64,000 nucleotides of DNA from Patescibacteria group bacterium (lineage in GTDB: Bacteria; Patescibacteriota; Patescibacteriia; Patescibacteriales; UBA12465): contig JBMNFW010000001.1 of NCBI GenBank assembly GCA_050949525.1, positions 529 through 64,528 of the forward strand, given 5' to 3'. This document shows positions 1 through 64,000 of this stretch, in pieces; position 1 is the first letter of the stretch, and each line of letters begins with the position of its first letter. The position numbers and the translations under genes were made by a program. The notes beneath the pieces were generated by a model. The model did no database searches and was not told where the DNA came from. It saw only the letters and a program-made list of their open reading frames with translations.

Positions 1-1211
1 CCAGTCGGAAGGGCTGAAAAACCAGTAGAATTATTACCATCACTCCAAGAGGTATCTCTGAAATCTTGAGAAATCCGACCATCCATTAAATTTAAAAAAT
101 CCTGCTTAGACGGTAAATGCCAGCCATCAGGACAAGCATTTACTGCTGCTCCCCAATTATATAAAGCACCATAATTATTATTCCGACTATTAGCCTCGTC
201 ATTATTATACCAACTGTATAAACCATAATCACTATTAGGATCAAATGTACTAAGAACATCATATACATTATAATCAACTGGTGTAATAGGAATAGGTGAA
301 CCATCATTGTATAAGGTAGTTCTCAAATTATCTTGAAACCAACATTCATCATCAATTTTAACTGTACGATAGATTTCACCATCTCTCTCATCAATGAAGT
401 CATCACCACAGATCCATTCTTTAACTGATGATCCAGAAGAACTAATTGGTAATAATGGTAAAGGTAAAGCACTTTCTTCAGTTTGATCGTTTCTTGTACT
501 AGTAATAGTGATAGTATTACCATAGATGATTTGATTATCAGAGGTAATGAGATAGGCTCGGAAGAAGGGATAAGTACCAGGAACTAGATTTTGAATATTA
601 AGAGTATAACTATTATTAGTATTAACAGTATCATCTATTACTTTATCTTCATAATCATCTAAACTAGGAACTAGTTTAATATCAGGTAATACAGAATAAT
701 CATAGATAATACCTCGTTCTTTAATACTAATATTATCAGGATTGATAATATTAGTAGTAATAGGGATAATATGAGAGAAATCTTTTAATTCTTCAATCTT
801 CTGAGTTTCTAAGATAATATTATTAATATCATCATTATTATTATCTAATAATGTATCTTCTAAACCTAATTCTCTTAATATATCTAGAGCTTCATGAGGA
901 CGACCTAAATAGATAGCTTCTAAAGTATCAGGATGGATGTAATAGGCTCGGCCATCTTCTTCGACTGATATTAATATGACTCCAGCTAATCTTTCTGGGA
1001 ACTTAGTAGCTAGAAATCTATCGAGATCAGCTTTAGATATACCTAGACCTAGTTTTTGCATAATATCGAAGGCTTCTCTAGGACTAGACAGAGACTTTCT
1101 TTCAGCAGGACTTAATACTCGACCAGGAGAGAAAGAAATATTAGCTAGAGAGAAAGTAATGGAAGCCAGGAATAATAGTCCGAGGCTTAGTATTAGAATT
1201 CGTTTTTTCAT
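1..1211 (-). CDS. Secreted protein with C-terminal FISUMP-like (Fibrobacter succinogenes major paralogous, TIGR02145-type) domain; C-terminus runs off window start
   Basis: Absent from ORF track (no stop in window). Hand translation from ATG 1211-1209: MKKRILILSLGLLFLASITFSLA (signal peptide), open to position 1. Tail reads CWFQDNLRTTLYNDGSPI...YGALYNWGAAVNACPDGWHLPSKQDF (YNW / CP.GWHLPS signature). Confidence 0.7.
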   Translation of the reverse strand, partial: MKKRILILSLGLLFLASITFSLANISFSPGRVLSPAERKSLSSPREAFDIMQKLGLGISKADLDRFLATKFPERLAGVILISVEEDGRAYYIHPDTLEAIYLGRPHEALDILRELGLEDTLLDNNNDDINNIILETQKIEELKDFSHIIPITTNIINPDNISIKERGIIYDYSVLPDIKLVPSLDDYEDKVIDDTVNTNNSYTLNIQNLVPGTYPFFRAYLITSDNQIIYGNTITITSTRNDQTEESALPLPLLPISSSGSSVKEWICGDDFIDERDGEIYRTVKIDDECWFQDNLRTTLYNDGSPIPITPVDYNVYDVLSTFDPNSDYGLYSWYNNDEANSRNNNYGALYNWGAAVNACPDGWHLPSKQDFLNLMDGRISQDFRDTSWSDGNNSTGFSALPT

Positions 1212-1277
1212 ATGGTTTATGATTAGTTGTATTATATGTATATTATACTACTTTTGTGGGAAAAGATAAATATAATG

Positions 1278-1348
1278 TCGGAATGCCCGGAATCGAACCG
1301 GGGCTACATGCACCCCATGCACGCGTACTACCATTATACTACACTCCG
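1278..1348 (-). tRNA. tRNA-Pro (anticodon GGG)
   Basis: Cloverleaf read by hand: acceptor CGGAGTG/CATTCCG, anticodon arm CGTGC-ATGGGGT-GCATG, T arm CCCGG-TTCGATT-CCGGG; no encoded CCA. Confidence 0.85.
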
Positions 1349-1353
1349 TAAAA

Positions 1354-2511
1354 CTATCTCTCTAAAACTATTATTTCTCGCCAGACTTTTTGACCTAATC
1401 GTCCATAAACTAAACTTCCTCTTGATATTAAAGGTTTTAGTTTAGAAATATCTGGATTTAATTTCCAAATTTTATTCCCAGCTCTAAATTGTGGCCAAAT
1501 CATAACTATCCTTCCTCCTTTTTTTAAAATTTTTAAAAAAACTGCCAAAGCCTGAGAATAAAGAATATTTAACTCAGAAACTACCTCATTAAAATTCTTA
1601 AAACCTCTTTGAGGACCTAAATATGGTTCACTAACAATATAATCCACTGAAGAATTAGTCAATAGTGAAGATAAGTTTAAAACATCAGATACAAAAACCT
1701 CCCTATTATTTTCCTTTTTATTAAAAAATTCTTGGATCCAACTTAAATTTTCCTGACTATCCGCCACCGCCACAGCTGATATATCACTCCCAATTATCTT
1801 TTTGAAACCCATTAAATAAGCTTCACTTAAAACTGTTCCAGAACCACAAAAAGGATCTAGAATAGTTTTAGTACTAATATCATCATTTCTTCGAGCTAAA
1901 TTAATCATAATCTGAGCTAATTTTGGTGGAAGCATGCCCGAATAATCATCACGAGCTGGTCGACCAAAATCTCTTTTGGATAAAACCTTAAAAGGCTGAA
2001 CGACTAATGTTTGACCTAAAAAAACCCTTTTATGATCACTAAAAAGACAAAAATCAATCCCATTAGGTAAAAATAATTTATTTTGCTCAACAATAACACT
2101 AGACAAAGCCTCTTGACGAGAATTAACCATTCGACTGGAAATTCCTAAAGTCTTCAAATCTTTTTTTATAGCTAATCCGAGTTTAAAAAAATCTCCAGGA
2201 ATTTTTTTATTATAAACAGAAAAGCCAAAACTAAACTTCGTCCCACCACTATTTTGAGCCAAATTAACAGTATAACTCTTAATAGTTTGTGCTAAAGCTT
2301 TACGATTAGCTAAATTAAACTCTTGAATAATCTCGCCAATTTTAATAGTTCCACCTAAAACATTAATTAATTTTTTGGAATCAATTTTATCAACAAAATC
2401 CCCCACTAATATTGTACCAAAACGAAACCACTTAACTTCAGGAAAAAGAGATTTTAGTTCAGCCTGTGATAAGTCGGGATTATTACCCAAAGAAAAGAAA
2501 TATTTTATCAT
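1354..2511 (-). CDS. THUMP-type RNA methyltransferase (Trm11/RlmL-like class I SAM MTase)
   Basis: 385-aa ORF; motif I ILDPFCGSGT and motif IV-like VSEPYLGP preceded by an N-terminal THUMP-like region. Confidence 0.65.
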   Translation of the reverse strand: MIKYFFSLGNNPDLSQAELKSLFPEVKWFRFGTILVGDFVDKIDSKKLINVLGGTIKIGEIIQEFNLANRKALAQTIKSYTVNLAQNSGGTKFSFGFSVYNKKIPGDFFKLGLAIKKDLKTLGISSRMVNSRQEALSSVIVEQNKLFLPNGIDFCLFSDHKRVFLGQTLVVQPFKVLSKRDFGRPARDDYSGMLPPKLAQIMINLARRNDDISTKTILDPFCGSGTVLSEAYLMGFKKIIGSDISAVAVADSQENLSWIQEFFNKKENNREVFVSDVLNLSSLLTNSSVDYIVSEPYLGPQRGFKNFNEVVSELNILYSQALAVFLKILKKGGRIVMIWPQFRAGNKIWKLNPDISKLKPLISRGSLVYGRLGQKVWREIIVLER

Positions 2512-2553
2512 AATATTATTATATCACTAAAAATTAAAAAGAAAAATCAAGTC

Positions 2554-3639
2554 TGAATAAGTTCAGATACATTTTGGAAAATAAAAAGCCCAAAATGTAT
2601 GCAGATAAAGTTTAAGTACTATAATTGTCCCGGATTTGGTACATTATATAATGATGCAATTAAGCAAAAATATATGATTACCAAAGAAGCTAGACAAAGA
2701 CTCAAAATATTAGAATTTTGGAAGCAATATGGCCTTCAAGCCACTACTGATGCCTTTGGGGTTAAAAAATCTACCCTATACAATTGGCAAAAAATATTTA
2801 GAGAAGGGGGTGGCAAGATAGAAGCTCTCAATCCTAAATCCCAAGCTAGGATTAACAAGAATAAAAGAGAAATACATCCTCTGATATTAAAAGAGATTAG
2901 ACGTTTAAGACTAGAGATTTGTCCTAATATGGGTAAAACTAAAGTTAAAAAATTTTTAGATAAATTTTGTGAAATTAATAATTTACCAATATACTCAGAA
3001 TCAAAGATAGGTAGAATTATTAAAGATAAAGATATATATCATCATAGACAGAAAATATCTCATTTTGGTAAGATTAAAAAAATTAAAAAAACTAAAAAGA
3101 AAAGAAAACCTAAGGAATTACAAGTAAATAATCCTGGGGATTTAATAGAGATAGATACTGTTGTTAGATTTCACAATGGATTAAAGAGATATATTATTAC
3201 CGCTGTTGATACTTTTAGCCGAACAGCTTTCGCTTATGCCTATAACAGAATTAGTAGCTCTAATGCTAAAGATTTTTTTAAAAAATTAGAAGAAGTCATG
3301 CCCTTTAATATTAAGGCTGTTCAGACTGATAATGGTTTAGAATTCCATCTCTATTTTAAAAAATACTTAGAAGAGAGAAAAATTGAGCATTATTTCAATT
3401 ATCCAGGTAGACCATACAAACAGGGTCATATTGAGAAGTTTAATAGGACTATTCAAGAAGAATTCATTGATTGGAGTGGTGAAAAATACTTTGATAATTT
3501 AGATGATTTTAATAATTTGTTAATTGATTGGCTTCTTTGGTATAATACCGATAGACCACATTGGAGCCTTGAATTAGTATCTCCGATGAATTATTTGGTT
3601 AATAATAATTTTTTTTCCAAAATGACGTGGACTAATACA
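2554..3639 (+). mobile_element. IS element copy 1 (IS481/IS3-like DDE element), 1086 bp, TG..CA termini, 5-bp TSD AAGTC
   Basis: Boundaries set by where it stops matching the inverted copy at 15653-16739. Imperfect terminal IRs TGAATAAGTTCAG..CATTTTGGAAAA / TGTATTAGTCCACGTCATTTTGGAAAA. AAGTC at 2549-2553 and 3640-3644. Confidence 0.85.
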
Positions 3640-3648
3640 AAGTCTTGA
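2599..3648 (+). CDS. DDE transposase (integrase-core/rve type), intact 349 aa
   Basis: N-terminal HTH-like region, then D..D..E core (IEIDTV, VQTDNGLEF, GHIEKFNRTIQEEF) and YNTDRPHWSL tail. Stop codon lies 9 nt outside the IS end. Confidence 0.85.
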   Translation: MQIKFKYYNCPGFGTLYNDAIKQKYMITKEARQRLKILEFWKQYGLQATTDAFGVKKSTLYNWQKIFREGGGKIEALNPKSQARINKNKREIHPLILKEIRRLRLEICPNMGKTKVKKFLDKFCEINNLPIYSESKIGRIIKDKDIYHHRQKISHFGKIKKIKKTKKKRKPKELQVNNPGDLIEIDTVVRFHNGLKRYIITAVDTFSRTAFAYAYNRISSSNAKDFFKKLEEVMPFNIKAVQTDNGLEFHLYFKKYLEERKIEHYFNYPGRPYKQGHIEKFNRTIQEEFIDWSGEKYFDNLDDFNNLLIDWLLWYNTDRPHWSLELVSPMNYLVNNNFFSKMTWTNTKS

Positions 3649-3792
3649 TTTTATTTCAAACTATGCTATAGTGTATAGACAAATAAAAATTACCTTTCCC
3701 ACGCTTTTTTAAAAGGCAATCCCATTGTGAAAATGGAATTAAAGGTATTCTAAGAAACCCAGATTTTCTTTGAATGCTTTTGGGTTTTTTTA
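3645..3792 (+). promoter_or_regulatory. Promoter plus about 110-nt leader ending in a terminator-like hairpin upstream of rpsF operon (possible r-protein autoregulatory leader)
   Basis: TTGATT (3645-3650) -16 nt- TGcTATAGT (3664-3672). Small hairpins CCATT/AATGG (3722-3736). Stem AAACCCA (3756-3762) / TGGGTTT (3780-3786) followed by T7. Confidence 0.35.
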
Positions 3793-3873
3793 TTTAAATT
3801 TATAACTAAAAGAGTTATTTAAAATTTAATTATTATAAAAATTAAATTTAAGTAATTTCTGCTAAAATTATTT

Positions 3874-4389
3874 ATGTCAAAAACAAAGCCTTCCGGGCAA
3901 ATCCACTATGAGATCCTGTTCATTATTCCTAATAAATTTACCGATGATGAAGCGCAAGGTATTTTTAAAAAAGTTGGAGAATTAATTAAAGATCTAGGTG
4001 GAAACCTTAGTTTAGAAAACTATTGGGGCAAGAAAAAATTTGCTTACCCCATTAAACATGAAAACTATGGTTATTACGGATTATATGAATTTGATATTAA
4101 TAGATCAGCTATCACTGAAATTAATAACAAACTTCGATTAGATACCGATATTTTAAGATTTTTAATTGTTAAAAAAGATTTAAAAAATGAAGAACAAATC
4201 AAAAAAGATGAGAGAATAAAAGCTAAAATAGCGGAAAAAAAGATTGAAGAAAAAAAATCTGAAGAAGAAGAAAAAGAAGAAAAAAAGAAAAAATCTCAAA
4301 AAACCATTAAGTCTGAAGATAAAAAGGTAAACCTAAAAAGCTTAGATGAAAAATTAGAAGATGTCTTAAATATTGATAATCTTCTCTAA
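3874..4389 (+). CDS. rpsF: 30S ribosomal protein S6 with K/E-rich C-terminal extension
   Basis: YEILFIIPNKF...ENYWGKKKFAYPIKH..GYYGLYEF S6 core; synteny rpsF-ssb-rpsR. Confidence 0.9.
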   Translation: MSKTKPSGQIHYEILFIIPNKFTDDEAQGIFKKVGELIKDLGGNLSLENYWGKKKFAYPIKHENYGYYGLYEFDINRSAITEINNKLRLDTDILRFLIVKKDLKNEEQIKKDERIKAKIAEKKIEEKKSEEEEKEEKKKKSQKTIKSEDKKVNLKSLDEKLEDVLNIDNLL

Positions 4390-4418
4390 AATAAATAACT
4401 AATAATTAACTTAAATAT

Positions 4419-4835
4419 ATGTATTCCTTAAACAAGGTTATGATAATTGGTAATTTAACTCGAGACCCAGAATCTCGAACCATTCCTTCAGGGCAAAGCT
4501 TAAGTTCTTTCTCTGTAGCTACTAGTTATACCTGGAAAGATCAAAGTGGTGAGCAACAGAGCCGAACTGAATTTCACAACATTGAAGCTTGGGGAAAATT
4601 AGGAGAAATTTGTTCTCAATACTTAAGTAAAGGAAAAAAAGTATACATTGAAGGACGCCTTCAAACTGATGAATGGAATGATCAAGAAGGAAATAAAAGA
4701 CAAAGAACTAAAATCGTAGCTAGTGATCTCATAATGCTAAGCCCTAAAGGTGATACTAATTTCAAAAATAATGAAATATCCGCTTCAGAAAATACTGGAG
4801 ACGAAGAAATAAAAATAGAGGATATTCCTTTTTAA
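4419..4835 (+). CDS. ssb: Single-stranded DNA-binding protein
   Basis: LNKVMIIGNLTRDPE..R..PSG OB-fold start, acidic C-terminal tail ending DIPF. Confidence 0.9.
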   Translation: MYSLNKVMIIGNLTRDPESRTIPSGQSLSSFSVATSYTWKDQSGEQQSRTEFHNIEAWGKLGEICSQYLSKGKKVYIEGRLQTDEWNDQEGNKRQRTKIVASDLIMLSPKGDTNFKNNEISASENTGDEEIKIEDIPF

Positions 4836-4855
4836 TAACTTTAAAAAATAAAAAT

Positions 4856-5071
4856 ATGAACAAAAAAAATAAAACTAAAGAATGTTATTTTTGTAGTAAC
4901 AATATTAATCCTGATTACAAGGATCCTAAAACCCTATACTCTTTTGTAAATTATTACATGAAGATAATTGGAAGTAAAAGAACCGGAACCTGTGCCTGGC
5001 ATCAAAGAAAATTAACTACTGCTATTAAACGAGCTCGAAAAATGGCTCTATTAGGATTTACTCACAAATAA
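4856..5071 (+). CDS. rpsR: 30S ribosomal protein S18
   Basis: 71 aa, C.FC..N..PDYKD...L..F, TG.C...QRKL..AIKRAR.MALL. Confidence 0.9.
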   Translation: MNKKNKTKECYFCSNNINPDYKDPKTLYSFVNYYMKIIGSKRTGTCAWHQRKLTTAIKRARKMALLGFTHK

Positions 5072-5072
5072 T

Positions 5073-5633
5073 ATGTTAAACTTTAATGAAATAAAAATAG
5101 GACGTGTTTTAAATATAAATGATGAACCATTTTTAATTATAAAAACTGATCATCATAAAATGGCGCGCGGTGGAGCCGTCTTAAAAGTAAAGATGAAAAA
5201 TCTGATTAATGGTAACGTATTAGAAAAAACCTATCAAGGAAATGATCGAGCTGAAGAGGCTAGAACTGAAAATAAAAAAGCTAACTTTCTTTACAAAGAT
5301 CAAAGTAATGCTTATTTCATGGATAATACTTCTTTTGAACAGTTTTCTCTATCTCTAGAAAATATTGGAGATCAACAATTATTTTTAAAAGACGGTACTG
5401 ATGTTGATGTATTATACTTCAATAATAATCCAGTAACTATTACTCTACCGATAAAAATGGATTTTAAGGTTACTGTTTCTCCCCCCGGAGTAAAAGGAAA
5501 TTCTAGTGGAAATGTTACCAAACAAATCGAAATAGAGACTGGAGCAGTTCTCAACGCCCCTCTCTTTATTAATGAGGGTGATATTATTAGAGTTAATACT
5601 GAAAATGGAGAATATGTAGAACGAGTAGCTTAA
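5073..5633 (+). CDS. efp: Elongation factor P
   Basis: 186 aa; FNEIKIGRVL..DEPF.I....HHKMARGGAVLKVKMKNL; three-domain length. Confidence 0.9.
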   Translation: MLNFNEIKIGRVLNINDEPFLIIKTDHHKMARGGAVLKVKMKNLINGNVLEKTYQGNDRAEEARTENKKANFLYKDQSNAYFMDNTSFEQFSLSLENIGDQQLFLKDGTDVDVLYFNNNPVTITLPIKMDFKVTVSPPGVKGNSSGNVTKQIEIETGAVLNAPLFINEGDIIRVNTENGEYVERVA

Positions 5634-5651
5634 ATAAATAAAAATAAAAAT

Positions 5652-5679
5652 AAAAAAGCACCATTAACGGCGCTTTTTT
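5652..5679. terminator. Bidirectional rho-independent terminator between convergent efp and 5702-7000 gene
   Basis: A-run, stem GCACC/GGCGC (1 mismatch), 6-nt loop, T6. Confidence 0.5.
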
Positions 5680-5701
5680 CATATATATATAATCTTTAAT
5701 T

Positions 5702-7000
5702 TTATCCGGCTGCTGGTAAAAATACTGGACCATCTAAATTATTATTATCATAAAAATCTTTAACTAAAGGAATAACAATATTCTTTTTTGAAAAATAAGG
5801 ATTATCAATTTTAGATAAAACAGGGAAGACATAAGCCGGAACTAAAAAATCTTCTCCCCTTGATTCATCAGCATAACGCCAAATTTTAGCTAGAGCTAAA
5901 ACAGGAGTTCCAACTTCTACATCAACCTCTTCTACATTATCTCCCTCGGTAAAATATTCTGGATATCGACCTCCTTGCTTCAACATCTTTAAAATCAACT
6001 CGTTATCTCTCTGACTATCATACAATGAGCTCTCATAATTATTATGAGTAACACCAAAAAGACCTGACACTCTTTTTTCCTTTAAATCAATTTGAACTGT
6101 TAAACCAGAAAAATCTCCGTATTCTTCATAAACCAAAAAATTATCAACTATTAAAGGATAAACAACGGTCGCTACCTCCGAAACATAATCAACATTCTGA
6201 TAAGTTTGTACTATTCCAGAAGCATAAGAAGATAAATCAATTTCATAATCTCTTAAAAATCGATTGCTAATATTTAATATCTCTTGGTCAGATAAAGTAG
6301 CCGGGATTAAATCATCAGCCTGAGGCCATCTTTGCCAATTTTTATATAAAGAAAAATTAGAATTTTTTAAATCTATATAAAGAGAGTAGCCATAAGGACG
6401 ATCTTCATCTAAATTAATATTACTTAAATTAATATTAGACAAATTAGCTAAATCAAATGAAGCTATTTTTTGTTTAGAAAAAAACTTAGATATACTATCA
6501 CCTAAATTTAAACTGGTTCTTCGATAAACTGCCAGCTCATTAGATAAAATGCCAAGAGGCTCACCAGTATAAATATAGTTATAATTATAAACCTTAAAAA
6601 CATCAGGCTCAATAATAACAGGGCTATCTAACCCTTTACCCTGAACTGTTTTAGATGAGCAACTATCTTTACTATAACTATTACCTGATAATTGGGGAGA
6701 AAGATTACCAAAAAAAGTTTTTGGTTTTTTAGTAATTAAGCTTTGATTACTAAAATCACTATAACTAATTGGACTCTCCTCAAAAGAGTTATTAATAATA
6801 ACCACCTTTTTTGTTAAACCTACCACTACAAAACTAACAGTTAACAAAATTAAAATAGCGGTAATAGCTAAAGCTTGAGAAAAAGTAGATACAAAACTAA
6901 AGAAAAAACTATTCTTTTCATTTTTTATCACCTTTTTACTCACTTCTTTTTTTACCTTAGGCTCAGCCTTAGGTTTACTTAAACTTTTTTTCTCACTCAT
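5702..7000 (-). CDS. Hypothetical membrane-anchored extracytoplasmic protein
   Basis: 432-aa ORF, K-rich N-terminus, single TM (FSQALAITAILILLTVSFVVVGL), no recognisable motif. Confidence 0.55.
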   Translation of the reverse strand: MSEKKSLSKPKAEPKVKKEVSKKVIKNEKNSFFFSFVSTFSQALAITAILILLTVSFVVVGLTKKVVIINNSFEESPISYSDFSNQSLITKKPKTFFGNLSPQLSGNSYSKDSCSSKTVQGKGLDSPVIIEPDVFKVYNYNYIYTGEPLGILSNELAVYRRTSLNLGDSISKFFSKQKIASFDLANLSNINLSNINLDEDRPYGYSLYIDLKNSNFSLYKNWQRWPQADDLIPATLSDQEILNISNRFLRDYEIDLSSYASGIVQTYQNVDYVSEVATVVYPLIVDNFLVYEEYGDFSGLTVQIDLKEKRVSGLFGVTHNNYESSLYDSQRDNELILKMLKQGGRYPEYFTEGDNVEEVDVEVGTPVLALAKIWRYADESRGEDFLVPAYVFPVLSKIDNPYFSKKNIVIPLVKDFYDNNNLDGPVFLPAAG

Positions 7001-7083
7001 AATTTTAAATTAAAATTAAAATATTACAAACTTATTATATCATATTTAAATAATAAAAAAAATATTGTATAATAGGAGATAAT

Positions 7084-8457
7084 ATGAGCTATTATTTAAT
7101 ACTTTTTTTTATTTTTCTAAGTCTTTTAAGTCGCCTTAATCTTCGACTCTCTATTTTAGTACTTATTGCTATTCTACCTAGCTATTTAATAAGGTTCCAT
7201 ATTGGCCCTTTTCCCACTACTCTTTTAGAAATTTCAATTATAATAATATTTTTAAGCTGGATAATAGAAAATAGAAAAAATATATTTCCTTTAAAACTGA
7301 AAAGAAAAGAAAATACCAGAGCTTATCCATTTGCTTGGGAAATAATAATTATTTTAATCGTATCCTTCTCGTCAATTTTTATCGGTGGTCTTTCCTCAGC
7401 CGCCTTAGGAATATTTAAAGCCTATTTTTTAGAACCCATAATACTATTTATTCTAATTCTTAATAACTTCAAAGGAAAACAAGGTTTCAAACAAATAGTT
7501 AATGCGCTATCTTTATCAATCTTAATTATATCCATAATAGCTATTTGGCAAAAAATAACAGGACAATTTATTTTCAATAGTTTTTGGGCCGAAGCAGCAA
7601 CTAGACGAGTAGTGTCGGTATTTGGTTATCCTAATGCCTTAGCATTATTTATTGCCCCCATACTTCCCCTTATTTTAGCTTCAATAAAATTAGATTGGAG
7701 AAGCAAAAAAACTCCAATAATAATTTTAAAACAAATATTTTTAAGTCTCAGTTTTTTAAGCGGTCTAACAGCTATCTATTTTTCTAAATCTAAGGGGGCT
7801 ATTTTAGCTTTAATAATTTCAGCTTTAATAGTTTTAATAATAACACTAAAAAAGAGATTAAAAATAGCGCTATTATTAATCCTAAGCATCCTATCATTAT
7901 TTCTTTACCTACAAAAAGATTGGTGGCAATTAAAGCTCTCAGCTAGTCTTTCTTATCAGGTTCGTATTGCTCAATGGAATGAAACTATAACTATGTTAAA
8001 AGATGGTAATATTATCTATGGTTCAGGATTAGCTAAGTATCAAGAAAAAATTAAAACTTATCATCAAGAGGGAATTTTTTTCAATCGTGAGGCGGATCCC
8101 GATTTTAAAAGAAAAATTATTATCTTTGATGATAAATACCGAGCTGAAAGATGGCAACCATTAGAAATCTATCTTTACCCTCATAATATATTTTTAAACT
8201 TTTGGACTGAGCTAGGATTAGCCGGATTAATAATATTTTCCTTTTTAATTTTTAAATTTATCTTTCTATCTTTAAAATATTACTACCAAACTAAAAAAGA
8301 CCGAAATTTTTTAGGGCTAGCTTTATGCGCTTCAATGCTAATTATTCTTCTTCATGGATTAGTTGATGTTCCTTATTTTAAAAATGATCTCTCAGCTCTA
8401 TTCTGGATAATATTATCTCTTTTGGCTCTACTAAGCTATGAAAAAAATAAATATTAA
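7084..8457 (+). CDS. Polytopic membrane protein, O-antigen ligase/Wzy_C-like
   Basis: 457 aa, at least 10 predicted TM helices with one large loop (residues about 290-370) as in O-antigen ligase family; GGAG SD-like 8 nt upstream. Confidence 0.5.
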   Translation: MSYYLILFFIFLSLLSRLNLRLSILVLIAILPSYLIRFHIGPFPTTLLEISIIIIFLSWIIENRKNIFPLKLKRKENTRAYPFAWEIIIILIVSFSSIFIGGLSSAALGIFKAYFLEPIILFILILNNFKGKQGFKQIVNALSLSILIISIIAIWQKITGQFIFNSFWAEAATRRVVSVFGYPNALALFIAPILPLILASIKLDWRSKKTPIIILKQIFLSLSFLSGLTAIYFSKSKGAILALIISALIVLIITLKKRLKIALLLILSILSLFLYLQKDWWQLKLSASLSYQVRIAQWNETITMLKDGNIIYGSGLAKYQEKIKTYHQEGIFFNREADPDFKRKIIIFDDKYRAERWQPLEIYLYPHNIFLNFWTELGLAGLIIFSFLIFKFIFLSLKYYYQTKKDRNFLGLALCASMLIILLHGLVDVPYFKNDLSALFWIILSLLALLSYEKNKY

Positions 8458-9157
8458 CAAATTAATATCTCAAAGATCTAATTATTCTCGTCGACAAGCC
8501 GAAAATCTAGTTAGGCAGGGTTTAGTATCCACTAAAGAACGGATTATTCAGCTAGGAGAAGAATTCAATCCTCAAGAAGAAATCTTTGTTAAAGGAAAAA
8601 AACTAGCAACTAAAAAAGAAGAAAATTTATATTTAAAATTAAATAAACCTCCAGGTTATACCTGTACTAGAAAAAGCTTTATTAAAGAAAAAAATATTTT
8701 CTCTCTTCTTCCTTTTCAAGAAAAATTATTCATTATGGGACGATTAGATAAAAATAGTCGGGGATTGGTAATATTAAGCAATGACGGAGATCTAATCCAT
8801 AAAATCACTCATCCTAGCTTTGCTCAACAAAAAAAATATTTAGTAAAATTAGCCCCAGATAAAAGATTAGAAAACATTTCTTGGTTAAAGAAAATAAAAA
8901 AACATTTTAAAATTGGAATATCCATTCAAGAAAAAAACCTAGCTCGAGCTGATGATATTAAATACTTAGGCCAAAATCAATTTCAAATTATTTTAAGTCA
9001 AGGACAAAAAAGACAAATTAGAAAAATGTTTGAATTTTTTAATTTTCAAGTTATCGACTTACAAAGAATAGAAATAGCTGGAGTAAAATTAGAAAACTTA
9101 AAAGAGGGAAACTGGAAATATTTAAATCTTAAAGAATTAAATCTATTAAAATCTTAA
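8438..9157 (+). CDS. Pseudouridine synthase, RsuA/RluB family (S4 domain + catalytic domain)
   Basis: S4-like N-terminus (RSNYSRRQAENLVRQGLV) and catalytic GRLDKNSRGLVILSNDG motif. Confidence 0.8.
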   Translation: MKKININKLISQRSNYSRRQAENLVRQGLVSTKERIIQLGEEFNPQEEIFVKGKKLATKKEENLYLKLNKPPGYTCTRKSFIKEKNIFSLLPFQEKLFIMGRLDKNSRGLVILSNDGDLIHKITHPSFAQQKKYLVKLAPDKRLENISWLKKIKKHFKIGISIQEKNLARADDIKYLGQNQFQIILSQGQKRQIRKMFEFFNFQVIDLQRIEIAGVKLENLKEGNWKYLNLKELNLLKS

Positions 9158-9216
9158 TTTATATTATTCTAAATATTATGATATAATATAAATATAATTA
9201 ATTATTAATTAATATT

Positions 9217-9615
9217 ATGTCAAAAATAATTATTGCTTCAGGACCTGTTATTATTGAAAATAATAAAGTGTTATTAAACAAACATGGAGATGATAAATTT
9301 TGGAAATTTTGTGGAGGCCGAATTGAAGAACATGAATTTAGCTTAAAAACTGCAGCTAAAAGAGAAGTAAAAGAAGAAATGGGATTAGAAATAGAAATAA
9401 TAGATCATGATCCTTATCTTTTCTATACCGAAAAAGAAGTAGATGGAAATAAAATTAGTGTTGTTTTAGCTCATTTTTTAGCTAAAAAAATAAACGAAAT
9501 AACACCGGGTGATGACATTCTAGAATGGCGCTGGATAAATATAAACGACCTAGAAAAAGAAAACCTAGCCCCTAATATTATACCCACCCTAAGACATTTT
9601 GGCTTTATAAAATAA
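9217..9615 (+). CDS. NUDIX hydrolase
   Basis: Nudix box GGRIEEHEFSLKTAAKREVKEEMGLE (GX5EX7REUXEEXGU). Confidence 0.8.
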   Translation: MSKIIIASGPVIIENNKVLLNKHGDDKFWKFCGGRIEEHEFSLKTAAKREVKEEMGLEIEIIDHDPYLFYTEKEVDGNKISVVLAHFLAKKINEITPGDDILEWRWININDLEKENLAPNIIPTLRHFGFIK

Positions 9616-9623
9616 CAAAATTA

Positions 9624-9651
9624 TTGACAAAAATTTTTAATAAATTATAAT
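9624..9651 (+). promoter_or_regulatory. Near-consensus sigma70-type promoter
   Basis: TTGACA (9624-9629), 16-nt spacer, TATAAT (9646-9651), directly after the NUDIX stop. Confidence 0.5.
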
Positions 9652-9657
9652 ATATTC

Positions 9658-9780
9658 ATAAATATAGACAATCAACAATGCGCCTTCACTATAAATAAAT
9701 TAGTTGAACATACTTACATGTAATCTCTGTATCTCAAACGATTGTCTATAACGAGAAGTCACAATGACTTCTCTTTTTAT
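9658..9780 (+). ncRNA. Candidate orphan small RNA (promoter to terminator, about 120 nt)
   Basis: Closing stem ATAGACAATC (9664-9673) / GATTGTCTAT (9740-9749); terminator GAGAAGTCA-CAA-TGACTTCTC + T5 (9753-9779). No + strand gene downstream (next gene is convergent). Confidence 0.4.
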
Positions 9781-9790
9781 TATTATTCTT

Positions 9791-10951
9791 CTATTTACTA
9801 TCCTTAATAAGAAAAATAAAATAAAAGCAATATAAGAATAAAATAGCTGAAAATAAGAACAAAAACTCTATACTATAAAAACTTAAAACCAAAGCTCCAA
9901 TTCCAGCTCCCACTAAATAACCTAGAGGATGAGATGTTCTTAAAACATTAATATGACTCACATCTTCAACATCTACTAATTTAAAGAAACGAGATTCTCT
10001 CATTGCCTCTATTAAAGCGGCTCCGATTCGACTAAAAAATAATATAGCTCCCCATAAAAAAGGATTGTTGGATTTGACGCTAAAAAATAATACAAAAGAT
10101 AGAAATACAATAAAAGCTCCGATGGTCATCATTTCTTTCTCACCTAATCGTTTATCAGCAATTATCCCAGCCGGAATTTCAAATAGAACAAAAGGAACTA
10201 ACATAATTGAAAACATAATACCTAGAACAGACCAATCAAGACCAATAACTTTATTCAAATAAATAGGAATATATACCACAGCTGAAGCATAGAAAAAATT
10301 TAAAAAGAAAGAAGCAAAATATATACCTCTCAAACTATGATCATGCCAAAAATCTGAAAACACATGCTTAATAGTAAAATTATTATACTCAATACTTCGA
10401 CTAATCTTATTCTTATAATACAAAATAACTAAATAAAAAATTCCGGCAAAAATAGCGGAAGCAATATAAACCAAACTATAATCATTTTCACCTCGAACTA
10501 AAAGAGAGGCGATAGTTGGAGAAAAAATCCAACCAAGATTCATAAAAGTAAAAAATGTTGTTCTAACTTTTCCGGTATTAGCATTATCAGTAAAACTTTC
10601 TACGAATATATCCATATTAATCCACAACAACTGAGAAGTTATAAAAAGTAAAGAAAAAAAGAAAAATAAAGGAAGTGGAGTTTTAACAATTACCAACATT
10701 AAAAGTGAAATAGCATTAAGCAAAACCACCAACTTAGTAGAAAAAAAATTACCCACCTTTTTAATTAAAATCGGAAAAAAGATCATGGCAAAGAAAGTGA
10801 ACAAATAACCTCCTAGAAAAAATAAACCAACTGCTCGAACCGAAACCATATCTTCAATAAAACTAGAATTAATATAAGTAGGTAAGGCAGTAGATATTCC
10901 TAAAATAAAGCTCGTAATGTACAAAATTAACAAATTCTTATTATTCTTCAT
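9791..10951 (-). CDS. MFS-type transporter
   Basis: 386 aa, about 12 TM helices in 6+6 arrangement with central loop. Confidence 0.65.
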   Translation of the reverse strand: MKNNKNLLILYITSFILGISTALPTYINSSFIEDMVSVRAVGLFFLGGYLFTFFAMIFFPILIKKVGNFFSTKLVVLLNAISLLMLVIVKTPLPLFFFFSLLFITSQLLWINMDIFVESFTDNANTGKVRTTFFTFMNLGWIFSPTIASLLVRGENDYSLVYIASAIFAGIFYLVILYYKNKISRSIEYNNFTIKHVFSDFWHDHSLRGIYFASFFLNFFYASAVVYIPIYLNKVIGLDWSVLGIMFSIMLVPFVLFEIPAGIIADKRLGEKEMMTIGAFIVFLSFVLFFSVKSNNPFLWGAILFFSRIGAALIEAMRESRFFKLVDVEDVSHINVLRTSHPLGYLVGAGIGALVLSFYSIEFLFLFSAILFLYCFYFIFLIKDSK

Positions 10952-11790
10952 AAATTATTTTTTACTTTTTTATAAAACCAAAAATTAAAACCAATGGTTA
11001 CTAATATTAATAAAAGGCTCATTATCTGAGGCCAGCGCCAACCCAAAACAATTGGAGCAAAGTCTATTCTAACAAATTCTAAGAAAAATCTCAAAATTGA
11101 ATATAAAATTAAATATAAACTAACTATTAAAAGATACCGCGGTGTATTATAGCTCTTCTTTTTAAAAAAATACCAATGAAGACAAAACAGAACAATAAAA
11201 ATAATAAAACAACCTAAAGATTCATATAAAAAAGTCGGATGAAACCAAGAATTATTCATATACTCCATAGGACGATTAGCTGGATTAATAAAAATACTCC
11301 AAGGACTATTGCTGGGTCGACCAAATAACTCTTGATTAAAATAATTACCCCAACGACCAATAGTTTGACCAATAGCTAATCCAACTACTAATAAGGATGA
11401 AATAAATAAAAATCCATCTCGAGTACTTAGACCTAAAACTGGTCGTCGTCGAACAAAAAAATATATTACTAATATTCCAGCTAAAATTCCACCATGAATT
11501 GCTAGCCCCCCCTGCCAAACTTTAAAAATATCAACCAAATGATTAGAATAATAACTCCACTCTAAAAAAACATCATAAATTCGAGCTCCTAAAAAACCAA
11601 AAATCAATAAATAAAAACAAAGATCTAAAATATAATCTCGATCAATTTTATACCTCTTAGCTAAAAACAAAACAACTAAGAGACCAACAGACATTCCTAA
11701 AACAATAAAGACCCCATACCAATACACTTTTAAAAAACCAAAAGAAAACAATAATGGCTGAGGATCAAAATTATGTAAAAAGTTAATCAT
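10948..11790 (-). CDS. lgt: Prolipoprotein diacylglyceryl transferase
   Basis: GRWGNYFNQELFGRP and HPTFLYES motifs typical of Lgt; 4-nt overlap with downstream MFS gene. Confidence 0.85.
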   Translation of the reverse strand: MINFLHNFDPQPLLFSFGFLKVYWYGVFIVLGMSVGLLVVLFLAKRYKIDRDYILDLCFYLLIFGFLGARIYDVFLEWSYYSNHLVDIFKVWQGGLAIHGGILAGILVIYFFVRRRPVLGLSTRDGFLFISSLLVVGLAIGQTIGRWGNYFNQELFGRPSNSPWSIFINPANRPMEYMNNSWFHPTFLYESLGCFIIFIVLFCLHWYFFKKKSYNTPRYLLIVSLYLILYSILRFFLEFVRIDFAPIVLGWRWPQIMSLLLILVTIGFNFWFYKKVKNNL

Positions 11791-11799
11791 TTAAAAAGG

Positions 11800-11881
11800 T
11801 GCGGACGGAGAGACTCGAACTCTCATGGATCACTCCGCTTGCTCCTAAGGCAAGTGCGTCTACCAGTTTCGCCACGTCCGC
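11800..11881 (-). tRNA. tRNA-Leu (anticodon TAG), long variable arm
   Basis: Acceptor GCGGACG/CGTCCGC, anticodon arm CTTGC-CTTAGGA-GCAAG, T arm GAGAG-TTCGAGT-CTCTC. Confidence 0.85.
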
Positions 11882-11925
11882 TAAATAAGATTATAATAAT
11901 ATAAAAACACCAATACTTCAAGATA

Positions 11926-11954
11926 TTGACATTTTTTATCATTTATGATATAAT
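11926..11954 (+). promoter_or_regulatory. Consensus extended -10 promoter for the 12051 gene
   Basis: TTGACA (11926-11931), 17-nt spacer, TGaTATAAT (11946-11954). Confidence 0.5.
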
Positions 11955-11986
11955 ATACTTGTATTCAGTTCATTGACAAATATTTT

Positions 11987-12038
11987 TATGGTTATCATCT
12001 CTGTGATCTTAAACAAGACCCTAGAGATAATAACCATA
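11987..12038 (+). promoter_or_regulatory. Long 5'-UTR hairpin (16 bp, 1 mismatch, 20-nt loop) ending 12 nt before the start codon
   Basis: TATGGTTATCATCTCT (11987-12002) pairs with AGAGATAATAACCATA (12023-12038). Confidence 0.35.
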
Positions 12039-12050
12039 AAAATTAAAAAA

Positions 12051-12758
12051 ATGAAAAAAATATTATTATCAGTAATAGTAGTTTTATCTTTTTCTTTTAT
12101 CTTTGTAAATGTTAATGCTCAAAGCTCAAAAGAGCTATTGAGTAAAAGAGAAAAAGAAATTAAAAAGGCAAAAAAAGCTGGAGCATCTCCAACTGAAATA
12201 GAAGATATTAATGCCTTTTACGCCCCCTTTATCGAGATGGCGTTAACCAACGAAAAAACTCCCAATAGATCCAATAACAAAACTTATGGCTCAGCCATAA
12301 ATTTTGAAGGGAGAAGAGGAACTTTCAATGGTGGATCTATGTCCCTCAAAAACGGAGCTGATGCTTATGCCACAGTGATTCTATCAGAATCAACCGCTGA
12401 GATTAATCACGCAAATGCGAGATTAATCAATAAAATGGCAGATAACCTAGAAGAAGGGGGAAAGATGAGCGCCCCAGACCTTAGTTTAGGGTTAGAAGGG
12501 ATAATCATCAATCGTTACCGTTATCAAGAATTAACGGTGACAATTGTTGGATTGACAAACTCATTTGAAAAAACTTATCTCCTTAGAAAAGGAGAAAGTG
12601 TAGTGGATCATCTTTTACCTGGCCGTTATAGAGCTAGTGTAAAAGGGGCCAATGATAGAGGCCCTGGATTCAAAGAGTTCGAGGTTTCTCCTCATAAAAC
12701 CAACTACGCCAATGGTACAAATGTATTTTGGCACGTAGCTGGGGGAAGCTCGTGGTAA
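12051..12758 (+). CDS. Secreted hypothetical protein
   Basis: Start moved to MKKILLSVIVVLSFSFIFVNVNAQ (signal peptide) inside track ORF 11973-12758, whose upstream part is promoter/UTR hairpin. Confidence 0.6.
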   Translation: MKKILLSVIVVLSFSFIFVNVNAQSSKELLSKREKEIKKAKKAGASPTEIEDINAFYAPFIEMALTNEKTPNRSNNKTYGSAINFEGRRGTFNGGSMSLKNGADAYATVILSESTAEINHANARLINKMADNLEEGGKMSAPDLSLGLEGIIINRYRYQELTVTIVGLTNSFEKTYLLRKGESVVDHLLPGRYRASVKGANDRGPGFKEFEVSPHKTNYANGTNVFWHVAGGSSW

Positions 12759-12765
12759 AAAATAT

Positions 12766-12791
12766 AAAAAGCGTCAAAAGACGCTTTTTTT
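12766..12791. terminator. Bidirectional rho-independent terminator
   Basis: A5-GCGTC-AAAA-GACGC-T7 between convergent genes. Confidence 0.6.
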
Positions 12792-12816
12792 CATACTCAA
12801 AATTAAAATATGTAGT

Positions 12817-13230
12817 TTAATCAACTGGTGTATTATCATTTACTCCTCCAGGTAAATTCTTGAAAACAAAATTAGTAATACCATAAGCCATAACTACAAT
12901 CAATAAACCAATTACGGCATTTTTTATTCGAGATTGAGCTTGATGAACAATATCCTCATTTCCTCCAGCTGTCATCCAACGAAAACCACTAACTATTATT
13001 AAAATCACAAAAAGAATACCAAGGAATGATAAAACAACTCGTATAACATTAGCAACAATATGCTCAGCCCCATGAGGAGTAGCCAAGCCAGAGCTTTGTT
13101 GAAAAGCATTCATTTGTTGATTATTACCAATACTAACAGTTGATGGAGACTCTTGACCCCAAGAGATAAACGGAAAAAACAAAAACCCTACTAAAAGAAG
13201 ACTTAAAAATATTTGTTTAAAATTTTTCAT
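12817..13230 (-). CDS. Small secreted two-TM protein, TrbC/VirB2-like (CPR T4SS-pilin-type) paralog 1
   Basis: Signal peptide, then LSFLGILFVILIIVSGFRWMTAGGNEDIVHQAQSRIKNAVIGLLIVVMAYGI. Confidence 0.7.
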   Translation of the reverse strand: MKNFKQIFLSLLLVGFLFFPFISWGQESPSTVSIGNNQQMNAFQQSSGLATPHGAEHIVANVIRVVLSFLGILFVILIIVSGFRWMTAGGNEDIVHQAQSRIKNAVIGLLIVVMAYGITNFVFKNLPGGVNDNTPVD

Positions 13231-13253
13231 ATTTAAAAAATAAATACTAATAA

Positions 13254-13745
13254 TTATTGAATAGGGGTACTATCAGGAGTGCTAGTATTTTGTACTCTGG
13301 TAAGAAAATATTTATCAACAGTGTTCCAAATAGCATAAGCAGAAACTACTATTACTAAACCAATAACAGCATTCTTGATCCTATTCTGAGCCTTCTTAAC
13401 ATCCTCCTCATTTCCTCCAGCTGTCATCCATTGAAATCCTCCAACTATTATCAATACTATGAATAAAATTCCTAATAAACTTAAAACGGTATTAATAATA
13501 ACTCCAATATTAGCAGCTAAAGAAGTTTCGGTAGCATCAGCATAGCCACCACTAGTTCCGGCAGTTTTTAACTTGCCTAAAATTCTAGAATTACCAGTAG
13601 TGTCGGTAGTATTAGTGGTAGAATTACTAGGATCATCACTTTCATTACCTTCTTGAGCAAAAACAAAAAACGGTAAAGCTAAAATAATAACTAAAATAAT
13701 AACTGAAGATAATTGTCTTAAAAAAATATTTACTTTATTTTTCAT
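13254..13745 (-). CDS. TrbC/VirB2-like two-TM protein paralog 2
   Basis: Signal peptide, S/T/N-rich variable region, LSLLGILFIVLIIVGGFQWMTAGGNEEDVKKAQNRIKNAVIGLVIVV. Confidence 0.7.
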   Translation of the reverse strand: MKNKVNIFLRQLSSVIILVIILALPFFVFAQEGNESDDPSNSTTNTTDTTGNSRILGKLKTAGTSGGYADATETSLAANIGVIINTVLSLLGILFIVLIIVGGFQWMTAGGNEEDVKKAQNRIKNAVIGLVIVVSAYAIWNTVDKYFLTRVQNTSTPDSTPIQ

Positions 13746-13751
13746 ATTACA

Positions 13752-14129
13752 TTATTTAATATTATTTTTTAAAAGAGTACTTATGACAAAAACACTAATA
13801 GCGTAAGATAAGACAACAATCACTAAACCAATCACGGCATTTTTTATTCGATTTTTAGCTTTCTTAACTGATTCTTCATTACCCTCAGCTGTCATCCATT
13901 GAATTCCCCCAATAATCATTAAAACTACAAATATTATTCCTAAAAAACCCAAAACTGCTTGTATAACCATAGCTACCACTTCTTCAGGCTCTTTACTCGC
14001 ACCATATTCAGCTCCACTACCAACTTTATCTACCAAACTAAAAACATTAGCCCCAGCCCAAACTGGCGAAACCAGAAAAAAAGACAGAAGAGATATGAGA
14101 ACTATTTTTTTAAAAACACTTTTTATCAT
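13752..14129 (-). CDS. TrbC/VirB2-like two-TM protein paralog 3
   Basis: LGFLGIIFVVLMIIGGIQWMTAEGNEESVKKAKNRIKNAVIGLVIVV. Confidence 0.7.
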   Translation of the reverse strand: MIKSVFKKIVLISLLSFFLVSPVWAGANVFSLVDKVGSGAEYGASKEPEEVVAMVIQAVLGFLGIIFVVLMIIGGIQWMTAEGNEESVKKAKNRIKNAVIGLVIVVLSYAISVFVISTLLKNNIK

Positions 14130-14132
14130 ACT

Positions 14133-14636
14133 CTAATTTAAAAGATTAGACGGTCCGGAAAATCTAGAGACTATAAAATAAGTAATGGCATAAGCTAACA
14201 ACACTACCACTAATCCAATGATAGAGTTTTTGATAGTATTTTTAGCTTTTTTAACTGACTCTTCATTTCCTCCAGCTATCATCCATTGGATTCCGCCAAA
14301 AATTAATAAAACTAAAAATATAACTCCAATTAAGGACAACACCGCACCAATAATGGTTCCAGCACCTACTTCCAGTCCTCCAGAAAATATTCCACTAGCA
14401 TATCCACTACCAACACCACTTTTACCTAAACCATATCCAGATTCAAACTCAGATAAAGTAATAGTAGCAGGGGCCGGTGTTTCTATTTCTTCATTATTAC
14501 TATCATCAACGGTACTTATTACATTTTCAGGTTCAGGAATATTAGAAGGGCTCTCTGGATTATCTTGTGCTAAAACCAAAGTACTAGAAAAAATTAACAA
14601 AACAGAAAAAATAAATATTTGTTTTATAGCTTTCAT
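14133..14636 (-). CDS. TrbC/VirB2-like two-TM protein paralog 4
   Basis: LSLIGVIFLVLLIFGGIQWMIAGGNEESVKKAKNTIKNSIIGLVVVL. Confidence 0.7.
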   Translation of the reverse strand: MKAIKQIFIFSVLLIFSSTLVLAQDNPESPSNIPEPENVISTVDDSNNEEIETPAPATITLSEFESGYGLGKSGVGSGYASGIFSGGLEVGAGTIIGAVLSLIGVIFLVLLIFGGIQWMIAGGNEESVKKAKNTIKNSIIGLVVVLLAYAITYFIVSRFSGPSNLLN

Positions 14637-14640
14637 CTTT

Positions 14641-15033
14641 TTAAGAAGTTAAACTATCACCAATAAATTTAGTAATAGCATAAGCAGCTAACACCACCAC
14701 CAAACCAATAACGGCTTGAACTATTAAGTTTTTAGCTTTTTCAACTTGTTTTTCGTTTCCACTAGCTGTCATCCAAGTTAATCCACCATATACAATTAAA
14801 ACCATGAAAATCACTCCGACAAAGGATAAAACAGCACCAATTATTTTTCCAATCCTAGTCGCCATAAAACCTCCGGGATCATTTCCCACACCTTGAACAT
14901 TAAAGGCTTTCCTATTCTTCGAATCATAATTAGCCGATGTAAAAAGACCATAATCATTAGCACTAACTAAAACTGGAGTAAATGCTAAAAAAAACGAGAA
15001 ACTTATTAAAATAATCTTTTTTAAAAAATTCAT
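14641..15033 (-). CDS. TrbC/VirB2-like two-TM protein paralog 5
   Basis: LSFVGVIFMVLIVYGGLTWMTASGNEKQVEKAKNLIVQAVIGLVVVL. Confidence 0.7.
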   Translation of the reverse strand: MNFLKKIILISFSFFLAFTPVLVSANDYGLFTSANYDSKNRKAFNVQGVGNDPGGFMATRIGKIIGAVLSFVGVIFMVLIVYGGLTWMTASGNEKQVEKAKNLIVQAVIGLVVVLAAYAITKFIGDSLTS

Positions 15034-15090
15034 ATTTTATTTAAATAATTTTACCACACCTATAAACACTTAATATAAATGTTCATGGGT

Positions 15091-15114
15091 ATGGTGCTTA
15101 ATAATAAGCACCAT
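15091..15114 (-). terminator. Perfect 10-bp hairpin in the only sizeable gap of the pilin-like array (possible terminator or processing site)
   Basis: ATGGTGCTTA-ATAA-TAAGCACCAT; adjacent 12-bp palindrome AAAGTCGACTTT at 15121-15132; no clear U-tract. Confidence 0.3.
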
Positions 15115-15144
15115 ATTTCCAAAGTCGACTTTAGAAATATATTA

Positions 15145-15573
15145 TTATAGTTGTTCTCCAACTCCAGTAGCTTTAAATAATGAACTTAAAACGAATCGAG
15201 AAATACCCCAAGCCGCTAAAATAATAACTAAACCAATTACTCCAGCTCCTAGTAATTTTTTAGCTTCAGCAACATTATCTTCATTTCCTGCAGCTGTCAT
15301 CCATTTAAAGCCACCTAACAATACTATGATCACAGCCACGATACCTAATAATGTTAAAACTACATTAATTAACTGGGCTACCATAGCTCGAGGATCTTTA
15401 GCCCCCAATTTAATACCATCCTCCTCACTCATTTCAGGATTAGTACCATCAACAAAATCAAGACCAAAAGTACTATTAACAGCTTCATTATTAGTAGCAG
15501 TAACGCTATTTATACCCAATAAAGGAATGCAAAATAATGAAATGATAAATAAACTTAATATTTTTTTCTTCAT
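15145..15573 (-). CDS. TrbC/VirB2-like two-TM protein paralog 6
   Basis: LTLLGIVAVIIVLLGGFKWMTAAGNEDNVAEAKKLLGAGVIGLVIIL. Confidence 0.7.
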   Translation of the reverse strand: MKKKILSLFIISLFCIPLLGINSVTATNNEAVNSTFGLDFVDGTNPEMSEEDGIKLGAKDPRAMVAQLINVVLTLLGIVAVIIVLLGGFKWMTAAGNEDNVAEAKKLLGAGVIGLVIILAAWGISRFVLSSLFKATGVGEQL

Positions 15574-15619
15574 AATTCACCACCTTTCTAGTTTTTAATT
15601 TTTAATTATTACGAGAAAA

Positions 15620-16694
15620 TTATACCATAAGTTCAAAAAAATAACAAGCTATTGTATTAGTCCACGTCATTTTGGAAAAAAAATTATTATTAACCAAATA
15701 ATTCATCGGAGATACTAATTCAAGGCTCCAATGTGGTCTATCGGTATTATACCAAAGAAGCCAATCAATTAACAAATTATTAAAATCATCTAAATTATCA
15801 AAGTATTTTTCACCACTCCAATCAATGAATTCTTCTTGAATAGTCCTATTAAACTTCTCAATATGACCCTGTTTGTATGGTCTACCTGGATAATTGAAAT
15901 AATGCTCAATTTTTCTCTCTTCTAAGTATTTTTTAAAATAGAGATGGAATTCTAAACCATTATCAGTCTGAACAGCCTTAATATTAAAGGGCATGACTTC
16001 TTCTAATTTTTTAAAAAAATCTTTAGCATTAGAGCTACTAATTCTGTTATAGGCATAAGCGAAAGCTGTTCGGCTAAAAGTATCAACAGCGGTAATAATA
16101 TATCTCTTTAATCCATTGTGAAATCTAACAACAGTATCTATCTCTATTAAATCCCCAGGATTATTTACTTGTAATTCCTTAGGTTTTCTTTTCTTTTTAG
16201 TTTTTTTAATTTTTTTAATCTTACCAAAATGAGATATTTTCTGTCTATGATGATATACATCTTTATCTTTAATAATTCTACCTATCTTTGATTCTGAGTA
16301 TATTGGTAAATTATTAATTTCACAAAATTTATCTAAAAATTTTTTAACTTTAGTTTTACCCATATTAGGACAAATCTCTAGTCTTAAACGTCTAATCTCT
16401 TTTAATATCAGAGGATGTATTTCTCTTTTATTCTTGTTAATCCTAGCTTGGGATTTAGGATTGAGAGCTTCTATCTTGCCACCCCCCTTCTCTAAATATT
16501 TTTTGCCAATTGTATAGGGTAGATTTTTTAACCCCAAAGGCATCAGTAGTGGCTTGAAGGCCATATTGCTTCCAAAATTCTAATATTTTGAGTCTTTGTC
16601 TAGCTTCTTTGGTAATCATATATTTTTGCTTAATTGCATCATTATATAATGTACCAAATCCGGGACAATTATAGTACTTAAACTTTATCTGCAT
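15620..16694 (-). pseudogene. Transposase of IS copy 2, split by +1 frameshift in a G6 run
   Basis: Track ORFs 16455-16694 (79 aa) and 15620-16564 (314 aa) together equal the copy-1 protein. C6 at 16482-16487 versus G5 at 2806-2810. One I-to-V change (KDVYHH). Confidence 0.7.
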
Positions 16695-16739
16695 ACATTT
16701 TGGGCTTTTTATTTTCCAAAATGTATCTGAACTTATTCA
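15653..16739 (-). mobile_element. IS element copy 2 (inverted relative to copy 1), 1087 bp, 5-bp TSD GCTAT
   Basis: Same termini as copy 1; GCTAT at 15648-15652 and 16740-16744; one extra G in a G-run relative to copy 1. Confidence 0.85.
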
Positions 16740-16758
16740 GCTATGATATAATAATTTT

Positions 16759-18411
16759 ATGAAAAAATGTAAATTTTTAAAACTATTAAATAGCCTGCTT
16801 TATATCTTAATGTTTTTAATTATTATTAATAACTCTCTAGGTTATTTAGATCCCGATTTAGGTTGGCATATAAAAGTAGGAGAAAGTATATATCAAGAAC
16901 AAGCCGTTCCTCATATTAATCATTATAATTTTGTTTTTTCAGACAACGATAATTTTTGGGTTGATCATGAATGGTTGTCTAATCTTTTAACTTACTTGAT
17001 TTATGATAATTTTGGTTATCTCTCCCTAACTCTCTTTTTTGCCCTAATATTATTTTTCACCTTATTAATACTAAATCAATTTATATTTAATAAAATCAGC
17101 TCTCAACCCATCTTTAAAACATTGTTAATAATTTTGGAAATAATATTGATTAAAGGTATACTACCCAGCTCCGGAATTAGAATACAAGAATTATCATGGT
17201 TATTTTTTATTTTACTCCTATTAATTATTTATAATTTTGAAGACAAGGTTATACTTAAAAAGAAAAAACCTTGGTTAATTTTAGGCTTCTTAATCCCACT
17301 ATTTTTCCTCTGGACTAATTCACACGGCAGCTTCATATTAGGTCCAGTAATTCTCTTTATTTATATTATAGTTAAAGCAGGAGAAATAATTATATTTAAA
17401 TCAAACTGTAAATTAAAATCATTTTTTGACTTTTCTAGAACTCTAGAAAAACAAAACATACTTCATTTAAGTCTCGCCCTAATTCTTAGTTCAGCTATAA
17501 GTCTAATAAATCCTTATGGATTAAAATTATTCGATTTTCTATTTATTTATAGTAAAAATACCGCCTATCTAAGAATAATCGCCGAATGGTTTTCACCTTT
17601 CTCCTTTCCACTAGTTCCTTGGAATCTTATTTATTTAGTTATTTTTCTAGTTGTATTTATATATTTTTTCATTATTAACAAAAAGAAAGAAGAACTTCAA
17701 TTCATACGACAACCTTGGAATCTCGCCCTTAACCTTATTTTCCTAATTTTATTTTTAAAATCAAAACGACATTTTCCACTATTTTTTATTGTCTCCTTTC
17801 CCAGCCTAGTTACTATTTTATGGTCAGGAATTAAAAACATTTTTTCAAATATTAAATTCAATCATAATGGAAAAATTGATATTTTTTTAAAAATCTTTAT
17901 TATCACCAGCATTATAATTTCTGGAATGGCTATACTTCTGAAAACGAATTTTCACCACCGCGATCCATTTAAATCATTTTGTGGAAAATATCCTTGTTAT
18001 GCGGTAAATTTTCTCCAAAAACATCATCAAAAATATCTTAATAAAAAACTATTTAACAATTATAATTGGGGCGGCTATCTTATTCATGAATACCCAGAAA
18101 AACAAATCTTTATTGATGGTCGCTTACCCCAAAAAACCTTAAAAAACCACAGCTATATTGAAGAATATTTACTTTTTTCATCTGAATCAGAGGAGATAAT
18201 AAAAGAAAAACTAGATGAATACGATATTGAGTTAGTTCTCATTTCTAAAGAAACTAAAAAAAGATTAAATTGGTTAGAACAAATACTGCTTTTTAAGAAC
18301 ACCAAAATCTTAGTAGCTAAAAATAATTTAAAAGATTTTCTAAATAAGGACAGTAACTGGATTTTAATTTACGAAGACCAAACCAGTATTATCTATGAAA
18401 AAATTAATTAA
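16759..18411 (+). CDS. Large polytopic membrane protein, possibly GT-C-type glycosyltransferase
   Basis: 550 aa, more than 10 TM helices plus soluble C-terminal domain; LGWHIKVGE...DHEWLSNLL N-terminal motif; function not established. Confidence 0.5.
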   Translation: MKKCKFLKLLNSLLYILMFLIIINNSLGYLDPDLGWHIKVGESIYQEQAVPHINHYNFVFSDNDNFWVDHEWLSNLLTYLIYDNFGYLSLTLFFALILFFTLLILNQFIFNKISSQPIFKTLLIILEIILIKGILPSSGIRIQELSWLFFILLLLIIYNFEDKVILKKKKPWLILGFLIPLFFLWTNSHGSFILGPVILFIYIIVKAGEIIIFKSNCKLKSFFDFSRTLEKQNILHLSLALILSSAISLINPYGLKLFDFLFIYSKNTAYLRIIAEWFSPFSFPLVPWNLIYLVIFLVVFIYFFIINKKKEELQFIRQPWNLALNLIFLILFLKSKRHFPLFFIVSFPSLVTILWSGIKNIFSNIKFNHNGKIDIFLKIFIITSIIISGMAILLKTNFHHRDPFKSFCGKYPCYAVNFLQKHHQKYLNKKLFNNYNWGGYLIHEYPEKQIFIDGRLPQKTLKNHSYIEEYLLFSSESEEIIKEKLDEYDIELVLISKETKKRLNWLEQILLFKNTKILVAKNNLKDFLNKDSNWILIYEDQTSIIYEKIN

Positions 18412-18414
18412 ATT

Positions 18415-19108
18415 ATGTTAATCGAATTTATACTTCCATCATATAATGAAGAACAAATTTTAGAAAAAATACTTTAAGACTTTTATCTTTTTTAAAAAAC
18501 AAAACTACTCTTTTGATTGGAAAATAGTATTATTATTAAACGGCACTCACGATCAATCTGAATCCATAGCCTTTAATTTAAAAAATAAAAATAAAGAAAT
18601 TGAAATTTTTTCTTTACCAGAAAAAGGTAAGGGAAACGCTCTAAAAAAATATTTTAATTATAGCTCCGCCTCTTTTCTAATTTATATGGATGTCGATTTA
18701 GCTGTTTCAGAAGATGATTATGATTTGATCATTGGATCCCGCCTATTAAAATCATCACAAACTAATCGAAGCCTATTAAGAGAAATAAGCTCCAGAACCT
18801 ATATCTACCTATCTAAACTAATTATAAAACACCCTTTTTCTGATCTTCAGTGCGGTTTTAAAGGTATAAAAAAAGAGGCCTGGAAACAGATCTCACCTCT
18901 AATCTTAGATAAATATTGGTTTTTTGATACTGAACTCTTAATTTTTACCTCTCGTTTTAATTTTAAATTCAAGGAAATCCCAGTTTCGTGGTCAGAAAAT
19001 CGTTATGAAAAAAGAAAAACTAAAGTGAAGGTTATTAGAGACACCTGGAAATTCATAAAAAATTTGATTCGCCTAAGAAAAAGACTTCTTAAGGAAGATA
19101 TTTTTTAA
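18415..19108 (+). pseudogene. Family-2 glycosyltransferase (Dpm1/DPG-synthase-like) interrupted by a +1 frameshift in an A6 run
   Basis: ATG 18415 gives MLIEFILPSYNEEQILEK then stop at 18475. Removing one A of 18464-18469 continues as YFKTFIFFKKQNYSFDWKIVLLLNGTHDQS...MDVDLAVS...IIGSR, into track ORF 18686-19108. Confidence 0.6.
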
Positions 19109-19473
19109 ACTCCCGTTCTCTAGCTCTCTCCTCTCTTCTACCAGCCATTTTTTTAAAATTTTTAATAATTTTCCATAAAGAAAAAATCATAAAAGCAATC
19201 CAAACTAAATACCAAAAACGAGCTGAAAAAAACATAATTGACTGCCGATCAAAAAAGAATAAAAGTAATCCAATAAATAAATTTAAAAAAGAAAATTCTT
19301 GTAATTTAACTATTAAGGATCTGAAAGATCCTTTTTTATTTTTATAAAAAACTAAAAACAATTCCTAAAATTAAAAGAATAGCTAAAAAAATAATAAATA
19401 TTATTTGAACTGGTTTAATAAAACTAGCGGGAGAAAGATTAAACCAATAATTAAAAGTTAATAAATTAGTCAT
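19089..19473 (-). pseudogene. Small membrane protein, apparently split by a +1 frameshift in a T5 run
   Basis: ATG at 19473 gives MTNLLTFNYWFNLSPASFIKPVQIIFIIFLAILLILGIVFSFL-stop. Removing one T (A5 at 19354-19358 on + strand) joins it to track ORF 19089-19361. Confidence 0.35.
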
Positions 19474-19477
19474 ATAA

Positions 19478-20032
19478 TTAATTTTTATCTTTAATTAATA
19501 AAATACCATAATGATGATCACTAGCTTCAAATTCTTCAATTATTTTTAAAGAAGTCTCCTTTAAAGCTTTTTTCAAATCTTCTTTTTTAATTCGACGACT
19601 TTCATTAGTATTAAAGGGACTATTATCATTATTCCACTCCACAATCAAGGCTTTACCACCGACTTTCAAAAGCCTAACTCCCTCTTTAATAATATTGAGA
19701 TACCGATCAGATTGATGTAGGGTACTAACAATAAAAATACCATCTAAGGATTCGGCCTTTATTTTTGTACCACCAAAAATCTCTAAATCACTCCAAACTG
19801 TCTCTATCTGATCAAGATTTTCAGTTTCAGCTATTCTCCTTATTGAATCCAAACTACTTTTTATAATATCAATTGCATAGATTCTTCCATGCTTACCAAT
19901 TCTTTTAGCTAATGGAAAAACTAAATAACCAAAATTTCCACAACCTAAATCAGCTACTCGATCATTATTAGTGCTAACCACCTTATCAATTAAAATACTA
20001 GTGTTTAGCATTTTACTACTAGATAAATTCAT
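19478..20032 (-). CDS. Class I SAM-dependent methyltransferase
   Basis: Motif I VADLGCGNFGY, motif II IYAIDI. Confidence 0.7.
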   Translation of the reverse strand: MNLSSSKMLNTSILIDKVVSTNNDRVADLGCGNFGYLVFPLAKRIGKHGRIYAIDIIKSSLDSIRRIAETENLDQIETVWSDLEIFGGTKIKAESLDGIFIVSTLHQSDRYLNIIKEGVRLLKVGGKALIVEWNNDNSPFNTNESRRIKKEDLKKALKETSLKIIEEFEASDHHYGILLIKDKN

Positions 20033-20057
20033 ATTATATTATTTAAATAATTAATTT

Positions 20058-20726
20058 TTATTCCACTAAAACTCTTCTAACTACTTCATTTTCCTGACTA
20101 TATTTTTTCTTAGATGTAATAGTAATAGTATTAACCCCAGATTTTAAATAAACTTGGCCAGAGAAACAAGAATCTTTATCAATTAAAACTATCTGACCAT
20201 TTATTTTTACCTCACTCTCAGGTTCTGTACACCCTCCCACTTCGACAAAAAAATCATTAGTAATTTCATTGTTTTCCGGATAATAAATCTCTAAAGTTGG
20301 AGCTAAAAAAATATTTTTAAAATAGAAAAATAAATACAGAAGACAAGCCAAAACTATAAAAAAGATAAGAAATGATCGTCCAATAGATGGAAAAGATAAA
20401 AGATTTTTCCAGCTAACAACTTTATTAAAAAAAATACTTTTTCCAAAACTTTGATTACGATGCTGTTCTTTTACAAAATCATTAACAATATTTTTATCAC
20501 TAATACCTAAATAATCAATATACTTTTTAAAAAATATTTTAGAATAAGCTCCTTGCGGTAAAACCTGATAAGCACCATCTTCAATAGCTTTTAAATACTT
20601 AAGATTAACTTTTATTTCCTGTGATATTTCTTCCAAAGACTTATTTTTTTTCTCTCGAATCCCCTTAAGATAGCTACCGATAAAATCTTGATCTAAAGAT
20701 ACCTTTTTTTTTACAAAAGAACTCAT
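20058..20726 (-). CDS. RodZ-like HTH membrane protein
   Basis: N-terminal XRE-type HTH (IGSYLKGIREKKNKSLEEISQEIKVNLKYLKAIEDG), one TM, C-terminal beta-rich domain. Confidence 0.6.
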   Translation of the reverse strand: MSSFVKKKVSLDQDFIGSYLKGIREKKNKSLEEISQEIKVNLKYLKAIEDGAYQVLPQGAYSKIFFKKYIDYLGISDKNIVNDFVKEQHRNQSFGKSIFFNKVVSWKNLLSFPSIGRSFLIFFIVLACLLYLFFYFKNIFLAPTLEIYYPENNEITNDFFVEVGGCTEPESEVKINGQIVLIDKDSCFSGQVYLKSGVNTITITSKKKYSQENEVVRRVLVE

Positions 20727-20731
20727 AAAAA

Positions 20732-21184
20732 CTAAGGAGCGGTTTGATTAGTTGCTGGTGTAGATGTTGATGGTAAACTACTCCAACTATTAGTATATCC
20801 TAAAGCTTTTAAGGTAAAATCAACTATTAAATAACTAGCAAAAACTATTACTAAACCTATAACGGCGGCAGTTAAAATTCCCTTAGCCTTAGAAACTTTC
20901 TCACTATTTCCAGCTGAAATTAACATCATAACTCCTCCATAAACAAACATTAATAAAGCTAAAGAACCGATTACGCCAAATATTATTTGAGCCACTCTTA
21001 ATCCTATTCTAATCAGATCATTTAACTCATAATTTCCGGTTGAATATTTACTACCTAAACTTGTGTCCTCACTCCCAACAACTATCGGATTAGAAGCATA
21101 ACTAATAGAAACAAAAAGAAAAGAAAAAAGAAAAAAGAAAATAACTAAAAAAATTATTTGTTTTGTTTTGTTTTTATTTTTCAT
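20732..21184 (-). CDS. TrbC/VirB2-like two-TM protein, divergent paralog 7
   Basis: Signal peptide, then FGVIGSLALLMFVYGGVMMLISAGNSEKVSKAKGILTAAVIGLVIVF; same layout as the 12.8-15.6 kb array. Confidence 0.65.
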   Translation of the reverse strand: MKNKNKTKQIIFLVIFFFLFSFLFVSISYASNPIVVGSEDTSLGSKYSTGNYELNDLIRIGLRVAQIIFGVIGSLALLMFVYGGVMMLISAGNSEKVSKAKGILTAAVIGLVIVFASYLIVDFTLKALGYTNSWSSLPSTSTPATNQTAP

Positions 21185-21196
21185 ATTTTTTATTTA

Positions 21197-22564
21197 TTAT
21201 CTAATTGTTTGTTGAATACGATTAGCGTAAAGATTCATAATTTCCATTCCTTTTCCTTCCGTATCCTCTAAAGATTTTTCCACCATTTCGGAGAAGAAGC
21301 CTTCCATTAATATAGGATTTTTCCCTTTATACCAACTTCGAGCTGTTAAAACCTGATCAGCAAAAACTTCTAAGTCTAAATCTTTCTTTTGCTCTGAAAT
21401 TAAAGATCGAAGAGCCGTGGGTTTTTTTGTTTTATCTAAATAAGTTTTAGCCTGTTCTGCTCTAGTCATATATTGAATAAAATTCCAAGCCTCATTTTTA
21501 TACTTACTTTTTTTTGAAACTACTTCTACCCAATAATTAGCAAAGTTAATTGGACTAATACTACCCTCAATCTGAGGTAAGGGGGCGATTAAAAAATTTA
21601 ATTTAGGAGCCTTTGATTTTATAATTGGTAAATGATAAGAATAAGCAAAAATAATAGCTACTTGGCCCGAAGCAAAAGCATCAATAGAATTGGGAAAATC
21701 AGTATTCCAAGAATAAACCTCTTTAACTGGGTCAGCAAAATCATTATAAAAACGAAGAGCCATTTGTCCAGGATTGTAGTTCTTATTCTGAGAATTCGCT
21801 GGAACAGTGTTAAATAAAATCTGTCCAGAATCACTCATCATTATAGCTCCATTTTGTATCATTAAAACTGAGAGAATATCACTAAATCTTTCAATATTTC
21901 GAGCTGTACCCAAAGCAACGCCTGATTGTAAAATATTTCCCTTTAAATCTAATTTAGTAATCTTTTTTACTGTTTGTTGAAAATCATTATTCCAATATTG
22001 TGGAACCTCAACCACCCCCGAAGCATCTAAAAGGTCCTGATTATAATACATCGCCAAAGTATCAACTGATAATGGTAATCCATATATCTTATTATTAATA
22101 ACTACATCCGAATAAACTACATCAACAAAGTTTTGTTTTAACTCCTTTAAATTAATGCTCGGAATAACTCTTTTCTCCGCTACTAACTCTTTTTTGATAG
22201 TCCCTTGAGATACTTGATAAATCATAGTAGTCTGACTTGGTAAAGGTTCAAGTTTAGATTCATATTTTCTCATCCAAGTATTATGAATAGAAAAAATATC
22301 GGGACCACGATCTTCAGCGAAAGCATTTAAAAGAGCTTCCTCATATTCATCATATCTAAGTTTTCGATAATTAATCGTAACATAAGGATGCTGAGCATTA
22401 TATCTTTGTATAATTTCCGCAAAATCATCTTGACCATCAAAAACTCGCCAATAATTTAAAGTGACTGGTTTAGTCGCCTCTTCCACTGTTTGTTTTTTAC
22501 AGCCAGCCCCGGTGGTTAATAATAAAAGAAAGAGGATAAAAATAAGTAAAACTTTTTTATTCAT
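21197..22564 (-). CDS. ABC transporter extracellular solute-binding lipoprotein (sugar-type SBP family 1)
   Basis: Start at MNKKVLLIFILFLLLLTTGAGC (lipobox-like); size and WRVFDG...YNQDLL pattern fit SBP_bac_1. Confidence 0.7.
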   Translation of the reverse strand: MNKKVLLIFILFLLLLTTGAGCKKQTVEEATKPVTLNYWRVFDGQDDFAEIIQRYNAQHPYVTINYRKLRYDEYEEALLNAFAEDRGPDIFSIHNTWMRKYESKLEPLPSQTTMIYQVSQGTIKKELVAEKRVIPSINLKELKQNFVDVVYSDVVINNKIYGLPLSVDTLAMYYNQDLLDASGVVEVPQYWNNDFQQTVKKITKLDLKGNILQSGVALGTARNIERFSDILSVLMIQNGAIMMSDSGQILFNTVPANSQNKNYNPGQMALRFYNDFADPVKEVYSWNTDFPNSIDAFASGQVAIIFAYSYHLPIIKSKAPKLNFLIAPLPQIEGSISPINFANYWVEVVSKKSKYKNEAWNFIQYMTRAEQAKTYLDKTKKPTALRSLISEQKKDLDLEVFADQVLTARSWYKGKNPILMEGFFSEMVEKSLEDTEGKGMEIMNLYANRIQQTIR

Positions 22565-22624
22565 ATATAAAAACAAATCAAGATTATATCTTAATTATAG
22601 CAATTATTTCTAAAAAATAAAACC

Positions 22625-25600
22625 TTATTCGATTTTATCATCTAGCTTAACACTTAAAAGCTTACTAACACCATCATCCTGCATAGTTACCCCATATAAA
22701 ATATTAGCTTTTCGCATAGTGGCTCTATTATGAGAGATAACTATAAATTGAGTTTTATTAGATAAATCATCCAAAATTTGAGCTAAGCGTTCAGAATTAG
22801 CCTCATCTAAAGCAGCATCAACCTCATCTAAAACCACGAAAGGTGAAGGGTTAGCTGAAATAATAGCACATATTAAAGCAATAGCAGTTAAGGCTCGTTC
22901 ACCTCCTGATAACATATTAATTGAAGATATTTTTTTCCCAGGAGGAGTAGCTGAAATATCAATTCCGGAAAAACCAACTGTATTATATTTTTTTAAACGC
23001 TTTATTATTTTAAGATTATCAGCAGTTTCCTCTTCTTTTTTATCTGAAGACTGATCATCAGAATCATCGTCTTTAATGGTTAATATTTTAGCCTGACCAC
23101 CATTGAAAAGAATTTTAAAATATTTATTAAATTTCTCAGAAATTATTTTAAACTCTTTATTAAACTGATCTTTAATAATCTGATCTAATTCAATAATTAT
23201 TTTTTCTAAAGATTTAATAGTTTTATTTAGATCAGTAGTTTGCTCAAAAAGAAAATCATATCTTTCTTTGGTCTCCTGATATTCCTTTTCAGTCTCTGGG
23301 TCAATTCCTCCAATTAAATCTAACTGAGATTTTATTTTACTAATATCATCTCGGCTAGGAATTATATCATCCGCAGAAATATTAAAAGACTTAATTTGAT
23401 CTAAGTTTAGTTTATCATCAGCTATACTTTTCTCTAATTCTTCTATTCGAGTTTCACCTCGAGCTAAATTAAGCTGCTCATCATTAATTTTAGAATCCAA
23501 TTCTCTAATTTTAGATTCTAAATCCTTAATCTGAGCTTGATAAGAAAGAAGCTTCTGTTTTTTATCTTCCTGAGCCTGATTAAAATTATCTATTTTTTCT
23601 TTTAATATGGTAGACTGCGCCTCATTCTCTTTAAATAGATTTTGAACAAAATCTATTTCCTCCTTAACTTTCCCCTCATCAAAAACATTATCTCGACCAG
23701 CAAAAGAATAGGTTTTAAGATTTAATACTAAATCATCAAAACGAGATTGAGATTTAAATGATTTTATTTTTATTTGATTAATTTTTTCTTCAACTGAATT
23801 CAAATTCCGTTGAGATATCTGAAGCTCTTCTTGTCTTTCATTTCTCAAGTTTTTCCAAGTCTCTTCTTGACTTTTTACCTGAACTAAAGATTTTTCTTTT
23901 TGAATCAACAACTCATCAATTTCCTTCAATTCTTTTTCTATTTCATTTTTTTTAGTTTGATTTTCCTCTATCTTATTATCAGCTTGATTTAATTTAATCT
24001 TCCCTAAAACCTCAATTAAATCTTTATTTTTTCGATTTAATCTATTTTTTAAATCTTCTAAATAATTGCTTTCGGACTGATATTCAAGTTGAGCTTGATT
24101 TAAATCTAATAATGATTTTTCGCGACTATTTTTAAGTTCTAATAATTGTTTATTAATGCTTTCGAGACGATATTGATAGGTTTGACCCGAAGAAAAATCT
24201 AATAATTCTTTCAATTTATTCTCAACCTTAATCACGATCTCTCTAAATTCATTTAATTGATCAATATTTTTTGTATTCTCAATTAACTTAATTAACTCAC
24301 TTAAAGCTTGATTAATTTTCTTAGTATTAGTAGGGCTTTCTTCAATATTAATAACTGATAAATTGTTTTCTAATTCTTTAATGTTTTGTCGTAGAATCTC
24401 ATCTTTATCCCTTAAACTTTCTACTTGAGAATTCTTTTTAATTAAAGCCTCTTCTAAAATCTCCAATTCTGACCTAAGATCACTAATATCCTGTGAAATT
24501 TCAGATTGTTGATTATTTAAAAAAGCTAAATCAAATTTTCCCTGCTTTTCTAAACTAACCTCAATCCAAGCTTCAATTTTAGACAAATCTTTATACTTCT
24601 CTTGTCGTAAAGATTTTAACTTAAATAAATCTTCCTCTAATTGTCTTAAATTTTTATCATCAGTAAAAGATTCTCCACCCACCTCTAGCTCCTGAGAAAC
24701 AATCTCAATTTTTTTAATTAATTCATCTTTTTCCTGTTCTAATAAAAGAAGAAGTTCTTGGTCTTCAGCATTAAAATCATCAGTTTTTATTTTTTCTAAA
24801 AGATTAATTTTTTCCAAATATTCCTGTATTTTAGTTTTTTCAGCCTCTAAATCTAAAAACTTTTTTTGTAGTTTATAAAACTCCTCCCCAATAGTTTCAG
24901 CCTGATTATGTTCATCTACTTTTTGCTGACTATCCTCCAAAAATTTATCTTGAACCTCTCTTTCTTTTTTTAACTCATCTATTTCTGTTTTAGTCTTTAA
25001 AATTTGACTATCAATATCCTGCCAAATTTTAGCATAATATTTTAATTGACCTTTTTTAAGTTCTTCCTCTAATCCTTGTCTTTTTTTTAATCTTTGTACT
25101 TGTCGTCCTAAACTTCTCAATCGTGGTTCAATCTCATTTAAAAGCATTTCAACTTTTGACAGATTTTCCTGACTAGTTTCTAATCGATTTAAAGACAATT
25201 CTCTTTTTATTTGATATTGCTTAACTCCAGTGGCTTCATCAAAAAAAGCTTTTCGTTCACTTGGGCTAGTATTTAAAAAATTTTCTACCATACCCTGACC
25301 AATAACGCTATATGTTTTTTGACCAAAATTAACTTTAGCTAAAAACATTTGAACATCACTTAACCTAACCTTATTATTATTAATATAATATTCACTATTT
25401 CCATCTCGAAAAATTCGACGACTGACAACTATTTCCGATAAACCCAAAAGAGCGTCAAGGCTATCTAGCTCTTTTTTTTCATTATTCAGGTCTTTAAACT
25501 TTAATGAACCATTCTCATTATTTAAATACAAAGAAACCTCCGCCATATTTAGACGACTCTTTTTATCAGAACCAGAGAAGATAACATCTTCACTTTTTTT

Positions 25601-25795
25601 ACTCCTTAAAAGCTTAGTACTTTGCTCTCCCAATACCCATCTAATAGCATCAGCAATATTAGATTTGCCAGAACCATTAGGCCCCACAACCACTGTAATA
25701 CCTCTTTTCTGATCTTCTAAAATTCCAGAAAATATTAACTTATTCTTATTAGCAAAAGACTTAAAACCTTGTATTTCTAATTTTTCCAAATACAT
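22625..25795 (-). CDS. smc: Chromosome partition protein SMC
   Basis: Walker A GPNGSGKSN, long coiled coils with hinge, LSGGE signature, Walker B FVVLDEVDAALD. Confidence 0.9.
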   Translation of the reverse strand: MYLEKLEIQGFKSFANKNKLIFSGILEDQKRGITVVVGPNGSGKSNIADAIRWVLGEQSTKLLRSKKSEDVIFSGSDKKSRLNMAEVSLYLNNENGSLKFKDLNNEKKELDSLDALLGLSEIVVSRRIFRDGNSEYYINNNKVRLSDVQMFLAKVNFGQKTYSVIGQGMVENFLNTSPSERKAFFDEATGVKQYQIKRELSLNRLETSQENLSKVEMLLNEIEPRLRSLGRQVQRLKKRQGLEEELKKGQLKYYAKIWQDIDSQILKTKTEIDELKKEREVQDKFLEDSQQKVDEHNQAETIGEEFYKLQKKFLDLEAEKTKIQEYLEKINLLEKIKTDDFNAEDQELLLLLEQEKDELIKKIEIVSQELEVGGESFTDDKNLRQLEEDLFKLKSLRQEKYKDLSKIEAWIEVSLEKQGKFDLAFLNNQQSEISQDISDLRSELEILEEALIKKNSQVESLRDKDEILRQNIKELENNLSVINIEESPTNTKKINQALSELIKLIENTKNIDQLNEFREIVIKVENKLKELLDFSSGQTYQYRLESINKQLLELKNSREKSLLDLNQAQLEYQSESNYLEDLKNRLNRKNKDLIEVLGKIKLNQADNKIEENQTKKNEIEKELKEIDELLIQKEKSLVQVKSQEETWKNLRNERQEELQISQRNLNSVEEKINQIKIKSFKSQSRFDDLVLNLKTYSFAGRDNVFDEGKVKEEIDFVQNLFKENEAQSTILKEKIDNFNQAQEDKKQKLLSYQAQIKDLESKIRELDSKINDEQLNLARGETRIEELEKSIADDKLNLDQIKSFNISADDIIPSRDDISKIKSQLDLIGGIDPETEKEYQETKERYDFLFEQTTDLNKTIKSLEKIIIELDQIIKDQFNKEFKIISEKFNKYFKILFNGGQAKILTIKDDDSDDQSSDKKEEETADNLKIIKRLKKYNTVGFSGIDISATPPGKKISSINMLSGGERALTAIALICAIISANPSPFVVLDEVDAALDEANSERLAQILDDLSNKTQFIVISHNRATMRKANILYGVTMQDDGVSKLLSVKLDDKIE

Positions 25796-25850
25796 AATAA
25801 TGATTTAAAACTATTATATTATACAAAACATTTTTTTTAAAATCAATTTT

Positions 25851-25881
25851 AATAAAAAACCAACCCCCGAAGAGGTTAGTT
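25851..25881 (-). terminator. Rho-independent terminator after the lysine-rich protein gene
   Basis: - strand AACUAACC-ucuucggg-GGUUGGUU + U-run; the single non-WC pair is G.U only on the - strand. Confidence 0.6.
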
Positions 25882-25905
25882 TTTATAAAAGAGAAAAATA
25901 AAAAA

Positions 25906-26181
25906 CTATTTCTTCTTAGCAACAACTTTCTTTTTAGCTACTGGTTTCTTAGCTACAACTTTTTTCTTAGTTGTTGGCTTCTTAGCTGCAACTTTCTTTT
26001 TAGCCACAACCTTTTTCTTAGCTACTGGTTTTTTAGCTGCAACTTTCTTTTTAGCTACTGGTTTCTTAGCAGCTGTTTTTTTAGCTACAACTTTTTTCTT
26101 AGCTACTGGCTTCTTAGCTACAACCTTTTTCTTGGCTGCAACTTTCTTTTTAGCTACTGGTTTCTTAGTAGTCTTTTTCAT
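25906..26181 (-). CDS. Lysine/alanine-rich histone H1-like (Hc1/AlgP-like) repeat protein
   Basis: Start at MKKTTKK; about 90% K/A/V/P in KKPVAKKKVVA-type repeats encoded by a degenerate DNA tandem repeat. Confidence 0.65.
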   Translation of the reverse strand: MKKTTKKPVAKKKVAAKKKVVAKKPVAKKKVVAKKTAAKKPVAKKKVAAKKPVAKKKVVAKKKVAAKKPTTKKKVVAKKPVAKKKVVAKKK

Positions 26182-26277
26182 AATAAAAAAATTATTTTTA
26201 TTTAGCATAGGAACCGACCCATTCCTAATTAAATCTAAATTAATTATACCATAAATTTTTTAATACAACAATATAAA

Positions 26278-26739
26278 TTAATTATTTTTTATTAACTCTA
26301 ATTTATCACCCACACTTAAATTATATTGGTCAGAAAACCCAGCTTTCAATTCTAAAACTTTATCAACTGGAACACTAGAGCTATAAATAATTTCTTGTGA
26401 CTCTAAATCAAATGGAAGGTTTTTATGAATATCCACTATCTCATTATCATCAATAAATATAATATCAATCGACATTAACATATCTCTCATAACAAACTTT
26501 CTAATCTCTTTATCAGGAAATAAAAATATCATTCCACTATTATCATCTAACGATTCACGAAAACTAAGACCTTGATAATGTTGCTGGGGGGTACGAGCAA
26601 TTTCCAATTCAATCTGAATTGAATTAATTTTAAGAAAATACTTTTCCTCCTTTTTGTTTTCTAAAAACAGAAAAAGAAAAATAATTAAAATACCAAACAA
26701 AAGAAATAAAAATATTTTAAAGATAGGCTTCTTGGACAT
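26278..26739 (-). CDS. DUF192 family protein with N-terminal TM anchor
   Basis: Start at MSKKPIFKIF; GLSFRESLDDNSGMIFLF...FVMRDMLMSIDIIFID matches DUF192 pattern. Confidence 0.7.
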   Translation of the reverse strand: MSKKPIFKIFLFLLFGILIIFLFLFLENKKEEKYFLKINSIQIELEIARTPQQHYQGLSFRESLDDNSGMIFLFPDKEIRKFVMRDMLMSIDIIFIDDNEIVDIHKNLPFDLESQEIIYSSSVPVDKVLELKAGFSDQYNLSVGDKLELIKNN

Positions 26740-28384
26740 ATTGCTGTACCATTCTTTCGGTATTAAAAAAAGAAGCATTAATAGCAATGGTGTGTCTCAT
26801 ACTTTCTTGCCATTTTTCAGGAGTTTGATAATAACGTGGCAAGATACGATGCTCTAACCTATAATACAAACTTTCCGCATCTTTTTTATTTAAGTTTTTT
26901 AAATCTAAATGTGACCTTCGTCCACCAATAGCCCAACCTGTTTTTCTGTTAACAAAACCTTCCACCCACCAACCATCTAAGGTGCTAAAATGAGGCACCC
27001 CATTATGAGCCGCTTTCATACCACTAGTTCCAGAAGCTTCATTAGGAGGTAAAGGAGTATTAAGCCAAATATCAACTCCAGCTATTAAGACCTTAGCTAA
27101 ATCCATTTCATAATTTTCTAAGAAAATTATTTGAATATCTTTTTTATACTTCTCCTTAATATCATTAATATTTTTAATCATATTTTTTCCATCAATATCA
27201 TTAGGATGTGCTTTTCCAGCATAAATAATTTGGATCTTTCCAACTGTCTTATGAATACTCATTAATTTATTAATATTATAAAATAATAAATTAGATCGTT
27301 TATAACCAGTAAATCTTCGAGCAAAGCCAATAGTAAAAATATTTTCATCTAGTTTTATTTTTTGTGTTTGATAAATATATTTTATTAACTTTCTTTTATT
27401 AACCTGATGAGCTTTCCAAATTTCAGTTAAAGGAATATTAAAAGCATTTCTTAAAGATAAATTACATTTCCGCCAATTAGGAATATATTTATCAAACAAT
27501 CTTTTAAATTCATCGCTAGTCCAAGTTTCAGAATGAACACCATTAGTAATAGCATGAACTGGATAATCAGGAAACATTTTACTAGAAACTTCTTGATGAC
27601 TCATGGCCACACCATTAATATATTGACTGAAGTAAAGACCAACTCTAGTCATATTGATTTCACCATTTCTTACTAAACCGGGTAATTTAAAAGGGAAATC
27701 CATTTGAAATTTTTTAAAAAAATCTAAAGCAAAAACATCGTGCCCAGCATTAACTGGAGTATGTGTGGTAAAAACACATTTATTTTGGACTTCTTTAATT
27801 TTATCTTTATTACTCTTAGCTCTTGAATTTGAAAATAACTCAATAGCAGCTAGACTACCATGGCCCTCATTAATATGAAACTTTTTTATTTTTTGACCAA
27901 ATATAGATTTTATAAACTTTACTCCTCCTCGACCTAAAAGTATTTCCTGCTTCAGTCGATATTCTCGATCCGCTTTATACAATTGACCACTTAAATTTAA
28001 ATACTCCTTTTTATTCCCCTTAATATTAGTGTGTAATAAAAATACAGGAACCTTAAACCCAGTTTTACCAATAATATCATATTGAAAAACCCCGACTTTA
28101 ACTTGATCTTTCCCAATTTTTATCAACACTGTTTTATTCACTTTTTTTAATTTAGAAAAATCGTATTCGACTAAACGCTCTTCTTGTTCTCCTTTTTCAT
28201 TTATTTTTTGTTTAAAATATCCTTGATCATTTAGAAGGGTTATTCCAATCATTGGCACTCTAAGATCAGCCGCCGATCTTAAAGTATCTCCAGCTAAAAC
28301 TCCTAGACCTCCAGAATAAGTTTTAATATCATTTTCTAAAGCAATCTCCATACTGAGATAAACTATTTGTTTTCTTTCTATCAT
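26717..28384 (-). CDS. glgP: Alpha-glucan (glycogen/maltodextrin) phosphorylase, short GT35 form
   Basis: YSGGLGVLAGDTLRSAADL N-terminus and PLP-site EASGTSGMKAAHNG. Confidence 0.8.
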   Translation of the reverse strand: MIERKQIVYLSMEIALENDIKTYSGGLGVLAGDTLRSAADLRVPMIGITLLNDQGYFKQKINEKGEQEERLVEYDFSKLKKVNKTVLIKIGKDQVKVGVFQYDIIGKTGFKVPVFLLHTNIKGNKKEYLNLSGQLYKADREYRLKQEILLGRGGVKFIKSIFGQKIKKFHINEGHGSLAAIELFSNSRAKSNKDKIKEVQNKCVFTTHTPVNAGHDVFALDFFKKFQMDFPFKLPGLVRNGEINMTRVGLYFSQYINGVAMSHQEVSSKMFPDYPVHAITNGVHSETWTSDEFKRLFDKYIPNWRKCNLSLRNAFNIPLTEIWKAHQVNKRKLIKYIYQTQKIKLDENIFTIGFARRFTGYKRSNLLFYNINKLMSIHKTVGKIQIIYAGKAHPNDIDGKNMIKNINDIKEKYKKDIQIIFLENYEMDLAKVLIAGVDIWLNTPLPPNEASGTSGMKAAHNGVPHFSTLDGWWVEGFVNRKTGWAIGGRRSHLDLKNLNKKDAESLYYRLEHRILPRYYQTPEKWQESMRHTIAINASFFNTERMVQQYVQEAYL

Positions 28385-28461
28385 TTAATTAAAATAAATT
28401 ATAAGATAGAAATATTTTATCATAAATTTTATTTTTTTTAAAATTTTGCTAAAATATAAAA

Positions 28462-29163
28462 ATGAAAGTTCTAACAAAAAAGAAAAACAATTTTGGTTTC
28501 ATTTTAATTAATAAAAATAGTGGCCCCAGCTCACATGATATTATCTATAAACTTAGAAAAATAACTAATATTAAAAAAATTGGACATGCTGGGACCCTAG
28601 ACCCTATCGCCTCGGGATTAATGATAGTAGCTATTGGAAGAGAGGTCACTAAAAGAATTGATGAATTTGTTAAATTAGATAAATTATATAAAGCTGATAT
28701 TATTCTAGGAAAAAAAACTGACACTTATGATCGAGAGGGAAAAACTTTAAAAGAATATTACGGGGAAAAAATAAAAAGAAAGGATATAAAAAAAGAAATA
28801 CTAAAATTAAAAAAAAGTACTACTCAAATTCCTCCTATGTATAGTGCTAAAAAAATAAAAGGAAAAAAACTTTATGAATTAGCCCGAAAAAATATAGAAA
28901 TAGAACGTGCCCCACAAAAAATAAAAATATATAAAATAAAAATTAAAAAATATTCTTGGCCCCATTTAAAATTAGAAATTCATTGTTCTAGTGGAACATA
29001 TATTCGTTCTTTAGTTAATGACTTAGGGGAAAGCCTTTCTTGTGGAGCATATTTAAAAGAATTACAAAGGATAAAAATTGGAAAATATAATATTAAAAAT
29101 TCAAAAAAAATTAAAAAATTAAATAAAAAAAATTGGAACAAATATCTTTTCTTACCAAAATAA
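28462..29163 (+). CDS. truB: tRNA pseudouridine(55) synthase
   Basis: GHAGTLDPIASGLMIVAIG catalytic motif; PPMYSAKK. Confidence 0.9.
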   Translation: MKVLTKKKNNFGFILINKNSGPSSHDIIYKLRKITNIKKIGHAGTLDPIASGLMIVAIGREVTKRIDEFVKLDKLYKADIILGKKTDTYDREGKTLKEYYGEKIKRKDIKKEILKLKKSTTQIPPMYSAKKIKGKKLYELARKNIEIERAPQKIKIYKIKIKKYSWPHLKLEIHCSSGTYIRSLVNDLGESLSCGAYLKELQRIKIGKYNIKNSKKIKKLNKKNWNKYLFLPK

Positions 29164-29168
29164 CTAAT

Positions 29169-29197
29169 TTGACAAAATGAAAAAAAAGTGTTATAAT
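29169..29197 (+). promoter_or_regulatory. Consensus extended -10 promoter
   Basis: TTGACA (29169-29174), 17-nt spacer, TGtTATAAT (29189-29197). Confidence 0.5.
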
Positions 29198-29241
29198 TAT
29201 AATTGTTAAACTTATACAAATTAATAATTTACATTAAAACT

Positions 29242-30117
29242 ATGTTTAATTCTAAAAAACCAACCATCGGAGACTTCGCTAAAGATCAAAATTTCTCAAT
29301 CGAAGATGGAAAATTAAAAAAAGTTGAGCCTTTAACCCCAGAAGAAATTGATAAAAAAGCTGAAGAAGATTTAGAAAAAATGAAAAAAGATCCTAATTAT
29401 GATCCTAGTACTGGAAAAAGCTACTTTGGCGAGGATCAATATCATGATTTTGGAAATAAGGGACGATTTGAAGACGGAGAACCATATGAAATTGGGGATG
29501 ATGAAGAATATAGAATTGAACAAATTGAAGTTGATATAGAAAGCTATGCCAACGAAGATAGTCTTTATCAACATTTTAAAAGAGAAATGGATAATAAGGA
29601 AGATAATGACATAGATTATGATGACGCAATGGGAAAACTAGAAGAAAAAATTATTCGATTTAAAACCGAAAGAAAACAACTTCTAGAATCAACCCCAAAA
29701 TACACTGACTTTGAAAAAGAATCCCTTAAAGCTGTGGTAGCTAAACACCTAAGAGGAAGAGAACAAAAAATTGGAGAAAAACAATTATCAAAAAAACAAG
29801 TAGAGGAAGCTTTAGAAGAGTTTAAACAAAACTTTCCTGCCGACTTCACAAAAATGATTCATAATAAAGTAATTGATAATGATTTAAAATGGAAAAAGGA
29901 AACCTTTGACGGAAAAAAATTATTAGTTAGTTATTATCCTAGTATAGAAGAGCCAATTATAAAATACATTATGAATGATGAACCTAGAAGCAAAGATTCA
30001 ACTAATAAATTGTTTGTAAACACTTCAATGAAAAAAAATGGAAATAATTATAGAAATAAAGATGGAAGTTTCCTAGTATTCTGTTCTCAAATTAAAAGAA
30101 AAAAGAAAAGAAATTAA
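29242..30117 (+). CDS. Hypothetical acidic protein with basic C-terminal tail
   Basis: Start at MFNSKKPTIGDF downstream of the promoter; D/E-rich, ends KRKKKRN; no recognisable motif. Confidence 0.55.
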   Translation: MFNSKKPTIGDFAKDQNFSIEDGKLKKVEPLTPEEIDKKAEEDLEKMKKDPNYDPSTGKSYFGEDQYHDFGNKGRFEDGEPYEIGDDEEYRIEQIEVDIESYANEDSLYQHFKREMDNKEDNDIDYDDAMGKLEEKIIRFKTERKQLLESTPKYTDFEKESLKAVVAKHLRGREQKIGEKQLSKKQVEEALEEFKQNFPADFTKMIHNKVIDNDLKWKKETFDGKKLLVSYYPSIEEPIIKYIMNDEPRSKDSTNKLFVNTSMKKNGNNYRNKDGSFLVFCSQIKRKKKRN

Positions 30118-30132
30118 AATAACAATTAAATT

Positions 30133-30168
30133 AAAAAAGAACATCGATTAAAAGATGTTCTTTTTTTA
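30133..30168. terminator. Bidirectional terminator
   Basis: A-run GAACATC-gattaaaa-GATGTTC T-run between convergent genes. Confidence 0.55.
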
Positions 30169-30188
30169 TTATATAATAATTTATAAAA

Positions 30189-30716
30189 TTATCTACAATT
30201 ATAAGCTTTTCTCCATCCAGCCTTAACGGCCTCCTCTTCCGTACAAAACCATCTTTCTCCATATCTAGTATCAATTTTTGTACTTCTATAATTAGGACAT
30301 CCGGGTAAATGATATATTTTTTCACCGGTTTTATAACTTATATTACCCTTTATTACACAAAAATCACTATTAATATTAAAATTATTATGAGAACTAGTTA
30401 AGTCAAAATCATTATTATTTAAACTATCAATTTGTGTATTTGAAAAAAAATAATTAGAATTATATGAAATTTTATTTAAATCATTGTTTGTTATACCTAA
30501 CCCAAAATTTCTCATAATCACAAAAGCATCAGCCGGACGATCTAAAAAATACATTTTTAAATCAACCGGATTAATATAGTAAGCCTCACCTTTTTCTTCT
30601 ACCTGTAATAATATTCTTCCAGATAATCTTTCCGCTAAACTAGAATTAGCAAAAGAAATAAATGGAATTAATAACGCTAATAAACAAAAAATAAATATTG
30701 ATACTTTTGTTTTCAT
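30189..30716 (-). CDS. Secreted protein: N-terminal RILLQVEE.GEAYYINP module + C-terminal Cys-rich sunset-like domain
   Basis: Signal peptide. AERLSGRILLQVEEKGEAYYINPVDLKMYFLDRPADAFVIMRNFGLGI resembles the N-terminus of the 1-1211 gene. Tail YHLPGCPNYRST...WFCTEEEAVKAGWRKAYNC. Confidence 0.6.
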   Translation of the reverse strand: MKTKVSIFIFCLLALLIPFISFANSSLAERLSGRILLQVEEKGEAYYINPVDLKMYFLDRPADAFVIMRNFGLGITNNDLNKISYNSNYFFSNTQIDSLNNNDFDLTSSHNNFNINSDFCVIKGNISYKTGEKIYHLPGCPNYRSTKIDTRYGERWFCTEEEAVKAGWRKAYNCR

Positions 30717-30763
30717 AAATTTATTTTAAATATATTAATAAAAACTTAAATACTATAATTAAT

Positions 30764-31513
30764 TTATGTAGTAGATTGATATTTTTTTTCTAAATCATCA
30801 AAATAATCTTTATACCTTTTATTAACCTCTTCATCAAAAGCTCGATAATAAATTGGAACATTCTCATAACCTTCCTCCATCCAAACAGGTTTATCAATCT
30901 TATTTGTTCTAACCTGCTCTTCCACTTCTTGTTGATACTTTAAATCATTATTATACAGAGACTCTCTTAACTCTTTAAAATTATTCCCAATAAATAATTT
31001 ATCAAAAACTTTAATCATATTTTTCTGAATATCATTCTTAACATTATTTTTAACAAACTCAGGATTAACAATATAAGCAACTAAAAAATCAGCTTGAAAT
31101 TCACCATATTGATAATCTTCAAAATATTCATCCTCTATATTTTTTCCTGAAGGATAAATATCTAGGTTTTCACTTTTAGTAATTTCTTCAATTTGAAATT
31201 GAAACGCATGACCTAGTTCATGAATAAAATAATAAGGAATCTGACTTTTATTCTCAAAATCGGCATTAATAGTAATACTATCATAATGTTCCGGAGTTCT
31301 AAATTTTGGTAATAACATTGAATGTAGCCCAGGATTATGTTGTGGAATTTTTTTAAAATTAACTAAAACTTTATGATTTAAATAATTAGAAAAATGATCG
31401 ACTATTGATTTGATTGAATTAATATGATGAATGGACAAATCACCAAAAATACACTTTAACTCTCCTTTAGAATATTGCTCAAACTTATTAATATAATTCT
31501 CTTTAAACCTCAT
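30764..31513 (-). CDS. Hypothetical cytosolic protein with HExxH zinc-peptidase motif (ImmA/IrrE-like HELGH?)
   Basis: YYFIHELGHAFQFQ; no signal peptide; family assignment tentative. Confidence 0.45.
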   Translation of the reverse strand: MRFKENYINKFEQYSKGELKCIFGDLSIHHINSIKSIVDHFSNYLNHKVLVNFKKIPQHNPGLHSMLLPKFRTPEHYDSITINADFENKSQIPYYFIHELGHAFQFQIEEITKSENLDIYPSGKNIEDEYFEDYQYGEFQADFLVAYIVNPEFVKNNVKNDIQKNMIKVFDKLFIGNNFKELRESLYNNDLKYQQEVEEQVRTNKIDKPVWMEEGYENVPIYYRAFDEEVNKRYKDYFDDLEKKYQSTT

Positions 31514-31600
31514 AATAATTTTATAAATTAATTTACTAATTATTAAAATTATAACATTATTATAAAAATTAAAAAAATATTTTAATAATACAACATATTA

Positions 31601-31629
31601 AAAAAGATTTAATTTTATTAAATCTTTTA
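31601..31629 (-). terminator. 12-bp A/T-rich hairpin terminator after the 32124-31735 operon
   Basis: AAAAGATTTAAT-TTT-ATTAAATCTTTT. Confidence 0.45.
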
Positions 31630-31688
31630 AAGCTGGGTGGCTTCGTGGAGAATATTAGAACTAAGTTGGTGGGTGCTAAGTATATTCC

Positions 31689-31718
31689 TGCAATTTTACC
31701 CACCCCCTGACTCACTAT
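31689..31718 (-). repeat. 30-bp repeat, copy A (inverted relative to copy B at 38110-38139)
   Basis: - strand ATAGTGAGTCAGGGGGTGGGTAAAATTGCA; 27/30 identical to copy B. Confidence 0.7.
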
Positions 31719-31734
31719 TGTTTTGAGATGAAGC

Positions 31735-32103
31735 TTACTCTAACAACTTCATACAATCAAGAATATTTAAATCAGTAGGACTTCTAAACTCATCATCACA
31801 ATCATTAGAAGCACTTACTTGAGCATTGTATCTATCAATCTCATCACAAACAGGATTAGTAAACTCCATAATACAATCTACGCCGTCATCATAGCCAAGA
31901 GATAAGAGCTTTTCATTAATACAAGTCTCTATGTTTTCCTCTCTCTCATTTATTTTTCTTATACACTCATTATAACCAGAACTCTCCATTAACTTTTCTT
32001 TTTCTTTCTCTAGTTTCTCCACCTTTTTAGAGGGGTCGTTAGAACAACCAGTTGTTAAAACTAGAGCTGTTATTAATATAACAAAAATTGATAGTTTTTT
32101 CAT
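31735..32103 (-). CDS. Small Cys-rich lipoprotein
   Basis: MKKLSIFVILITALVLTTGCS lipobox; 122 aa, multiple Cys. Confidence 0.6.
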   Translation of the reverse strand: MKKLSIFVILITALVLTTGCSNDPSKKVEKLEKEKEKLMESSGYNECIRKINEREENIETCINEKLLSLGYDDGVDCIMEFTNPVCDEIDRYNAQVSASNDCDDEFRSPTDLNILDCMKLLE

Positions 32104-32123
32104 AAATTTTAAAAAGTTAATAT

Positions 32124-33050
32124 TTATTTTTCTAAATTTTTTATTCTTTCAGATACATCAGAGTAAGCTATATCGTGAGAATAAATTTTCTTTAAGCATT
32201 TTAAGGCACTTTTCTTATCGCCATCCTTTTCATAAGCACTTGATAATAAATAATAAACCTTCAACATATCGTCATCCAATTTTCTTTTATTTAAAGGTGC
32301 TCTTTTTAAAACATTAATAGACTCATCATATTTTTCAATCTTTAAAAAACACGCTCCCAACAATTGAATAATTTTTATTTCAAGCTCTGGTAAAATGTCA
32401 ATTAGTTTTTGAAGTATTTTTATCGCCTTTTCATATTCTTTATTTTCGTAATAAGAATCTGCTAAGAAAAATTTAATAGTTAAGTCCTCAGGGTCTTTTT
32501 CTAAATATTTGTTAAAATAATAAATTGATTTTTTAAAATCTTTTTCTGTGCTAAAAAGTAATCCTAATAAGTGAAAAATTTCAATATTTTCATTATCATT
32601 TATTTCAGCTTCTTCTAAAAGCTTGATAGCTTCTTTATTATTATTTTTATCAATTAATCTTTTTGCGTTCCATATTCTTGATTTTGCAATTTGCTTAGGT
32701 TGTTTTTGATAATACACATAAGCAATAATAGATAAAACGGTTAAAAACAAACCTAAATAAATATCTATTGAAAAAGAGCCCAGAACAAGTAAAATTAAAA
32801 TTATATTTAAACACCCCTTGCTTGAAGCATTGTTTGAGTCTTTGCTCTTGCTAGAACTAGTTGATTTTTTATTTAAATAATTAACAGAATATAAGCCACT
32901 TCCAGGAACTCCTGCACTAGTATAAACACCTCTAGAGCCAACACCGACTCTAGCACCTTTTATCCCAGCACTTAATCCAAGTGTCCCCTTGCCTATATTT
33001 AAGCGAACACCTTTTGCTAAAGACACTCCTTTTCTAAATCTAATTCCCAT
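32124..33050 (-). CDS. DUF4236-like N-terminal domain + TM segment + TPR repeats
   Basis: MGIRFRKGVSLAKGVRLNIGKGTLGLSAGIKGARVGVGSRGVYTSAGVPGSGLY (DUF4236 pattern), 2 TM, then TPR-like repeats (YYFNKYLEKDPED..). Confidence 0.65.
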   Translation of the reverse strand: MGIRFRKGVSLAKGVRLNIGKGTLGLSAGIKGARVGVGSRGVYTSAGVPGSGLYSVNYLNKKSTSSSKSKDSNNASSKGCLNIILILLVLGSFSIDIYLGLFLTVLSIIAYVYYQKQPKQIAKSRIWNAKRLIDKNNNKEAIKLLEEAEINDNENIEIFHLLGLLFSTEKDFKKSIYYFNKYLEKDPEDLTIKFFLADSYYENKEYEKAIKILQKLIDILPELEIKIIQLLGACFLKIEKYDESINVLKRAPLNKRKLDDDMLKVYYLLSSAYEKDGDKKSALKCLKKIYSHDIAYSDVSERIKNLEK

Positions 33051-33081
33051 ATAATTAATAACTAATTATTATTTAAAAAAT

Positions 33082-33221
33082 AAAAAAAGACAGTCAAGGT
33101 GTTGAACCACAACAGTTCATCCCGAAGGAATCCCTAGTTATAGAACTTGACTGCCTATTCCAACCTACAACTAGGTAAAAATAGGACGGATTTCCTTCAG
33201 AATATTCTGTTGTGATTCAAC
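33082..33221 (-). promoter_or_regulatory. Structured pseudoknot-type 5' leader (RNA1) of the DUF4236/TPR operon
   Basis: Helices b 33207-33221/33101-33115, c 33188-33198/33124-33133, d 33169-33175/33133-33139. Loop segment 33146-33155 pairs with 33089-33098, then U7 (33082-33088). Both non-WC pairs are G.U only on the - strand. Confidence 0.5.
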
Positions 33222-33227
33222 ATAAAT

Positions 33228-33256
33228 ACTTTACCAATAAAATTAAAAAAAATCAA
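33228..33256 (-). promoter_or_regulatory. Promoter of RNA1 / DUF4236 operon
   Basis: - strand TTGATT (33256-33251), 17-nt spacer, TGgTAAAGT (33236-33228); predicted TSS coincides with first paired base about 33221. Confidence 0.45.
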
Positions 33257-33316
33257 ATAATAAAGCTTTATTTTAATTAATAAAAATGCTAAAATAAGAT
33301 AAAAATTAATATAAAT

Positions 33317-35221
33317 ATGAATATAAATTTTAAAAAAAATGAATCTTTTAATTTATGGAGCAGAGTTAATTTTGTTCTATGGAACAATGCAAGATATGAT
33401 TTTGAGCTTATAGCAGAATTGTTAAAATATATACAAAGCACTTCGCTATGCTTATCAATACTTGATATCACAAATAAGTATATAAAGAACAAAAATGATA
33501 ATACAATATTTTTTGACGGCACAATTAAATCCTTAAAATATTTAATTAAAAATAAATATTTAAATATATCTGATATTCCAGAAATTACAAATGGTCATAA
33601 GAAGCTAAAAGATTTATTAAAAAAATATTCTAAAAAAGTAGATATTATTGATATCTTTTTTGATATAGAAGAGCCCATTTTTAAAGCCATACTAATTGAA
33701 TACCCTCATCTTTTAAACATTGTTCTAGAAGATAGTCTGGGCAGGAGTCTCATTAATAAGGCTTTGATAAAAAATGGAGTAGCCAATTATAATGATTTTT
33801 TAAAAAAAATTAATAACAGTTTAGACCGAACAGAGGTTAGCGAAGATAAATACTCCAAAGAGGCTATGAAATGTAAAATAATTTATGTTGGATTGTTTTT
33901 AAATAACAAAAAAATTATAATTTCTAAAGACTCTCCTGAGATGATTAATCTTTTTTCAACCCTAACTGATAAATTAATAGAAAGCGAAAATTATAGTAAG
34001 GGTATAATAAACTCATTATACTCTTCTTTATATGGACACAATAAATGGAATAAAGAAAAAAAAGTTTGTCTTACTGGTTGTGAACTTTTAAAATCAAATT
34101 TTCTATTGCTTTCCTTTCCAGAAAACCATATAGCATTTATTTATGAAATGCTTTTAAAAAACGAAACTGAAAAAATAGGAAAAAAATATTTTGGCGATAA
34201 TTACAATTCTGAGGGCTTTATAGCCTCCTTGGCCATCAAAATGATTGTTATAATTATTATTTTTCGTAGTCAAGATTTTGTTCCAAAAGATGAATTAGCC
34301 GAGGTAGCTTTTTTTAGCAAAGGAGCATTGCTAGATGGCTTAAACTACGCTGTAAAAGAAAGTGAAAAAAATGGAAAAAAAATATTAAAACCTAAGCAAT
34401 GGTTTATTAATTATTACAAAAAAGAATTAGAGAAAAGAGTAGCTTTTATAAAATTTCAAGTTGATAATAATATTTCAGTTGTTGAATTAAGAGAAGGTCT
34501 ACCTCGTGTAATTTATCTGCCAATATTTGAAAGTTTTAGATTTTTTTGTTCTCAACTTCCGCAAATAGAAACTTTGAAACAAATTATAAAGCTCTTTACT
34601 AATAAAAATATTAAAAATGAAATAAAAAATGACATTCTAGTAAATTTTGCTTTGAACATACAAGAAATAATAAGCCAAAAAGATGAAAGTGTTAAATTAT
34701 CAAATGAAGAAAATCATTTTAAAGATGCATTTATAATATTAATAGAGCAAATTTTTAAAAATTTAATAAAAAAAGAAATAGATAGATTAAAACTGCAATC
34801 AAAAATTAAAAGCTATTATGAAGAAAGTGATTTGTTTAGCGACGCTAGTATTTCTATTATTGAGCTAATTTTAAGTTTTGATTTAACAAAAAATGATAGC
34901 TTTATCGGATATTTAAAGTATAATTTAAACTTAAAAATTAAAACTAAAATTCGCCCAAAGAAAAGCGATTATCTTACCAGCTTTGAGAACGAGCTTGCGG
35001 ATGATTTTATGGACAGTATTCCAGATGAAAATGATTTAATTGAACAAATAAATAATAAAGAGAATATTATAAAAATAAACGAATATATTAATAATTTACC
35101 AGAAAAACAAAAGGAGGCAATTAGAAAATATTATAAAGAAAACAAAAAATTATCTGACTCAGAAAGAAAAAATAAAAACAGGGGTCTAAATAAAATAAAA
35201 GAAATTATTTTAAATTCCTGA
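33317..35221 (+). CDS. Large hypothetical protein with C-terminal sigma-70 region-4-like HTH
   Basis: 634 aa; C-terminus LPEKQKEAIRKYYKENKKLSDSERKNKNRGLNKIKEII resembles the region 4.2 pattern LP.rqRev..l.y...s..eia...g.....l.ra. Confidence 0.5.
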   Translation: MNINFKKNESFNLWSRVNFVLWNNARYDFELIAELLKYIQSTSLCLSILDITNKYIKNKNDNTIFFDGTIKSLKYLIKNKYLNISDIPEITNGHKKLKDLLKKYSKKVDIIDIFFDIEEPIFKAILIEYPHLLNIVLEDSLGRSLINKALIKNGVANYNDFLKKINNSLDRTEVSEDKYSKEAMKCKIIYVGLFLNNKKIIISKDSPEMINLFSTLTDKLIESENYSKGIINSLYSSLYGHNKWNKEKKVCLTGCELLKSNFLLLSFPENHIAFIYEMLLKNETEKIGKKYFGDNYNSEGFIASLAIKMIVIIIIFRSQDFVPKDELAEVAFFSKGALLDGLNYAVKESEKNGKKILKPKQWFINYYKKELEKRVAFIKFQVDNNISVVELREGLPRVIYLPIFESFRFFCSQLPQIETLKQIIKLFTNKNIKNEIKNDILVNFALNIQEIISQKDESVKLSNEENHFKDAFIILIEQIFKNLIKKEIDRLKLQSKIKSYYEESDLFSDASISIIELILSFDLTKNDSFIGYLKYNLNLKIKTKIRPKKSDYLTSFENELADDFMDSIPDENDLIEQINNKENIIKINEYINNLPEKQKEAIRKYYKENKKLSDSERKNKNRGLNKIKEIILNS

Positions 35222-35253
35222 TGTCCCATTTTTTAATCTGGTTGCATTTAATA

Positions 35254-35278
35254 AGTAGAGGGTATCCTCTACTTTTTT
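35254..35278 (+). terminator. Rho-independent terminator after the 634-aa gene
   Basis: AGTAGAGG-GTAT-CCTCTACT followed by T-run. Confidence 0.65.
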
Positions 35279-35295
35279 AGTTTGCAAACAATTTA

Positions 35296-35309
35296 ACCAA
35301 CGCGTTGGT
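35296..35309. promoter_or_regulatory. Perfect 14-bp palindrome, candidate operator upstream of the 35335 gene
   Basis: ACCAACGCGTTGGT, relatively GC-rich in an AT-rich spacer, 26 nt before the ATG. Confidence 0.3.
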
Positions 35310-35334
35310 AATCTAAAAATTAATCAAAATTAAT

Positions 35335-35589
35335 ATGATTACCAAAAACAAGGAATTAAAACCGTTTATAACGGCGGACTTAAATTTGGCTTCTACCCTA
35401 ATATCACTTAACTACGAGATATTAGATTTAGACAAGTCAAATCCTAAAAAAATACAATTCGTCTTTGCTCGCTCCCCCAGACTCATAAAAGAAATAAATG
35501 ATTATTGGGGAGGGCTCTTAAGAATTAATCCTAGAATACTTTTTGACTCCCAGAAAATGCTTAAGTGTCGCCTGTATTCATCCGAATGA
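35335..35589 (+). CDS. DUF5659-like small protein
   Basis: 84 aa; FITADLNLASTLISLNYEILDLDKSNPKKIQFVFARS...LKCRLYS resembles the DUF5659 pattern common in phage/CPR elements (from memory). Confidence 0.5.
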   Translation: MITKNKELKPFITADLNLASTLISLNYEILDLDKSNPKKIQFVFARSPRLIKEINDYWGGLLRINPRILFDSQKMLKCRLYSSE

Positions 35590-35590
35590 T

Positions 35591-35743
35591 ATGATTACAG
35601 ATAAAAAACTAAAAGAGCTTCAAGAGATATATAAAACTGAATTCGGTCAGGATATCTCCAAAGAAGAAGCCTTGGACATCGGTCTAAGATTAGTAAATTT
35701 GTTTACTGCTATTATAGGCTCTTATCCAAATAATAAAAATTAA
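35591..35743 (+). CDS. Small hypothetical protein (50 aa)
   Basis: Start moved to MITDKKLKELQEIY, 1 nt after the previous stop (ATGATATG junction). Confidence 0.4.
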   Translation: MITDKKLKELQEIYKTEFGQDISKEEALDIGLRLVNLFTAIIGSYPNNKN

Positions 35744-35753
35744 TATTAATAAT

Positions 35754-36017
35754 ATGAAGTCCATTCAAAGAAGATTTAAAAACATTCAAGAAAAAAATCC
35801 TTACTGGAGCTCAATGACTTGCTTTAATGAAGCAATAAAAGAACAGGGCTTTAGTAAGAAAAATATCTACTATTGGTTTTCTAGATTAGTAGATAAGAAA
35901 GACTACAGTAAAAGCGATAAGAAAGAAATCCTCTCCTTTCTCCTCAAGCTCTCAAAAAGGGCTGAGGAGGGCATAAAAAAGGGCAAAATTAGCCCTAAGA
36001 GAGAATTGTTTGTCTAA
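35754..36017 (+). CDS. Small hypothetical basic protein
   Basis: 87-aa ORF in operon context; no motif. Confidence 0.45.
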   Translation: MKSIQRRFKNIQEKNPYWSSMTCFNEAIKEQGFSKKNIYYWFSRLVDKKDYSKSDKKEILSFLLKLSKRAEEGIKKGKISPKRELFV

Positions 36018-36057
36018 AACGACTGTAGCATCAAATTATAATTAAAATTAAAATAAT

Positions 36058-38121
36058 ATGTATTTAAACACTATAAAAATAAGAGAATATTTAGACCAAA
36101 AAGGGATTAAATATTCAGAAGCAAATGGAGAGCTAATTACTGACTGTGTATTCTGCGGAAAAGCAAGGCATTTATACTTTAGCTCTGAGACTAGTCAATA
36201 CGATTGCAAGGTTTGCGGAGAGCAAGGAAATATCTATACCCTTGCCAAACACTTAGGAGATAAAAATAGCGATGTTGTTATCTCTAAAAGAAATAACTAC
36301 AAACAAGAGGTTAACTTTAGCCTCTCTTTAGTTGAAAAATGCCATAAAGCACTCCCCGATAATATTAGAGACTATCTTAATAAAAGAGGGGTTAATGATG
36401 AAATTATAAATACCTATAAACTAGGCTTTGGCACTTTTTATAGAAAGAAATGGATTACTATCCCCATCAAAAACAAAGATGGGGAGTATATCTTCTTCAA
36501 ACTTCGCCAATCTCCTGAAGAGGGAAATGATAAAATAACTTATCCTAAAGGAATTGAAGCTCAAATCTATGACTGGGAGGAAGCTAAACAAACAGAAGAA
36601 AAAATAATGATTTGTGAGGGAGAGCTTGATAGCTTACTCTTGTTATCAAAAGGAGTAAAAGCTATAACTTCTACTCACGGAGCAATGACCTTTAAGAGAG
36701 AGTGGATTGAAGAGATAAGTAAAAACTTTAAAGATATTTATATCTGCTTTGATAACGATGAAGCTGGAAAAAAAGGAGCTAAGAGAATAGCTAAAATCTT
36801 AGAGGATTATGATAATAATATTTTTATCACTTCTCTACCCGAAGAAGTTGGAGTTGGTGGCGATATTACTGATTATTTTATTAAGCTTAATGGAGGTGTA
36901 GATGACTTATTTTCAAAACACTCCAAAGAATATCCTAAAAAAATTGATAGCTCAAACTTTAAAGAGATAGGCTCTGAAGATTTAATCAAAACTCTTGATT
37001 TAACTATTAAAAGAGATAATGAAAACAAATTAATAACATTTCTCTGTCAGTTATCTGCCTATACTGAGAGCTCTCAATTAAATGTAAGTTTTAATGCTCC
37101 CTCTTCTACTGGCAAATCTTATATCCCGATGGAGATAGCTAAGCTTTTCCCAAAAGAAGATATTGTTGAGATAGGTTATTGTAGCCCGACTGCCTTCTTC
37201 CACGATTCAGGGGAGATAGATAAAAACAAGGGAGAATTACTAGTTGATTTATCTAGAAAGATTATTATATTCCTTGACCAGCCTCACACCTTATTACTTC
37301 AACATCTTAGACCACTTTTATCTCACGACAAAAAGGAGATAAATATTAAGATAACTGATAAATCTCAGAAGTCTGGTCTTAGAACTAAGAATGTTATTCT
37401 ACGAGGCTTCCCTGCTGTTATCTTTTGCACTGCTGGATTAAAAATTGATGAGCAAGAATCAACTAGATTTATATTGCTCAGCCCAGAGGCTAATCAAGAT
37501 AAGATAAGAGAAGCTATCTTGCAAAAGATTAATAAAGAGTCTGACGATAACAATTATAATAACTTCTTAGATAACAATGAGGAAAGAGCTTCCTTGAAAA
37601 AAAGAATTATAGCTATTAAGGGAGAAAGAATAAGGGATATAAAAATAGCCTCTCCTGAAAAAATAAAAGATTTGTTTATTAGTAAAAATAAAATCCTAAA
37701 ACCTAGGCATCAAAGAGATATAGGAAAAATAATATCTCTCACTAAAGCCTTCGCTCTTTTAAATTTATGGTTTAGAGACAGAAATGGCTCTACTATACTA
37801 GCCAACGATAATGATATTGAAGAAGCCTTTAATGTTTGGGATAAAATTTCAAAGAGCCAAGAGCTCAATCTCCCCCCATTCATCTTTAACATCTACAAGG
37901 AGATAATTATCCCATCTTGGAAGGATAATAAGAAAAAAGGTATAAGCCGACAAGATATCTTTAAAAAATATTCAGAAATTAATGGGAGAGGTATAGCCGA
38001 TTGGATTTTAAGACAGCAAGTTATTCCCTCTCTTGAAGATTCTGGATTAATAATACAAGAAAAAGACAAAGATGATAAAAGAAAAATACTAATCTACCCG
38101 ACAAATAATATAGTGAGTTAA
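36058..38121 (+). CDS. Primase-helicase-type replication protein (Zn finger + TOPRIM + P-loop domain)
   Basis: CVFCGK..(18)..CKVCGEQG zinc finger; TOPRIM ICEGELDSLLL / CFDNDEAGKKGAKR; Walker-A-like NAPSSTGKSY in C-terminal half. Confidence 0.75.
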   Translation: MYLNTIKIREYLDQKGIKYSEANGELITDCVFCGKARHLYFSSETSQYDCKVCGEQGNIYTLAKHLGDKNSDVVISKRNNYKQEVNFSLSLVEKCHKALPDNIRDYLNKRGVNDEIINTYKLGFGTFYRKKWITIPIKNKDGEYIFFKLRQSPEEGNDKITYPKGIEAQIYDWEEAKQTEEKIMICEGELDSLLLLSKGVKAITSTHGAMTFKREWIEEISKNFKDIYICFDNDEAGKKGAKRIAKILEDYDNNIFITSLPEEVGVGGDITDYFIKLNGGVDDLFSKHSKEYPKKIDSSNFKEIGSEDLIKTLDLTIKRDNENKLITFLCQLSAYTESSQLNVSFNAPSSTGKSYIPMEIAKLFPKEDIVEIGYCSPTAFFHDSGEIDKNKGELLVDLSRKIIIFLDQPHTLLLQHLRPLLSHDKKEINIKITDKSQKSGLRTKNVILRGFPAVIFCTAGLKIDEQESTRFILLSPEANQDKIREAILQKINKESDDNNYNNFLDNNEERASLKKRIIAIKGERIRDIKIASPEKIKDLFISKNKILKPRHQRDIGKIISLTKAFALLNLWFRDRNGSTILANDNDIEEAFNVWDKISKSQELNLPPFIFNIYKEIIIPSWKDNKKKGISRQDIFKKYSEINGRGIADWILRQQVIPSLEDSGLIIQEKDKDDKRKILIYPTNNIVS

Positions 38122-38139
38122 GGGGTGGGTAAAATTACA
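38110..38139 (+). repeat. 30-bp repeat, copy B, overlapping the primase stop codon
   Basis: ATAGTGAGTTAAGGGGTGGGTAAAATTACA; 27/30 identical to reverse complement of 31689-31718. Confidence 0.7.
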
Positions 38140-38155
38140 ATTAATTTATATTTAT

Positions 38156-38788
38156 ATGAATAAAGAAAATAATAAGCTAATAAAAAGCAAAGAACAAAAG
38201 CTAGAAGAGTGGAAAAAAAAGATGGAAAATGATAGCACGGCTATTAATGAAGGCAAGGATTTTTTAATGTCCTGCTGTAAAACACAATACGATATTGATG
38301 AAAGGCTTAAGAAAGTTTCCAGAGATATCCAATCAAAAATACAAATAAAAAAAGAGGATTTAAACGAAGATGAAATAAATATTTTAAAAGACTCTCTTTA
38401 TGGCATTGGAATAGATAGCGGATATCATTTAATAGAAATAACTCCCGACAATCTACAAATGTTAGTAAATAATCTAAGAAGTAGCTTAATAAAAGAATTT
38501 AATTGCACGACTTATACTGAAAAAATATTAATTGATACTATTATAAATTCTTATATTAGAAATCTTAATTACAGTAAAAAACTATTAAATACAACTGAAT
38601 TAGGGAAAACTAGCCCTGAAATAAATGGGTATATAAAAGAAATGAGCAAAGAAATAGACAGAGCTAATCGTCATTTCTTAAACTCTTTACAGACCTTAAA
38701 AGAACTTAAACAACCAGATTTAAAAGTTAATATTAAAGCAAACACCGCCTTCTTTGGAGAGAAACAAGAGTTTAATAATAAGAAATAA
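38156..38788 (+). CDS. Hypothetical protein
   Basis: 210-aa ORF, coiled-coil-like N-terminus, no motif. Confidence 0.5.
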   Translation: MNKENNKLIKSKEQKLEEWKKKMENDSTAINEGKDFLMSCCKTQYDIDERLKKVSRDIQSKIQIKKEDLNEDEINILKDSLYGIGIDSGYHLIEITPDNLQMLVNNLRSSLIKEFNCTTYTEKILIDTIINSYIRNLNYSKKLLNTTELGKTSPEINGYIKEMSKEIDRANRHFLNSLQTLKELKQPDLKVNIKANTAFFGEKQEFNNKK

Positions 38789-38792
38789 TAAT

Positions 38793-39128
38793 ATGAAATC
38801 ATTAAGCCCTAATAATTTAGGAAAGAAATTAACCTCTTCCTGCAAACAGATAAATATATCTGATTACTTAAAATTAGCCAAGAATGAAATCAAAAAAGTT
38901 TTCTTGTATTCAAAGATGGAAATTGAAGGATATGGCGATGTTGAGCTGATAACAGCTAAAACTGGTATTTCTGGAAATAGATACTGGTTTAAATGCCCTA
39001 TTTGCAGTAAAAGAGCTGGCATTATCTATAAACATCCAGTAAATAACCTTATAGGTTGTCGTAAATGCTTAAACCTAGAATACAAAAGCAGAAGATTTAA
39101 AGGAATGCTTGAAAATTTGGAAAAATAG
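38793..39128 (+). CDS. Small zinc-ribbon protein
   Basis: Start at MKSLSPNN; CPICSKR..(22)..CRKC four-Cys ribbon. Confidence 0.5.
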   Translation: MKSLSPNNLGKKLTSSCKQINISDYLKLAKNEIKKVFLYSKMEIEGYGDVELITAKTGISGNRYWFKCPICSKRAGIIYKHPVNNLIGCRKCLNLEYKSRRFKGMLENLEK

Positions 39129-39145
39129 CATTTTTATGCTATAAT
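39117..39145 (+). promoter_or_regulatory. Extended -10 promoter of the recombinase leader
   Basis: TTGGAA (39117-39122), 17-nt spacer, TGCTATAAT (39137-39145); predicted TSS about 39152. Confidence 0.45.
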
Positions 39146-39151
39146 ATAAGT

Positions 39152-39273
39152 GCTTACTCAATACAAATTAATATGCAAGGGTTTTATATTTTTATCGCCT
39201 GAAAGGGGCGGTTCTGCCGATAAAACTCACCTTTGCGTAAGTTTGTATTGGGTAAGCCAGAACCGTCCCTTTT
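39152..39273 (+). promoter_or_regulatory. Structured pseudoknot-type 5' leader (RNA2) of the serine recombinase gene
   Basis: Helices A 39152-39167/39242-39257, D 39172-39181/39230-39239, C 39190-39197/39218-39225. Loop 39205-39216 pairs with 39258-39269, then UUUU. All G.U pairs are + strand specific. Confidence 0.5.
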
Positions 39274-39294
39274 AGTTAAATTAATATTAAAAAT

Positions 39295-40890
39295 ATGAAT
39301 CAAAATGAAAAAACAATTAAATATTTTCTCTATGCCAGAAAATCTTCTGAAAGTGAAGACAGGCAAACACAATCAATTGATGACCAAATTAATCATTTAA
39401 AAAGCTTAGCTATAGACTTAGGGCTGGATATAGTTAAAGTTTTTACTGAATCTAAATCAGCTAAACAACCAAACAATAGACCCGTCTTTGAAGAAATGAT
39501 AAATAAAATAGAAAAGGGGGAGGGAGACGGAATTCTTTGTTGGCAGATTAATCGCTTATCAAGAAATCCTGTAGACTCTGGGAGGATAAACTGGCTACTA
39601 CAACAAGGGATAATAAAGTCTATCCAGACTATTGATAAAAAATATTTACCAGAAGATAATGTTTTGATGTTTAATGTAGAAAGTGGGATGGCTAATCAAT
39701 TTATTTTGGAATTAAGAAAAAACACTAAAAGAGGTTTGTTGAGTAAGGCAGAAAAAGGATGGCTACCATCTAGAGCTCCCCAAGGGTATCTAAATGATGT
39801 TATTGAAAAAATAATTATTAAAGACCCAAAAAGATTTGATTTAGTTAGAAAGATGTGGGACTTAATGTTAACAGGAAATTATAGCCCTCCAGCTATATTA
39901 GATATAGCTAATAATGATTGGGGTTATTTAACAGAAATGAGAAAAAGAGACGGGGGGAGACCTCTTTCATTAAGTGAGCTTTATAGAATATTTAATAGCT
40001 CCTTTTATTATGGGTATTTTGATTATAAAGGAGTTTTATATGAAGGAAAACACGAAGCAATGATAACACTTGATGAATTTGAAAGAGTTCAGGAGTTATT
40101 AGGAAATAAAAGTAAGGCTAAAAAAAGAAAAAATGAATTTGCCTTTACTGGAATTATTAAATGTGCTTATTGCGGTTGCTCAATAACTGCTGATAAAAAA
40201 ACTAAGCTTATTAAATCTACAGGAGAAAGAAATAGCTACACCTATTATCGTTGCACCAGAAGAAAGAGAGATTTAAAGTGTAAAGAGCCAAGCATAACAT
40301 CAGGGGAAATTGAAAAACAGATAATTAAAGAAATAGAAAAATATACTATTTCAGAAAAATTTAAAGACTGGGCTTTAAGTGTTTTAAAAGAAAAAAGTGA
40401 AAAAGAAGCTGAGGTTAATAATCAATCTTATATCTTGCTAAATAATAAATATTTAGAGCTACAAAAACAATTAAATAATTTATTACAAATGAGACTAAGA
40501 GAATTAATCAGTGATGATGAATTTCTGAGAGAAAAAAGCAAACTACAAGAAGAAATAAACAAAACTAAGATAAAAATATCACAAAATCAAGACAAAAGCC
40601 AAAATTGGATAGAATTAGTTGAAAGAGCCTTCTGTTTTGCAACTTATGCCAGAGATAGCTTTATTAATGGAGATTTAAAGACAAAAAAAGAGATATTTTC
40701 AGCTTTAGGGCAATCATACACCTTAAAAGACGGCAAAATAGAGATAAAACCAGTTAATTGGATAATTCCTATTTCTAACCTAGAAAAAAATAGCAAAATT
40801 GAAAACAAACGGTTAGAACCAACGAAAATTGGCTTAAATAAAGCAAAAAACGAAGCTAATTGCCTCGTTTCTGCTCAATGGGGTGACTAG
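39295..40890 (+). CDS. Large serine recombinase (integrase type)
   Basis: Resolvase-type N-terminus YARKSSESEDRQTQSIDDQ...NRLSRN, recombinase domain, Zn ribbon CAYCGC...YYRCTRRKRDLKC, coiled-coil C-terminus. Last 12 nt overlap tRNA-His. Confidence 0.85.
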   Translation: MNQNEKTIKYFLYARKSSESEDRQTQSIDDQINHLKSLAIDLGLDIVKVFTESKSAKQPNNRPVFEEMINKIEKGEGDGILCWQINRLSRNPVDSGRINWLLQQGIIKSIQTIDKKYLPEDNVLMFNVESGMANQFILELRKNTKRGLLSKAEKGWLPSRAPQGYLNDVIEKIIIKDPKRFDLVRKMWDLMLTGNYSPPAILDIANNDWGYLTEMRKRDGGRPLSLSELYRIFNSSFYYGYFDYKGVLYEGKHEAMITLDEFERVQELLGNKSKAKKRKNEFAFTGIIKCAYCGCSITADKKTKLIKSTGERNSYTYYRCTRRKRDLKCKEPSITSGEIEKQIIKEIEKYTISEKFKDWALSVLKEKSEKEAEVNNQSYILLNNKYLELQKQLNNLLQMRLRELISDDEFLREKSKLQEEINKTKIKISQNQDKSQNWIELVERAFCFATYARDSFINGDLKTKKEIFSALGQSYTLKDGKIEIKPVNWIIPISNLEKNSKIENKRLEPTKIGLNKAKNEANCLVSAQWGD

Positions 40891-40954
40891 AGGGAATCGA
40901 ACCCTCCCCGCCGGGACCACAACCCGGAGTTCTAGCCGCTAAACTATAGTCACC
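40879..40954 (-). tRNA. tRNA-His (anticodon GTG) with G-1 and encoded CCA
   Basis: G-1 + GTGACTA/TAGTCAC acceptor, C73, anticodon arm CCGGG-TTGTGGT-CCCGG, T arm GAGGG-TTCGATT-CCCTC, 3' CCA encoded. Confidence 0.85.
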
Positions 40955-40965
40955 ATAAATCGAGC

Positions 40966-41496
40966 CTAAACTCGATAAAAATAAATATTATTATCTCCTT
41001 CTTTTATGGTTTTTTCTAACTCTAAATCTTTTACTTTAAAACAATAACTAATTAATAAAGTTCCTGGTCGACATTCTTTCTTTATTTTAGACCCTAACTT
41101 ATTCATTGTTTTAGGATTAAGAAAACAATAAATAATATCAGCTTCTCTAAGATTAATCTTAAAAAAATCTTTTCGAATTATTTTTATTCTACTATTACTA
41201 AGAGATAATTGAAGTCTAGCTAAAAAATAGGGCCACCAAGAATACTCAACTCCTACTAATTTATCATTTTTAAATTTCTCCTCAACAGCTCTTAAGAAAC
41301 CGGCTTGACCAGCACCCAATTCATAAACAACTTCATCACCAGTTAAATCTAACTCTTTTATAATAGTTAAAATAACTCTAAATTTAGTGGAAATAAAAGG
41401 AGCAAAACCTCTGAAAACAATATTAAAAAACTGAATAGATAGTAAAACAATAATAACCAACAAAAGAACAAAAATAAAGGTAAAAAAATAAATCAT
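40966..41496 (-). CDS. Class I SAM-dependent methyltransferase with N-terminal TM helix
   Basis: Motif I YELGAGQAGF; 176 aa. Confidence 0.6.
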   Translation of the reverse strand: MIYFFTFIFVLLLVIIVLLSIQFFNIVFRGFAPFISTKFRVILTIIKELDLTGDEVVYELGAGQAGFLRAVEEKFKNDKLVGVEYSWWPYFLARLQLSLSNSRIKIIRKDFFKINLREADIIYCFLNPKTMNKLGSKIKKECRPGTLLISYCFKVKDLELEKTIKEGDNNIYFYRV

Positions 41497-41513
41497 AAAA
41501 TATTTAATTAATG

Positions 41514-41585
41514 TATCCCCGCTAGGAATCGAACCTAGATATCCAGCTTAGAAGGCTGGTGTTCTATCCATTGAACTACAGGGAC
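41514..41585 (-). tRNA. tRNA-Arg (anticodon TCT)
   Basis: Acceptor GTCCCTG/CGGGGAT (with G.U pairs), anticodon arm CCAGC-CTTCTAA-GCTGG, T arm CTAGG-TTCGATT-CCTAG. Confidence 0.8.
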
Positions 41586-41620
41586 TCTCAAAAACAATTT
41601 AACAAACAAATAAGTAAAAG

Positions 41621-42094
41621 TCAATTTAATATTTTATTATCATCTTTTTTAAAAACACCCATAATAACTATAACAGAACCTAAAAATATCAAACAATCCG
41701 ATAAATTAAAAACCGTAAAAAATCTAAGATCTAAATAATCAATTACATATGAATAAGTAATTCGATCCCAAAGATTACTTACAGCTCCTAAAAAAATTGA
41801 CCACCAAGCTATAAAATTTATTTTTTCATTCTGTTTTATTGATAAAAAAATATTAAAAATAACTACAACTATCAGTAATGTTAAAATAATTTTTAAAAAA
41901 ACACTATTAATAGGAATAGAAAAAGATATATCTTTATTAGGAAGAAAAGTAAAAGATAAAAAATTTTTTATTAAAACAATATCCTCTTCTATTTTAATAG
42001 ATAAAGTTTTTAAAAACCGATCTAACAAAAAAAACATAGTTATTAAAAAAATAACTATGTTTAAATATTTTTTTTGTTTTAAAAATTTAATCAT
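41621..42094 (-). CDS. lspA: Lipoprotein signal peptidase II
   Basis: NLWDRITYSYVIDYLD and FNLSDCLIFLG motifs; start set at MIKFLKQKKY. Confidence 0.75.
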   Translation of the reverse strand: MIKFLKQKKYLNIVIFLITMFFLLDRFLKTLSIKIEEDIVLIKNFLSFTFLPNKDISFSIPINSVFLKIILTLLIVVVIFNIFLSIKQNEKINFIAWWSIFLGAVSNLWDRITYSYVIDYLDLRFFTVFNLSDCLIFLGSVIVIMGVFKKDDNKILN

Positions 42095-42467
42095 TTTCCT
42101 GAAGCTTAGTCTTGCAATCAATACAAGAACTAGCTGTCGGTCTAGCTTCTAACCTCTTATCACCTATTTCTCCGCCACAATATTTACAAATCCCATAAGT
42201 ATTATCTTCGATTCTTTTTAAAGCGCCATCAATTTCTTCAATAGACTTCTCTAAAACCTTTTGTGCTACCACCACCGTTGAGTACTCACTAATTTCTTGA
42301 GCATTCTCATCTGGCTTATCCCCATATTCAGGAAAATCAGCTGTTCGATTATCAATTTCACGAGAATCTCTTTTTGACAAGTCCTCTAAATCTTGAAGCA
42401 ATCTTTCTCTTCTTTGAATTAAACCTTCTTTAATTTTATCAATCTCTTTAATGTTCATATTTTTCAA
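42087..42467 (-). CDS. DksA/TraR-family C4 zinc-finger protein
   Basis: Coiled-coil N-terminus, CKYCGGEI...(13)...CIDCK. Confidence 0.75.
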   Translation of the reverse strand: MKNMNIKEIDKIKEGLIQRRERLLQDLEDLSKRDSREIDNRTADFPEYGDKPDENAQEISEYSTVVVAQKVLEKSIEEIDGALKRIEDNTYGICKYCGGEIGDKRLEARPTASSCIDCKTKLQEND

Positions 42468-42575
42468 AAATTAAAACATTGATTTTCTAAATCAATTTTA
42501 TTATACTATAATTATATATAATATATTTTCTTTTGACAAGTTAAAAAATATTTGTTATTATTTCCCTGTTTTAAT

Positions 42576-42650
42576 GGAGCGGTAGTTCAGTTGGTTTAGA
42601 ACGCCTGCCTGTCACGCAGGAGGTCGCGGGTTCGAGTCCCGTCCGTTCCG
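42576..42650 (+). tRNA. tRNA-Asp (anticodon GTC)
   Basis: Acceptor GGAGCGG/CCGTTCC, anticodon arm CCTGC-CTGTCAC-GCAGG. Confidence 0.85.
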
Positions 42651-42656
42651 CTCTTC

Positions 42657-42728
42657 GCGGGTATCGTATAATGGCTTTTATGTCAGCCTTCCAAGCTGAA
42701 GATGGGGGTTCGATTCCCCCTACCCGCT
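42657..42728 (+). tRNA. tRNA-Gly (anticodon TCC)
   Basis: Acceptor GCGGGTA/TACCCGC, anticodon arm TCAGC-CTTCCAA-GCTGA, T arm GGGGG-TTCGATT-CCCCC. Confidence 0.85.
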
Positions 42729-42734
42729 CATAAC

Positions 42735-42761
42735 AAAAAAGCAGATTTATTCTGCTTTTTT
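42735..42761. terminator. Bidirectional terminator after the tRNA pair
   Basis: A6-GCAGA-tttat-TCTGC-T6. Confidence 0.6.
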
Positions 42762-42776
42762 ATTTTTATGAAAATG

Positions 42777-44096
42777 CTACATAATTCTAACCTGACCTAT
42801 TTCTTCAACCTCTCCTTTTAATATTAAATTTCTGATATTATAAGTACCCATTTTTGGAGCTTTCAAAAATCCATTCATAGCAGCTTCCGCTAACCAAGAA
42901 GAATTTAAAAAATCAAACAACCATTCTTCAACATTTTCTGGATTTTTACTATCAACTCCCGATCCTATACCTAATAACCATCTTCTATTATAATCCTCTT
43001 GAGAACCAATAGGTTCAGCAATTATAATTGGAATACCTAAGCCACTATAAAAACTAAGTTCTGAGGGTTTAGTCCATAAAATATCAGTTTCACGTAAACT
43101 TAAATTAAACTCAGAAAAATATTTCATCTTATCAGGATTATAAATTATTTTAACCCCCTCATGCTCTGATAAAGAATTCTTTTTTAAAACATCCTGAAAA
43201 AAATTATAAACATCAAGTCGAGATCCAGCCACTAAAGTAAACTTTAAATCTCCGCTCTTTATTTTAGGAGCTAATCTTTCTAAAAGAATTTGACCCAGCT
43301 CTTTTTGAGCTCCAGCTCCTCCCACCGCAAAAGCTAAACTTAATGGACGACTAGCCTCTCCAATTTCCTCTTTAGGACAAAGATAAGACTCTAACAATTT
43401 TTCATATCTATTTCTATAAGCATGAGAAGGATCTAAAACAGCTAACCTTTTGATTAAATCCTGTTTTACAATTTCTTCATTCACTCCAATATTTTCCATT
43501 GGTAATGGAAAACCAGTAACATAAATATTTTCCTCTTTAACTCCATATAATAATAAACGATCTTTTACTCTTTGATTAGGAGCCAAATACTTTACTGAAC
43601 TTTCCTTTGGATTTAATGGAGCCCAAGCACGAGAAACATCAGCATCACAACAAACACAATAAACTGGCCCCTTATATTTATAATATTCGGCAAAATAAAC
43701 TGGTAGAAAAAAAGTAGTAAGTAATGGTAAGGGATTTTTATTTAATTCCTCAATCAAATTTCTACCTAAACCTCTTTTTACCTTTTTAAAAAAATGTTTT
43801 TGTTGAAAACTATTTTTTGATAAATCTCTTCGTGGATAAAATGGTTCTATTGTTTGAAAATGATCCATAATAGAAAAAACTGCTTGACCAAGAAGAGGAA
43901 CCTTTTTAAATCTAGATATTAATTCATAATTTTCTCGATCTCTTTTCCAAATTTTTTTCTCCCTGTCACTAGCACCCTCATAATCATTAGCGGTAATAAT
44001 TTTACCATCCACTAAATCTAAAAAGGAATAAGCGGCTCTTTGATGACCATATCCCATATCAACCGAAACTAAATATAACTCTTTATTATTATTCAT
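42777..44096 (-). CDS. Putative GT-B fold glycosyltransferase (MurG/MGDG-synthase-like)
   Basis: 439 aa; N-terminal VSVDMGYGHQRAAYS resembles the G.GH..aa motif of MGDG synthase-like enzymes; weak call. Confidence 0.4.
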   Translation of the reverse strand: MNNNKELYLVSVDMGYGHQRAAYSFLDLVDGKIITANDYEGASDREKKIWKRDRENYELISRFKKVPLLGQAVFSIMDHFQTIEPFYPRRDLSKNSFQQKHFFKKVKRGLGRNLIEELNKNPLPLLTTFFLPVYFAEYYKYKGPVYCVCCDADVSRAWAPLNPKESSVKYLAPNQRVKDRLLLYGVKEENIYVTGFPLPMENIGVNEEIVKQDLIKRLAVLDPSHAYRNRYEKLLESYLCPKEEIGEASRPLSLAFAVGGAGAQKELGQILLERLAPKIKSGDLKFTLVAGSRLDVYNFFQDVLKKNSLSEHEGVKIIYNPDKMKYFSEFNLSLRETDILWTKPSELSFYSGLGIPIIIAEPIGSQEDYNRRWLLGIGSGVDSKNPENVEEWLFDFLNSSWLAEAAMNGFLKAPKMGTYNIRNLILKGEVEEIGQVRIM

Positions 44097-44175
44097 AATT
44101 TTAATATTTATTAATAATTTAGCTAATTTTAGCTAAAAATAATAAAATATTTATAAATAAGATTTAAATTTATTG

Positions 44176-44249
44176 TGGACCTAATGGGACTCGAACCCAT
44201 GACCTCTTGCATGCCGAGCAAGCACTCTAGCCAACTGAGCTATAGGCCC
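44176..44249 (-). tRNA. tRNA-Ala (anticodon GGC) with G3:U70 and unusual C33
   Basis: Acceptor GGGCCTA/TAGGTCC (G3.U70), anticodon arm CTTGC-TCGGCAT-GCAAG. Confidence 0.8.
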
Positions 44250-44292
44250 TTATAAATATAATATAGCATAAAACAACAAAAAACAAAATTAG

Positions 44293-44364
44293 TGTCCTCA
44301 CTACGAATTGAACGTAGATCTAGAACTTAGGAGGTTCTTGTTTTATCCGTTAAACTATGAGGAC
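44293..44364 (-). tRNA. tRNA-Arg (anticodon CCT)
   Basis: Acceptor GTCCTCA/TGAGGAC, anticodon arm AGAAC-CTCCTAA-GTTCT. Confidence 0.8.
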
Positions 44365-44475
44365 CTATAACACAAGGATAAACTAAATTTTAAAAAAAAG
44401 CAATTAATTTTTTGACAAAAAACAAAGTTTAAGCTAATATTTTAATAGATAAAAATAATTATTAAAAAAATTTTT

Positions 44476-44883
44476 ATGTTTAAAAAAGATGAAAAAATAA
44501 ATGATTTCAACGAAGCCGAAACTATTATTGGAGAATCTGTCCAAGTAAAAGGACATTTTGAAAATAATGGCAACGTTGTTATTAATGGATCCCTAGATGG
44601 AGAAATAAAAACCAAAGGAGCTATTTTAGTAGGAGAAAAAGCTAAAATCACCGCCAATATTCAGGCCGAAGAAATGGTGGTCAAAGGAAATATTGAGGGA
44701 AGTATTAAGGTTTTTGGATACTTATCAATTGGGGAAACAGCTAAAATTTTAGGAGACATTGAATGTATTCAAATATCTATTGAGAAAGGAGCTCAAATTA
44801 ATGGAAAAGTTTCTATTAGTAATGAAATAGAAAAAGAAGACAAGATTATAAATAACGAAAATGATTATTCCATTGTCGAATAA
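44476..44883 (+). CDS. Bactofilin (polymer-forming cytoskeletal protein)
   Basis: Repeating beta-helix pattern ..VKGHFENNGNVVINGSLDGEIKTKGAILVGEKAKITANIQAEEMVVKGNIEGSIKV.. Confidence 0.8.
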   Translation: MFKKDEKINDFNEAETIIGESVQVKGHFENNGNVVINGSLDGEIKTKGAILVGEKAKITANIQAEEMVVKGNIEGSIKVFGYLSIGETAKILGDIECIQISIEKGAQINGKVSISNEIEKEDKIINNENDYSIVE

Positions 44884-44889
44884 ATAATT

Positions 44890-45615
44890 ATGAATATCTT
44901 TTTATATGACGAAATAACCGATAAATATAAAAAGAAAATAAAAAGAGTTGAGGAGGAATTAAATCGATTAAGCCTTCAAGGAAAAATAATTTATCTAAAA
45001 AACGTCAAAAACTTAAAAGAATCTCTTTTAGAAGAGATTAATAATGGAGCTAAAACAATAATATCTGTCGGAAATAATAAAACTGTAAACAATATTGTTA
45101 ATATTTTAGCTAATATTAGCGATAATATTCCCATTTCATTAATTCCTATTGGACCTAATAACTCCATAGCCGAATCACTTGGTATTAAAAATGAAAAAAA
45201 TGCCTGTTTTATTTTATCTAGTCGACGAATAGAAAATCTAAACGTTTGCCAAGCTAATGAAAGTTTTTTTATAGAACAGGCTACTATTAAGGCTCAAGGT
45301 TCAAGAATATATATTGATAATAATTTTAAAATAAGTTCAGATAGAAAAGGAGAAATATTTATATACAATATTGCTCCTAATAATTATCCCAAAAAAGATT
45401 TAGTTAATCCTAAAAATAAAACCTTACATATTTATATTAAAACTGGTTTAAAAAATGAAACTCATATAAGCGGAAAAACTATTGAGGTAAAAAATGAGAC
45501 TGAAGAGCTTATTTTAGATGGGGCTATTAATATTTCTTCACCAATTAAAATAAATGTAACAAAAAAATCAATTCCATTTATTGTGGGAAAACTTAGAAGT
45601 TTTAATACTTTATAA
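44890..45615 (+). CDS. Hypothetical protein, degenerate DAG-kinase/NAD-kinase-like fold?
   Basis: IISVGNNKTVNNIVNIL resembles the GGDGT region of DAGK_cat but lacks the consensus glycines. Confidence 0.35.
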   Translation: MNIFLYDEITDKYKKKIKRVEEELNRLSLQGKIIYLKNVKNLKESLLEEINNGAKTIISVGNNKTVNNIVNILANISDNIPISLIPIGPNNSIAESLGIKNEKNACFILSSRRIENLNVCQANESFFIEQATIKAQGSRIYIDNNFKISSDRKGEIFIYNIAPNNYPKKDLVNPKNKTLHIYIKTGLKNETHISGKTIEVKNETEELILDGAINISSPIKINVTKKSIPFIVGKLRSFNTL

Positions 45616-45634
45616 TAAGCTTAAAATATTAATT

Positions 45635-45664
45635 AAAAAAATGTTCTACGTAGAACATTTTTTT
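45635..45664. terminator. Perfect 30-bp palindrome / bidirectional terminator
   Basis: A7-TGTTCTAC|GTAGAACA-T7. Confidence 0.6.
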
Positions 45665-45674
45665 AATTTTCAAT

Positions 45675-45710
45675 AATTAATAATTGTTCTACGTAGAACA
45701 ATTATTAATT
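45675..45710. repeat. Perfect 36-bp palindrome sharing the 14-bp core GTTCTACGTAGAAC; abuts the yidC stop
   Basis: AATTAATAATTGTTCTAC|GTAGAACAATTATTAATT. Confidence 0.6.
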
Positions 45711-46436
45711 TTATTTTAAAACTTTAACCGGAGACTTTATTTTACTAAATATTATTTTTTGCTGAACAGCTGTAAATAGGGTAGTTAAAAACCAATATAA
45801 TGTTAACCCAGCCGGAAACTGTAGACCAATCAACACTGTTATAACTGGCATAACATAAAGCATCTGTTTATTCATAATTGATAACATTTTTTCATCTTTT
45901 GATCCCTCAGTTTTTACTTCAGGTTTTTTAGTATGCATCATTCGAGATTGCCAAAATTGAGCCAAACCAGCTAAAACGGCTAAATAAACACTAGTCTGCG
46001 CTAAATCAAAATAACCTAAAGTCATAGTATTTATTATTTCAGGATTATTTACAAAAGAATAAAGTAAATCTAAATGATTCTGAGCAAAACCATCCTTAAA
46101 AACCCTAAAAATAGCTATTAAAAACGGTAACTGAATAAGTAATGGTAAGCAAGATGAAAAAGGATTAACTTCATTTTTCTTATAAAGTTCCATTAAAGCA
46201 ACGCTTTGAGCATGTTTATCATCCTTATATTTTTCTTTTAATTTTTCTATCTCAGGCTGTAACTCCTGTAAGGCTTTCTGAGATTTGATAGATTTTTTAG
46301 AAAGAGGAAAGAGAACTACTTTAATAATTATAGTTAAAAATAATATAGCTAAACCTAAATCACCAAAAATATTATACAGATAAACCAAAAGATTTAAAAT
46401 TGGTTGATAAAATAAGGTTTGAAAAAATCCACTCAT
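45711..46436 (-). CDS. yidC: Membrane protein insertase YidC (short form)
   Basis: 241 aa; QPEIEKLKEKYKDD, NPFSSCLPLLIQLPFLIA; synteny rpmH-rnpA-yidD-yidC. Confidence 0.85.
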   Translation of the reverse strand: MSGFFQTLFYQPILNLLVYLYNIFGDLGLAILFLTIIIKVVLFPLSKKSIKSQKALQELQPEIEKLKEKYKDDKHAQSVALMELYKKNEVNPFSSCLPLLIQLPFLIAIFRVFKDGFAQNHLDLLYSFVNNPEIINTMTLGYFDLAQTSVYLAVLAGLAQFWQSRMMHTKKPEVKTEGSKDEKMLSIMNKQMLYVMPVITVLIGLQFPAGLTLYWFLTTLFTAVQQKIIFSKIKSPVKVLK

Positions 46437-46461
46437 ATTTATTATTTTAGTTTTTAATTTA

Positions 46462-46731
46462 TTATTTTAAGGGATCGTGCCCACCGGGATTAAAAGGATT
46501 ACATCTAATAATCCGCCAAATAGTTTTTTTAGCACCCTTAATAACCCCATATTTTTTAAAAGCTTGAATTCCATATTCAGAACAAGTAGGAGTAAAACGA
46601 CAAACACCCTGAGGAAAAACTCCCTTTAACAGTCCGTGATCAGGTGATAATGTTTTTTGATAAATTTTAATAAAAAATATAATTATATTTCTTGGAATCT
46701 CTATAAAAAATCTATATAGTTTAAAAAACAT
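46462..46731 (-). CDS. yidD: Membrane protein insertion efficiency factor YidD
   Basis: [19 protein letters not shown]...[12 protein letters not shown]. Confidence 0.85.
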
Positions 46732-46735
46732 ATCT

Positions 46736-47071
46736 TTATACTACTTCTTTAAAAGCTTGTGTTAAAAATATCTCTATCTTAGAATATTTTTCTTGAGAAA
46801 AATCTTTTTTTACTGTAATAACAAAATCAAAGCCTGATGCTATTTCTTTTTTATTGTTTATAAAAAAATATTTAACCCTTCGTTTCATTTTATTTCTATT
46901 TACTGATTTTTTGCTAACCTTAGCAGAAATTATAACAACTAGTCGGCTATATTCCTTATTATTTTTAAGAGACTTGATACCTAAAAAATCATTATAAAAA
47001 GATTTACTACCCTCTTTAAACACTAAATCAATATCCTTTTTCTTTCTTAATCTATATTCCTTTTTTAACAT
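46736..47071 (-). CDS. rnpA: RNase P protein component
   Basis: 111-aa basic protein between rpmH and yidD; [15 protein letters not shown] (RNR-like motif). Confidence 0.8.
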
Positions 47072-47085
47072 TACTTTAATCTGAT

Positions 47086-47223
47086 CTATTTTGATAAACG
47101 ATCTCTACCTCTGTCTCTTCTTCTTTTGATTATATTTTGACCGACCTTACTACTCATTCTTTTTAAAAATCCATGCTTTTTCTTAGCTCTTCTAGCATTA
47201 GGTTGAAATGTTCTTTTTGGCAT
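47086..47223 (-). CDS. rpmH: 50S ribosomal protein L34
   Basis: Below ORF-track cutoff. Hand translation [45 protein letters not shown]. Confidence 0.9.
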
Positions 47224-47289
47224 ATTAATAAAAAAATAATTATATCTAATAATTATATATACAATAATTATAATTTATAAAACACGTTT

Positions 47290-47318
47290 ATTATATTTAA
47301 ATAAGATATTTTTGTCAA
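47290..47318 (-). promoter_or_regulatory. Consensus promoter for rpmH operon
   Basis: - strand TTGACA (47318-47313), 17-nt spacer, TATAAT (47295-47290). Confidence 0.5.
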
Positions 47319-47327
47319 ATTGACTTC

Positions 47328-47762
47328 TTATTTAAAACAATGAGGAGCTATATTTTCTGAAATATTAAAACTTAACAAGGTTTCACAATCTGGAGCTTTT
47401 TCCCCGGTCCAGATGATCTCTAACTTATTATTACTAATAAGGCCTAAGAAAAATCCAGTATATCCCTTATCTTCTGAACTTAAAACTGTATAAGTTCCTA
47501 AAGCATGAATATCAGACTCAACTATAATAGAAGTAGAAATATTTTCTAAACCAAAATTCAATTTTTGAGATTGATGTAAAGCTCTTGAAAAAAGATGCTC
47601 TCTTTCTTCAAAGCTATTTTCAATAAAAAAATTTTCTTGAAAAGATGCCTTTTCATTTTGAAAGTCTTTTCCAAAAAAATTAGAATTTTTTAAAAATAAC
47701 CCCCCTAATAAAATTAAAAAAATTATTAATAAAAAAATAAATATTGTTTTTTTTGTGTTCAT
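47328..47762 (-). CDS. Hypothetical secreted/anchored protein
   Basis: 144 aa, N-terminal TM/signal, no motif. Confidence 0.5.
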   Translation of the reverse strand: MNTKKTIFIFLLIIFLILLGGLFLKNSNFFGKDFQNEKASFQENFFIENSFEEREHLFSRALHQSQKLNFGLENISTSIIVESDIHALGTYTVLSSEDKGYTGFFLGLISNNKLEIIWTGEKAPDCETLLSFNISENIAPHCFK

Positions 47763-47876
47763 ATTTTTAAATTTTTATATTCATAATTATAACATAAAAA
47801 ATTAAAAAAGAAAACTTCTTATTTACTTTTTATTTATAAAAACATATAATATAAAAAAGAATTAATTTATAAATAT

Positions 47877-48443
47877 ATGATTATTTCTATCAGTGGTTTT
47901 CCTGGCTCTGGTAAAAGCACTATTGCTAAGCTTCTGGCCGAAAAATTAAAGTGGCCTAGATATTATATGGGAGGACTACGTCGAGAAGCGGCGAAAAAAA
48001 GGGGTTTAACCTTAGCTGAATACAACAAACTAGGAGAAAGTGATCCCTCAACCGATCTTGAAGTTGATAATTATCAAAAAAAATTAGGAGAAGAAAAAGA
48101 TAATTTTATAATTGAGGGCCGGACTTCATGGCATTTTATTCCTCATTCTATAAAAATATATTTAGATGTTAATAAAAAAGCTGCAGCTAAAAGAATTTTT
48201 TCTCATCTTCAAGAAGAAAATAATAGAAACGAAGATCACAATTTAAAAACCCTAGAAGACGTTGAAAAAAGTATTGAAGAAAGATATTTAAGTGATAAGA
48301 AAAGATATGAACAATATTTTAATATTGATGTTTATGATAAAAATAATTACGATTTTTATTTAGATACTACTAACTTTAATATTCAAGAAGTTTTTAACCA
48401 AGTTTTTGATTTTATTTCTACAAAAATAGATATTGACAAATAA
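47877..48443 (+). CDS. cmk: Cytidylate kinase-like (archaeal-type CMP kinase / AAA NMP kinase)
   Basis: P-loop ISGFPGSGKSTIAKLLAEKL; 188 aa. Confidence 0.65.
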   Translation: MIISISGFPGSGKSTIAKLLAEKLKWPRYYMGGLRREAAKKRGLTLAEYNKLGESDPSTDLEVDNYQKKLGEEKDNFIIEGRTSWHFIPHSIKIYLDVNKKAAAKRIFSHLQEENNRNEDHNLKTLEDVEKSIEERYLSDKKRYEQYFNIDVYDKNNYDFYLDTTNFNIQEVFNQVFDFISTKIDIDK

Positions 48444-48463
48444 AGAATAAATCTATAATATAT

Positions 48464-48489
48464 AAAAACAAGATTTTTTCTTGTTTTTT
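48464..48489 (+). terminator. Rho-independent terminator
   Basis: ACAAGA-ttttt-TCTTGT + T5. Confidence 0.55.
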
Positions 48490-48511
48490 AAATTTTATAA
48501 AACATAAAAAT

Positions 48512-48843
48512 ATGGCTGAAGTAAAAGCACAGGACATTAAACCAGGTATGACCATTAGGGTTTATCAAAAAATTAAAGAACTTAATACTAAAGGAGAGGA
48601 AAAAGAAAGAATCCAGTATTTTGAAGGAATTGTTTTAGCTAAAAAACACGGACAAGAGGCTGGTGCTAGTATAACTGTTAGAAAAATATCCGATGGTATT
48701 GGAGTTGAAAAAATATTTCCTTTAAATCTACCAAGTATAACTAAAATAGAAATAAAAAAAGAAGCTCAAGTTAGACGAGCTAAGCTTTATTTCTTAAAAA
48801 GAGGTTATAAAAAAAGACTCAAAGAAAAAGTATATAAAAAATA

Positions 48844-48844
<1 letters not shown>
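48512..48844 (+). CDS. rplS: 50S ribosomal protein L19
   Basis: DIKPGMTIRVYQKIKE....ERIQYFEGIVLAKKH......ITVRKIS.GIGVEKIFPL. Confidence 0.9.
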
Positions 48845-48927
<83 letters not shown>

Positions 48928-48939
48928 CATAAAAAATAA

Positions 48940-49013
48940 GGGCGTATAGCTCAGCTGGCTAGAGCACTTCGTTTACACCGAAGGGGTCCAGGGTTCGAAT
49001 CCTTGTGCGCCCA
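48940..49013 (+). tRNA. tRNA-Val (anticodon TAC)
   Basis: Acceptor GGGCGTA/TGCGCCC, anticodon arm CTTCG-TTTACAC-CGAAG. Confidence 0.85.
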
Positions 49014-49020
49014 CGATTTT

Positions 49021-49049
49021 ATAAGAACAGATTAGCTATCTGTTCTTAT
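49021..49049 (+). terminator. 12-bp hairpin terminator after tRNA-Val
   Basis: ATAAGAACAGAT-tagct-ATCTGTTCTTAT. Confidence 0.55.
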
Positions 49050-49067
49050 TTATAAAATAATAAAAAT

Positions 49068-49661
49068 ATGAATATCTTAATTTTTGGTGATAGTATAACT
49101 TGGGAGGCACATGATCCTAAACAAGGTGGTTGGGCAACACACTTACGAAATTATTTAGAAGAAAAATCTAATAATAAAATTAGTGTTTATAATCTTGGAA
49201 TTAATGGTGATACTACCACCAACCTATTAGAGCGAATTGAGATTGAAACAAAATCACGTGAACCAGATTTAATTATTTTTGCTATTGGTATAAATGACGC
49301 TACATTTATACACTCTTTAAATAATACTTACACTCCACTTAATCAGTTCCAAAAAAATTTAGAAAGGCTTTTTGATATTGCTAAAAACTTTACTAATAAT
49401 ATTATTTTTATCGGACTAACAAAGGTAGATGAATTAAAAATCAACCCTTCTTCATGGGAATTTAATCAAACACTTCTTAATAAGGATATCGAACAATTTG
49501 ATAATACTATTAAAGAATTTTGTGAAAATAATAAAATAAAATTTATTTCTATGAAGGGTATTATTGAAAATAAAGATCTTTATGATGGACTCCATCCCAA
49601 CACTCAAGGACATATTAAAATGTTTAACCAAATATTACCCGAAATAAAATTAATGTTATAA
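49068..49661 (+). CDS. SGNH/GDSL hydrolase
   Basis: Block I ILIFGDSIT, block III GINDA, block V DGLHPN. Confidence 0.75.
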   Translation: MNILIFGDSITWEAHDPKQGGWATHLRNYLEEKSNNKISVYNLGINGDTTTNLLERIEIETKSREPDLIIFAIGINDATFIHSLNNTYTPLNQFQKNLERLFDIAKNFTNNIIFIGLTKVDELKINPSSWEFNQTLLNKDIEQFDNTIKEFCENNKIKFISMKGIIENKDLYDGLHPNTQGHIKMFNQILPEIKLML

Positions 49662-49668
49662 AAAAATT

Positions 49669-50373
49669 ATGAAAAAAATGATCAAAAAATTAATAAGCTC
49701 TATAATTATAAAAATATATAAATTAAAATGTAAAAATCTAATAATTAGACATGGAACAACTGATAGCGCTGTCTTTAGAAGTGTTTTTTTATTTAAAGAA
49801 TTTAAACTACCAATAAAAATTAATCCTAAATTAATAATAGATGCGGGGGCCTATACGGGTTTATCGGCATTATACTACTCTTCAAAATATCCTTCGGCAA
49901 AAATAATTTGTATTGAACCTGAAACTTCTAATTTTGAGATATTAGAGAATAATACAAAAGATTTACCTAATATAACTAGGGTTAAAGCAGCGTTATGGCA
50001 TAAAAATGCATTTTTAAAAATAAAGGATATGGGTACTGGAAAATGGGGATTTATGGTTGAAGAGGTTTCAGAATCAGAAAATTTTGATATTAAAGCAATT
50101 ACTATCGAAGAAATATTAAAAAAATCAGGATATAATACAATTGATATTTTAAAACTTGATATTGAGGGTTCAGAAAAACAATTATTCTCTAAAAATTATC
50201 AAACCTGGTTAGAGAAGGTTAATATTATAGTACTTGAATTGCATGACAGAATTGTTGATGGTTGCACAAAATCCGTTTATTCCGCAATTGGTAAAAATGA
50301 ATGGAAAGAATTTAAAAAAGGCGAAAAAGTAATTTTTATTAAAAAAGATTATTACAAATCTCATATTAAATAA
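49669..50373 (+). CDS. FkbM-family methyltransferase
   Basis: IIDAGAYTGLSALYY ... ILKLDIEGSE pattern. Confidence 0.7.
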   Translation: MKKMIKKLISSIIIKIYKLKCKNLIIRHGTTDSAVFRSVFLFKEFKLPIKINPKLIIDAGAYTGLSALYYSSKYPSAKIICIEPETSNFEILENNTKDLPNITRVKAALWHKNAFLKIKDMGTGKWGFMVEEVSESENFDIKAITIEEILKKSGYNTIDILKLDIEGSEKQLFSKNYQTWLEKVNIIVLELHDRIVDGCTKSVYSAIGKNEWKEFKKGEKVIFIKKDYYKSHIK

Positions 50374-50527
50374 TTATTTATTAATGTTTTACAACTCCTA
50401 CTAACAATCTTAATTTGTTCTTTTTATTTAACATTTTATTAACACCTTATAAACAAAATAAAAATTGTTTTATTTATGTATTTTTATTATAATAAATCTA
50501 CTTTAATATATTTTAATCTTCATAATT

Positions 50528-51904
50528 ATGAATAACGATCAAATCTGGCAAGCTGTTTTAGGAGAGTTAGAAATAGGTATATCTAGGGTAAATTTTATTA
50601 CCTGGTTTAAAAATACCTTTATTTATTCAATTAATGATGATCATGTTATCATATCGGTTCCTAATGATTTTACGAAACGATGGTTAGAAAAAAAATATCA
50701 TAAAGCAATAAAAAATTCTATTGAAAAAATAACTGAAAAAAAAATAAAAGAAATAGAATATAAAGTTAATTTAAAAAAAGAAGATAATATTAAAGAAGAG
50801 CAGCCCATAAACAATATTATTAATTTAAACAAAAAGGATAACTCTAATAATAATATTGAAGATAAAAAAATAAATTTAAGCTCTTATGGATTAAATCCTA
50901 AATACTCTTTTGAAAATTTTGTGGTTGGTAAATCCACTGAATTAGCTTATGCCGCTTGTCAAGCCATAATCACTAATCCCGGCAAATCATATAATCCTTT
51001 GTTCATATACGGTGGAGTGGGTTTAGGAAAAACTCACTTATTACAAGCTATTGGAAATGAATTAGTTAAACACAATAAAAAAGTACTATATACTACCAGC
51101 GAACAATTCACTAATAATTATATTGACTCAATTAAAAGTGGTCGAGCTAAAGAATTTAAAAATCAATATCGAAACGTTGATTTACTTCTAGTAGATGATG
51201 TCCAATTTATGGGAGGAAAAGATGGAACTCAAGAAGAGTTTTTTCACACCTTTAATGAATTACAACAAGGAGATCGACAAATAGTTTTATCATCAGATCG
51301 ACCACCTAAAGCTATTCCAGCTATTGAGAAAAGATTAATTTCTCGTTTTGAATCTGGTATGGTAGCTGATGTTGGAAAACCAAACACTGAAACCAAAATA
51401 GCTATATTAGAAAGAAAAGCTAAAGAAAGAAATTATATAATAGAGGAAGAAATATTAGAATATGTTGCTAATAGTATACAAAATAATATTAGAGAATTAG
51501 AGGGAGCCTTAAATAAAATTATAGCCTATCATGAATTTCATAATCTTAAACCAACTTTAAAAGTAGTAAAAAATATCTTAAATGATTTAACTAATAATAA
51601 TCAAATTAAACCTATTTCCCCTAAAGATGTTCTAGAAACCGTTTCTCAATTTTATAATATTAATATTAAAGATTTAATTGGTGGAAAAAGAAAAAAAGAA
51701 CTAGTGGTTCCCCGACAAATTGCTATTTATATTATGAGAGAAGAATTAAAAACATCATATCCCACAATTGGAGAAGAGTTAGGTGGAAGAGACCACACCA
51801 CCGCCATTCATTCTTATAACAAAATACAAAAAGAAAAAGAAGAAAATGAAAGAATTAATCAAGATATTCAATCAATAAAACAATTATTATATGGATCTTT
51901 TTAG
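50528..51904 (+). CDS. dnaA: Chromosomal replication initiator DnaA
   Basis: Walker A GGVGLGKTHLL, Walker B LLLVDDVQF, C-terminal box-binding GGRDHTTAIHSYNKI. Confidence 0.95.
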   Translation: MNNDQIWQAVLGELEIGISRVNFITWFKNTFIYSINDDHVIISVPNDFTKRWLEKKYHKAIKNSIEKITEKKIKEIEYKVNLKKEDNIKEEQPINNIINLNKKDNSNNNIEDKKINLSSYGLNPKYSFENFVVGKSTELAYAACQAIITNPGKSYNPLFIYGGVGLGKTHLLQAIGNELVKHNKKVLYTTSEQFTNNYIDSIKSGRAKEFKNQYRNVDLLLVDDVQFMGGKDGTQEEFFHTFNELQQGDRQIVLSSDRPPKAIPAIEKRLISRFESGMVADVGKPNTETKIAILERKAKERNYIIEEEILEYVANSIQNNIRELEGALNKIIAYHEFHNLKPTLKVVKNILNDLTNNNQIKPISPKDVLETVSQFYNINIKDLIGGKRKKELVVPRQIAIYIMREELKTSYPTIGEELGGRDHTTAIHSYNKIQKEKEENERINQDIQSIKQLLYGSF

Positions 51905-52161
51905 TTGGGTAAAAAACCTTAATAATAAATAATTTTCTGTGAATAATAATATAACTAAGTGGGTAAAACTTTTAACAAATTGTTAATAAAAAAATCAATA
52001 AACAATATTATACCCAAGTAGTTAATAATTAATAATATTTTTTAAACAACATTATAAACAGTAAAAAATTAACTTTTTACCAATAATTATAAGTAAAAAA
52101 TTTAATTTAAAAGAATTATCCCCAACCCTTATTATTACTATTATTTAATATAATTAAAAAT
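51905..52161. other. Candidate oriC segment (dnaA-dnaN spacer with DnaA-box-like 9-mers)
   Basis: TGTGAATAA (51938-51946), TTATCCCCA (52116-52124), TTATAAACA (52052-52060; also 50447-50455). TGGGTAAAA-type motif at 51905-51914, 51959-51968 and inverted at 52008-52018. Confidence 0.45.
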
Positions 52162-53286
52162 ATGAAATTTATAAGTCTAAAAGAAAATTTAAAACAAGGA
52201 CTAAATATTGTAAGTCATTTAAGTTCTAAAAATATAAGTTTACCAATTTTAAATAATATTTTAATAAAAGCTAAAAAAGAAGGACTAGAATTAATGGCTA
52301 CCAATTTAGAGATTAGTGTTAATCATTTTTTAAGAGGTAAGGTTGAGCAAGAAGGAGAGATTATAATAGACTCTAAGCTTATAAATGAATATATAAATTT
52401 ATTACCAGAGGATAAAGTTGAAGCTCAATTAAAAGATGGGGAATTAAATATTACTTGTAAAAATTATAAAACAAAAATAAAAACTCAAGTAAGTAATGAT
52501 TTTCCAATATTACCAAGTATTGATAATAATAATTTTTATGAATTAAATTTTGATGATTTTAAAAATAGTTTATCTGAAGTATTTTTTGCTGTTTCTTTTA
52601 ATGAGAGTCGACCAGAATTATCAGGCATTCTTTTTTCTTTTCAAGAAAATGAGTTAATTTTAGTTGGAACAGATAGTTATAGATTATCAGAGAAGAAAAT
52701 AAAATTAAAAAATAAAAAATCTCTTGGTAAAAAAGATCTTATTATTCCGCTAAAAACTGCTCAAGAATTATTTAGAATTTTATCAAATTTTAAAAATGAA
52801 GATCAGATTAATGATTCTGATGTAGTTAAAATTAATTTCTCCGATAACCATATATTTTTTTCATTTGGAACAACTAATATTAGTTCTAAGTTAGTATTAG
52901 GAAAATATCCTGATTATCAACAAATAATTCCAAAAACAGAAAAATATCAAATAGAAATAGAAAAAACAACCCTAATTAGAGCTGTTAAGTCAGCGGGTAT
53001 TTTTTCTAAAACTGGAATTAATGATATTTCTATTTCTGTAAATAATGGTAAAGTAGTAGTGTCTTCAAGTTCTAGCCAAACAGGTGAAAATAATATTTAT
53101 CTTGATGCTAATATTAAAGGAGATGGGGATGAGATTTTATTTAATTATAAATATCTTCTAGATGGTTTGAATAATATAAAATCAGATCAAATTATTATTA
53201 AGATGATTGATAATAATAACCCTATAATTATAAAATCTAAAGAATTTGATGATTTTTTATATATAATGATGCCAATTAGACAGTAA
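52162..53286 (+). CDS. dnaN: DNA polymerase III beta sliding clamp
   Basis: 374 aa directly after dnaA; three-domain length, ...ATNLEISV..., ...LVGTDSYRLSE..., C-terminal MMPIR. Confidence 0.9.
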   Translation: MKFISLKENLKQGLNIVSHLSSKNISLPILNNILIKAKKEGLELMATNLEISVNHFLRGKVEQEGEIIIDSKLINEYINLLPEDKVEAQLKDGELNITCKNYKTKIKTQVSNDFPILPSIDNNNFYELNFDDFKNSLSEVFFAVSFNESRPELSGILFSFQENELILVGTDSYRLSEKKIKLKNKKSLGKKDLIIPLKTAQELFRILSNFKNEDQINDSDVVKINFSDNHIFFSFGTTNISSKLVLGKYPDYQQIIPKTEKYQIEIEKTTLIRAVKSAGIFSKTGINDISISVNNGKVVVSSSSSQTGENNIYLDANIKGDGDEILFNYKYLLDGLNNIKSDQIIIKMIDNNNPIIIKSKEFDDFLYIMMPIRQ

Positions 53287-56190
53287 TTAGTTTATATTTA
53301 TAGTTATTTCATTAGTATCTTTTTTTATACCACCCCAATCATAAAAACTGGCATATAATTTATAAGAGCCACTTTCAGGAATAGTAGTCCAATTAAACTC
53401 TATTGTTTTCTCAATAATATTGTTAAGACTTTTTATAAGTGTTTCATCATTATTACTAGATCTTAAAAAAAGATCTATTTTTGTTATTTGTTCTGGATTA
53501 GTACTAACCATTTTTATTGGTAAGGGAAAATCAGGGGAACTAATAGCTAGACCGCTGCTTGGATAAATTATATTTAAATTAATAGGTAATTTATTGCTAG
53601 ATTCTAATAATAAATTAAAATTAATAGTTTCTTCAGAACAATTTAAAACATCATCACAAACTTTTACTTTTAAATCATAATAGGCATTATCTAAAAAAGA
53701 TATATCTTTTTTAAGATTAAATGGGTAAGATATTTTTCTATCGAGCAAATTATTATTTAAATAATACTCCACTTTATAAATTCCACGTGGAGCACTAGCT
53801 TCTATATCTACATTTAAAATTTTATTGTTAAGGGTGGTTCCATTTTCAAAATTAATAATTGAAAAAACTGGTTTATTTTCTGGATCATAAATATTTTCAG
53901 CTTGATTAATAATATCGGGGTTATAATCCGGATCTTGTTTTTTAGCCCATTCTAAAATTCTATTTTCCCATAAATTAAATTGACTATCATTTTCTGGGTT
54001 TTTTGGTGCATCTCCTAGGGGATTATTTTTATCTACATAATATAATATAGAATGATGATCGGTAATAAATACTTCCTCTATATTTTCCTCATCATCATTT
54101 TCAGTAGCAATATTACCAGTTTCTTTATTAATTTTAATAGTTTTTCCTAATAATTCTCCATCTAAAATAGCTTTACCGGTTTTCTCAAATTCATAATTTT
54201 TAAAACTTTCATTTGGATATAATTCTAAAGCTCTTCTCATAAACTCATTCCAGATAGGAGCTGCTACTACACTACCATCAGCTCCTCGATTCATTTCCGA
54301 GTTATTATTATTTCCTACCCAAACCCCACTTACTAAGGATGGGGTATAACCAATAGTCCAAGCATCCCTAAAATCATTAGTAGTTCCAGTTTTAGCTGCT
54401 GAAATTCTATTAGGTAAAACTAAATTATTTCTTTCTCCAAAAATAAAACTTCGGTTTTCGTTATTTGAAAGTATGGAGTTTATCATTCGAGCTACATTAG
54501 TATCTAAAACTTTTTTTCTTTTTTCATGAAACTCTTCTAGAGTTTTTCCATTAGCATCCTCTACTTTCAAGATAGCTGTTATGGGGCTAATTTCTCCTTC
54601 GCAGGCAAAGATACTATAAGCGTTAACATGTTCTAATAGTTTAACCTCTCCACCACCTAAAACTAATGATAATCCATATCTATCAGGATCATTTAAGGTT
54701 GAGTAACCAGCCTCTTGAGCTAAAGAGACAAGTTCTCTAACTCCACCTAGATAAAGAACTTTCACAGCTGGAACATTTAAAGATCCAGCTAAGGCCTTTT
54801 TAATACTTATTGGTCCTTGTTCTTGATTATTATAGTTACGCGGTTCATAGGCTTTTCCCGAAGCTGAAAAATTAGTAACTACATCATAAATAATAGTTTC
54901 CGGATTATAACCACCTTTAGTAAATAAATTAGCATAAGCTAATGGTTTTAAAGAGGATCCTGGTTGACGGGGTCTAACAGCTACATTAACTTGACCATCA
55001 ATTTCTTGGTCAAAATAGTTTTTAGAACCAACCATGGCTAATATTTGTCCATTTTTAGGATCAATAGCTACTAATGCAGCATTACTAGCTTGATATTTAG
55101 ATTCATTAATTTCTGCTTGATTTTTAATAGCCTCTTCAGCTATTTTTTGTTTTTCAATATCAATAGTAGAATATATTTTTAACCCTCCTTGTTCTAAGGT
55201 TTTTTCTCCATATTTTTCTGATAAAATTTCTTTAAGATACATTACAAAATGAGGTGCGATGATATTAGTTTCTGGTCCTTTAAAGGATAGTTGATATTTT
55301 TTAGCTTCTTCTTTTTCTTGTTCACTAATATATCCTTGTTCATGCATTAAATCTAAAATATATTGTTGTCGTCCAATTAGTAGATTCTTATTAGGTCCAT
55401 AAGGAGAGTATCTACTAGGAGATTGGGGTAAAGCTGCTAATAGGGCACTTTCTGCTAGATTTATATCTCGGGCTGATTTACCAAAATATTTTTGACTAGC
55501 TGCTTCAATTCCATAAGCATTAGACCCATAAGGAATTTCATTTAAATACATTTGTAAAATTTCATCTTTTGAGAATTTTTTTTCTAATCTTTGAGCTAGT
55601 AATATTTCTTTTATTTTTCTAATATAATTTTTTTTAGGGCTTAATAAGGCGTTTTTTATAAATTGTTGTGTTAAGGTTGATCCGCCAGCTTTTCGATGGT
55701 AGATAACATTAGTAACCATAGTTCTAAGCATAGCTCCAATACTAAAACCTTTATGTTTATAAAAATTTTTATCTTCAATAGCGATAGTGGCTTTTTTAGC
55801 ATGATCCGGAATTTCTTCTAAATTAATTAAGGTTCTTTTTTCTTCTCCATGAAATTCATAAAGTATGTGTTCTCCACTTCGATCATAAATAGTGGTGCTT
55901 TGAGCTATTTCTCGTTCAATTAATTGATTAGGGTTGGGAAGATTTTTTGAAATAATAGAGATAAAAATTAAAACAATAATAGCTAAAATTAAAAACAAAA
56001 CAAAAAGAACCGAAAGAGTTTTTTTATTAAAAATAAAAGAGAAAATCTTTTGATTAGTGGTTTTTTTTCTACCCTTATTTTTTTTATAGTTTCCTTTTTT
56101 GGGTTTTTTATTATTACTTGAAAAAGTTTTTAAGGGCTTAGGTTGATAATAATTTGGTTTTATTGGTTTTTTATTAAAAGATGAAGACAT
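53287..56190 (-). CDS. Bifunctional class A penicillin-binding protein (PBP1A type) with long C-terminal extension
   Basis: GT51 motif IAIEDKNFYKHKGF, TPase SxxK (GSSLKP), SxN (GSLNVP), KTGT (AKTGTTND); about 250-aa extra beta-rich C-terminus. Confidence 0.9.
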   Translation of the reverse strand: MSSSFNKKPIKPNYYQPKPLKTFSSNNKKPKKGNYKKNKGRKKTTNQKIFSFIFNKKTLSVLFVLFLILAIIVLIFISIISKNLPNPNQLIEREIAQSTTIYDRSGEHILYEFHGEEKRTLINLEEIPDHAKKATIAIEDKNFYKHKGFSIGAMLRTMVTNVIYHRKAGGSTLTQQFIKNALLSPKKNYIRKIKEILLAQRLEKKFSKDEILQMYLNEIPYGSNAYGIEAASQKYFGKSARDINLAESALLAALPQSPSRYSPYGPNKNLLIGRQQYILDLMHEQGYISEQEKEEAKKYQLSFKGPETNIIAPHFVMYLKEILSEKYGEKTLEQGGLKIYSTIDIEKQKIAEEAIKNQAEINESKYQASNAALVAIDPKNGQILAMVGSKNYFDQEIDGQVNVAVRPRQPGSSLKPLAYANLFTKGGYNPETIIYDVVTNFSASGKAYEPRNYNNQEQGPISIKKALAGSLNVPAVKVLYLGGVRELVSLAQEAGYSTLNDPDRYGLSLVLGGGEVKLLEHVNAYSIFACEGEISPITAILKVEDANGKTLEEFHEKRKKVLDTNVARMINSILSNNENRSFIFGERNNLVLPNRISAAKTGTTNDFRDAWTIGYTPSLVSGVWVGNNNNSEMNRGADGSVVAAPIWNEFMRRALELYPNESFKNYEFEKTGKAILDGELLGKTIKINKETGNIATENDDEENIEEVFITDHHSILYYVDKNNPLGDAPKNPENDSQFNLWENRILEWAKKQDPDYNPDIINQAENIYDPENKPVFSIINFENGTTLNNKILNVDIEASAPRGIYKVEYYLNNNLLDRKISYPFNLKKDISFLDNAYYDLKVKVCDDVLNCSEETINFNLLLESSNKLPINLNIIYPSSGLAISSPDFPLPIKMVSTNPEQITKIDLFLRSSNNDETLIKSLNNIIEKTIEFNWTTIPESGSYKLYASFYDWGGIKKDTNEITININ

Positions 56191-56283
56191 AATTATATTT
56201 TATTTGTATATAACTTATTTTATCAAAAGGAAACTTTTTCGGCAACCTATCTTTTTTGTTTTTTTTTAGTTATAATATGACAT

Positions 56284-57384
56284 ATGTTAAAGAAAATAGT
56301 TTTGATTTCAATCTTTCTTTTTTTTCCATTTTTTTGTTTAGCTGAGGATGATCAAATTTTTAATGCTAAGGTTCTTGATATTATTGAAGAAGTGGAAAAA
56401 GAGAGCTCTCAAGGGGGGTCTATTATTCAGCAAAATTTAAAATTAGAGGGTTTGGAAGGCGATTTTAAAGAAAAGGAATTTGTCTTTTATGGTATCGGAG
56501 ATATTGAGGTTATTGGTATGAAAAATTATAAAGTGGGCGATAAGGTTCTAGTTATTGCTACCCCAAAAGATTCTTCAGGAGAGTATAATTATTATATAAC
56601 TGGGAAAAATAGAAGTCAGGAATTAATAATAGTTTTTCTTTCTTTTTTAATTTTATTATTAATAATTGGAGGTTGGAAGGGTTTTAGATCAATACTATCT
56701 TTAATTTTAACTTTCGTAATTATTATATTTTTTATGATACCCCAAATCATCGCTGGGGTTAATCCAGTTTTTATTGTATTAATTAGTTCGATATTTATTT
56801 TAATTTTTATAGTTTATTTAACCGAAGGTTTTAATTTACGATCTCATTTAGCCGTTGGATCTATTTTTTTAAGTTTAATTTTAGTGGTTGCTATTTCTTC
56901 TTTATTTATATTTATCACTGGATTAAGTGGGGCTTTTAGTGAGGATGTTTTTGCTTTAATTAGTATTGGTCAACAATCTTTAAGTTTAAAAGGATTATTA
57001 TTGGCCGGAATGATTATTGGGGCTTTAGGAGTTTTAGATGATGTGGTTATTTCTCAAATTGTTTCGGTAGAAAAAATTATTGAAGCTAATCCTTACCAAA
57101 GTCGAAAAGAGGTTTTTAAAAAAGCTCAAGCAATTGGCGTTTCTCATATTAGCTCTATGACTAATACTCTATTTTTAGCTTATGCTGGCGCTTCTCTACC
57201 TTTGCTTATTCTGTTTGTTGATGATAATAATCCTTTCACTAGTTTTAGTCAGATTATTAATAATGAGGCGGTGAGTACTGAGATAGTTCGAGCTATTAGT
57301 GGTAGTATCGGCATTCTTTTAGCGGTTCCGATTGCTACTTTTATAGCTTCTTGGGTTTTTGTTTATAAAAATAATAAAAAATAA
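56284..57384 (+). CDS. YibE/F-family membrane protein
   Basis: Signal/TM, extracytoplasmic domain, then about 7 TM with GALGVLDDVVISQ motif. Confidence 0.65.
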   Translation: MLKKIVLISIFLFFPFFCLAEDDQIFNAKVLDIIEEVEKESSQGGSIIQQNLKLEGLEGDFKEKEFVFYGIGDIEVIGMKNYKVGDKVLVIATPKDSSGEYNYYITGKNRSQELIIVFLSFLILLLIIGGWKGFRSILSLILTFVIIIFFMIPQIIAGVNPVFIVLISSIFILIFIVYLTEGFNLRSHLAVGSIFLSLILVVAISSLFIFITGLSGAFSEDVFALISIGQQSLSLKGLLLAGMIIGALGVLDDVVISQIVSVEKIIEANPYQSRKEVFKKAQAIGVSHISSMTNTLFLAYAGASLPLLILFVDDNNPFTSFSQIINNEAVSTEIVRAISGSIGILLAVPIATFIASWVFVYKNNKK

Positions 57385-58191
57385 ATGAGTTTAGAAATTA
57401 CTAGTTTTTCTAATCCGAAAATAAAATTAATAAAAAAACTTTTAAAAAATTCTTCTTTACGACAAAAGGAGGGCTTAGTTATTATTGATGGAAAAAGAGA
57501 AATAAATGAAGCTCTTCAATTTGGTTGGATAATAGAAGAGTTATTTTTTTCTCCTGATATTATTAATAAACAAGATAGTTCAGATTTTTTAAATTATTTT
57601 TTAAAAAACAGTAAAAATTCTTATCAATTAAATAAAAATATTTTCAATAGTATTTCTTATAAAAAAAGTCCCGATGGTTTTTTAGCAGTTTTGAGGTCAC
57701 GTTTTTTAAAATGGGATGACTTAAAAATTAAAAAGAACCCATTTGTTTTAATTTTAGAAACAGTCGAAAAACCGGGAAATTTAGGGGCTATAATTAGAAC
57801 CGCTCAAGCTTCAGAGGTTGATTTGTTAATATTAGTTGATCAAAAAACAGATCTTTATAGTCCTAATGTTATTAGAGCTAGTACTGGTTTTGTTTTTTCT
57901 TTACCAATTATAATATCTTCGTATCAGGAAGCTCTTGATTGGTGTCAGGATAGGGAGATAAAAATATTTAGTACCGCTCTTAGAGCTGATAAAAGTTGTT
58001 TTGAAGTTGATTTTTCTTCTCCGACAGCTGTGGTTTTTGGTAGTGAGGCCACTGGACTTAGCCCAGTTTGGCTTGAATCTAAAGATCAAATTAGTATTCC
58101 AATGAAAGCCGGTATTGATTCTTTAAATGTTTCTGTTAGTGTGGGAATTATATCTTATGAAGCTTGGCGACAAAGAAATTTTTTAAAATAA
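57385..58191 (+). CDS. TrmH/SpoU-family RNA 2'-O-methyltransferase
   Basis: EKPGNLGAIIRTA, VVFGSEATGLS, IPMKAGIDSLNVS SPOUT motifs. Confidence 0.8.
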   Translation: MSLEITSFSNPKIKLIKKLLKNSSLRQKEGLVIIDGKREINEALQFGWIIEELFFSPDIINKQDSSDFLNYFLKNSKNSYQLNKNIFNSISYKKSPDGFLAVLRSRFLKWDDLKIKKNPFVLILETVEKPGNLGAIIRTAQASEVDLLILVDQKTDLYSPNVIRASTGFVFSLPIIISSYQEALDWCQDREIKIFSTALRADKSCFEVDFSSPTAVVFGSEATGLSPVWLESKDQISIPMKAGIDSLNVSVSVGIISYEAWRQRNFLK

Positions 58192-58201
58192 ATAATTATA
58201 T

Positions 58202-59176
58202 ATGAATTGGTTAACATTAACTATTATTTCTTATCTATTACTTGCTTTTGTTAATTTGGGTGACAAATTTGTGATGGATAAAATTCTGGGCGATAGTCGA
58301 GTTTATGCTTTTACTGTAGCAATTTTAAGCTTGATAGTTGTCATTATTGCTCCTTGGTTTTTAAAGTGGCCGGGATTATTTCTTTTTTTAATAAATATTT
58401 TAGCGGGCACATTTTTCATTTTTGCTTTATGGACTATGTATGAAGCTTTAAAAAAAGGTGAAGCTTCTCGAGTAGTAGTGGTAATAGGGAGTATAGTACC
58501 AATTTTTACTTTATTTTTTTCTTTAATTTTATTTAAAGAAAATTTTACTTTAAATCAATGGTTTGGAATGTTTTTTCTATTAGCTGGAATGTTGCAAATG
58601 TCTTTAATTGTTAGTCGAAGAACAAAATGGTCTACATTTACTAAAAGGACTTTATCAGTTTTTTCTGGTAAGTATAAAAAGAAGTGGATATTTTTATCAA
58701 TTTTATCAGCTTTTCTCTACGCGGTATTTTTTATTAGTACTAAATATGCTTATAGTCAACAAGAATTTTTGAGTGCTTTTATTTGGACTAGATTGGGTGG
58801 ACTTTTACCGGCAGCTTTATTTTTAATTGATAAATCTAGTCGAAAAATTATTTTAGAAAGTTTTAAACCTAAAAAGAAAAGACCAAGATTATTAAGACTT
58901 AGGAAAGAAAAAAAGCCTCGAAAGTTTTTAGTAATTTTAAATCAGGGTTTAGGTTCGCTAGCTGCTTTATTACAAAATTATGCTATTTATTTAGGGCCAG
59001 TAGCTATAATTAATGCTTTACAAGGGATTCAATACGCTTTTTTATTACTTTTAGGTATATTTTTTTCCTTTTTCTTTCCTAAGATTTTAAAGGAGGATAT
59101 TTCTAAAAAGGTTTTAATAAAAAAAAGTACCGCTATAGTTTTAGTTGGTATTGGTCTTTATTTAATATTAAAATAA
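58202..59176 (+). CDS. EamA/DMT-like membrane transporter
   Basis: 324 aa, about 10 TM in two halves separated by a basic loop. Confidence 0.5.
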   Translation: MNWLTLTIISYLLLAFVNLGDKFVMDKILGDSRVYAFTVAILSLIVVIIAPWFLKWPGLFLFLINILAGTFFIFALWTMYEALKKGEASRVVVVIGSIVPIFTLFFSLILFKENFTLNQWFGMFFLLAGMLQMSLIVSRRTKWSTFTKRTLSVFSGKYKKKWIFLSILSAFLYAVFFISTKYAYSQQEFLSAFIWTRLGGLLPAALFLIDKSSRKIILESFKPKKKRPRLLRLRKEKKPRKFLVILNQGLGSLAALLQNYAIYLGPVAIINALQGIQYAFLLLLGIFFSFFFPKILKEDISKKVLIKKSTAIVLVGIGLYLILK

Positions 59177-59177
59177 T

Positions 59178-60188
59178 ATGAAAACAAAGAAGGTGACAGG
59201 TTTTATTATAATATTCTTATTAATAATATTATTCTTAGTTTATGTTTTTAAGGTAGCTAAACATTATCCTGAAAAAATTGATTTAAATATTTCAAGTGAT
59301 TCTTTGGGAGTGACCTATTCTAAGAAACAGGCTAAAAATTTAGGTTTAGATTGGAAAGAAGCCTATCTTAATATTTTAGATGATTTAGGAGTTAAAAAAA
59401 TTCGAATTCCAGTTCACTGGGACGAAATTGAAATGGAGAAAGATCAGTTTGATTTTTCTGATTATGATTTTTTAATTAAAGAGGGAGAAAAAAGAGATGT
59501 AGAATTTATTCTTAATATTGGAGCTCGAACTGCTCGTTGGCCAGAATGTCATTTTCCCGATTGGATTGATTCATCAGATTCAGAATTCTTAGAGGAGAGA
59601 ATAAAAATAATGTTAGAGAAAACTATTTATCATTTTAAGGATTTTTCCTCCATTGCGTATTGGCAACTGGAAAATGAACCATTTTTAAATTCTTTTGGTC
59701 TTTGTCCAAGAGCTAGTTATGATTTTTTACAAGAAGAATTATTATTGTTAAGAAGTCTTGATAATCGGCCGGTTATTATTTCTGCCACCGGAGAATTAAG
59801 TTTATGGAAACGAGAAAGTCAGATAGCTGATGTTTTTGGAACCACTATGTATCGTGTGGTGCATAACAAGTTTTTAGGCTATCTTAAATATCCTTATACT
59901 AGTGAGTTTTATAGTAAAAAAGCTAAGATGAATAAACTAGATTTTAATCGAGTATTCATTATTGAACTTCAGGCTGAACCTTGGCTTAATTTTGAAAAAA
60001 TTTTAGATCCTAATGATAAATCTTATCTTAAATCAGCTAGCCTGGATCAAATTAAAGCTAATATTCAGGTAGCTCAAAATACTAAGTTTTCTCGGATCTA
60101 TCTTTGGGGAGTAGAATGGTGGTACTTAAGACATAGTGTGATGAATGATAGTTCTTATTGGGACTTGGCCAAAAATTTATTTAGATAA
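59178..60188 (+). CDS. Membrane-anchored putative clan GH-A (TIM-barrel) glycoside hydrolase
   Basis: N-terminal TM; IRIPVHWDEIE and acid/base-like WQLENEP motif. Confidence 0.5.
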   Translation: MKTKKVTGFIIIFLLIILFLVYVFKVAKHYPEKIDLNISSDSLGVTYSKKQAKNLGLDWKEAYLNILDDLGVKKIRIPVHWDEIEMEKDQFDFSDYDFLIKEGEKRDVEFILNIGARTARWPECHFPDWIDSSDSEFLEERIKIMLEKTIYHFKDFSSIAYWQLENEPFLNSFGLCPRASYDFLQEELLLLRSLDNRPVIISATGELSLWKRESQIADVFGTTMYRVVHNKFLGYLKYPYTSEFYSKKAKMNKLDFNRVFIIELQAEPWLNFEKILDPNDKSYLKSASLDQIKANIQVAQNTKFSRIYLWGVEWWYLRHSVMNDSSYWDLAKNLFR

Positions 60189-60189
60189 T

Positions 60190-60921
60190 ATGATTTCTAT
60201 AATAATCCCAACTTTAAATGAAGAGCAGTATATCCCTATTTTGTTAGAAGATTTAAAAAATCAAAGTTATCAAGATTATGAGATTATTATCTCTGATGCT
60301 TGTTCTGAGGATCGGACAATTGAGATAGCTAAAAAATATCATTGTTCAGTGATAGTAGCTAATAAAGATGAGCGCCACCCTTCAATTCAAAGAAATAAAG
60401 GAGCTAAAATAGCTCAAGGAGATGTAATTTTATTTTTAGATGCTGATACTAGTTTATTAGATAGAGATTTTTTAATGAAAGCGATAAATGATTTTCAACA
60501 AAGAAATTTAGGTGTTGCTGGTTTTTATTTAAGTTTTCCTTCTTCTAAGTTTTTTTATCGTTTTTATTATTGTCTTTATAATGGTTTAGCTTTTTTAGCT
60601 CAACGAATTAAACCTTTAGCAGTTGGGGCGGGCTTGATGGTTAAAAAAAGTCTTCATGATGAAATTGGGGGTTTTGATGAAAGTATTTTTATTGGTGAGG
60701 ATCAGGTTTATTGTGAAAAGCTTTCTAAGAAAGCTAAGTTTCGTTTAATTAAAGGAACTAAAATAGTTTTTTCTATTCGAAGATTTGAAAAAGTTGGTCC
60801 TTGGAAAATGTTAGCTCGCTTAGTTTATAGTACTTCTTATGTTCTTCTTTTTGGTCCCATTAAAAAGAAAATAGTTAAATATGATTTTGGAGTTTTTGGG
60901 AATAAAAAGAAAAATGAGTGA
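60190..60921 (+). CDS. Family-2 glycosyltransferase
   Basis: Start at MISIIIPTLNEEQYI (2 nt after previous stop); ILFLDADT DxD motif; GEDQVYC. Confidence 0.8.
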   Translation: MISIIIPTLNEEQYIPILLEDLKNQSYQDYEIIISDACSEDRTIEIAKKYHCSVIVANKDERHPSIQRNKGAKIAQGDVILFLDADTSLLDRDFLMKAINDFQQRNLGVAGFYLSFPSSKFFYRFYYCLYNGLAFLAQRIKPLAVGAGLMVKKSLHDEIGGFDESIFIGEDQVYCEKLSKKAKFRLIKGTKIVFSIRRFEKVGPWKMLARLVYSTSYVLLFGPIKKKIVKYDFGVFGNKKKNE

Positions 60922-60924
60922 CCT

Positions 60925-61016
60925 GGGGAGAGTCATTCATGAGACGATCTAGTGAACTGTCTGTGAATTGTGATTGCGAATTAAGTGTTGACGAAAGGAG
61001 TTACTAGATCTGATAA
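60925..61016 (+). ncRNA. Relatively GC-rich structured element (candidate sRNA/3'-UTR element) containing a 22-codon sORF
   Basis: 12-bp stem GATCTAGT(G)AACT 60946-60958 / AGTTACTAGATC 60999-61010. GGGGAGAG SD-like + ATG 60939..TAG 61007 = MRRSSELSVNCDCELSVDERSY. GC clearly above neighbouring spacers by eye. Confidence 0.35.
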
Positions 61017-61044
61017 AGTCTTAGATTGTTCTAAGGCTTTTTTA
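61017..61044 (+). terminator. Rho-independent terminator (+ strand), overlapping the 3' end of the convergent PMM gene
   Basis: AGTCTTAG-attgtt-CTAAGGCT + T6; its only non-WC pair is G.U on the + strand. Confidence 0.6.
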
Positions 61045-62407
61045 TTATTTTTAATATTTCCTCTGTTTTTTCTTTCATAGTTTTACTACTTCTGGCTTCC
61101 AAGTTTAATCTAATAAGGTTCTCAGTGTTAGAAGCACGAAGATTAAACCAAAAATCATCAAATTCGATACTTAATCCATCTAATTTATTGATTTTTCCTT
61201 GTTTGTATTTCTTTTCTACTCTCTCTAAAACCTTTTCTTTATCATTAACCTTATTATTTATTTCCCCTGAGTGATAATATTTTTTTAGGGGAGCTATTTG
61301 CTCTGATATTTTTAAGGGTGATTGAGAAAACTCTTCTAATAATTTTAAAATTACAATATTAGGAACTTCAAAACACCCAATTGGGAGGTTAAGGAAAAAA
61401 TGACCAGATGATTCCCCAGAAAAATAGATATTTTCTTTTAACATTTGTTCTTTTATTAAAGAATGTCCTACTCTGGTTTTAACTGGAATTCCACCAAATT
61501 CTAAAATTAGATCTTCACTTATTTTTCCAGGACGAACATCAAATCCAATTTTAGATCCTGGCTTATCTTTTAAGAATATTTTAGCTAATAGTCCTCGAAT
61601 AATAGCTGGATCAATTAATTCTCCTTGATCATCAATGAAGAATATTCTATCGCCATCTCCATCAGTACTAATTCCTAAATCAGCTTTATTTTTTAAAACT
61701 TCTTGTTTAATTTGTTTAAGATTTTCCTCTTTTAAGGGATCAGCCTCATGAGCCGGAAAATTTCCATCTAATTGAAAATTTATTTTCTTTAATTTAACCG
61801 GTAAATGTTTAAATAGCTCTTTTAGGTATAGGGCTCCCACTGCATTAGCTGGATCAGCTACAATTTTTAGAGGTTTAATGTTTTTAACTTTAGCTATTTT
61901 TAAATCATATTTAATCTGTTCCTCCAAAACATTTTTTTGATCTATTACTTTACCTTTTTTCTCAGCTGGATTTAAATTTCCTTTTAAGATTTCTTCTTTT
62001 AAAAAATTAATACCCGTTTCACCACTAACCGGAATAGCTCTTTCTCTAGTTATTTTAAAACCATTCCATTCTTTAGGATTATGAGAAGCGCTAACCATTA
62101 TTCCTCCATCATAATTATATTTAGCTACGGCAAAATAGAAGGTGGGAGTTGAGGCTAGACCAATATCAATTACTTTAGCTCCACCATCTACCAATCCTTT
62201 GATTAAACTCTTTTTTAAAATTGGTGATGACAATCTTTTATCAGCGGCTACTACGATTTTTAATTGTTTTGAATTTCCTTTTAAGTCTTGATTTCGGAGT
62301 TTTAAATAGGCTAAGCCAAGTTGATAAGCAGTGTGGTGATCAAAGTCTTTTTGGTAGATACCTCTAATATCGTAGGCTTTAAAAATTTTAGGATTGACTT
62401 TCAACAT
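61031..62407 (-). CDS. Phosphomannomutase/phosphoglucomutase family enzyme
   Basis: Active-site MVSASHNPKEWNG, metal site STDGDGDRIFF, sugar loop GESSGH. Confidence 0.85.
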   Translation of the reverse strand: MLKVNPKIFKAYDIRGIYQKDFDHHTAYQLGLAYLKLRNQDLKGNSKQLKIVVAADKRLSSPILKKSLIKGLVDGGAKVIDIGLASTPTFYFAVAKYNYDGGIMVSASHNPKEWNGFKITRERAIPVSGETGINFLKEEILKGNLNPAEKKGKVIDQKNVLEEQIKYDLKIAKVKNIKPLKIVADPANAVGALYLKELFKHLPVKLKKINFQLDGNFPAHEADPLKEENLKQIKQEVLKNKADLGISTDGDGDRIFFIDDQGELIDPAIIRGLLAKIFLKDKPGSKIGFDVRPGKISEDLILEFGGIPVKTRVGHSLIKEQMLKENIYFSGESSGHFFLNLPIGCFEVPNIVILKLLEEFSQSPLKISEQIAPLKKYYHSGEINNKVNDKEKVLERVEKKYKQGKINKLDGLSIEFDDFWFNLRASNTENLIRLNLEARSSKTMKEKTEEILKIIKKP

Positions 62408-63524
62408 TTTTCTTTTTAATTAAGTGGTAAGCTAGTCCTAATCCTAAGATAGCTGAGATTAAACTAAAGAAACCTCCAAGATAAGGAAGACTTAATAAAA
62501 TTGATATTATTAAAACACTTAAGAAAATTTGTAATATTTCTGGCATTTTAATTTTCCAACGTTCTGAAGCATAAGTTGATAAGCTAAGAGCAATTAATAC
62601 TTTTCCTAAGTACATGGCTAGTATCCAGAGAGCTAAAAATATTATAGCTAGTGGAATAGCAATTACAGTCATTAGTAAAGCTATGAAAATAAAGGGTCCA
62701 GTAATTAATAATATTATTCCGGGTAAAAATAATTGACGATTATTTTTAATAATAATATTATTTAATTTTTTGGTTTTATCTTTAAGAAAAAGGAAGAAGA
62801 ATAGAGCTAATAAGAAAGATGATAAACTTAGATAAAGAATACTTCGAACTCTAGAGCTAAAAGTTTTATACTTAACTGGCTCTTTTTGTAAAATTTCTCC
62901 ACTTATATTTTGGCTTTTAATTTGAGCCTCTTGTCCGGATTGATAACTGAGATTACCTAAGATTTGAGCTGATTCTTCTATTTGTAATGAATTATAATAA
63001 CGATTTTTTTTGTAATGATCTAACTTTATATTTACATCTTTTCCAATAATTCCTCGAATAAGAGATTGATTAGCTCCTCCTCTAAGATGTCCATTAATTT
63101 GACCATTGAATTCAGAGTTAACAGCTAAGAATAATAAATCTTGGTTTAAAACAGAATTGCTCTCTAAAATTAAATTTTCTGATAACAGGTTAGTATTTTT
63201 TTCTACTTTTCCTGAAATAGTAGTGTTGCTAGCGATGGATCTAAGGTTTCCCATAATCTCACCATCCATTTTTAAACTTTCACTAATAGTAATAAGGTCT
63301 CCTCCTATTTTACCATTAATTTGAATATTATTAGCTGCTCCAATTAAATCTCCTAAAACCTCTCCCTCAACAGTGACGCTTTTTCCAATAAAATAAAGAT
63401 TACCTTCAACAATTTCATCTTTGGCAATGTAAATAAAATCTTTAACTCTAGTAGTGTGAGCTTTAGAGCTAAAAGGAAATAAAAGGAAAACTAGTAAAAA
63501 CAGTAAATAATACTTTTTTTTCAT
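62388..63524 (-). CDS. Membrane protein with bactofilin-like beta-helix repeats and C-terminal TM bundle
   Basis: Start at MKKKYYLLFLLVFLLFPFSSKA; repeats VEGEVLGDLIGAANNIQINGKIGGDLITISESLKMDGEIMGNL; 4 C-terminal TM helices. Confidence 0.55.
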   Translation of the reverse strand: MKKKYYLLFLLVFLLFPFSSKAHTTRVKDFIYIAKDEIVEGNLYFIGKSVTVEGEVLGDLIGAANNIQINGKIGGDLITISESLKMDGEIMGNLRSIASNTTISGKVEKNTNLLSENLILESNSVLNQDLLFLAVNSEFNGQINGHLRGGANQSLIRGIIGKDVNIKLDHYKKNRYYNSLQIEESAQILGNLSYQSGQEAQIKSQNISGEILQKEPVKYKTFSSRVRSILYLSLSSFLLALFFFLFLKDKTKKLNNIIIKNNRQLFLPGIILLITGPFIFIALLMTVIAIPLAIIFLALWILAMYLGKVLIALSLSTYASERWKIKMPEILQIFLSVLIISILLSLPYLGGFFSLISAILGLGLAYHLIKKKNVESQS

Positions 63525-63585
63525 AATTTTGTTTTTTATTATTTTATAAGTTATAATGACTCTGTTATTATTATAACTCAAAATA

Positions 63586-64000
63586 ATGAGACAAGCAACT
63601 CGAGAATTAATTCGAAACATTGATAAAATAAAAAATGAGGCTGATTTAAATGAGTTAAAACGTCGTTTATCAAAAAAATATCAGGTTCCTCTATGGTTGA
63701 ATTCTGATATTTTACAGGATTATTTTTCTTTAGTTCAGGCTAATAAAATTAGTTTAGCTTGGCGAGAAAAATATGAAGATCTTTTTTTATCTCTTTTAAA
63801 AAAACGAGCTATTCGAACTTTATCTGGTATTGCTCCAGTAGCTATTTTAACTAAACCTTATCCTTGTCCTGGTAATTGTGCTTATTGTCCACAAAAAGCT
63901 GATGTTCCGGTTAGTTATTTACCTAATGAACCAGCGGTGATGCGAGCTTTACGTTTAAAGTTTAATCCATATTTACAAACAATTTATCGTTTAAAAGCTT
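63586..64000 (+). CDS. Elp3-like radical SAM protein (tRNA wobble-uridine modification type), N-terminal part; runs off window end
   Basis: Hand translation MRQATRELIRNID...KKRAIRTLSGIAPVAILTKPYPCPGNCAYCP...; not in ORF track (no stop in window). Confidence 0.65.
   Translation, partial: MRQATRELIRNIDKIKNEADLNELKRRLSKKYQVPLWLNSDILQDYFSLVQANKISLAWREKYEDLFLSLLKKRAIRTLSGIAPVAILTKPYPCPGNCAYCPQKADVPVSYLPNEPAVMRALRLKFNPYLQTIYRLKA

What the first reader, a model, noticed from the sequence alone, without database searches (positions are those of the whole stretch)
12817..15573. Tandem array of six diversified TrbC/VirB2-like two-TM secreted proteins, with a seventh copy at 20732-21184 and no secretion ATPase nearby
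Six consecutive - strand genes (125-167 aa) share a Sec signal peptide and a variable mature N-terminus. This N-terminus is S/T/N/P/G-rich and ranges from about 15 to about 70 aa. It is followed by a highly conserved hairpin: LS(F/L)LG(I/V)xF(V/I)xLxIxGG(F/I)xWMTA(G/E/S/A)GNExxVxKAxxxIxNAVIGLV(I/V)V. Gene spacings are 3-23 nt, except for one 111-nt gap that holds a perfect 10-bp hairpin. The layout matches conjugative-pilin-like subunits (TrbC/VirB2) and, from memory, the CPR family annotated as T4SS_pilin. No VirB4/VirD4/VirB6-like gene occurs within 64 kb. Conserved membrane hairpin plus hypervariable exposed N-termini in tandem suggests surface-filament or host-contact diversification, and the array abuts an IS copy.
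Basis: partly seen in the sequence, partly recalled or inferred. Interest (0 to 1): 0.6.

Follow-up and report, generated by a model that had tools for sequence, protein, structure and literature searches.

The report
Patescibacterial VirB2-like pilin gene array
This is a conserved operon of six small membrane-hairpin "pilin-like" proteins (one built for high expression, five not) from an ultra-small Patescibacteria bacterium. Arrays of this kind are already described and known to be essential in a cultured relative, but here the array is unlinked from any secretion machinery and carries a previously undescribed structured RNA spacer.

Summary
Six tandem − strand genes (12817–15573) and a seventh (20732–21184) all pass the Pfam gathering cut-off for PF18895 T4SS_pilin. 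No VirB4, VirD4 or VirB6 lies in the window or within 10 kb of either edge.

The array is not a local oddity. 71 of 80 related Patescibacteria loci carry 3–10 tandem copies (mode 6–7) in a fixed order, 1|2-3-4-5-6. Strain comparison shows purifying selection (12 synonymous, 2 nonsynonymous differences).

The kind is published. Quiñonero-Coronel 2025 reports 441 VirB2-like arrays. Wang 2023 reports six essential tandem genes plus one non-essential nearby copy in S. epibionticum.

New here:
- Type-1 genes alone have a strong Shine-Dalgarno site (81% versus 0–2% for the other types).
- A covarying three-hairpin RNA motif, absent from Rfam, always follows type 1.
- The array is never next to T4SS genes in 80 loci.
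- Its conserved divergent neighbour is an oligosaccharyltransferase-like GT-C enzyme.

Best reading: one major plus five minor pilin-like subunits, probably assembled by a T4SS encoded elsewhere. Verdict: a new member of a known kind, of moderate interest.

The parts
15619..15647 (-). Promoter-like site for the array: TTGTTA, 17-nt spacer, TG-n-TATAAT. It is native sequence lying 1 bp beyond the IS target duplication.
   Evidence: Consensus scan; IS ends and TSD mapped. A pattern match only, not shown to be functional.
15578..15586 (-). Strong Shine-Dalgarno sequence (AAGGUGGUG) in front of gene 1.
   Evidence: Duplex with the anti-SD is −11.8 kcal/mol, in the top 2% of 60 window genes (median +0.8). 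81% of type-1 orthologs have ≤ −9 kcal/mol, against 0–2% of types 2–7 and 5% of background genes.
15145..15573 (-). W1, 142 aa: type-1 pilin-like protein and candidate major subunit.
   Evidence: PF18895 38.7 bits. Positional ortholog score 114 bits against ≤67 off-diagonal. AF2 model: signal-peptide helix 3–20, disordered 21–60, hairpin H61–93 and H98–136. No SNPs in strain L082.
15032..15144 (-). Conserved three-hairpin RNA motif between gene 1 and gene 2.
   Evidence: z = −7.25. 35 pairs, 25 with compensatory changes; 92.8% of cells paired against about 44% for slid controls; 0 of 500 shuffles reach the observed values. Covariance model R1 scores it at 96 bits as the only window hit, and finds one sense-strand hit per locus in 42 loci. 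The motif always lies directly after the type-1 gene or genes. No Rfam match.
14641..15033 (-). W2, 130 aa: type-2 pilin-like protein.
   Evidence: PF18895 35.3 bits; diagonal 98 bits; no SD.
14133..14636 (-). W3, 167 aa: type-3 pilin-like protein with the longest variable N-terminus (64 aa).
   Evidence: PF18895 45.3 bits. Order 1|23456 recurs in relatives. The two nonsynonymous strain differences lie here: I51T and A92V.
13752..14129 (-). W4, 125 aa: type-4 pilin-like protein.
   Evidence: PF18895 43.5 bits; NF045849 53.5 bits, above its cut-off of 40.
13254..13745 (-). W5, 163 aa: type-5 pilin-like protein, with an S/T/N-rich N-terminus and C-tail.
   Evidence: PF18895 43.2 bits; NF045849 46.2 bits; TrbC 20.9 bits, below threshold; diagonal 102 bits.
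12817..13230 (-). W6, 137 aa: type-6 pilin-like protein and last gene of the operon.
   Evidence: PF18895 31.1 bits. It best-matches the last position in 56 of 80 loci.
12766..12789 (-). Intrinsic terminator ending the array: a 10-bp stem, AAAAAGCGUC/GACGCUUUUU, followed by a U-run.
   Evidence: Terminator scan; sequence read directly.
20732..21184 (-). W7, 150 aa: separate seventh pilin-like gene, 5 nt upstream of a RodZ-like gene and downstream of a solute-binding protein gene.
   Evidence: PF18895 42.7 bits. It best-matches the 'upstream singleton' of other loci, 108 bits against ≤50. Synteny SBP–W7–RodZ-like–methyltransferase is conserved in about 23 loci.
15652..16739 (-). IS copy B (HTH + rve transposase, frameshifted here). 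It is inserted in the ~93-nt divergent region between the GT-C gene and W1.
   Evidence: 99% identical to copy A at 2554–3640. TSD TAGC at 16743–16740 and 15651–15648. Pfam rve/rve_3/HTH_23. An extra G at 16487 relative to the JGI strain.
16759..18411 (+). Conserved divergent neighbour: a 550-aa polytopic GT-C-fold, oligosaccharyltransferase-like glycosyltransferase. Its link to the array rests on synteny only.
   Evidence: No Pfam or NCBIfam family. AF2 pLDDT 92, pTM 0.92. Foldseek hits to STT3, AglB and PglB at E 5.6e-6 to 1.4e-3, TM 0.56. Invariant D31/D33. It lies directly upstream of the array in 31 of 80 loci.
18415..19108 (+). GT2 glycosyltransferase following the GT-C gene, interrupted by one frameshift near 18470–18488.
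   Evidence: tblastn with the 245-aa ortholog matches residues 1–18 in one frame and 26–237 in another. The ortholog is PF00535.

Best explanation
The region is a chromosomal operon of a Patescibacteria (CPR) bacterium. It encodes six anciently diverged paralogs of the PF18895 'T4SS_pilin' (VirB2-like) family, and a seventh paralog lies 5 kb upstream.

Each product is made with a signal peptide. It inserts as a two-helix membrane hairpin, with the basic G-N-E...K-A-K loop inside the cell and the acidic, variable, disordered N-terminus (and short C-tail) outside.

The operon is built for unequal output. Gene 1 (type 1) alone has a strong ribosome-binding site. It is separated from genes 2–6 by a conserved three-hairpin RNA element, which most likely lowers or uncouples expression of the downstream genes through processing, mRNA stabilisation or partial termination. 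This gives one major and five minor subunits.

By analogy with the essential six-gene array inside the T4SS cluster of S. epibionticum, the subunits are most likely extracted from the membrane and assembled into a surface filament or conduit. The assembling T4SS (VirB4, VirB6, PrgI) would be encoded elsewhere in the genome.

Shown: family membership, fixed gene order, purifying selection, the SD asymmetry, RNA covariation, and absence of nearby T4SS genes. Inferred: topology, the major/minor roles, what the RNA element does, and dependence on a T4SS.
For: All seven pass the PF18895 gathering score. Two pass NF045849, a pilin-like conjugal transfer protein model. Source databases name homologs 'pilin' or 'Type IV secretion system pilin'. 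The AF2 model gives a hairpin with pLDDT 80–93 and a disordered N-terminus. The N-variable regions carry D+E 1–11 against K+R 0–3, and the loop is basic.

71 of 80 related loci have tandem runs, mode 6–7. The positional-orthology matrix is diagonal-dominant, and the layout 1|23456 recurs. Strain comparison gives 12 synonymous and 2 nonsynonymous differences.

SD is −11.8 kcal/mol for W1 only, and 81% against 0–2% across the loci. The RNA motif covaries, is strand-specific and is array-specific. A promoter-like site and a canonical terminator bracket the six genes.

Literature: 441 such arrays (PMC12102498). SEML1_0014–0019 are six PF18895 genes all called essential, next to VirB6- and VirB4-like genes, and a seventh, SEML1_0024, is non-essential (PMC10633639 supplement). 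ABY1-class genomes do have T4SS loci elsewhere, with comF, recG and radA.
Against: No T4SS gene lies next to any of the 80 related loci, nor within the window ±10 kb, so dependence on a T4SS rests on analogy alone. I could not check whether the source genome has VirB4.

Similarity to canonical VirB2/TrbC is weak: PF04956 scores 11.6–20.9 bits against 27.9; hhalign to MPF_T VirB2 gives 14.7% probability; there are no significant PDB sequence or fold matches.

No pilus made of this family has ever been seen. The spacer is not a canonical intrinsic terminator, since it was not listed, and its function is untested. Tn-seq essentiality of the upstream genes in S. epibionticum could be a polar effect.
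Confidence: 0.55

Rival explanations
1. A T4SS-independent envelope structure. The seven hairpin proteins form a heteromeric membrane or surface assembly (a ring, scaffold or anchor for exposed domains). This assembly is tied to cell-envelope and glycan biogenesis rather than to type IV secretion, and the exposed S/T/N-rich ends are glycosylated by the neighbouring OST-like GT-C enzyme.
For: The array is never adjacent to T4SS genes in 80 loci. Glycan genes recur as neighbours: the GT-C (31 loci) plus GT2 (38 loci), a Wzx-like flippase next to the singleton copy, DUF2079, and an NDP-sugar transferase. W7 is apparently co-transcribed with a RodZ-like gene. The hairpin module is fused to ectodomains of 180–1,800 aa in relatives, which is hard to fit into a tightly packed pilus. 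Fold hits include ATP-synthase c-ring hairpins.
Against: In the one experimentally studied relative the array sits inside the T4SS cluster. The survey finds VirB2-like genes near virB4 in 1,135 of 1,948 assemblies. N-x-S/T sequons are not enriched (128 observed, 115 expected). The GT2 partner is frameshifted in this genome. Synteny among related small genomes may simply be inherited.
Confidence: 0.22
2. A repertoire for antigenic or host-range variation. This is the first reader's view and the published speculation: interchangeable pilin variants with hypervariable exposed N-termini adapt the cell to different hosts or evade defences.
For: The N-termini are unalignable between paralogs (0.18 identity, equal to the shuffled level) and poorly conserved even among positional orthologs. 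Assemblies tend to break inside the array (L082, L088). Type-1 and type-2 genes are duplicated in some genomes. The published analogy is to Bartonella and Anaplasma VirB2 paralogs.
Against: The order and identity of the six types are conserved across many species. Strain-level change is overwhelmingly synonymous. Only type 1 has a strong SD. There is no sign of switching machinery, such as invertible promoters or silent cassettes. All six S. epibionticum genes are called essential, which argues against redundancy.
Confidence: 0.1
3. An unrelated small-membrane-protein function: holin, bacteriocin, immunity protein or toxin.
For: The proteins are small and have two TM helices. There are weak sub-threshold hits to many membrane families, such as Phage_holin_10 at E 0.34, and fold resemblance to pore-toxin hairpins at E > 1.
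Against: PF18895 is the only family above threshold in all seven. PHROGs gives no holin family. The context is core chromosome and is conserved across species, not a phage or bacteriocin locus.
Confidence: 0.02

Closest known systems
VirB2-like (PF18895/PF04956) pilin arrays of Patescibacteria (Quiñonero-Coronel et al. 2025, Microb Genom, PMC12102498)
   Same: Tandem arrays of 2–11 small PF18895 genes with low mutual identity (published mean 25%, maximum 54%; here 24–45% over whole proteins). They are chromosomal and in a Patescibacteria host.
   Different: That survey concentrated on genes within ±20 CDS of virB4 and reports arrays as most abundant in Microgenomatia and Saccharimonadia. Here the array, and 80 relatives named Falkow-, Komeili-, Magasanik- and Uhrbacteria, is never next to T4SS genes. 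The fixed order, the SD asymmetry, the RNA spacer and the GT-C neighbour are not described there, as far as the text I read shows.
Essential pilin series SEML1_0014–0019 in the T4SS cluster of Ca. Southlakia epibionticum ML1 (Wang et al. 2023, Cell, PMC10633639)
   Same: Six tandem PF18895 genes of about 100–185 aa, plus a seventh separate 'pilin' a few kb away. This is the same 6+1 layout in a Patescibacteria host.
   Different: There the array is divergent from a VirB6-like gene and lies about 9 kb from VirB4. Here it is divergent from an OST-like GT-C gene, with no T4SS gene in 84 kb. One-to-one orthology between the two sets was not tested.
TrbC/VirB2 conjugative pilins (PF04956; e.g. Agrobacterium VirB2, RP4 TrbC, F TraA)
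   Same: Signal peptide, two hydrophobic helices joined by a short basic loop, small size, and a weak profile match over helix 1 (DP..MV..I..L..G....G..WM).
   Different: The score is below the family threshold. There is no adjacent VirB1, VirB3 or VirB4, whereas canonical virB2 sits directly between them. There are multiple paralogs instead of one gene, and long disordered N-terminal extensions. The host is a monoderm.
NF045849 Mbov_0395/MMCAP2_0565 pilin-like conjugal transfer proteins of Mycoplasma ICEs
   Same: W4 and W5 pass the model's cut-off and the others score 22–37 bits. It is a monoderm-type T4SS accessory hairpin protein.
   Different: Those are single genes inside integrative conjugative elements. 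Here there is a six-gene array in a conserved housekeeping context with no ICE genes.
Major/minor subunit operons of chaperone-usher and type IV pili with a stem-loop after the major subunit gene (e.g. papA; stated from my own knowledge)
   Same: The first gene is highly expressed and followed by a stable RNA structure, then several low-expression paralogous subunits.
   Different: The protein families and assembly machines are unrelated, so the analogy is functional only. The mechanism of the spacer here is untested.

Membership tests
Pfam PF18895 T4SS_pilin | Whole-protein HMM score at or above the gathering cut-off (26.6 bits) | tested here: met
   31.1, 43.2, 43.5, 45.3, 35.3, 38.7 and 42.7 bits for the seven proteins. 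The precomputed PF18895 hit is also listed for the source-contig genes.
Pfam PF18895 T4SS_pilin | Small protein with a signal peptide and a two-helix hydrophobic hairpin | tested here: met
   AF2 model of W1: H3–20, H61–93, a 4-residue turn, H98–136; hairpin pLDDT 80–93. The alignment shows the same layout in all seven.
Pfam PF04956 TrbC/VirB2 pilin | HMM score at or above the gathering cut-off (27.9 bits) | tested here: not met
   Best scores are 20.9 (W5), 17.0 (W6), 16.2 (W1) and 11.6 (W7) bits; W2, W3 and W4 are not listed. Some database homologs carry both PF18895 and PF04956 hits.
Pfam PF04956 TrbC/VirB2 pilin | Detectable profile-level homology to bona fide MPF_T VirB2 | tested here: inconclusive
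   hhalign of the 121-sequence family profile against three annotated VirB2/TrbC proteins gives probability 14.7% and E 0.0018, with 38 columns aligned over helix 1.
Pfam PF04956 TrbC/VirB2 pilin | Fold match to solved conjugative pilins | tested here: inconclusive
Type IV secretion system (as a locus) | Pilin gene clustered with VirB4 and other machinery (VirB3/PrgI, VirB6, VirB1) | tested here: not met
   None in the window, none within ±10 kb, and none in the flanks of 80 related loci. Canonical virB2 genes sit directly between virB1 and virB3–virB4.
Type IV secretion system (as a locus) | VirB4 present somewhere in the same genome | not testable with these tools
   Only about 84 kb of the 742,870-bp source contig could be read. 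The literature says 2,417 of 3,035 Patescibacteria assemblies have VirB4, and that ABY1 T4SS loci sit with comF, recG and radA.
Type IV secretion system (as a locus) | Subunits polymerise into an extracellular pilus | not testable with these tools
   This needs microscopy or biochemistry. It has not been shown for any PF18895 protein in the papers read.
NCBIfam NF045849 Mbov_0395 family pilin-like conjugal transfer protein | Score at or above the cut-off of 40 bits | tested here: inconclusive
   W4 (53.5) and W5 (46.2) pass. W2 (36.6), W1 (34.1), W3 (33.6), W6 (27.2) and W7 (21.8) do not.
Patescibacteria VirB2-like arrays (PMC12102498) | Two or more PF18895/PF04956 genes in tandem, with low mutual identity, in a Patescibacteria genome | tested here: met
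   Six genes in tandem with 24–45% identity. All relatives are Patescibacteria-type MAGs. The definition was read.
   Pfam: only Phage_holin_10, at E 0.34 in one protein. PHROGs: no holin family at E ≤ 0.01.
GT-C glycosyltransferases, oligosaccharyltransferase type (for the neighbour at 16759–18411) | GT-C fold with acidic catalytic residues in the first external loop | tested here: met
   Foldseek hits to STT3, AglB and PglB at E 5.6e-6 to 1.4e-3, probability 1.00, TM 0.47–0.56. D31 and D33 are invariant just after the first TM helix. That these are the catalytic residues is inferred from their position only. Activity and substrate were not tested.

The most novel reading that the evidence does not exclude
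In this lineage the six-gene array has become genetically independent of the T4SS. It encodes a stoichiometrically programmed heteromeric surface structure of one major and five minor hairpin subunits. Output is set by a new class of cis-acting three-hairpin RNA element after the major-subunit gene. The exposed, disordered ends are modified by a dedicated bacterial oligosaccharyltransferase-like GT-C enzyme encoded divergently from the operon.
Probability: 0.18. Interest if true: 0.65.

Novelty: new member of a known kind. Interest (0 to 1): 0.38.

Why it matters
The T4SS and its pilin series are among the few functions shown to be essential for the epibiotic life of Patescibacteria, and their role is, in the words of a 2024 perspective, 'completely unknown'.

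This locus adds nothing categorically new to the existence of such arrays. The comparative work does suggest three testable points about how they operate:
1. The six paralogs are distinct, conserved parts rather than variants.
2. One is the major subunit, marked by a strong SD in genomes that otherwise barely use SD sequences.
3. A conserved structured RNA marks the boundary between major and minor genes.

The lack of linkage to T4SS genes in a whole lineage, and the recurrent glycan-machinery neighbours, open the question of whether the family always works with a T4SS.

Tried and rejected
- The search for related loci with all seven paralogs failed because the alignment had no conserved stretch. 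It was rerun with four.
- The recurrent ~800-aa neighbour was suspected to be VirB4. It is PEP synthase/PPDK.
- The 830-aa P-loop protein beside a singleton copy in L079 is FtsK, and its neighbours are Mur ligase, RpoB and RpoC. In L071 the neighbours are NusA, H+-PPase and trigger factor.
- I first thought the IS end supplied the −35 of a hybrid promoter (note 2). Mapping the 4-bp target duplications showed that both hexamers are native sequence.
dS is 0.6–2.2, which is near saturation, and the N-termini are unalignable. A strain-level count was used instead.
- N-glycosylation sequon enrichment is absent: 128 observed against 115 expected.
- The PDB sequence-profile search found nothing, and Foldseek on the hairpin model found nothing significant.
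- tblastn of W4 against 72,556 plasmids found no match.
- Accession BR000038 (R388) is not held.
- Rfam has no family for the spacer.
- Exact-protein look-up of the rightmost window gene found nothing. The leftmost gave only short contigs.
- I could not find a route to test for VirB4 on the rest of the source contig.


Full report
**Observation.** The ORF listing shows six consecutive − strand ORFs at 15573–15145, 15033–14641, 14636–14133, 14129–13752, 13745–13254 and 13230–12817. They are called W1–W6 here, in transcription order. A seventh, W7, lies at 21184–20732. Gaps are 111, 4, 3, 6 and 23 nt.

The seven proteins align with a conserved core, including invariant G-N in the turn and I-G-L in helix 2, behind unalignable N-termini. 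A profile built from them finds no further copy among all six-frame ORFs of the window.

With boundaries anchored on the W-M-T-A-x-G-N-E motif, the region between the predicted signal peptide and the core is 22–64 aa long. It is 36–60% S/T/N/P/G and acidic (D+E 1–11 against K+R 0–3). Its pairwise identity between paralogs is 0.18, the same as shuffled sequence (0.16±0.05), while the cores share 48%.

**Family.** All seven pass the Pfam gathering score for PF18895 T4SS_pilin (31–45 bits against 26.6). TrbC/VirB2 (PF04956) appears only below threshold, at 11.6–20.9 bits against 27.9. NCBIfam NF045849, a 'pilin-like conjugal transfer protein' of Mycoplasma ICEs, is passed by W4 and W5 only. PHROGs gives no holin or other competing family.

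An AlphaFold2 model of W1 from a 121-sequence alignment shows a signal-peptide helix (3–20) and a disordered segment (21–60). A confident helical hairpin follows: H61–93, a four-residue turn, then H98–136.

Foldseek against the PDB finds nothing significant (best E 1.9; ATP-synthase c subunits and pore-toxin hairpins). A profile search of PDB sequences finds nothing either. A profile–profile comparison with three annotated VirB2/TrbC proteins, fetched from conjugative plasmids, aligns helix 1 in register but reaches only 14.7% probability.

So membership in PF18895 is firm. The link to canonical VirB2 is weak at the sequence level and untestable at the fold level with so simple a fold.

**Context in the window.** The window is low-GC (about 28%) core chromosome. 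It contains:
- dnaA (50528–51904) and dnaN
- a class-A PBP
- SMC and Lgt
- an MFS transporter and ten tRNAs
- a probable integrated element (a Toprim/P-loop protein plus a serine recombinase)

Only four ORFs of ≥150 aa have a Walker A motif, and none is VirB4-, VirD4- or VirB11-like. The polytopic proteins are Wzy_C, MFS, Lgt, YibE/F, EamA and the 550-aa protein discussed below.

The exact W1 protein is encoded on a 742,870-bp JGI metagenome contig that is 99.94% identical to the window. Reading about 10 kb beyond each window edge, on that contig or on close strains, shows no T4SS gene either.

**The array is conserved, not local.** A scan of one genome per species found more than 520 loci with relatives. 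The 80 that were kept are all Patescibacteria-type MAGs, named Falkow-, Komeili-, Magasanik- and Uhrbacteria among others. From memory, these belong to GTDB class ABY1.

71 of the 80 have tandem runs of 3–10 genes: 29 loci with six and 15 with seven. Many also have one extra copy 1.7–7 kb upstream on the same strand.

Window genes best-match the same position elsewhere. Diagonal scores are 114, 98, 80, 78, 102, 94 and 108 bits, against 38–86 off-diagonal. When genes are typed by best match, the order 1|2-3-4-5-6 recurs exactly in many loci. Variants arise by duplication of type 1 (11|, 111|) or type 2.

Flanking synteny is also conserved: solute-binding protein, then W7, a RodZ-like gene, a methyltransferase, a small membrane protein, GT2 and the 550-aa membrane protein (both on the opposite strand), the array, a secreted 261-aa protein (opposite strand), then Lgt and MFS. 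Twenty-five relatives have PEP synthase/PPDK after the array; this window does not.

**Selection.** A second assembly (Logan SRR31061296, 99.33% identical over 2,076 bp) differs at 14 sites in W2–W4. Twelve are synonymous and two are not (W3 I51T and A92V). W1 and the spacer are identical. This is purifying selection.

Among positional orthologs the N-terminal regions are still poorly conserved and vary in length, apart from short motifs just before helix 1. The ends do drift fast over long times, but there is no sign of ongoing diversification.

**Operon anatomy and expression design.** On the − strand, a promoter-like site (TTGTTA, 17-nt spacer, TG-n-TATAAT; 15647–15619) precedes W1. A canonical intrinsic terminator (12789–12766) follows W6.

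W1 has the strongest anti-SD pairing in the window: −11.8 kcal/mol, in the top 2% of 60 genes whose median is +0.8. W2–W7 have none. Across the related loci, 81% of type-1 genes reach ≤ −9 kcal/mol, against 0–2% of types 2–7 and 5% of 860 background genes.

The 111-nt spacer after W1 folds far better than shuffles (z = −7.25). In 44 loci the equivalent spacer has a median z of −5.9, against −2.2 for control spacers.

An alignment of 14 spacers gives three hairpins with 35 pairs. Of these, 25 show compensatory changes. 92.8% of cells are paired, against about 44% when partners are slid, and 0 of 500 shuffles reach the observed values. Many G·U pairs lie on the sense strand.

A covariance model finds the motif once per locus in 42 loci, 28 of which were not in the seed, at up to 102 bits on the sense strand and 24–37 bits antisense. 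There is essentially no match elsewhere in 1.31 Mb, and a single match in the window at 15032–15144. It always lies directly after the type-1 gene or genes.

Rfam has no match, and the terminator scan did not flag the spacer. I infer that type 1 is the major subunit. I also infer that the element uncouples or lowers expression of the five downstream genes. One possible mechanism is RNase III-type processing at the 19-bp third hairpin, with the two upstream hairpins stabilising the type-1 mRNA. That mechanism is an inference and was not shown.

**What is already known.** Quiñonero-Coronel et al. 2025 (PMC12102498) searched 3,035 Patescibacteria genomes with PF18895 and PF04956 among other profiles. 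They found VirB2-like genes in 1,948 VirB4-bearing assemblies, near virB4 in 1,135 of them. They also found 441 arrays of 2–11 genes in 383 assemblies, with a mean identity of 25%, and suggested host-range versatility. They focused on genes near virB4, and they note that ABY1 T4SS loci sit with comF, recG and radA.

Wang et al. 2023 (PMC10633639) showed that a series of predicted pilins inside the T4SS cluster of S. epibionticum is essential. Their supplementary tables list SEML1_0014–0019 as six tandem PF18895 genes, all called essential. These are divergent from a VirB6-like gene. A seventh 'pilin', SEML1_0024, lies about 3 kb away and is non-essential.

[quoted passage not shown] The 6+1 layout is thus on record. 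The present locus is a further member, from a lineage where the array is separated from the T4SS.

**Neighbour.** The 550-aa polytopic protein encoded divergently from the array (16759–18411) has no Pfam, NCBIfam or PDB sequence match. It has 489 homologs, and all the named ones are from Patescibacteria. Its AF2 model is excellent (pLDDT 92, pTM 0.92).

The model matches oligosaccharyltransferase catalytic subunits: STT3 at E 5.6e-6 and TM 0.56, AglB, and PglB at 1.4e-3. Other GT-C enzymes follow. D31 and D33 are invariant after the first helix.

The protein lies directly upstream of the array in 31 of 80 loci and is followed by a GT2, which carries one frameshift in this genome. A Wzx-like flippase, DUF2079 and an NDP-sugar transferase also recur next to family members. 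This suggests, but does not show, glycosylation of the exposed ends. N-x-S/T sequons are not enriched.

**Variable ectodomains.** In relatives the hairpin module is fused to large exposed parts. One example is a 1,947-aa protein with the module at residues 13–139 (L051). About 9 kb beyond the right window edge in close strains there are ~2,000-aa proteins with PF18895 plus fn3/Big_5. N-terminal extensions of 180–400 aa and occasional two-module fusions also occur. The module therefore acts as a conserved membrane or assembly unit carrying variable exposed parts at either end.

**IS.** The IS next to the array spans 15652–16739, flanked by a TAGC duplication. The other copy spans 2554–3640, flanked by AGTC. 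It landed in the ~93-nt divergent region, 11 nt from the GT-C start codon and immediately upstream of the array's −35. The native promoter-like hexamers are intact. The transposase gene points into the array.

**Verdict.** The family assignment and the absence of nearby machinery are right. The 'diversification' reading is not supported.

The thing is a new member of a published kind. The added value lies in four features found here: the fixed six-type order, the major/minor expression design, the conserved RNA spacer, and the OST-like neighbour. Whether the assembly depends on a T4SS in this lineage remains open.

Noticed in passing
window 16759-18411 (+): A 550-aa polytopic protein with no Pfam, NCBIfam or PDB sequence match. 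It represents a family whose named homologs are all from Patescibacteria. Its AF2 model (pLDDT 92) matches the oligosaccharyltransferase catalytic subunits STT3, AglB and PglB. This looks like an unannotated OST-like GT-C family in bacteria, conserved next to the pilin array.
   Followed up: yes
window 18415-19108 (+): The GT2 glycosyltransferase after the GT-C gene has a single frameshift near 18470–18488, also present in the JGI strain. Six of the eleven substitutions that separate the window from the 99.94%-identical JGI contig cluster in 18727–18973, and all six are transitions. This may be a decaying pseudogene or a recombination patch.
   Followed up: partly
L085 1-131, L086 1-131 (about 9-10 kb beyond the right window edge in close strains); L051 9977-15820: Giant proteins of about 1,950–2,000 aa that combine a PF18895 pilin-like module with fn3/Big_5-type domains. 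In L051 the module is N-terminal (residues 13–139). Other relatives have 180–400-aa N-terminal extensions or two modules in one ORF (L045, L053, P0001–P0006).
   Followed up: partly
window 2554-3640 (+) and 15652-16739 (-): Two 99%-identical copies of a ~1,088-bp IS (HTH + rve transposase) with 4-bp target duplications (AGTC, TAGC) and similar flanks (ATCA…TTG). The transposase reading frame runs past the IS end into flanking DNA. Copy B has an extra G at 16487 that splits the ORF here but not in the JGI strain. A further rve fragment lies just left of the window on the JGI contig (L087 6277–7020).
   Followed up: partly
window, all genes: Most genes in this genome have no detectable Shine-Dalgarno pairing. 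The median duplex energy with the anti-SD is +0.8 kcal/mol over 60 genes, which makes the strong SD of W1 stand out.
   Followed up: partly
L012, L014, L028, L036, L071, L079 (singleton loci); window 59178-60188: A third conserved context for a single PF18895 gene in relatives: pseudouridine synthase, an unknown gene, and a Wzx-like flippase, facing the pilin-like gene and a GH-like 336-aa protein. The window has the GH-like homolog (59178–60188, next to EamA and GT2 genes) but no pilin-like gene beside it.
   Followed up: partly
window 25880-26201: A run of about ten degenerate direct repeats (periods 15, 18 and 33 nt) inside the 100-aa ORF 25906–26208, just upstream of smc.
   Followed up: no
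window 36058-40953: A Toprim-domain protein with a Walker A motif (687 aa, primase-helicase-like), two small ORFs and a large serine recombinase (531 aa) ending beside tRNA-His. This is probably an integrated mobile element or prophage remnant.
   Followed up: no
window 33317-35221 (+): A 634-aa protein with no Pfam family, whose C-terminal ~120 residues weakly match sigma-70/ECF region models (TIGR02937, E 3.7e-7, below the cut-off).
   Followed up: no
window 45616-45726: A near-contiguous 55-nt inverted repeat (73% complementary; core GTTCTACGTAGAAC) between the convergent ORFs 44890–45615 and 45711–46436.
   Followed up: no
window 25144; L081 1-2950: The JGI contig has an extra T relative to the window that splits smc into two ORFs there. 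smc is intact (1,056 aa) in the window. This is probably a homopolymer assembly error in one of the two.
   Followed up: no
window 20058-21184 (-): W7 ends 5 nt before a RodZ-like gene (HTH_25, a TM segment and a Glucodextran_B-like domain), and this pairing is conserved in about 23 loci. It is an unexplained link between a pilin-like gene and a cell-shape protein.
   Followed up: no

What the first reader, a model, noticed from the sequence alone, without database searches (positions are those of the whole stretch)
29169..40954. Accessory island between truB and tRNA-His: serine-recombinase integrative element with its own replication module
From 33.3 to 40.9 kb all genes are co-oriented and mobile-element-like. 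They are a 634-aa protein with a sigma region-4-like C-terminus, a DUF5659-like 84-aa protein, 50- and 87-aa ORFs, and a Zn-finger/TOPRIM/P-loop primase-helicase. After these come a 210-aa ORF, a Cys4 ribbon protein and a 531-aa large serine recombinase that ends inside tRNA-His. Genes to the left (29.2-33.05 kb) have no housekeeping signature: an acidic protein, a sunset-domain secreted protein, an HELGH metallopeptidase-like protein, a lipoprotein and DUF4236/TPR. By eye, Arg codons in the primase and DUF4236 genes are almost all AGA, whereas dnaA and truB use many CGA/CGT. No capsid, terminase or conjugation genes are visible. It therefore looks like a satellite or integrative-plasmid-type element, comparable in logic to P4-like elements but with a serine rather than tyrosine integrase.
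Basis: partly seen in the sequence, partly recalled or inferred. Interest (0 to 1): 0.6.

Follow-up and report, generated by a model that had tools for sequence, protein, structure and literature searches.

The report
Serine-integrase mobile element in tRNA-His
A 9.2-kb mobile DNA element with its own integrase, DNA-replication enzyme and sigma-factor-like protein sits in the end of a tRNA-His gene of an ultra-small (Patescibacteria) bacterium. It is missing from most strains of the same species and belongs to a widespread, apparently undescribed family of such elements.

Summary
Comparison with conspecific contigs from 14 samples that have an empty site puts the insertion at window 31640-40885 (9,246 bp). 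It is flanked by a 5-bp identity, GGGTG, at the 3' end of tRNA-His.

The element carries:
- a lipoprotein and a DUF4236/TPR protein as cargo, on the minus strand;
- a structured-RNA candidate;
- a 634-aa protein whose C-terminal ~155 aa is a sigma-70-family module;
- DUF5659 and two small ORFs;
- a DnaG-type primase fused to a P-loop/AAA+-like ATPase and a winged helix;
- two small proteins and an intact large serine recombinase (LSR).

attP lies inside the LSR reading frame, so integration replaces a conserved 23-aa C-terminal tail. The antisense strand of the LSR 3' end gives the tRNA an encoded CCA and a terminator hairpin. A conserved ~20-bp site occurs in inverted copies at the primase 3' end and beside attL.

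Relatives in Patescibacteria and Margulisbacteria share this backbone, target other tRNAs and carry different cargo, often a methyltransferase plus helicase. No capsid, terminase or relaxase gene was found. No circular junction of this element was found.

Verdict: a genuine integrative, probably self-replicating element. Whether it is a satellite or a plasmid-like element is unresolved.

The parts
31635..31639 (.). attL core: GGGTG, shared by attB, attL and attR. It is the left junction of the insertion.
   Evidence: blastn overlap of 5 bp between the two host segments. Sequences read.
31640..40885 (.). The integrative element: 9,246 bp including one copy of the core.
   Evidence: Absent from 18 loci of 14 samples that carry the exact attB. 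Present here and in L001/L021.
31640..31710 (+). P' arm of attP, and the coding sequence for the C-terminal tail that the recombinase would have in the circular form (GFVENIRTKLVGAKYIPAILPTP, then stop at 31708-31710).
   Evidence: In-silico circular junction gives a 553-aa ORF. The tail motif is conserved in L022, L023, L031 and L032, and in the database proteins P0220, P0253 and P0261.
31699..31717 (-). Left copy of the conserved cis site ATAGTGAG-N5-GGTGGGTAAA. The wider inverted-repeat arm is 31689-31718.
   Evidence: 30-nt inverted repeat, 90% complementary to 38110-38139. 0 matches expected by chance. Same arrangement in L023, L029, L030/31, L032 and L034.
31735..32103 (-). Cargo: 122-aa predicted lipoprotein (signal peptide with LTTGC lipobox).
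   Evidence: Translation. No Pfam family. Absent from empty-site strains.
32124..33050 (-). Cargo: 308-aa protein with DUF4236, a hydrophobic segment and TPR repeats.
   Evidence: Pfam DUF4236 2.5e-16, TPR_2 4.7e-17. No PADLOC match.
33087..33225 (-). Candidate structured RNA or leader upstream of the cargo operon. It ends in a hairpin plus U-run 36 nt before the DUF4236/TPR start codon.
   Evidence: MFE -58.8 kcal/mol, z = -6.6, 0 of 200 shuffles as stable. No Rfam family. Not a remnant of the HTH_17 gene found here in relatives.
33317..35221 (+). 634-aa protein: an orphan, mostly helical N-terminal ~470 aa fused to a C-terminal sigma-70-family module (regions 2 and 4).
   Evidence: 37 homologues, all in this element type. 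Sigma70_r2 is hit weakly in 19 of 37. The profile retrieves more than 100 proteins of sigma-factor size (~170-240 aa) at positions 480-635; 8 of 8 of those tested are true sigma factors. AF2 pLDDT 79. No whole-chain fold match.
35335..35589 (+). 84-aa DUF5659 protein, conserved across the wider element family.
   Evidence: Pfam PF18903 2.3e-05. Present in L022-L025 and L030-L035.
35591..36017 (+). Two small ORFs (50 aa at 35591-35743, 87 aa at 35754-36017) of unknown function.
   Evidence: ORF list. Gene calls in L001. No family hits.
36058..38121 (+). 687-aa replication protein: zinc ribbon, DnaG/Toprim primase, P-loop ATPase (APSSTGKS; IIFLDQ) and a C-terminal winged helix.
   Evidence: Toprim_2 1.1e-12. 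phrog_47 DNA primase 2.2e-27. Foldseek: 2au3 4e-14, Twinkle 3e-12, T7 gp4, MCM 1e-5, ORC 4e-4. MarR-like match E = 0.008. More than 2,550 homologues.
38111..38129 (+). Right copy of the conserved cis site, overlapping the primase stop codon. The wider inverted-repeat arm is 38110-38139.
   Evidence: The motif is kept at the DNA level although the reading frame here differs from relatives.
38156..38788 (+). 210-aa protein of unknown function. It fills a variable slot between the primase and the recombinase.
   Evidence: No family hit. Not similar to the protein at the same position in L032.
38793..39128 (+). 111-aa Cys4 (CxxC...CxxC) zinc-ribbon protein directly upstream of the recombinase. It is a candidate directionality factor by inference only.
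   Evidence: Translation. Gene call in L001. No family hit.
39295..40890 (+). Large serine recombinase, 531 aa as integrated. Its last codons (W G D stop) are antisense to the tRNA-His CCA and acceptor end.
   Evidence: Resolvase 1e-21, Zn_ribbon_recom 1.8e-11, Recombinase 1.3e-06. phrog_95 2.5e-71. A118 integrase C-terminal domain 9e-09. 42% identical to the L032 recombinase.
40846..40872 (-). Terminator-like hairpin plus U-run lying directly 3' of tRNA-His on the tRNA strand. It is encoded antisense within the recombinase 3' end (the P arm of attP).
   Evidence: Terminator scan. RNAfold -17.7 kcal/mol. Equivalent hairpins with different stem sequences in L022, L024, L031 and L034. The native terminator hairpin is seen in the empty site L002.
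40881..40885 (.). attR core GGGTG, corresponding to tRNA-His positions 70-74 on the minus strand.
40879..40953 (-). Host tRNA-His(GTG), the target. It stays intact after insertion, and its 3' trailer changes from CAG to an encoded CCA.
   Evidence: ARAGORN. Rfam tRNA 59.6 bits. Sequences.

Best explanation
Window 31640-40885 is a 9,246-bp site-specific integrative element of a Patescibacteria (candidate phyla radiation) bacterium.

Shown:
- It is an insertion relative to conspecific genomes.
- It lies exactly at the 3' end of tRNA-His, with a 5-bp identity GGGTG (tRNA positions 70-74) at both junctions. That pattern is the signature of a large serine recombinase acting on short attP and attB sites.
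- The recombinase gene is intact and abuts the junction.
- The tRNA is preserved.

Inferred:
- The free form is a circle in which the recombinase ORF runs across attP and is 553 aa long.
- Integration swaps its conserved 23-aa tail for 'D-stop' read from the tRNA antisense strand. The enzyme therefore differs between the free and integrated states.
- The antisense strand of the same DNA supplies the tRNA with an encoded CCA and a replacement terminator. This would limit damage to the host and block tRNA read-through into the recombinase gene.
- After excision, which needs an unidentified directionality factor, the Toprim primase / P-loop ATPase / winged-helix protein would start and drive replication. 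The conserved inverted ATAGTGAG-N5-GGTGGGGTAAA sites (primase 3' end, and beside attP) are the best candidates for its binding sites or origin.
- The 634-aa sigma-70-family fusion protein would direct host RNA polymerase to element promoters.

The minus-strand arm is a variable cargo slot: a lipoprotein and DUF4236/TPR here, and a methyltransferase plus helicase in relatives. The route of cell-to-cell transfer is unknown.
For: Insertion and junctions:
- Empty and occupied sites, and the junctions.
- tRNA-His is intact in both states.

Recombinase:
- Recombinase domains.
- The circular-form ORF and the conserved tail: window, L022, L031 and L032; P0220, P0253 and P0261.
- An unintegrated relative with intact attP and no tRNA (L035).
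- Family members sit in the 3' ends of tRNA-His, Met, Asn and Gln, always with the recombinase ORF running into the tRNA.
- Antisense terminator hairpins with co-varying stems.

Replication and transcription:
- Replication protein domains.
- The cis site is conserved in position and orientation in 5 of 6 distinct primase-bearing relatives. It was not detected in the two relatives that lack the primase.
- Sigma module.

Foreign origin and cargo:
- Foreign codon and k-mer signature.
- Variable cargo.
Against: - No circular (attP) junction of this element was found in JGI metagenome contigs, by an exact 22-mer or by a family-degenerate pattern. Only two assemblies carry it.
- One of those two assemblies has a 437-nt frameshifting deletion in the recombinase gene, so the element can decay in place.
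- No directionality factor is recognisable. The HTH_17 (excisionase-like) gene present in relatives L022, L023, L034 and L035 is missing here.
- The role of the cis site as an origin, the role of the sigma module, and any effect of the tail swap are inferences with no functional data.
- The cis site is absent at the primase end of L024/L025.
- The ATPase class of the middle domain is known only from a medium-confidence model (pLDDT 75.6).
Confidence: 0.72

Rival explanations
1. Phage satellite. The element is integrated and silent until a helper phage of the Patescibacteria host infects. It then excises, replicates with its primase-ATPase and is packaged in helper capsids. The sigma-like protein redirects transcription, and the unknown small proteins interfere with the helper.
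For: - Size (9.2 kb) and gene logic match known satellites: integrase, primase-type replication protein, small unknown genes, and no virion genes.
- Defence-type cargo in relatives (methyltransferase + ResIII helicase, Imm_superinfect).
- A satellite that uses a large serine recombinase is known: the PLEs of Vibrio cholerae (PMC9638900, listed).
Against: - There is no recognisable capsid-remodelling, small-terminase, packaging-site or helper-sensing gene.
- No relative was found in the IMG/VR viral contig collection with either the 634-aa or the primase profile.
- No helper phage is known.
Confidence: 0.22
2. Decaying remnant. The block is a leftover of a larger prophage or plasmid that is now fixed and immobile, and its genes are drifting.
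For: One of the two assemblies carrying it has a frameshifting 437-nt deletion in the recombinase. No circular junction was found. The HTH_17 gene of relatives is missing.
Against: - In the window all nine ORFs are intact and both att half-sites match those of relatives.
- The same compact backbone of ~9-16 kb recurs in several phyla with no structural genes in any copy.
- The site is empty in 14 of the sampled populations with otherwise ~99.9-100% identical flanks. That points to a recent gain or frequent loss.
Confidence: 0.08
3. Core, non-mobile accessory island that spans truB to tRNA-His. This is the full extent the reader gave.
For: The three genes at 29.2-31.5 kb have no family assignment. 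They share the AGA-rich Arg usage of the element (77%, p = 0.008 against host).
Against: Those three genes are present, in the same order, in every empty-site strain. The insertion junction is at 31639/31640.
Confidence: 0.02

Closest known systems
Large serine recombinase (LSR) integrases of temperate phages and mobile elements: A118/LI, TP901-1, phiC31, Bxb1
   Same: - Same three-domain enzyme: Resolvase, Recombinase and zinc ribbon, with sequence similarity to the A118 integrase C-terminal domain and the TP901-1 catalytic domain.
- Very short identity between attP and attB (5 bp here).
- Unidirectional logic that needs a separate directionality factor (established knowledge; PMC3783163, listed).
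   Different: - The target is the extreme 3' end of a tRNA gene.
- attP lies inside the enzyme's own reading frame, so the C-terminal 23 aa are exchanged on integration.
- The antisense strand of the coding 3' end doubles as a tRNA terminator.
- No phage genes accompany it.
Satellite phage P4 and P4-like elements
   Same: A small integrative element in a tRNA gene. Its replication depends on one large protein that combines a Toprim-type primase, an NTPase and a C-terminal DNA-binding domain acting on two separated sets of repeated sites. The P4 side (alpha protein, ori and crr) is from my own knowledge. The window side rests.
   Different: - Serine, not tyrosine, integrase.
- No detectable homologues of the P4 helper-exploitation genes (sid, psu, delta). 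Nothing in PHROGs beyond primase and integrase.
- The primase is only ~26% identical to phage primase-helicases over its N-terminal half.
- A helper is unknown.
[quoted passage not shown]
   Same: A satellite-type island that integrates with a large serine recombinase and replicates with its own initiator (PMC9638900, listed).
   Different: PLEs integrate in Vibrio cholerae repeats rather than tRNA genes, use a RepA_N-type initiator and are ~18 kb (my own knowledge). No sequence relationship was found here.
Elements whose attP lies inside the integrase gene: SSV1-type archaeal viruses and plasmids, Myxococcus phage Mx8 intP (my own knowledge; archaeal cases reviewed in PMC8371274, listed)
   Same: Integration into a tRNA gene changes or splits the integrase coding sequence, so free and integrated forms encode different proteins.
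   Different: Those enzymes are tyrosine recombinases. SSV-type integration splits the gene in two, whereas here only a short conserved tail is replaced.

Membership tests
Large serine recombinase (serine integrase) | N-terminal resolvase-type catalytic domain with the serine nucleophile motif | tested here: met
   PF00239 1e-21 at residues 11-155. The motif YARKSSESEDRQ is visible in the translation. TP901-1 and Sin/Tn552 catalytic domains matched.
Large serine recombinase (serine integrase) | C-terminal recombinase domain plus zinc beta-ribbon domain | tested here: met
   PF07508 1.3e-06 and PF13408 1.8e-11. A118 integrase C-terminal domain 9e-09 over residues 225-421.
Large serine recombinase (serine integrase) | Short att sites with only a few bp of attP/attB identity around a 2-bp crossover | tested here: inconclusive
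   The shared core is 5 bp, GGGTG, which fits the family. The crossover dinucleotide itself cannot be located from sequence.
Large serine recombinase (serine integrase) | A cognate recombination directionality factor for excision | not testable with these tools
   No recognisable candidate. The Cys4 111-aa and 210-aa proteins have no family. The HTH_17 gene of relatives is absent here.
Site-specific integrative mobile element | Presence/absence polymorphism among close relatives, with a precise junction and an intact target in the empty state | tested here: met
   The exact 30-nt attB is in 18 loci from 14 samples. attL/attR occur only in L001/L021 and the window. tRNA-His is intact in both states.
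Site-specific integrative mobile element | An excised or free form with a reconstituted attP | tested here: not met
   - For this element: 0 matches to the predicted attP junction in JGI metagenome contigs.
- For relatives: intact attP and a full-length recombinase in L035, and full-length tails in P0220, P0253 and P0261.
Phage satellite (P4-like, PICI, PLE) | Genes that exploit a helper phage: capsid-size redirection, small terminase or packaging site, helper-sensing derepression | tested here: not met
   Pfam, PHROGs and PADLOC give nothing beyond primase, integrase and DUF5659. Orphan proteins could hide such functions.
Phage satellite (P4-like, PICI, PLE) | Packaging in helper virions; presence in viral fractions | tested here: inconclusive
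   No relative in IMG/VR with either protein profile. Absence from one catalogue is weak evidence.
P4-like elements specifically | Tyrosine integrase of the P4 type | tested here: not met
   The only recombinase is a serine recombinase.
Prophage | Capsid, portal, terminase and tail genes | tested here: not met
   No such family in any ORF of 31640-40885, nor in any of the related loci.
Integrative conjugative or mobilisable element | Relaxase, coupling protein or type IV secretion genes | tested here: not met
   No relaxase or T4SS family was hit in the element. oriT cannot be tested.
Sigma-70 family (for the 634-aa protein) | Homology to region 2 and region 4 | tested here: met
   - 19 of 37 family members hit Sigma70_r2 (best 1.5e-4) and 2 hit Sigma70_r4_2.
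- Profile positions ~480-635 retrieve more than 100 proteins of ~170-240 aa at E 1e-7 to 1e-3 in 1.84 billion proteins. 8 of 8 of those tested carry Sigma70_r2, and 5 of the 8 also carry an r4 domain.
- The window protein alone stays below Pfam thresholds.
DnaG/Toprim primase fused to a replicative ATPase (T7 gp4 / Twinkle / P4 alpha type) | Zinc ribbon, Toprim catalytic core and a P-loop NTPase domain in one chain | tested here: met
   - Toprim_2 1.1e-12. Foldseek: 2au3 4e-14, Twinkle 3e-12, T7 gp4 ~1e-8, MCM 1e-5.
- Walker A APSSTGKS and Walker B IIFLDQ are in the sequence and invariant in 27 homologues.
- Helicase activity and the ATPase class are not testable here.

The most novel reading that the evidence does not exclude
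The window holds a member of a previously undescribed family of compact, self-replicating serine-integrase elements that spans several phyla: thousands of primase homologues in Patescibacteria, Margulisbacteria and other uncultured lineages. The family has a shared design:
- attP embedded in the integrase reading frame, so that integration into a tRNA 3' end removes a conserved C-terminal peptide (an integration-dependent switch of the enzyme);
- an antisense-encoded CCA plus terminator that repairs the tRNA gene;
- primase-linked inverted cis sites that serve as the origin;
- in one subfamily, a giant sigma-factor fusion protein that takes over transcription.

Such elements would be the main carriers of defence cargo in these reduced genomes and a natural integrative and replicative vector backbone for them. 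They might be satellites of still unknown Patescibacteria phages.
Probability: 0.35. Interest if true: 0.72.

Novelty: new variant of a known kind. Interest (0 to 1): 0.55.

Why it matters
Patescibacteria are abundant and almost uncultured, and they have tiny genomes in which mobile elements are poorly documented. The full-text searches run here found no description of this element type.

- A precisely delimited, intact 9.2-kb element, together with matching empty sites, gives a ready-made attP/attB pair and a recombinase for a lineage that lacks genetic tools. It also gives a candidate replicon.
- At family level the design is unusual for serine integrases, which are widely used in genome engineering. 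attP sits inside the integrase frame, a tRNA terminator is encoded on the antisense strand, and tRNA 3' ends are the targets.
- The design suggests a built-in difference between the free-form and integrated-form enzyme that can be tested directly.
- The variable cargo arm (methyltransferase plus helicase modules in relatives) suggests these elements move defence genes among ultra-small bacteria.

Tried and rejected
- A duplicated tRNA-His 3' fragment at the left end, as tyrosine-integrase islands have: none found. The junctions share only 5 bp.
- Rfam for the structured region 33087-33225: only chance microRNA matches.
- A pseudogene origin of that region from the HTH_17 gene of relatives: rejected by tblastn.
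- Whole-chain fold searches of the 634-aa model against PDB and BFVD: nothing significant. The only suggestive hit was a phage sigma factor at E = 1.5.
- Homology between the 634-aa protein and the 729-aa protein at the same position in L031: none. The same holds for the 210-aa protein against the L032 199-aa protein.
- PADLOC on cargo and orphan proteins: no defence family.
- attP junction searches in JGI metagenome contigs: 0 hits twice.
- Related ~9-kb contigs L022, L033, L034 and L035 tested for circular terminal overlaps: none. The first three proved to be integrated copies.
- The conserved cis site read as a sigma-70-type promoter or a terminator: spacing is poor, and promoter-like hits in this AT-rich DNA are at chance level (53 found against 46 expected).
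- Alignment-based covariation counting for the antisense terminator: abandoned. MAFFT put the stems out of register, so the argument rests on individual folds.
- Literature searches for DUF5659, and for Patescibacteria plus serine recombinase or integrative elements: no description found.

Full report
**1. What is in the sequence**

The window is AT-rich (about 28% G+C throughout). From 33317 to 40890 every sizeable ORF is on the plus strand.

- The last ORF (39295-40890, 531 aa) has the three domains of a large serine recombinase (LSR): Resolvase 1e-21, Recombinase 1.3e-06 and Zn_ribbon_recom 1.8e-11.
- It matches the PHROG integrase family phrog_95 at 2.5e-71.
- It matches the A118 integrase C-terminal domain and the TP901-1 catalytic domain among solved structures.
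- Its stop codon lies inside tRNA-His(GTG), 40879-40953 on the minus strand.

| Item | Evidence |
|---|---|
| DUF5659 protein | 2.3e-05 |
| 50- and 87-aa ORFs, 210-aa ORF, CxxC...CxxC protein | |
| Toprim protein of 687 aa | |
| DUF4236/TPR | |
| Lipobox protein and an HELGH protein | translations, |

No capsid, terminase, portal, relaxase or secretion family was hit anywhere.

**2. Where the element really begins and ends**

Exact-protein look-ups of the flanking TruB and of the 176-aa methyltransferase returned many contigs of the same species.

- In nearly all of them the order is TruB, 291-aa, 175-aa, 249-aa, tRNA-His, methyltransferase, with nothing in between.
- blastn shows that window 28001-31639 and 40881-42000 are contiguous in those contigs at 99.9-100% identity and overlap by 5 bp.
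- The three junctions read as follows:
  - attB: aaagctGGGTGactagagg
  - attL: aaagctGGGTGgcttcgtgg
  - attR: ctcaatgGGGTGactagagg
- The insertion is therefore 31640-40885, 9,246 bp, with GGGTG at 31635-31639 and 40881-40885.
- A 30-nt attB string is present in 18 fetched loci from 14 different samples. attL/attR occur only in the window and in one JGI contig, L001/L021.

The acidic 304-aa, secreted 175-aa and HELGH 249-aa genes (29203-31513) are not part of it. The lipoprotein and the DUF4236/TPR genes are.

**3. Composition**

- G+C does not mark the element (0.290 against 0.281).
AGA makes up 78% of Arg codons in element genes against 50% in 39 host ORFs (Fisher p = 2.5e-7).
- The element has the largest tetranucleotide distance of 55 windows of equal size.
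- The three neighbouring non-element genes share the AGA bias (77%, p = 0.008).

**4. The target and what integration does to it**

- The 5-bp core corresponds to tRNA-His positions 70-74, so only the trailer changes. The empty site reads ...CACC-CAG and the occupied site reads ...CACC-CCA, an encoded CCA end. ARAGORN and Rfam find an intact tRNA in both states.
- In the empty site the tRNA is followed by an A/T hairpin and a T-run. After integration that hairpin is displaced to attL.
- In the occupied site, the DNA now 3' of the tRNA is the antisense of the recombinase 3' end. It folds into an 11-bp hairpin followed by a U-run (40846-40872).
- Related elements have a hairpin plus U-run in the same place with different stem sequences. 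L022, L024, L031 and L034 are clear cases. For L032 I see a short TCGAG/CTCGA stem plus T-run by eye, but the minimum-free-energy fold did not choose it. L033 is weak.
- I read this as a replacement terminator for the tRNA gene, written on the antisense strand of the integrase coding sequence. That reading is an inference from structure and conservation.

**5. attP lies inside the recombinase gene**

- Joining 40885 to 31640 in silico extends the ORF to 553 aa, ending ...AQWGGFVENIRTKLVGAKYIPAILPTP. The integrated gene ends ...AQWGD-stop, using the tRNA antisense strand.
- The same holds for relatives. L022 would end RWGGIVNDVRTRIITNNNILIPSLS and L032 RWGGLLNQVRTCLMSQPA. The left end of L031 encodes ...RIVDNVRIIIQQQNEYIYIPDLREYADV.
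- Database proteins P0220, P0253 and P0261 carry full tails of this type: W-x-x-h-V-x-x-V-R-T/N ... IYIP-D/E-L.
- P0261 sits on a 9,252-bp contig (L035) that has an intact attP and no tRNA, so it is an unintegrated copy.
- The conserved peptide reaches well beyond the ~25 bp expected of an att half-site. That argues for selection on the protein as well as on the DNA.
- Integration therefore removes a conserved C-terminal peptide from the recombinase. Whether this changes activity, stability or directionality is unknown.

**6. The rest of the backbone**

*The 687-aa protein.*
- It has an N-terminal zinc ribbon and a DnaG/Toprim core.
- A model built on 27 homologues (pLDDT 75.6) matches Aquifex DnaG (4e-14), Twinkle (3e-12) and T7 gp4. 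Through its C-terminal half it also matches MCM (1e-5) and ORC (4e-4) ATPases.
- Walker A (APSSTGKS) and Walker B (IIFLDQ) motifs are invariant in the family.
- The last ~65 residues resemble a MarR-type winged helix (E = 0.008).

*The 634-aa protein.*
- It has only 37 homologues, all about 620-657 aa and all in this kind of element.
- Its model (pLDDT 79) found no whole-chain match.
- 19 of 37 members weakly hit Sigma70_r2.
- A family profile searched against 1.84 billion proteins retrieved more than 100 proteins of 170-240 aa, aligned to profile positions ~480-635.
- All eight that I checked are sigma factors with a region 2 domain, and five of the eight also carry a region 4 domain.
- The protein is an orphan ~470-aa domain fused to a sigma-70-family module.

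**7. A conserved cis site**

- A 30-nt inverted repeat (90% complementary, none expected by chance) links 31689-31718, 60 nt inside attL, with 38110-38139, which overlaps the primase stop.
- Its core, ATAGTGAG-N5-GGTGGGGTAAA, recurs in the same two places and orientations in L030/L031 (Paceibacterota), L032 (Margulisbacteria, three copies) and L034 (four copies). It is also at the left ends of L023 and L029 and at the primase end of L033.
- In relatives it encodes the primase C-terminal peptide NNSE..GGV. In the window the frame differs, yet the DNA is kept. The left copies are non-coding or in another frame.
- The constraint is therefore on the DNA.
- The site was not detected in the two relatives that lack the primase (L022, L035) or at the primase end of L024/L025.
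- In the circular form the two copies bracket the module of small proteins, recombinase and attP.
- The best guess is that they are binding sites for the winged-helix end of the replication protein, meaning an origin. This would parallel the separated ori and crr repeats bound by P4 alpha (P4 facts from my own knowledge). This is inference only.

**8. The family**

- The primase has more than 2,550 homologues at about 60% identity over its full length. Source names include Patescibacteria, Paceibacterota, Nomurabacteria, Moranbacteria, Margulisbacteria, Saganbacteria and Thermodesulfovibrionia.
- The recombinase has more than 3,300 homologues.
- Sampled loci share the order: large variable gene, DUF5659, one or two small ORFs, primase, one or two unknown proteins, recombinase. 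They end in tRNA-His (window, L022, L032), tRNA-Met (L024/L026), tRNA-Asn (L030/L031) or tRNA-Gln (L033).
- The window and Margulisbacteria recombinases are 42% identical.
- The arm on the opposite strand varies:
  - N6_N4 methyltransferase plus ResIII helicase in L023, L024, L025, L030 and L031;
  - Imm_superinfect and an HTH_3 protein in L032;
  - an AlbA_2 protein in L035;
  - lipoprotein plus DUF4236/TPR here.
- Several relatives have a conserved HTH_17 (excisionase/MerR-like) gene divergent from the first backbone gene (the 634-aa homologue in L022, L023 and L034; a 235-aa gene in L035). The window element has none. It has a strongly structured 140-nt region there instead.
- None of the family was found in IMG/VR. 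Only four loci were found among GTDB species representatives.

**9. Is it active?**

- In the window all ORFs are intact.
- The only other assembly with the element has a 437-nt frameshifting deletion inside the recombinase, so decay in place occurs.
- Two scans of JGI metagenome contigs for the predicted attP junction found nothing. This test is weak, because it needs exact matches, searches assembled contigs only, and the element is rare.
- Mobility is supported by the presence/absence polymorphism and by unintegrated relatives. It is not supported by a direct excision product of this element.

**10. Interpretation and comparison**

The best-supported reading is an integrative, probably self-replicating element that inserts by serine recombination into the 3' end of tRNA-His.

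- It works like P4-type and PLE-type satellites or like integrative plasmids.
- It is not a member of the P4 family, because it has a serine integrase and no P4 helper-exploitation genes.
- It is not a prophage or a conjugative element, because defining genes were tested for and not found.
- Satellite versus plasmid-like cannot be decided with these data. I put about 0.2 on the satellite reading.
- Full-text searches found no description of this element type.
- I rate it a new variant of a known kind. What is new lies in the attP-in-frame design, the antisense tRNA terminator, the primase-linked cis sites, the sigma-fusion protein and the host range among uncultured phyla.

Noticed in passing
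window 33087-33225 (minus strand): A G+C-richer intergenic stretch folds into a long, three-way-junction hairpin (-58.8 kcal/mol, z = -6.6). It ends in a hairpin plus U7 36 nt upstream of the DUF4236/TPR start. It has no Rfam family, is unique to this element, and sits where relatives have an HTH_17 gene. It could be a small RNA or an attenuator-type leader.
   Followed up: partly
window 31689-31718 and 38110-38139; also L030-L034, L023, L029: Conserved inverted cis site ATAGTGAG-N5-GGTGGGGTAAA at the primase 3' end and next to attL, in 2-4 copies per element across phyla. Its function is unknown; an origin or binding site for the replication protein is proposed.
   Followed up: partly
L021 13448-13463 (equivalent to window 39521-39957): The only other assembly with this element (JGI 3300061404) has a 437-nt deletion between 16-nt direct repeats. 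It frameshifts the recombinase gene, so that copy is locked.
   Followed up: yes
window 29203-31513: The three orphan genes next to the element (acidic 304 aa, secreted 175 aa, HELGH 249 aa) are core to the species. They still share the element's AGA-rich arginine codon usage (77% against 50%). They may be an older acquisition at the same tRNA hotspot, or weakly expressed genes.
   Followed up: partly
L004 11728-12435 (equivalent to window 30189-30716): In one strain (GCA_046128275.1) the secreted 175-aa protein is 235 aa long because of an internal duplication of about 180 bp (window 30495-30630 aligns twice).
   Followed up: no
window 40879-40885 versus L002 13171-13177: The host tRNA-His gene does not encode CCA in empty-site strains (trailer CAG). 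After insertion the element supplies an encoded CCA.
   Followed up: yes
L018 end (sample ERZ21942150): One contig of an empty-site strain stops 2-3 nt past the att core, while another contig of the same sample spans the site. This could be an assembly break caused by mixed occupied and empty populations, or it could be chance.
   Followed up: no
L001 2271-2723 (about window 20.7-21.2 kb); L011 1-969 (dnaA, about 9-10 kb to the right of the methyltransferase gene at window 40966-41496): The host region carries a T4SS_pilin (PF18895) gene. The element lies about 10 kb from dnaA and the rpmH-rnpA-yidD-yidC cluster, so it is close to the presumed replication origin of a genome assembled as a contig of about 0.74 Mb.
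   Followed up: no
L022 6283-6594; L035: Some relatives lack the primase gene altogether (L022 has a SpoVG-like gene in that slot) but keep the DUF5659 protein and the recombinase (L022 also keeps the sigma-fusion protein). The replication module is therefore dispensable or supplied in trans in part of the family.
   Followed up: no
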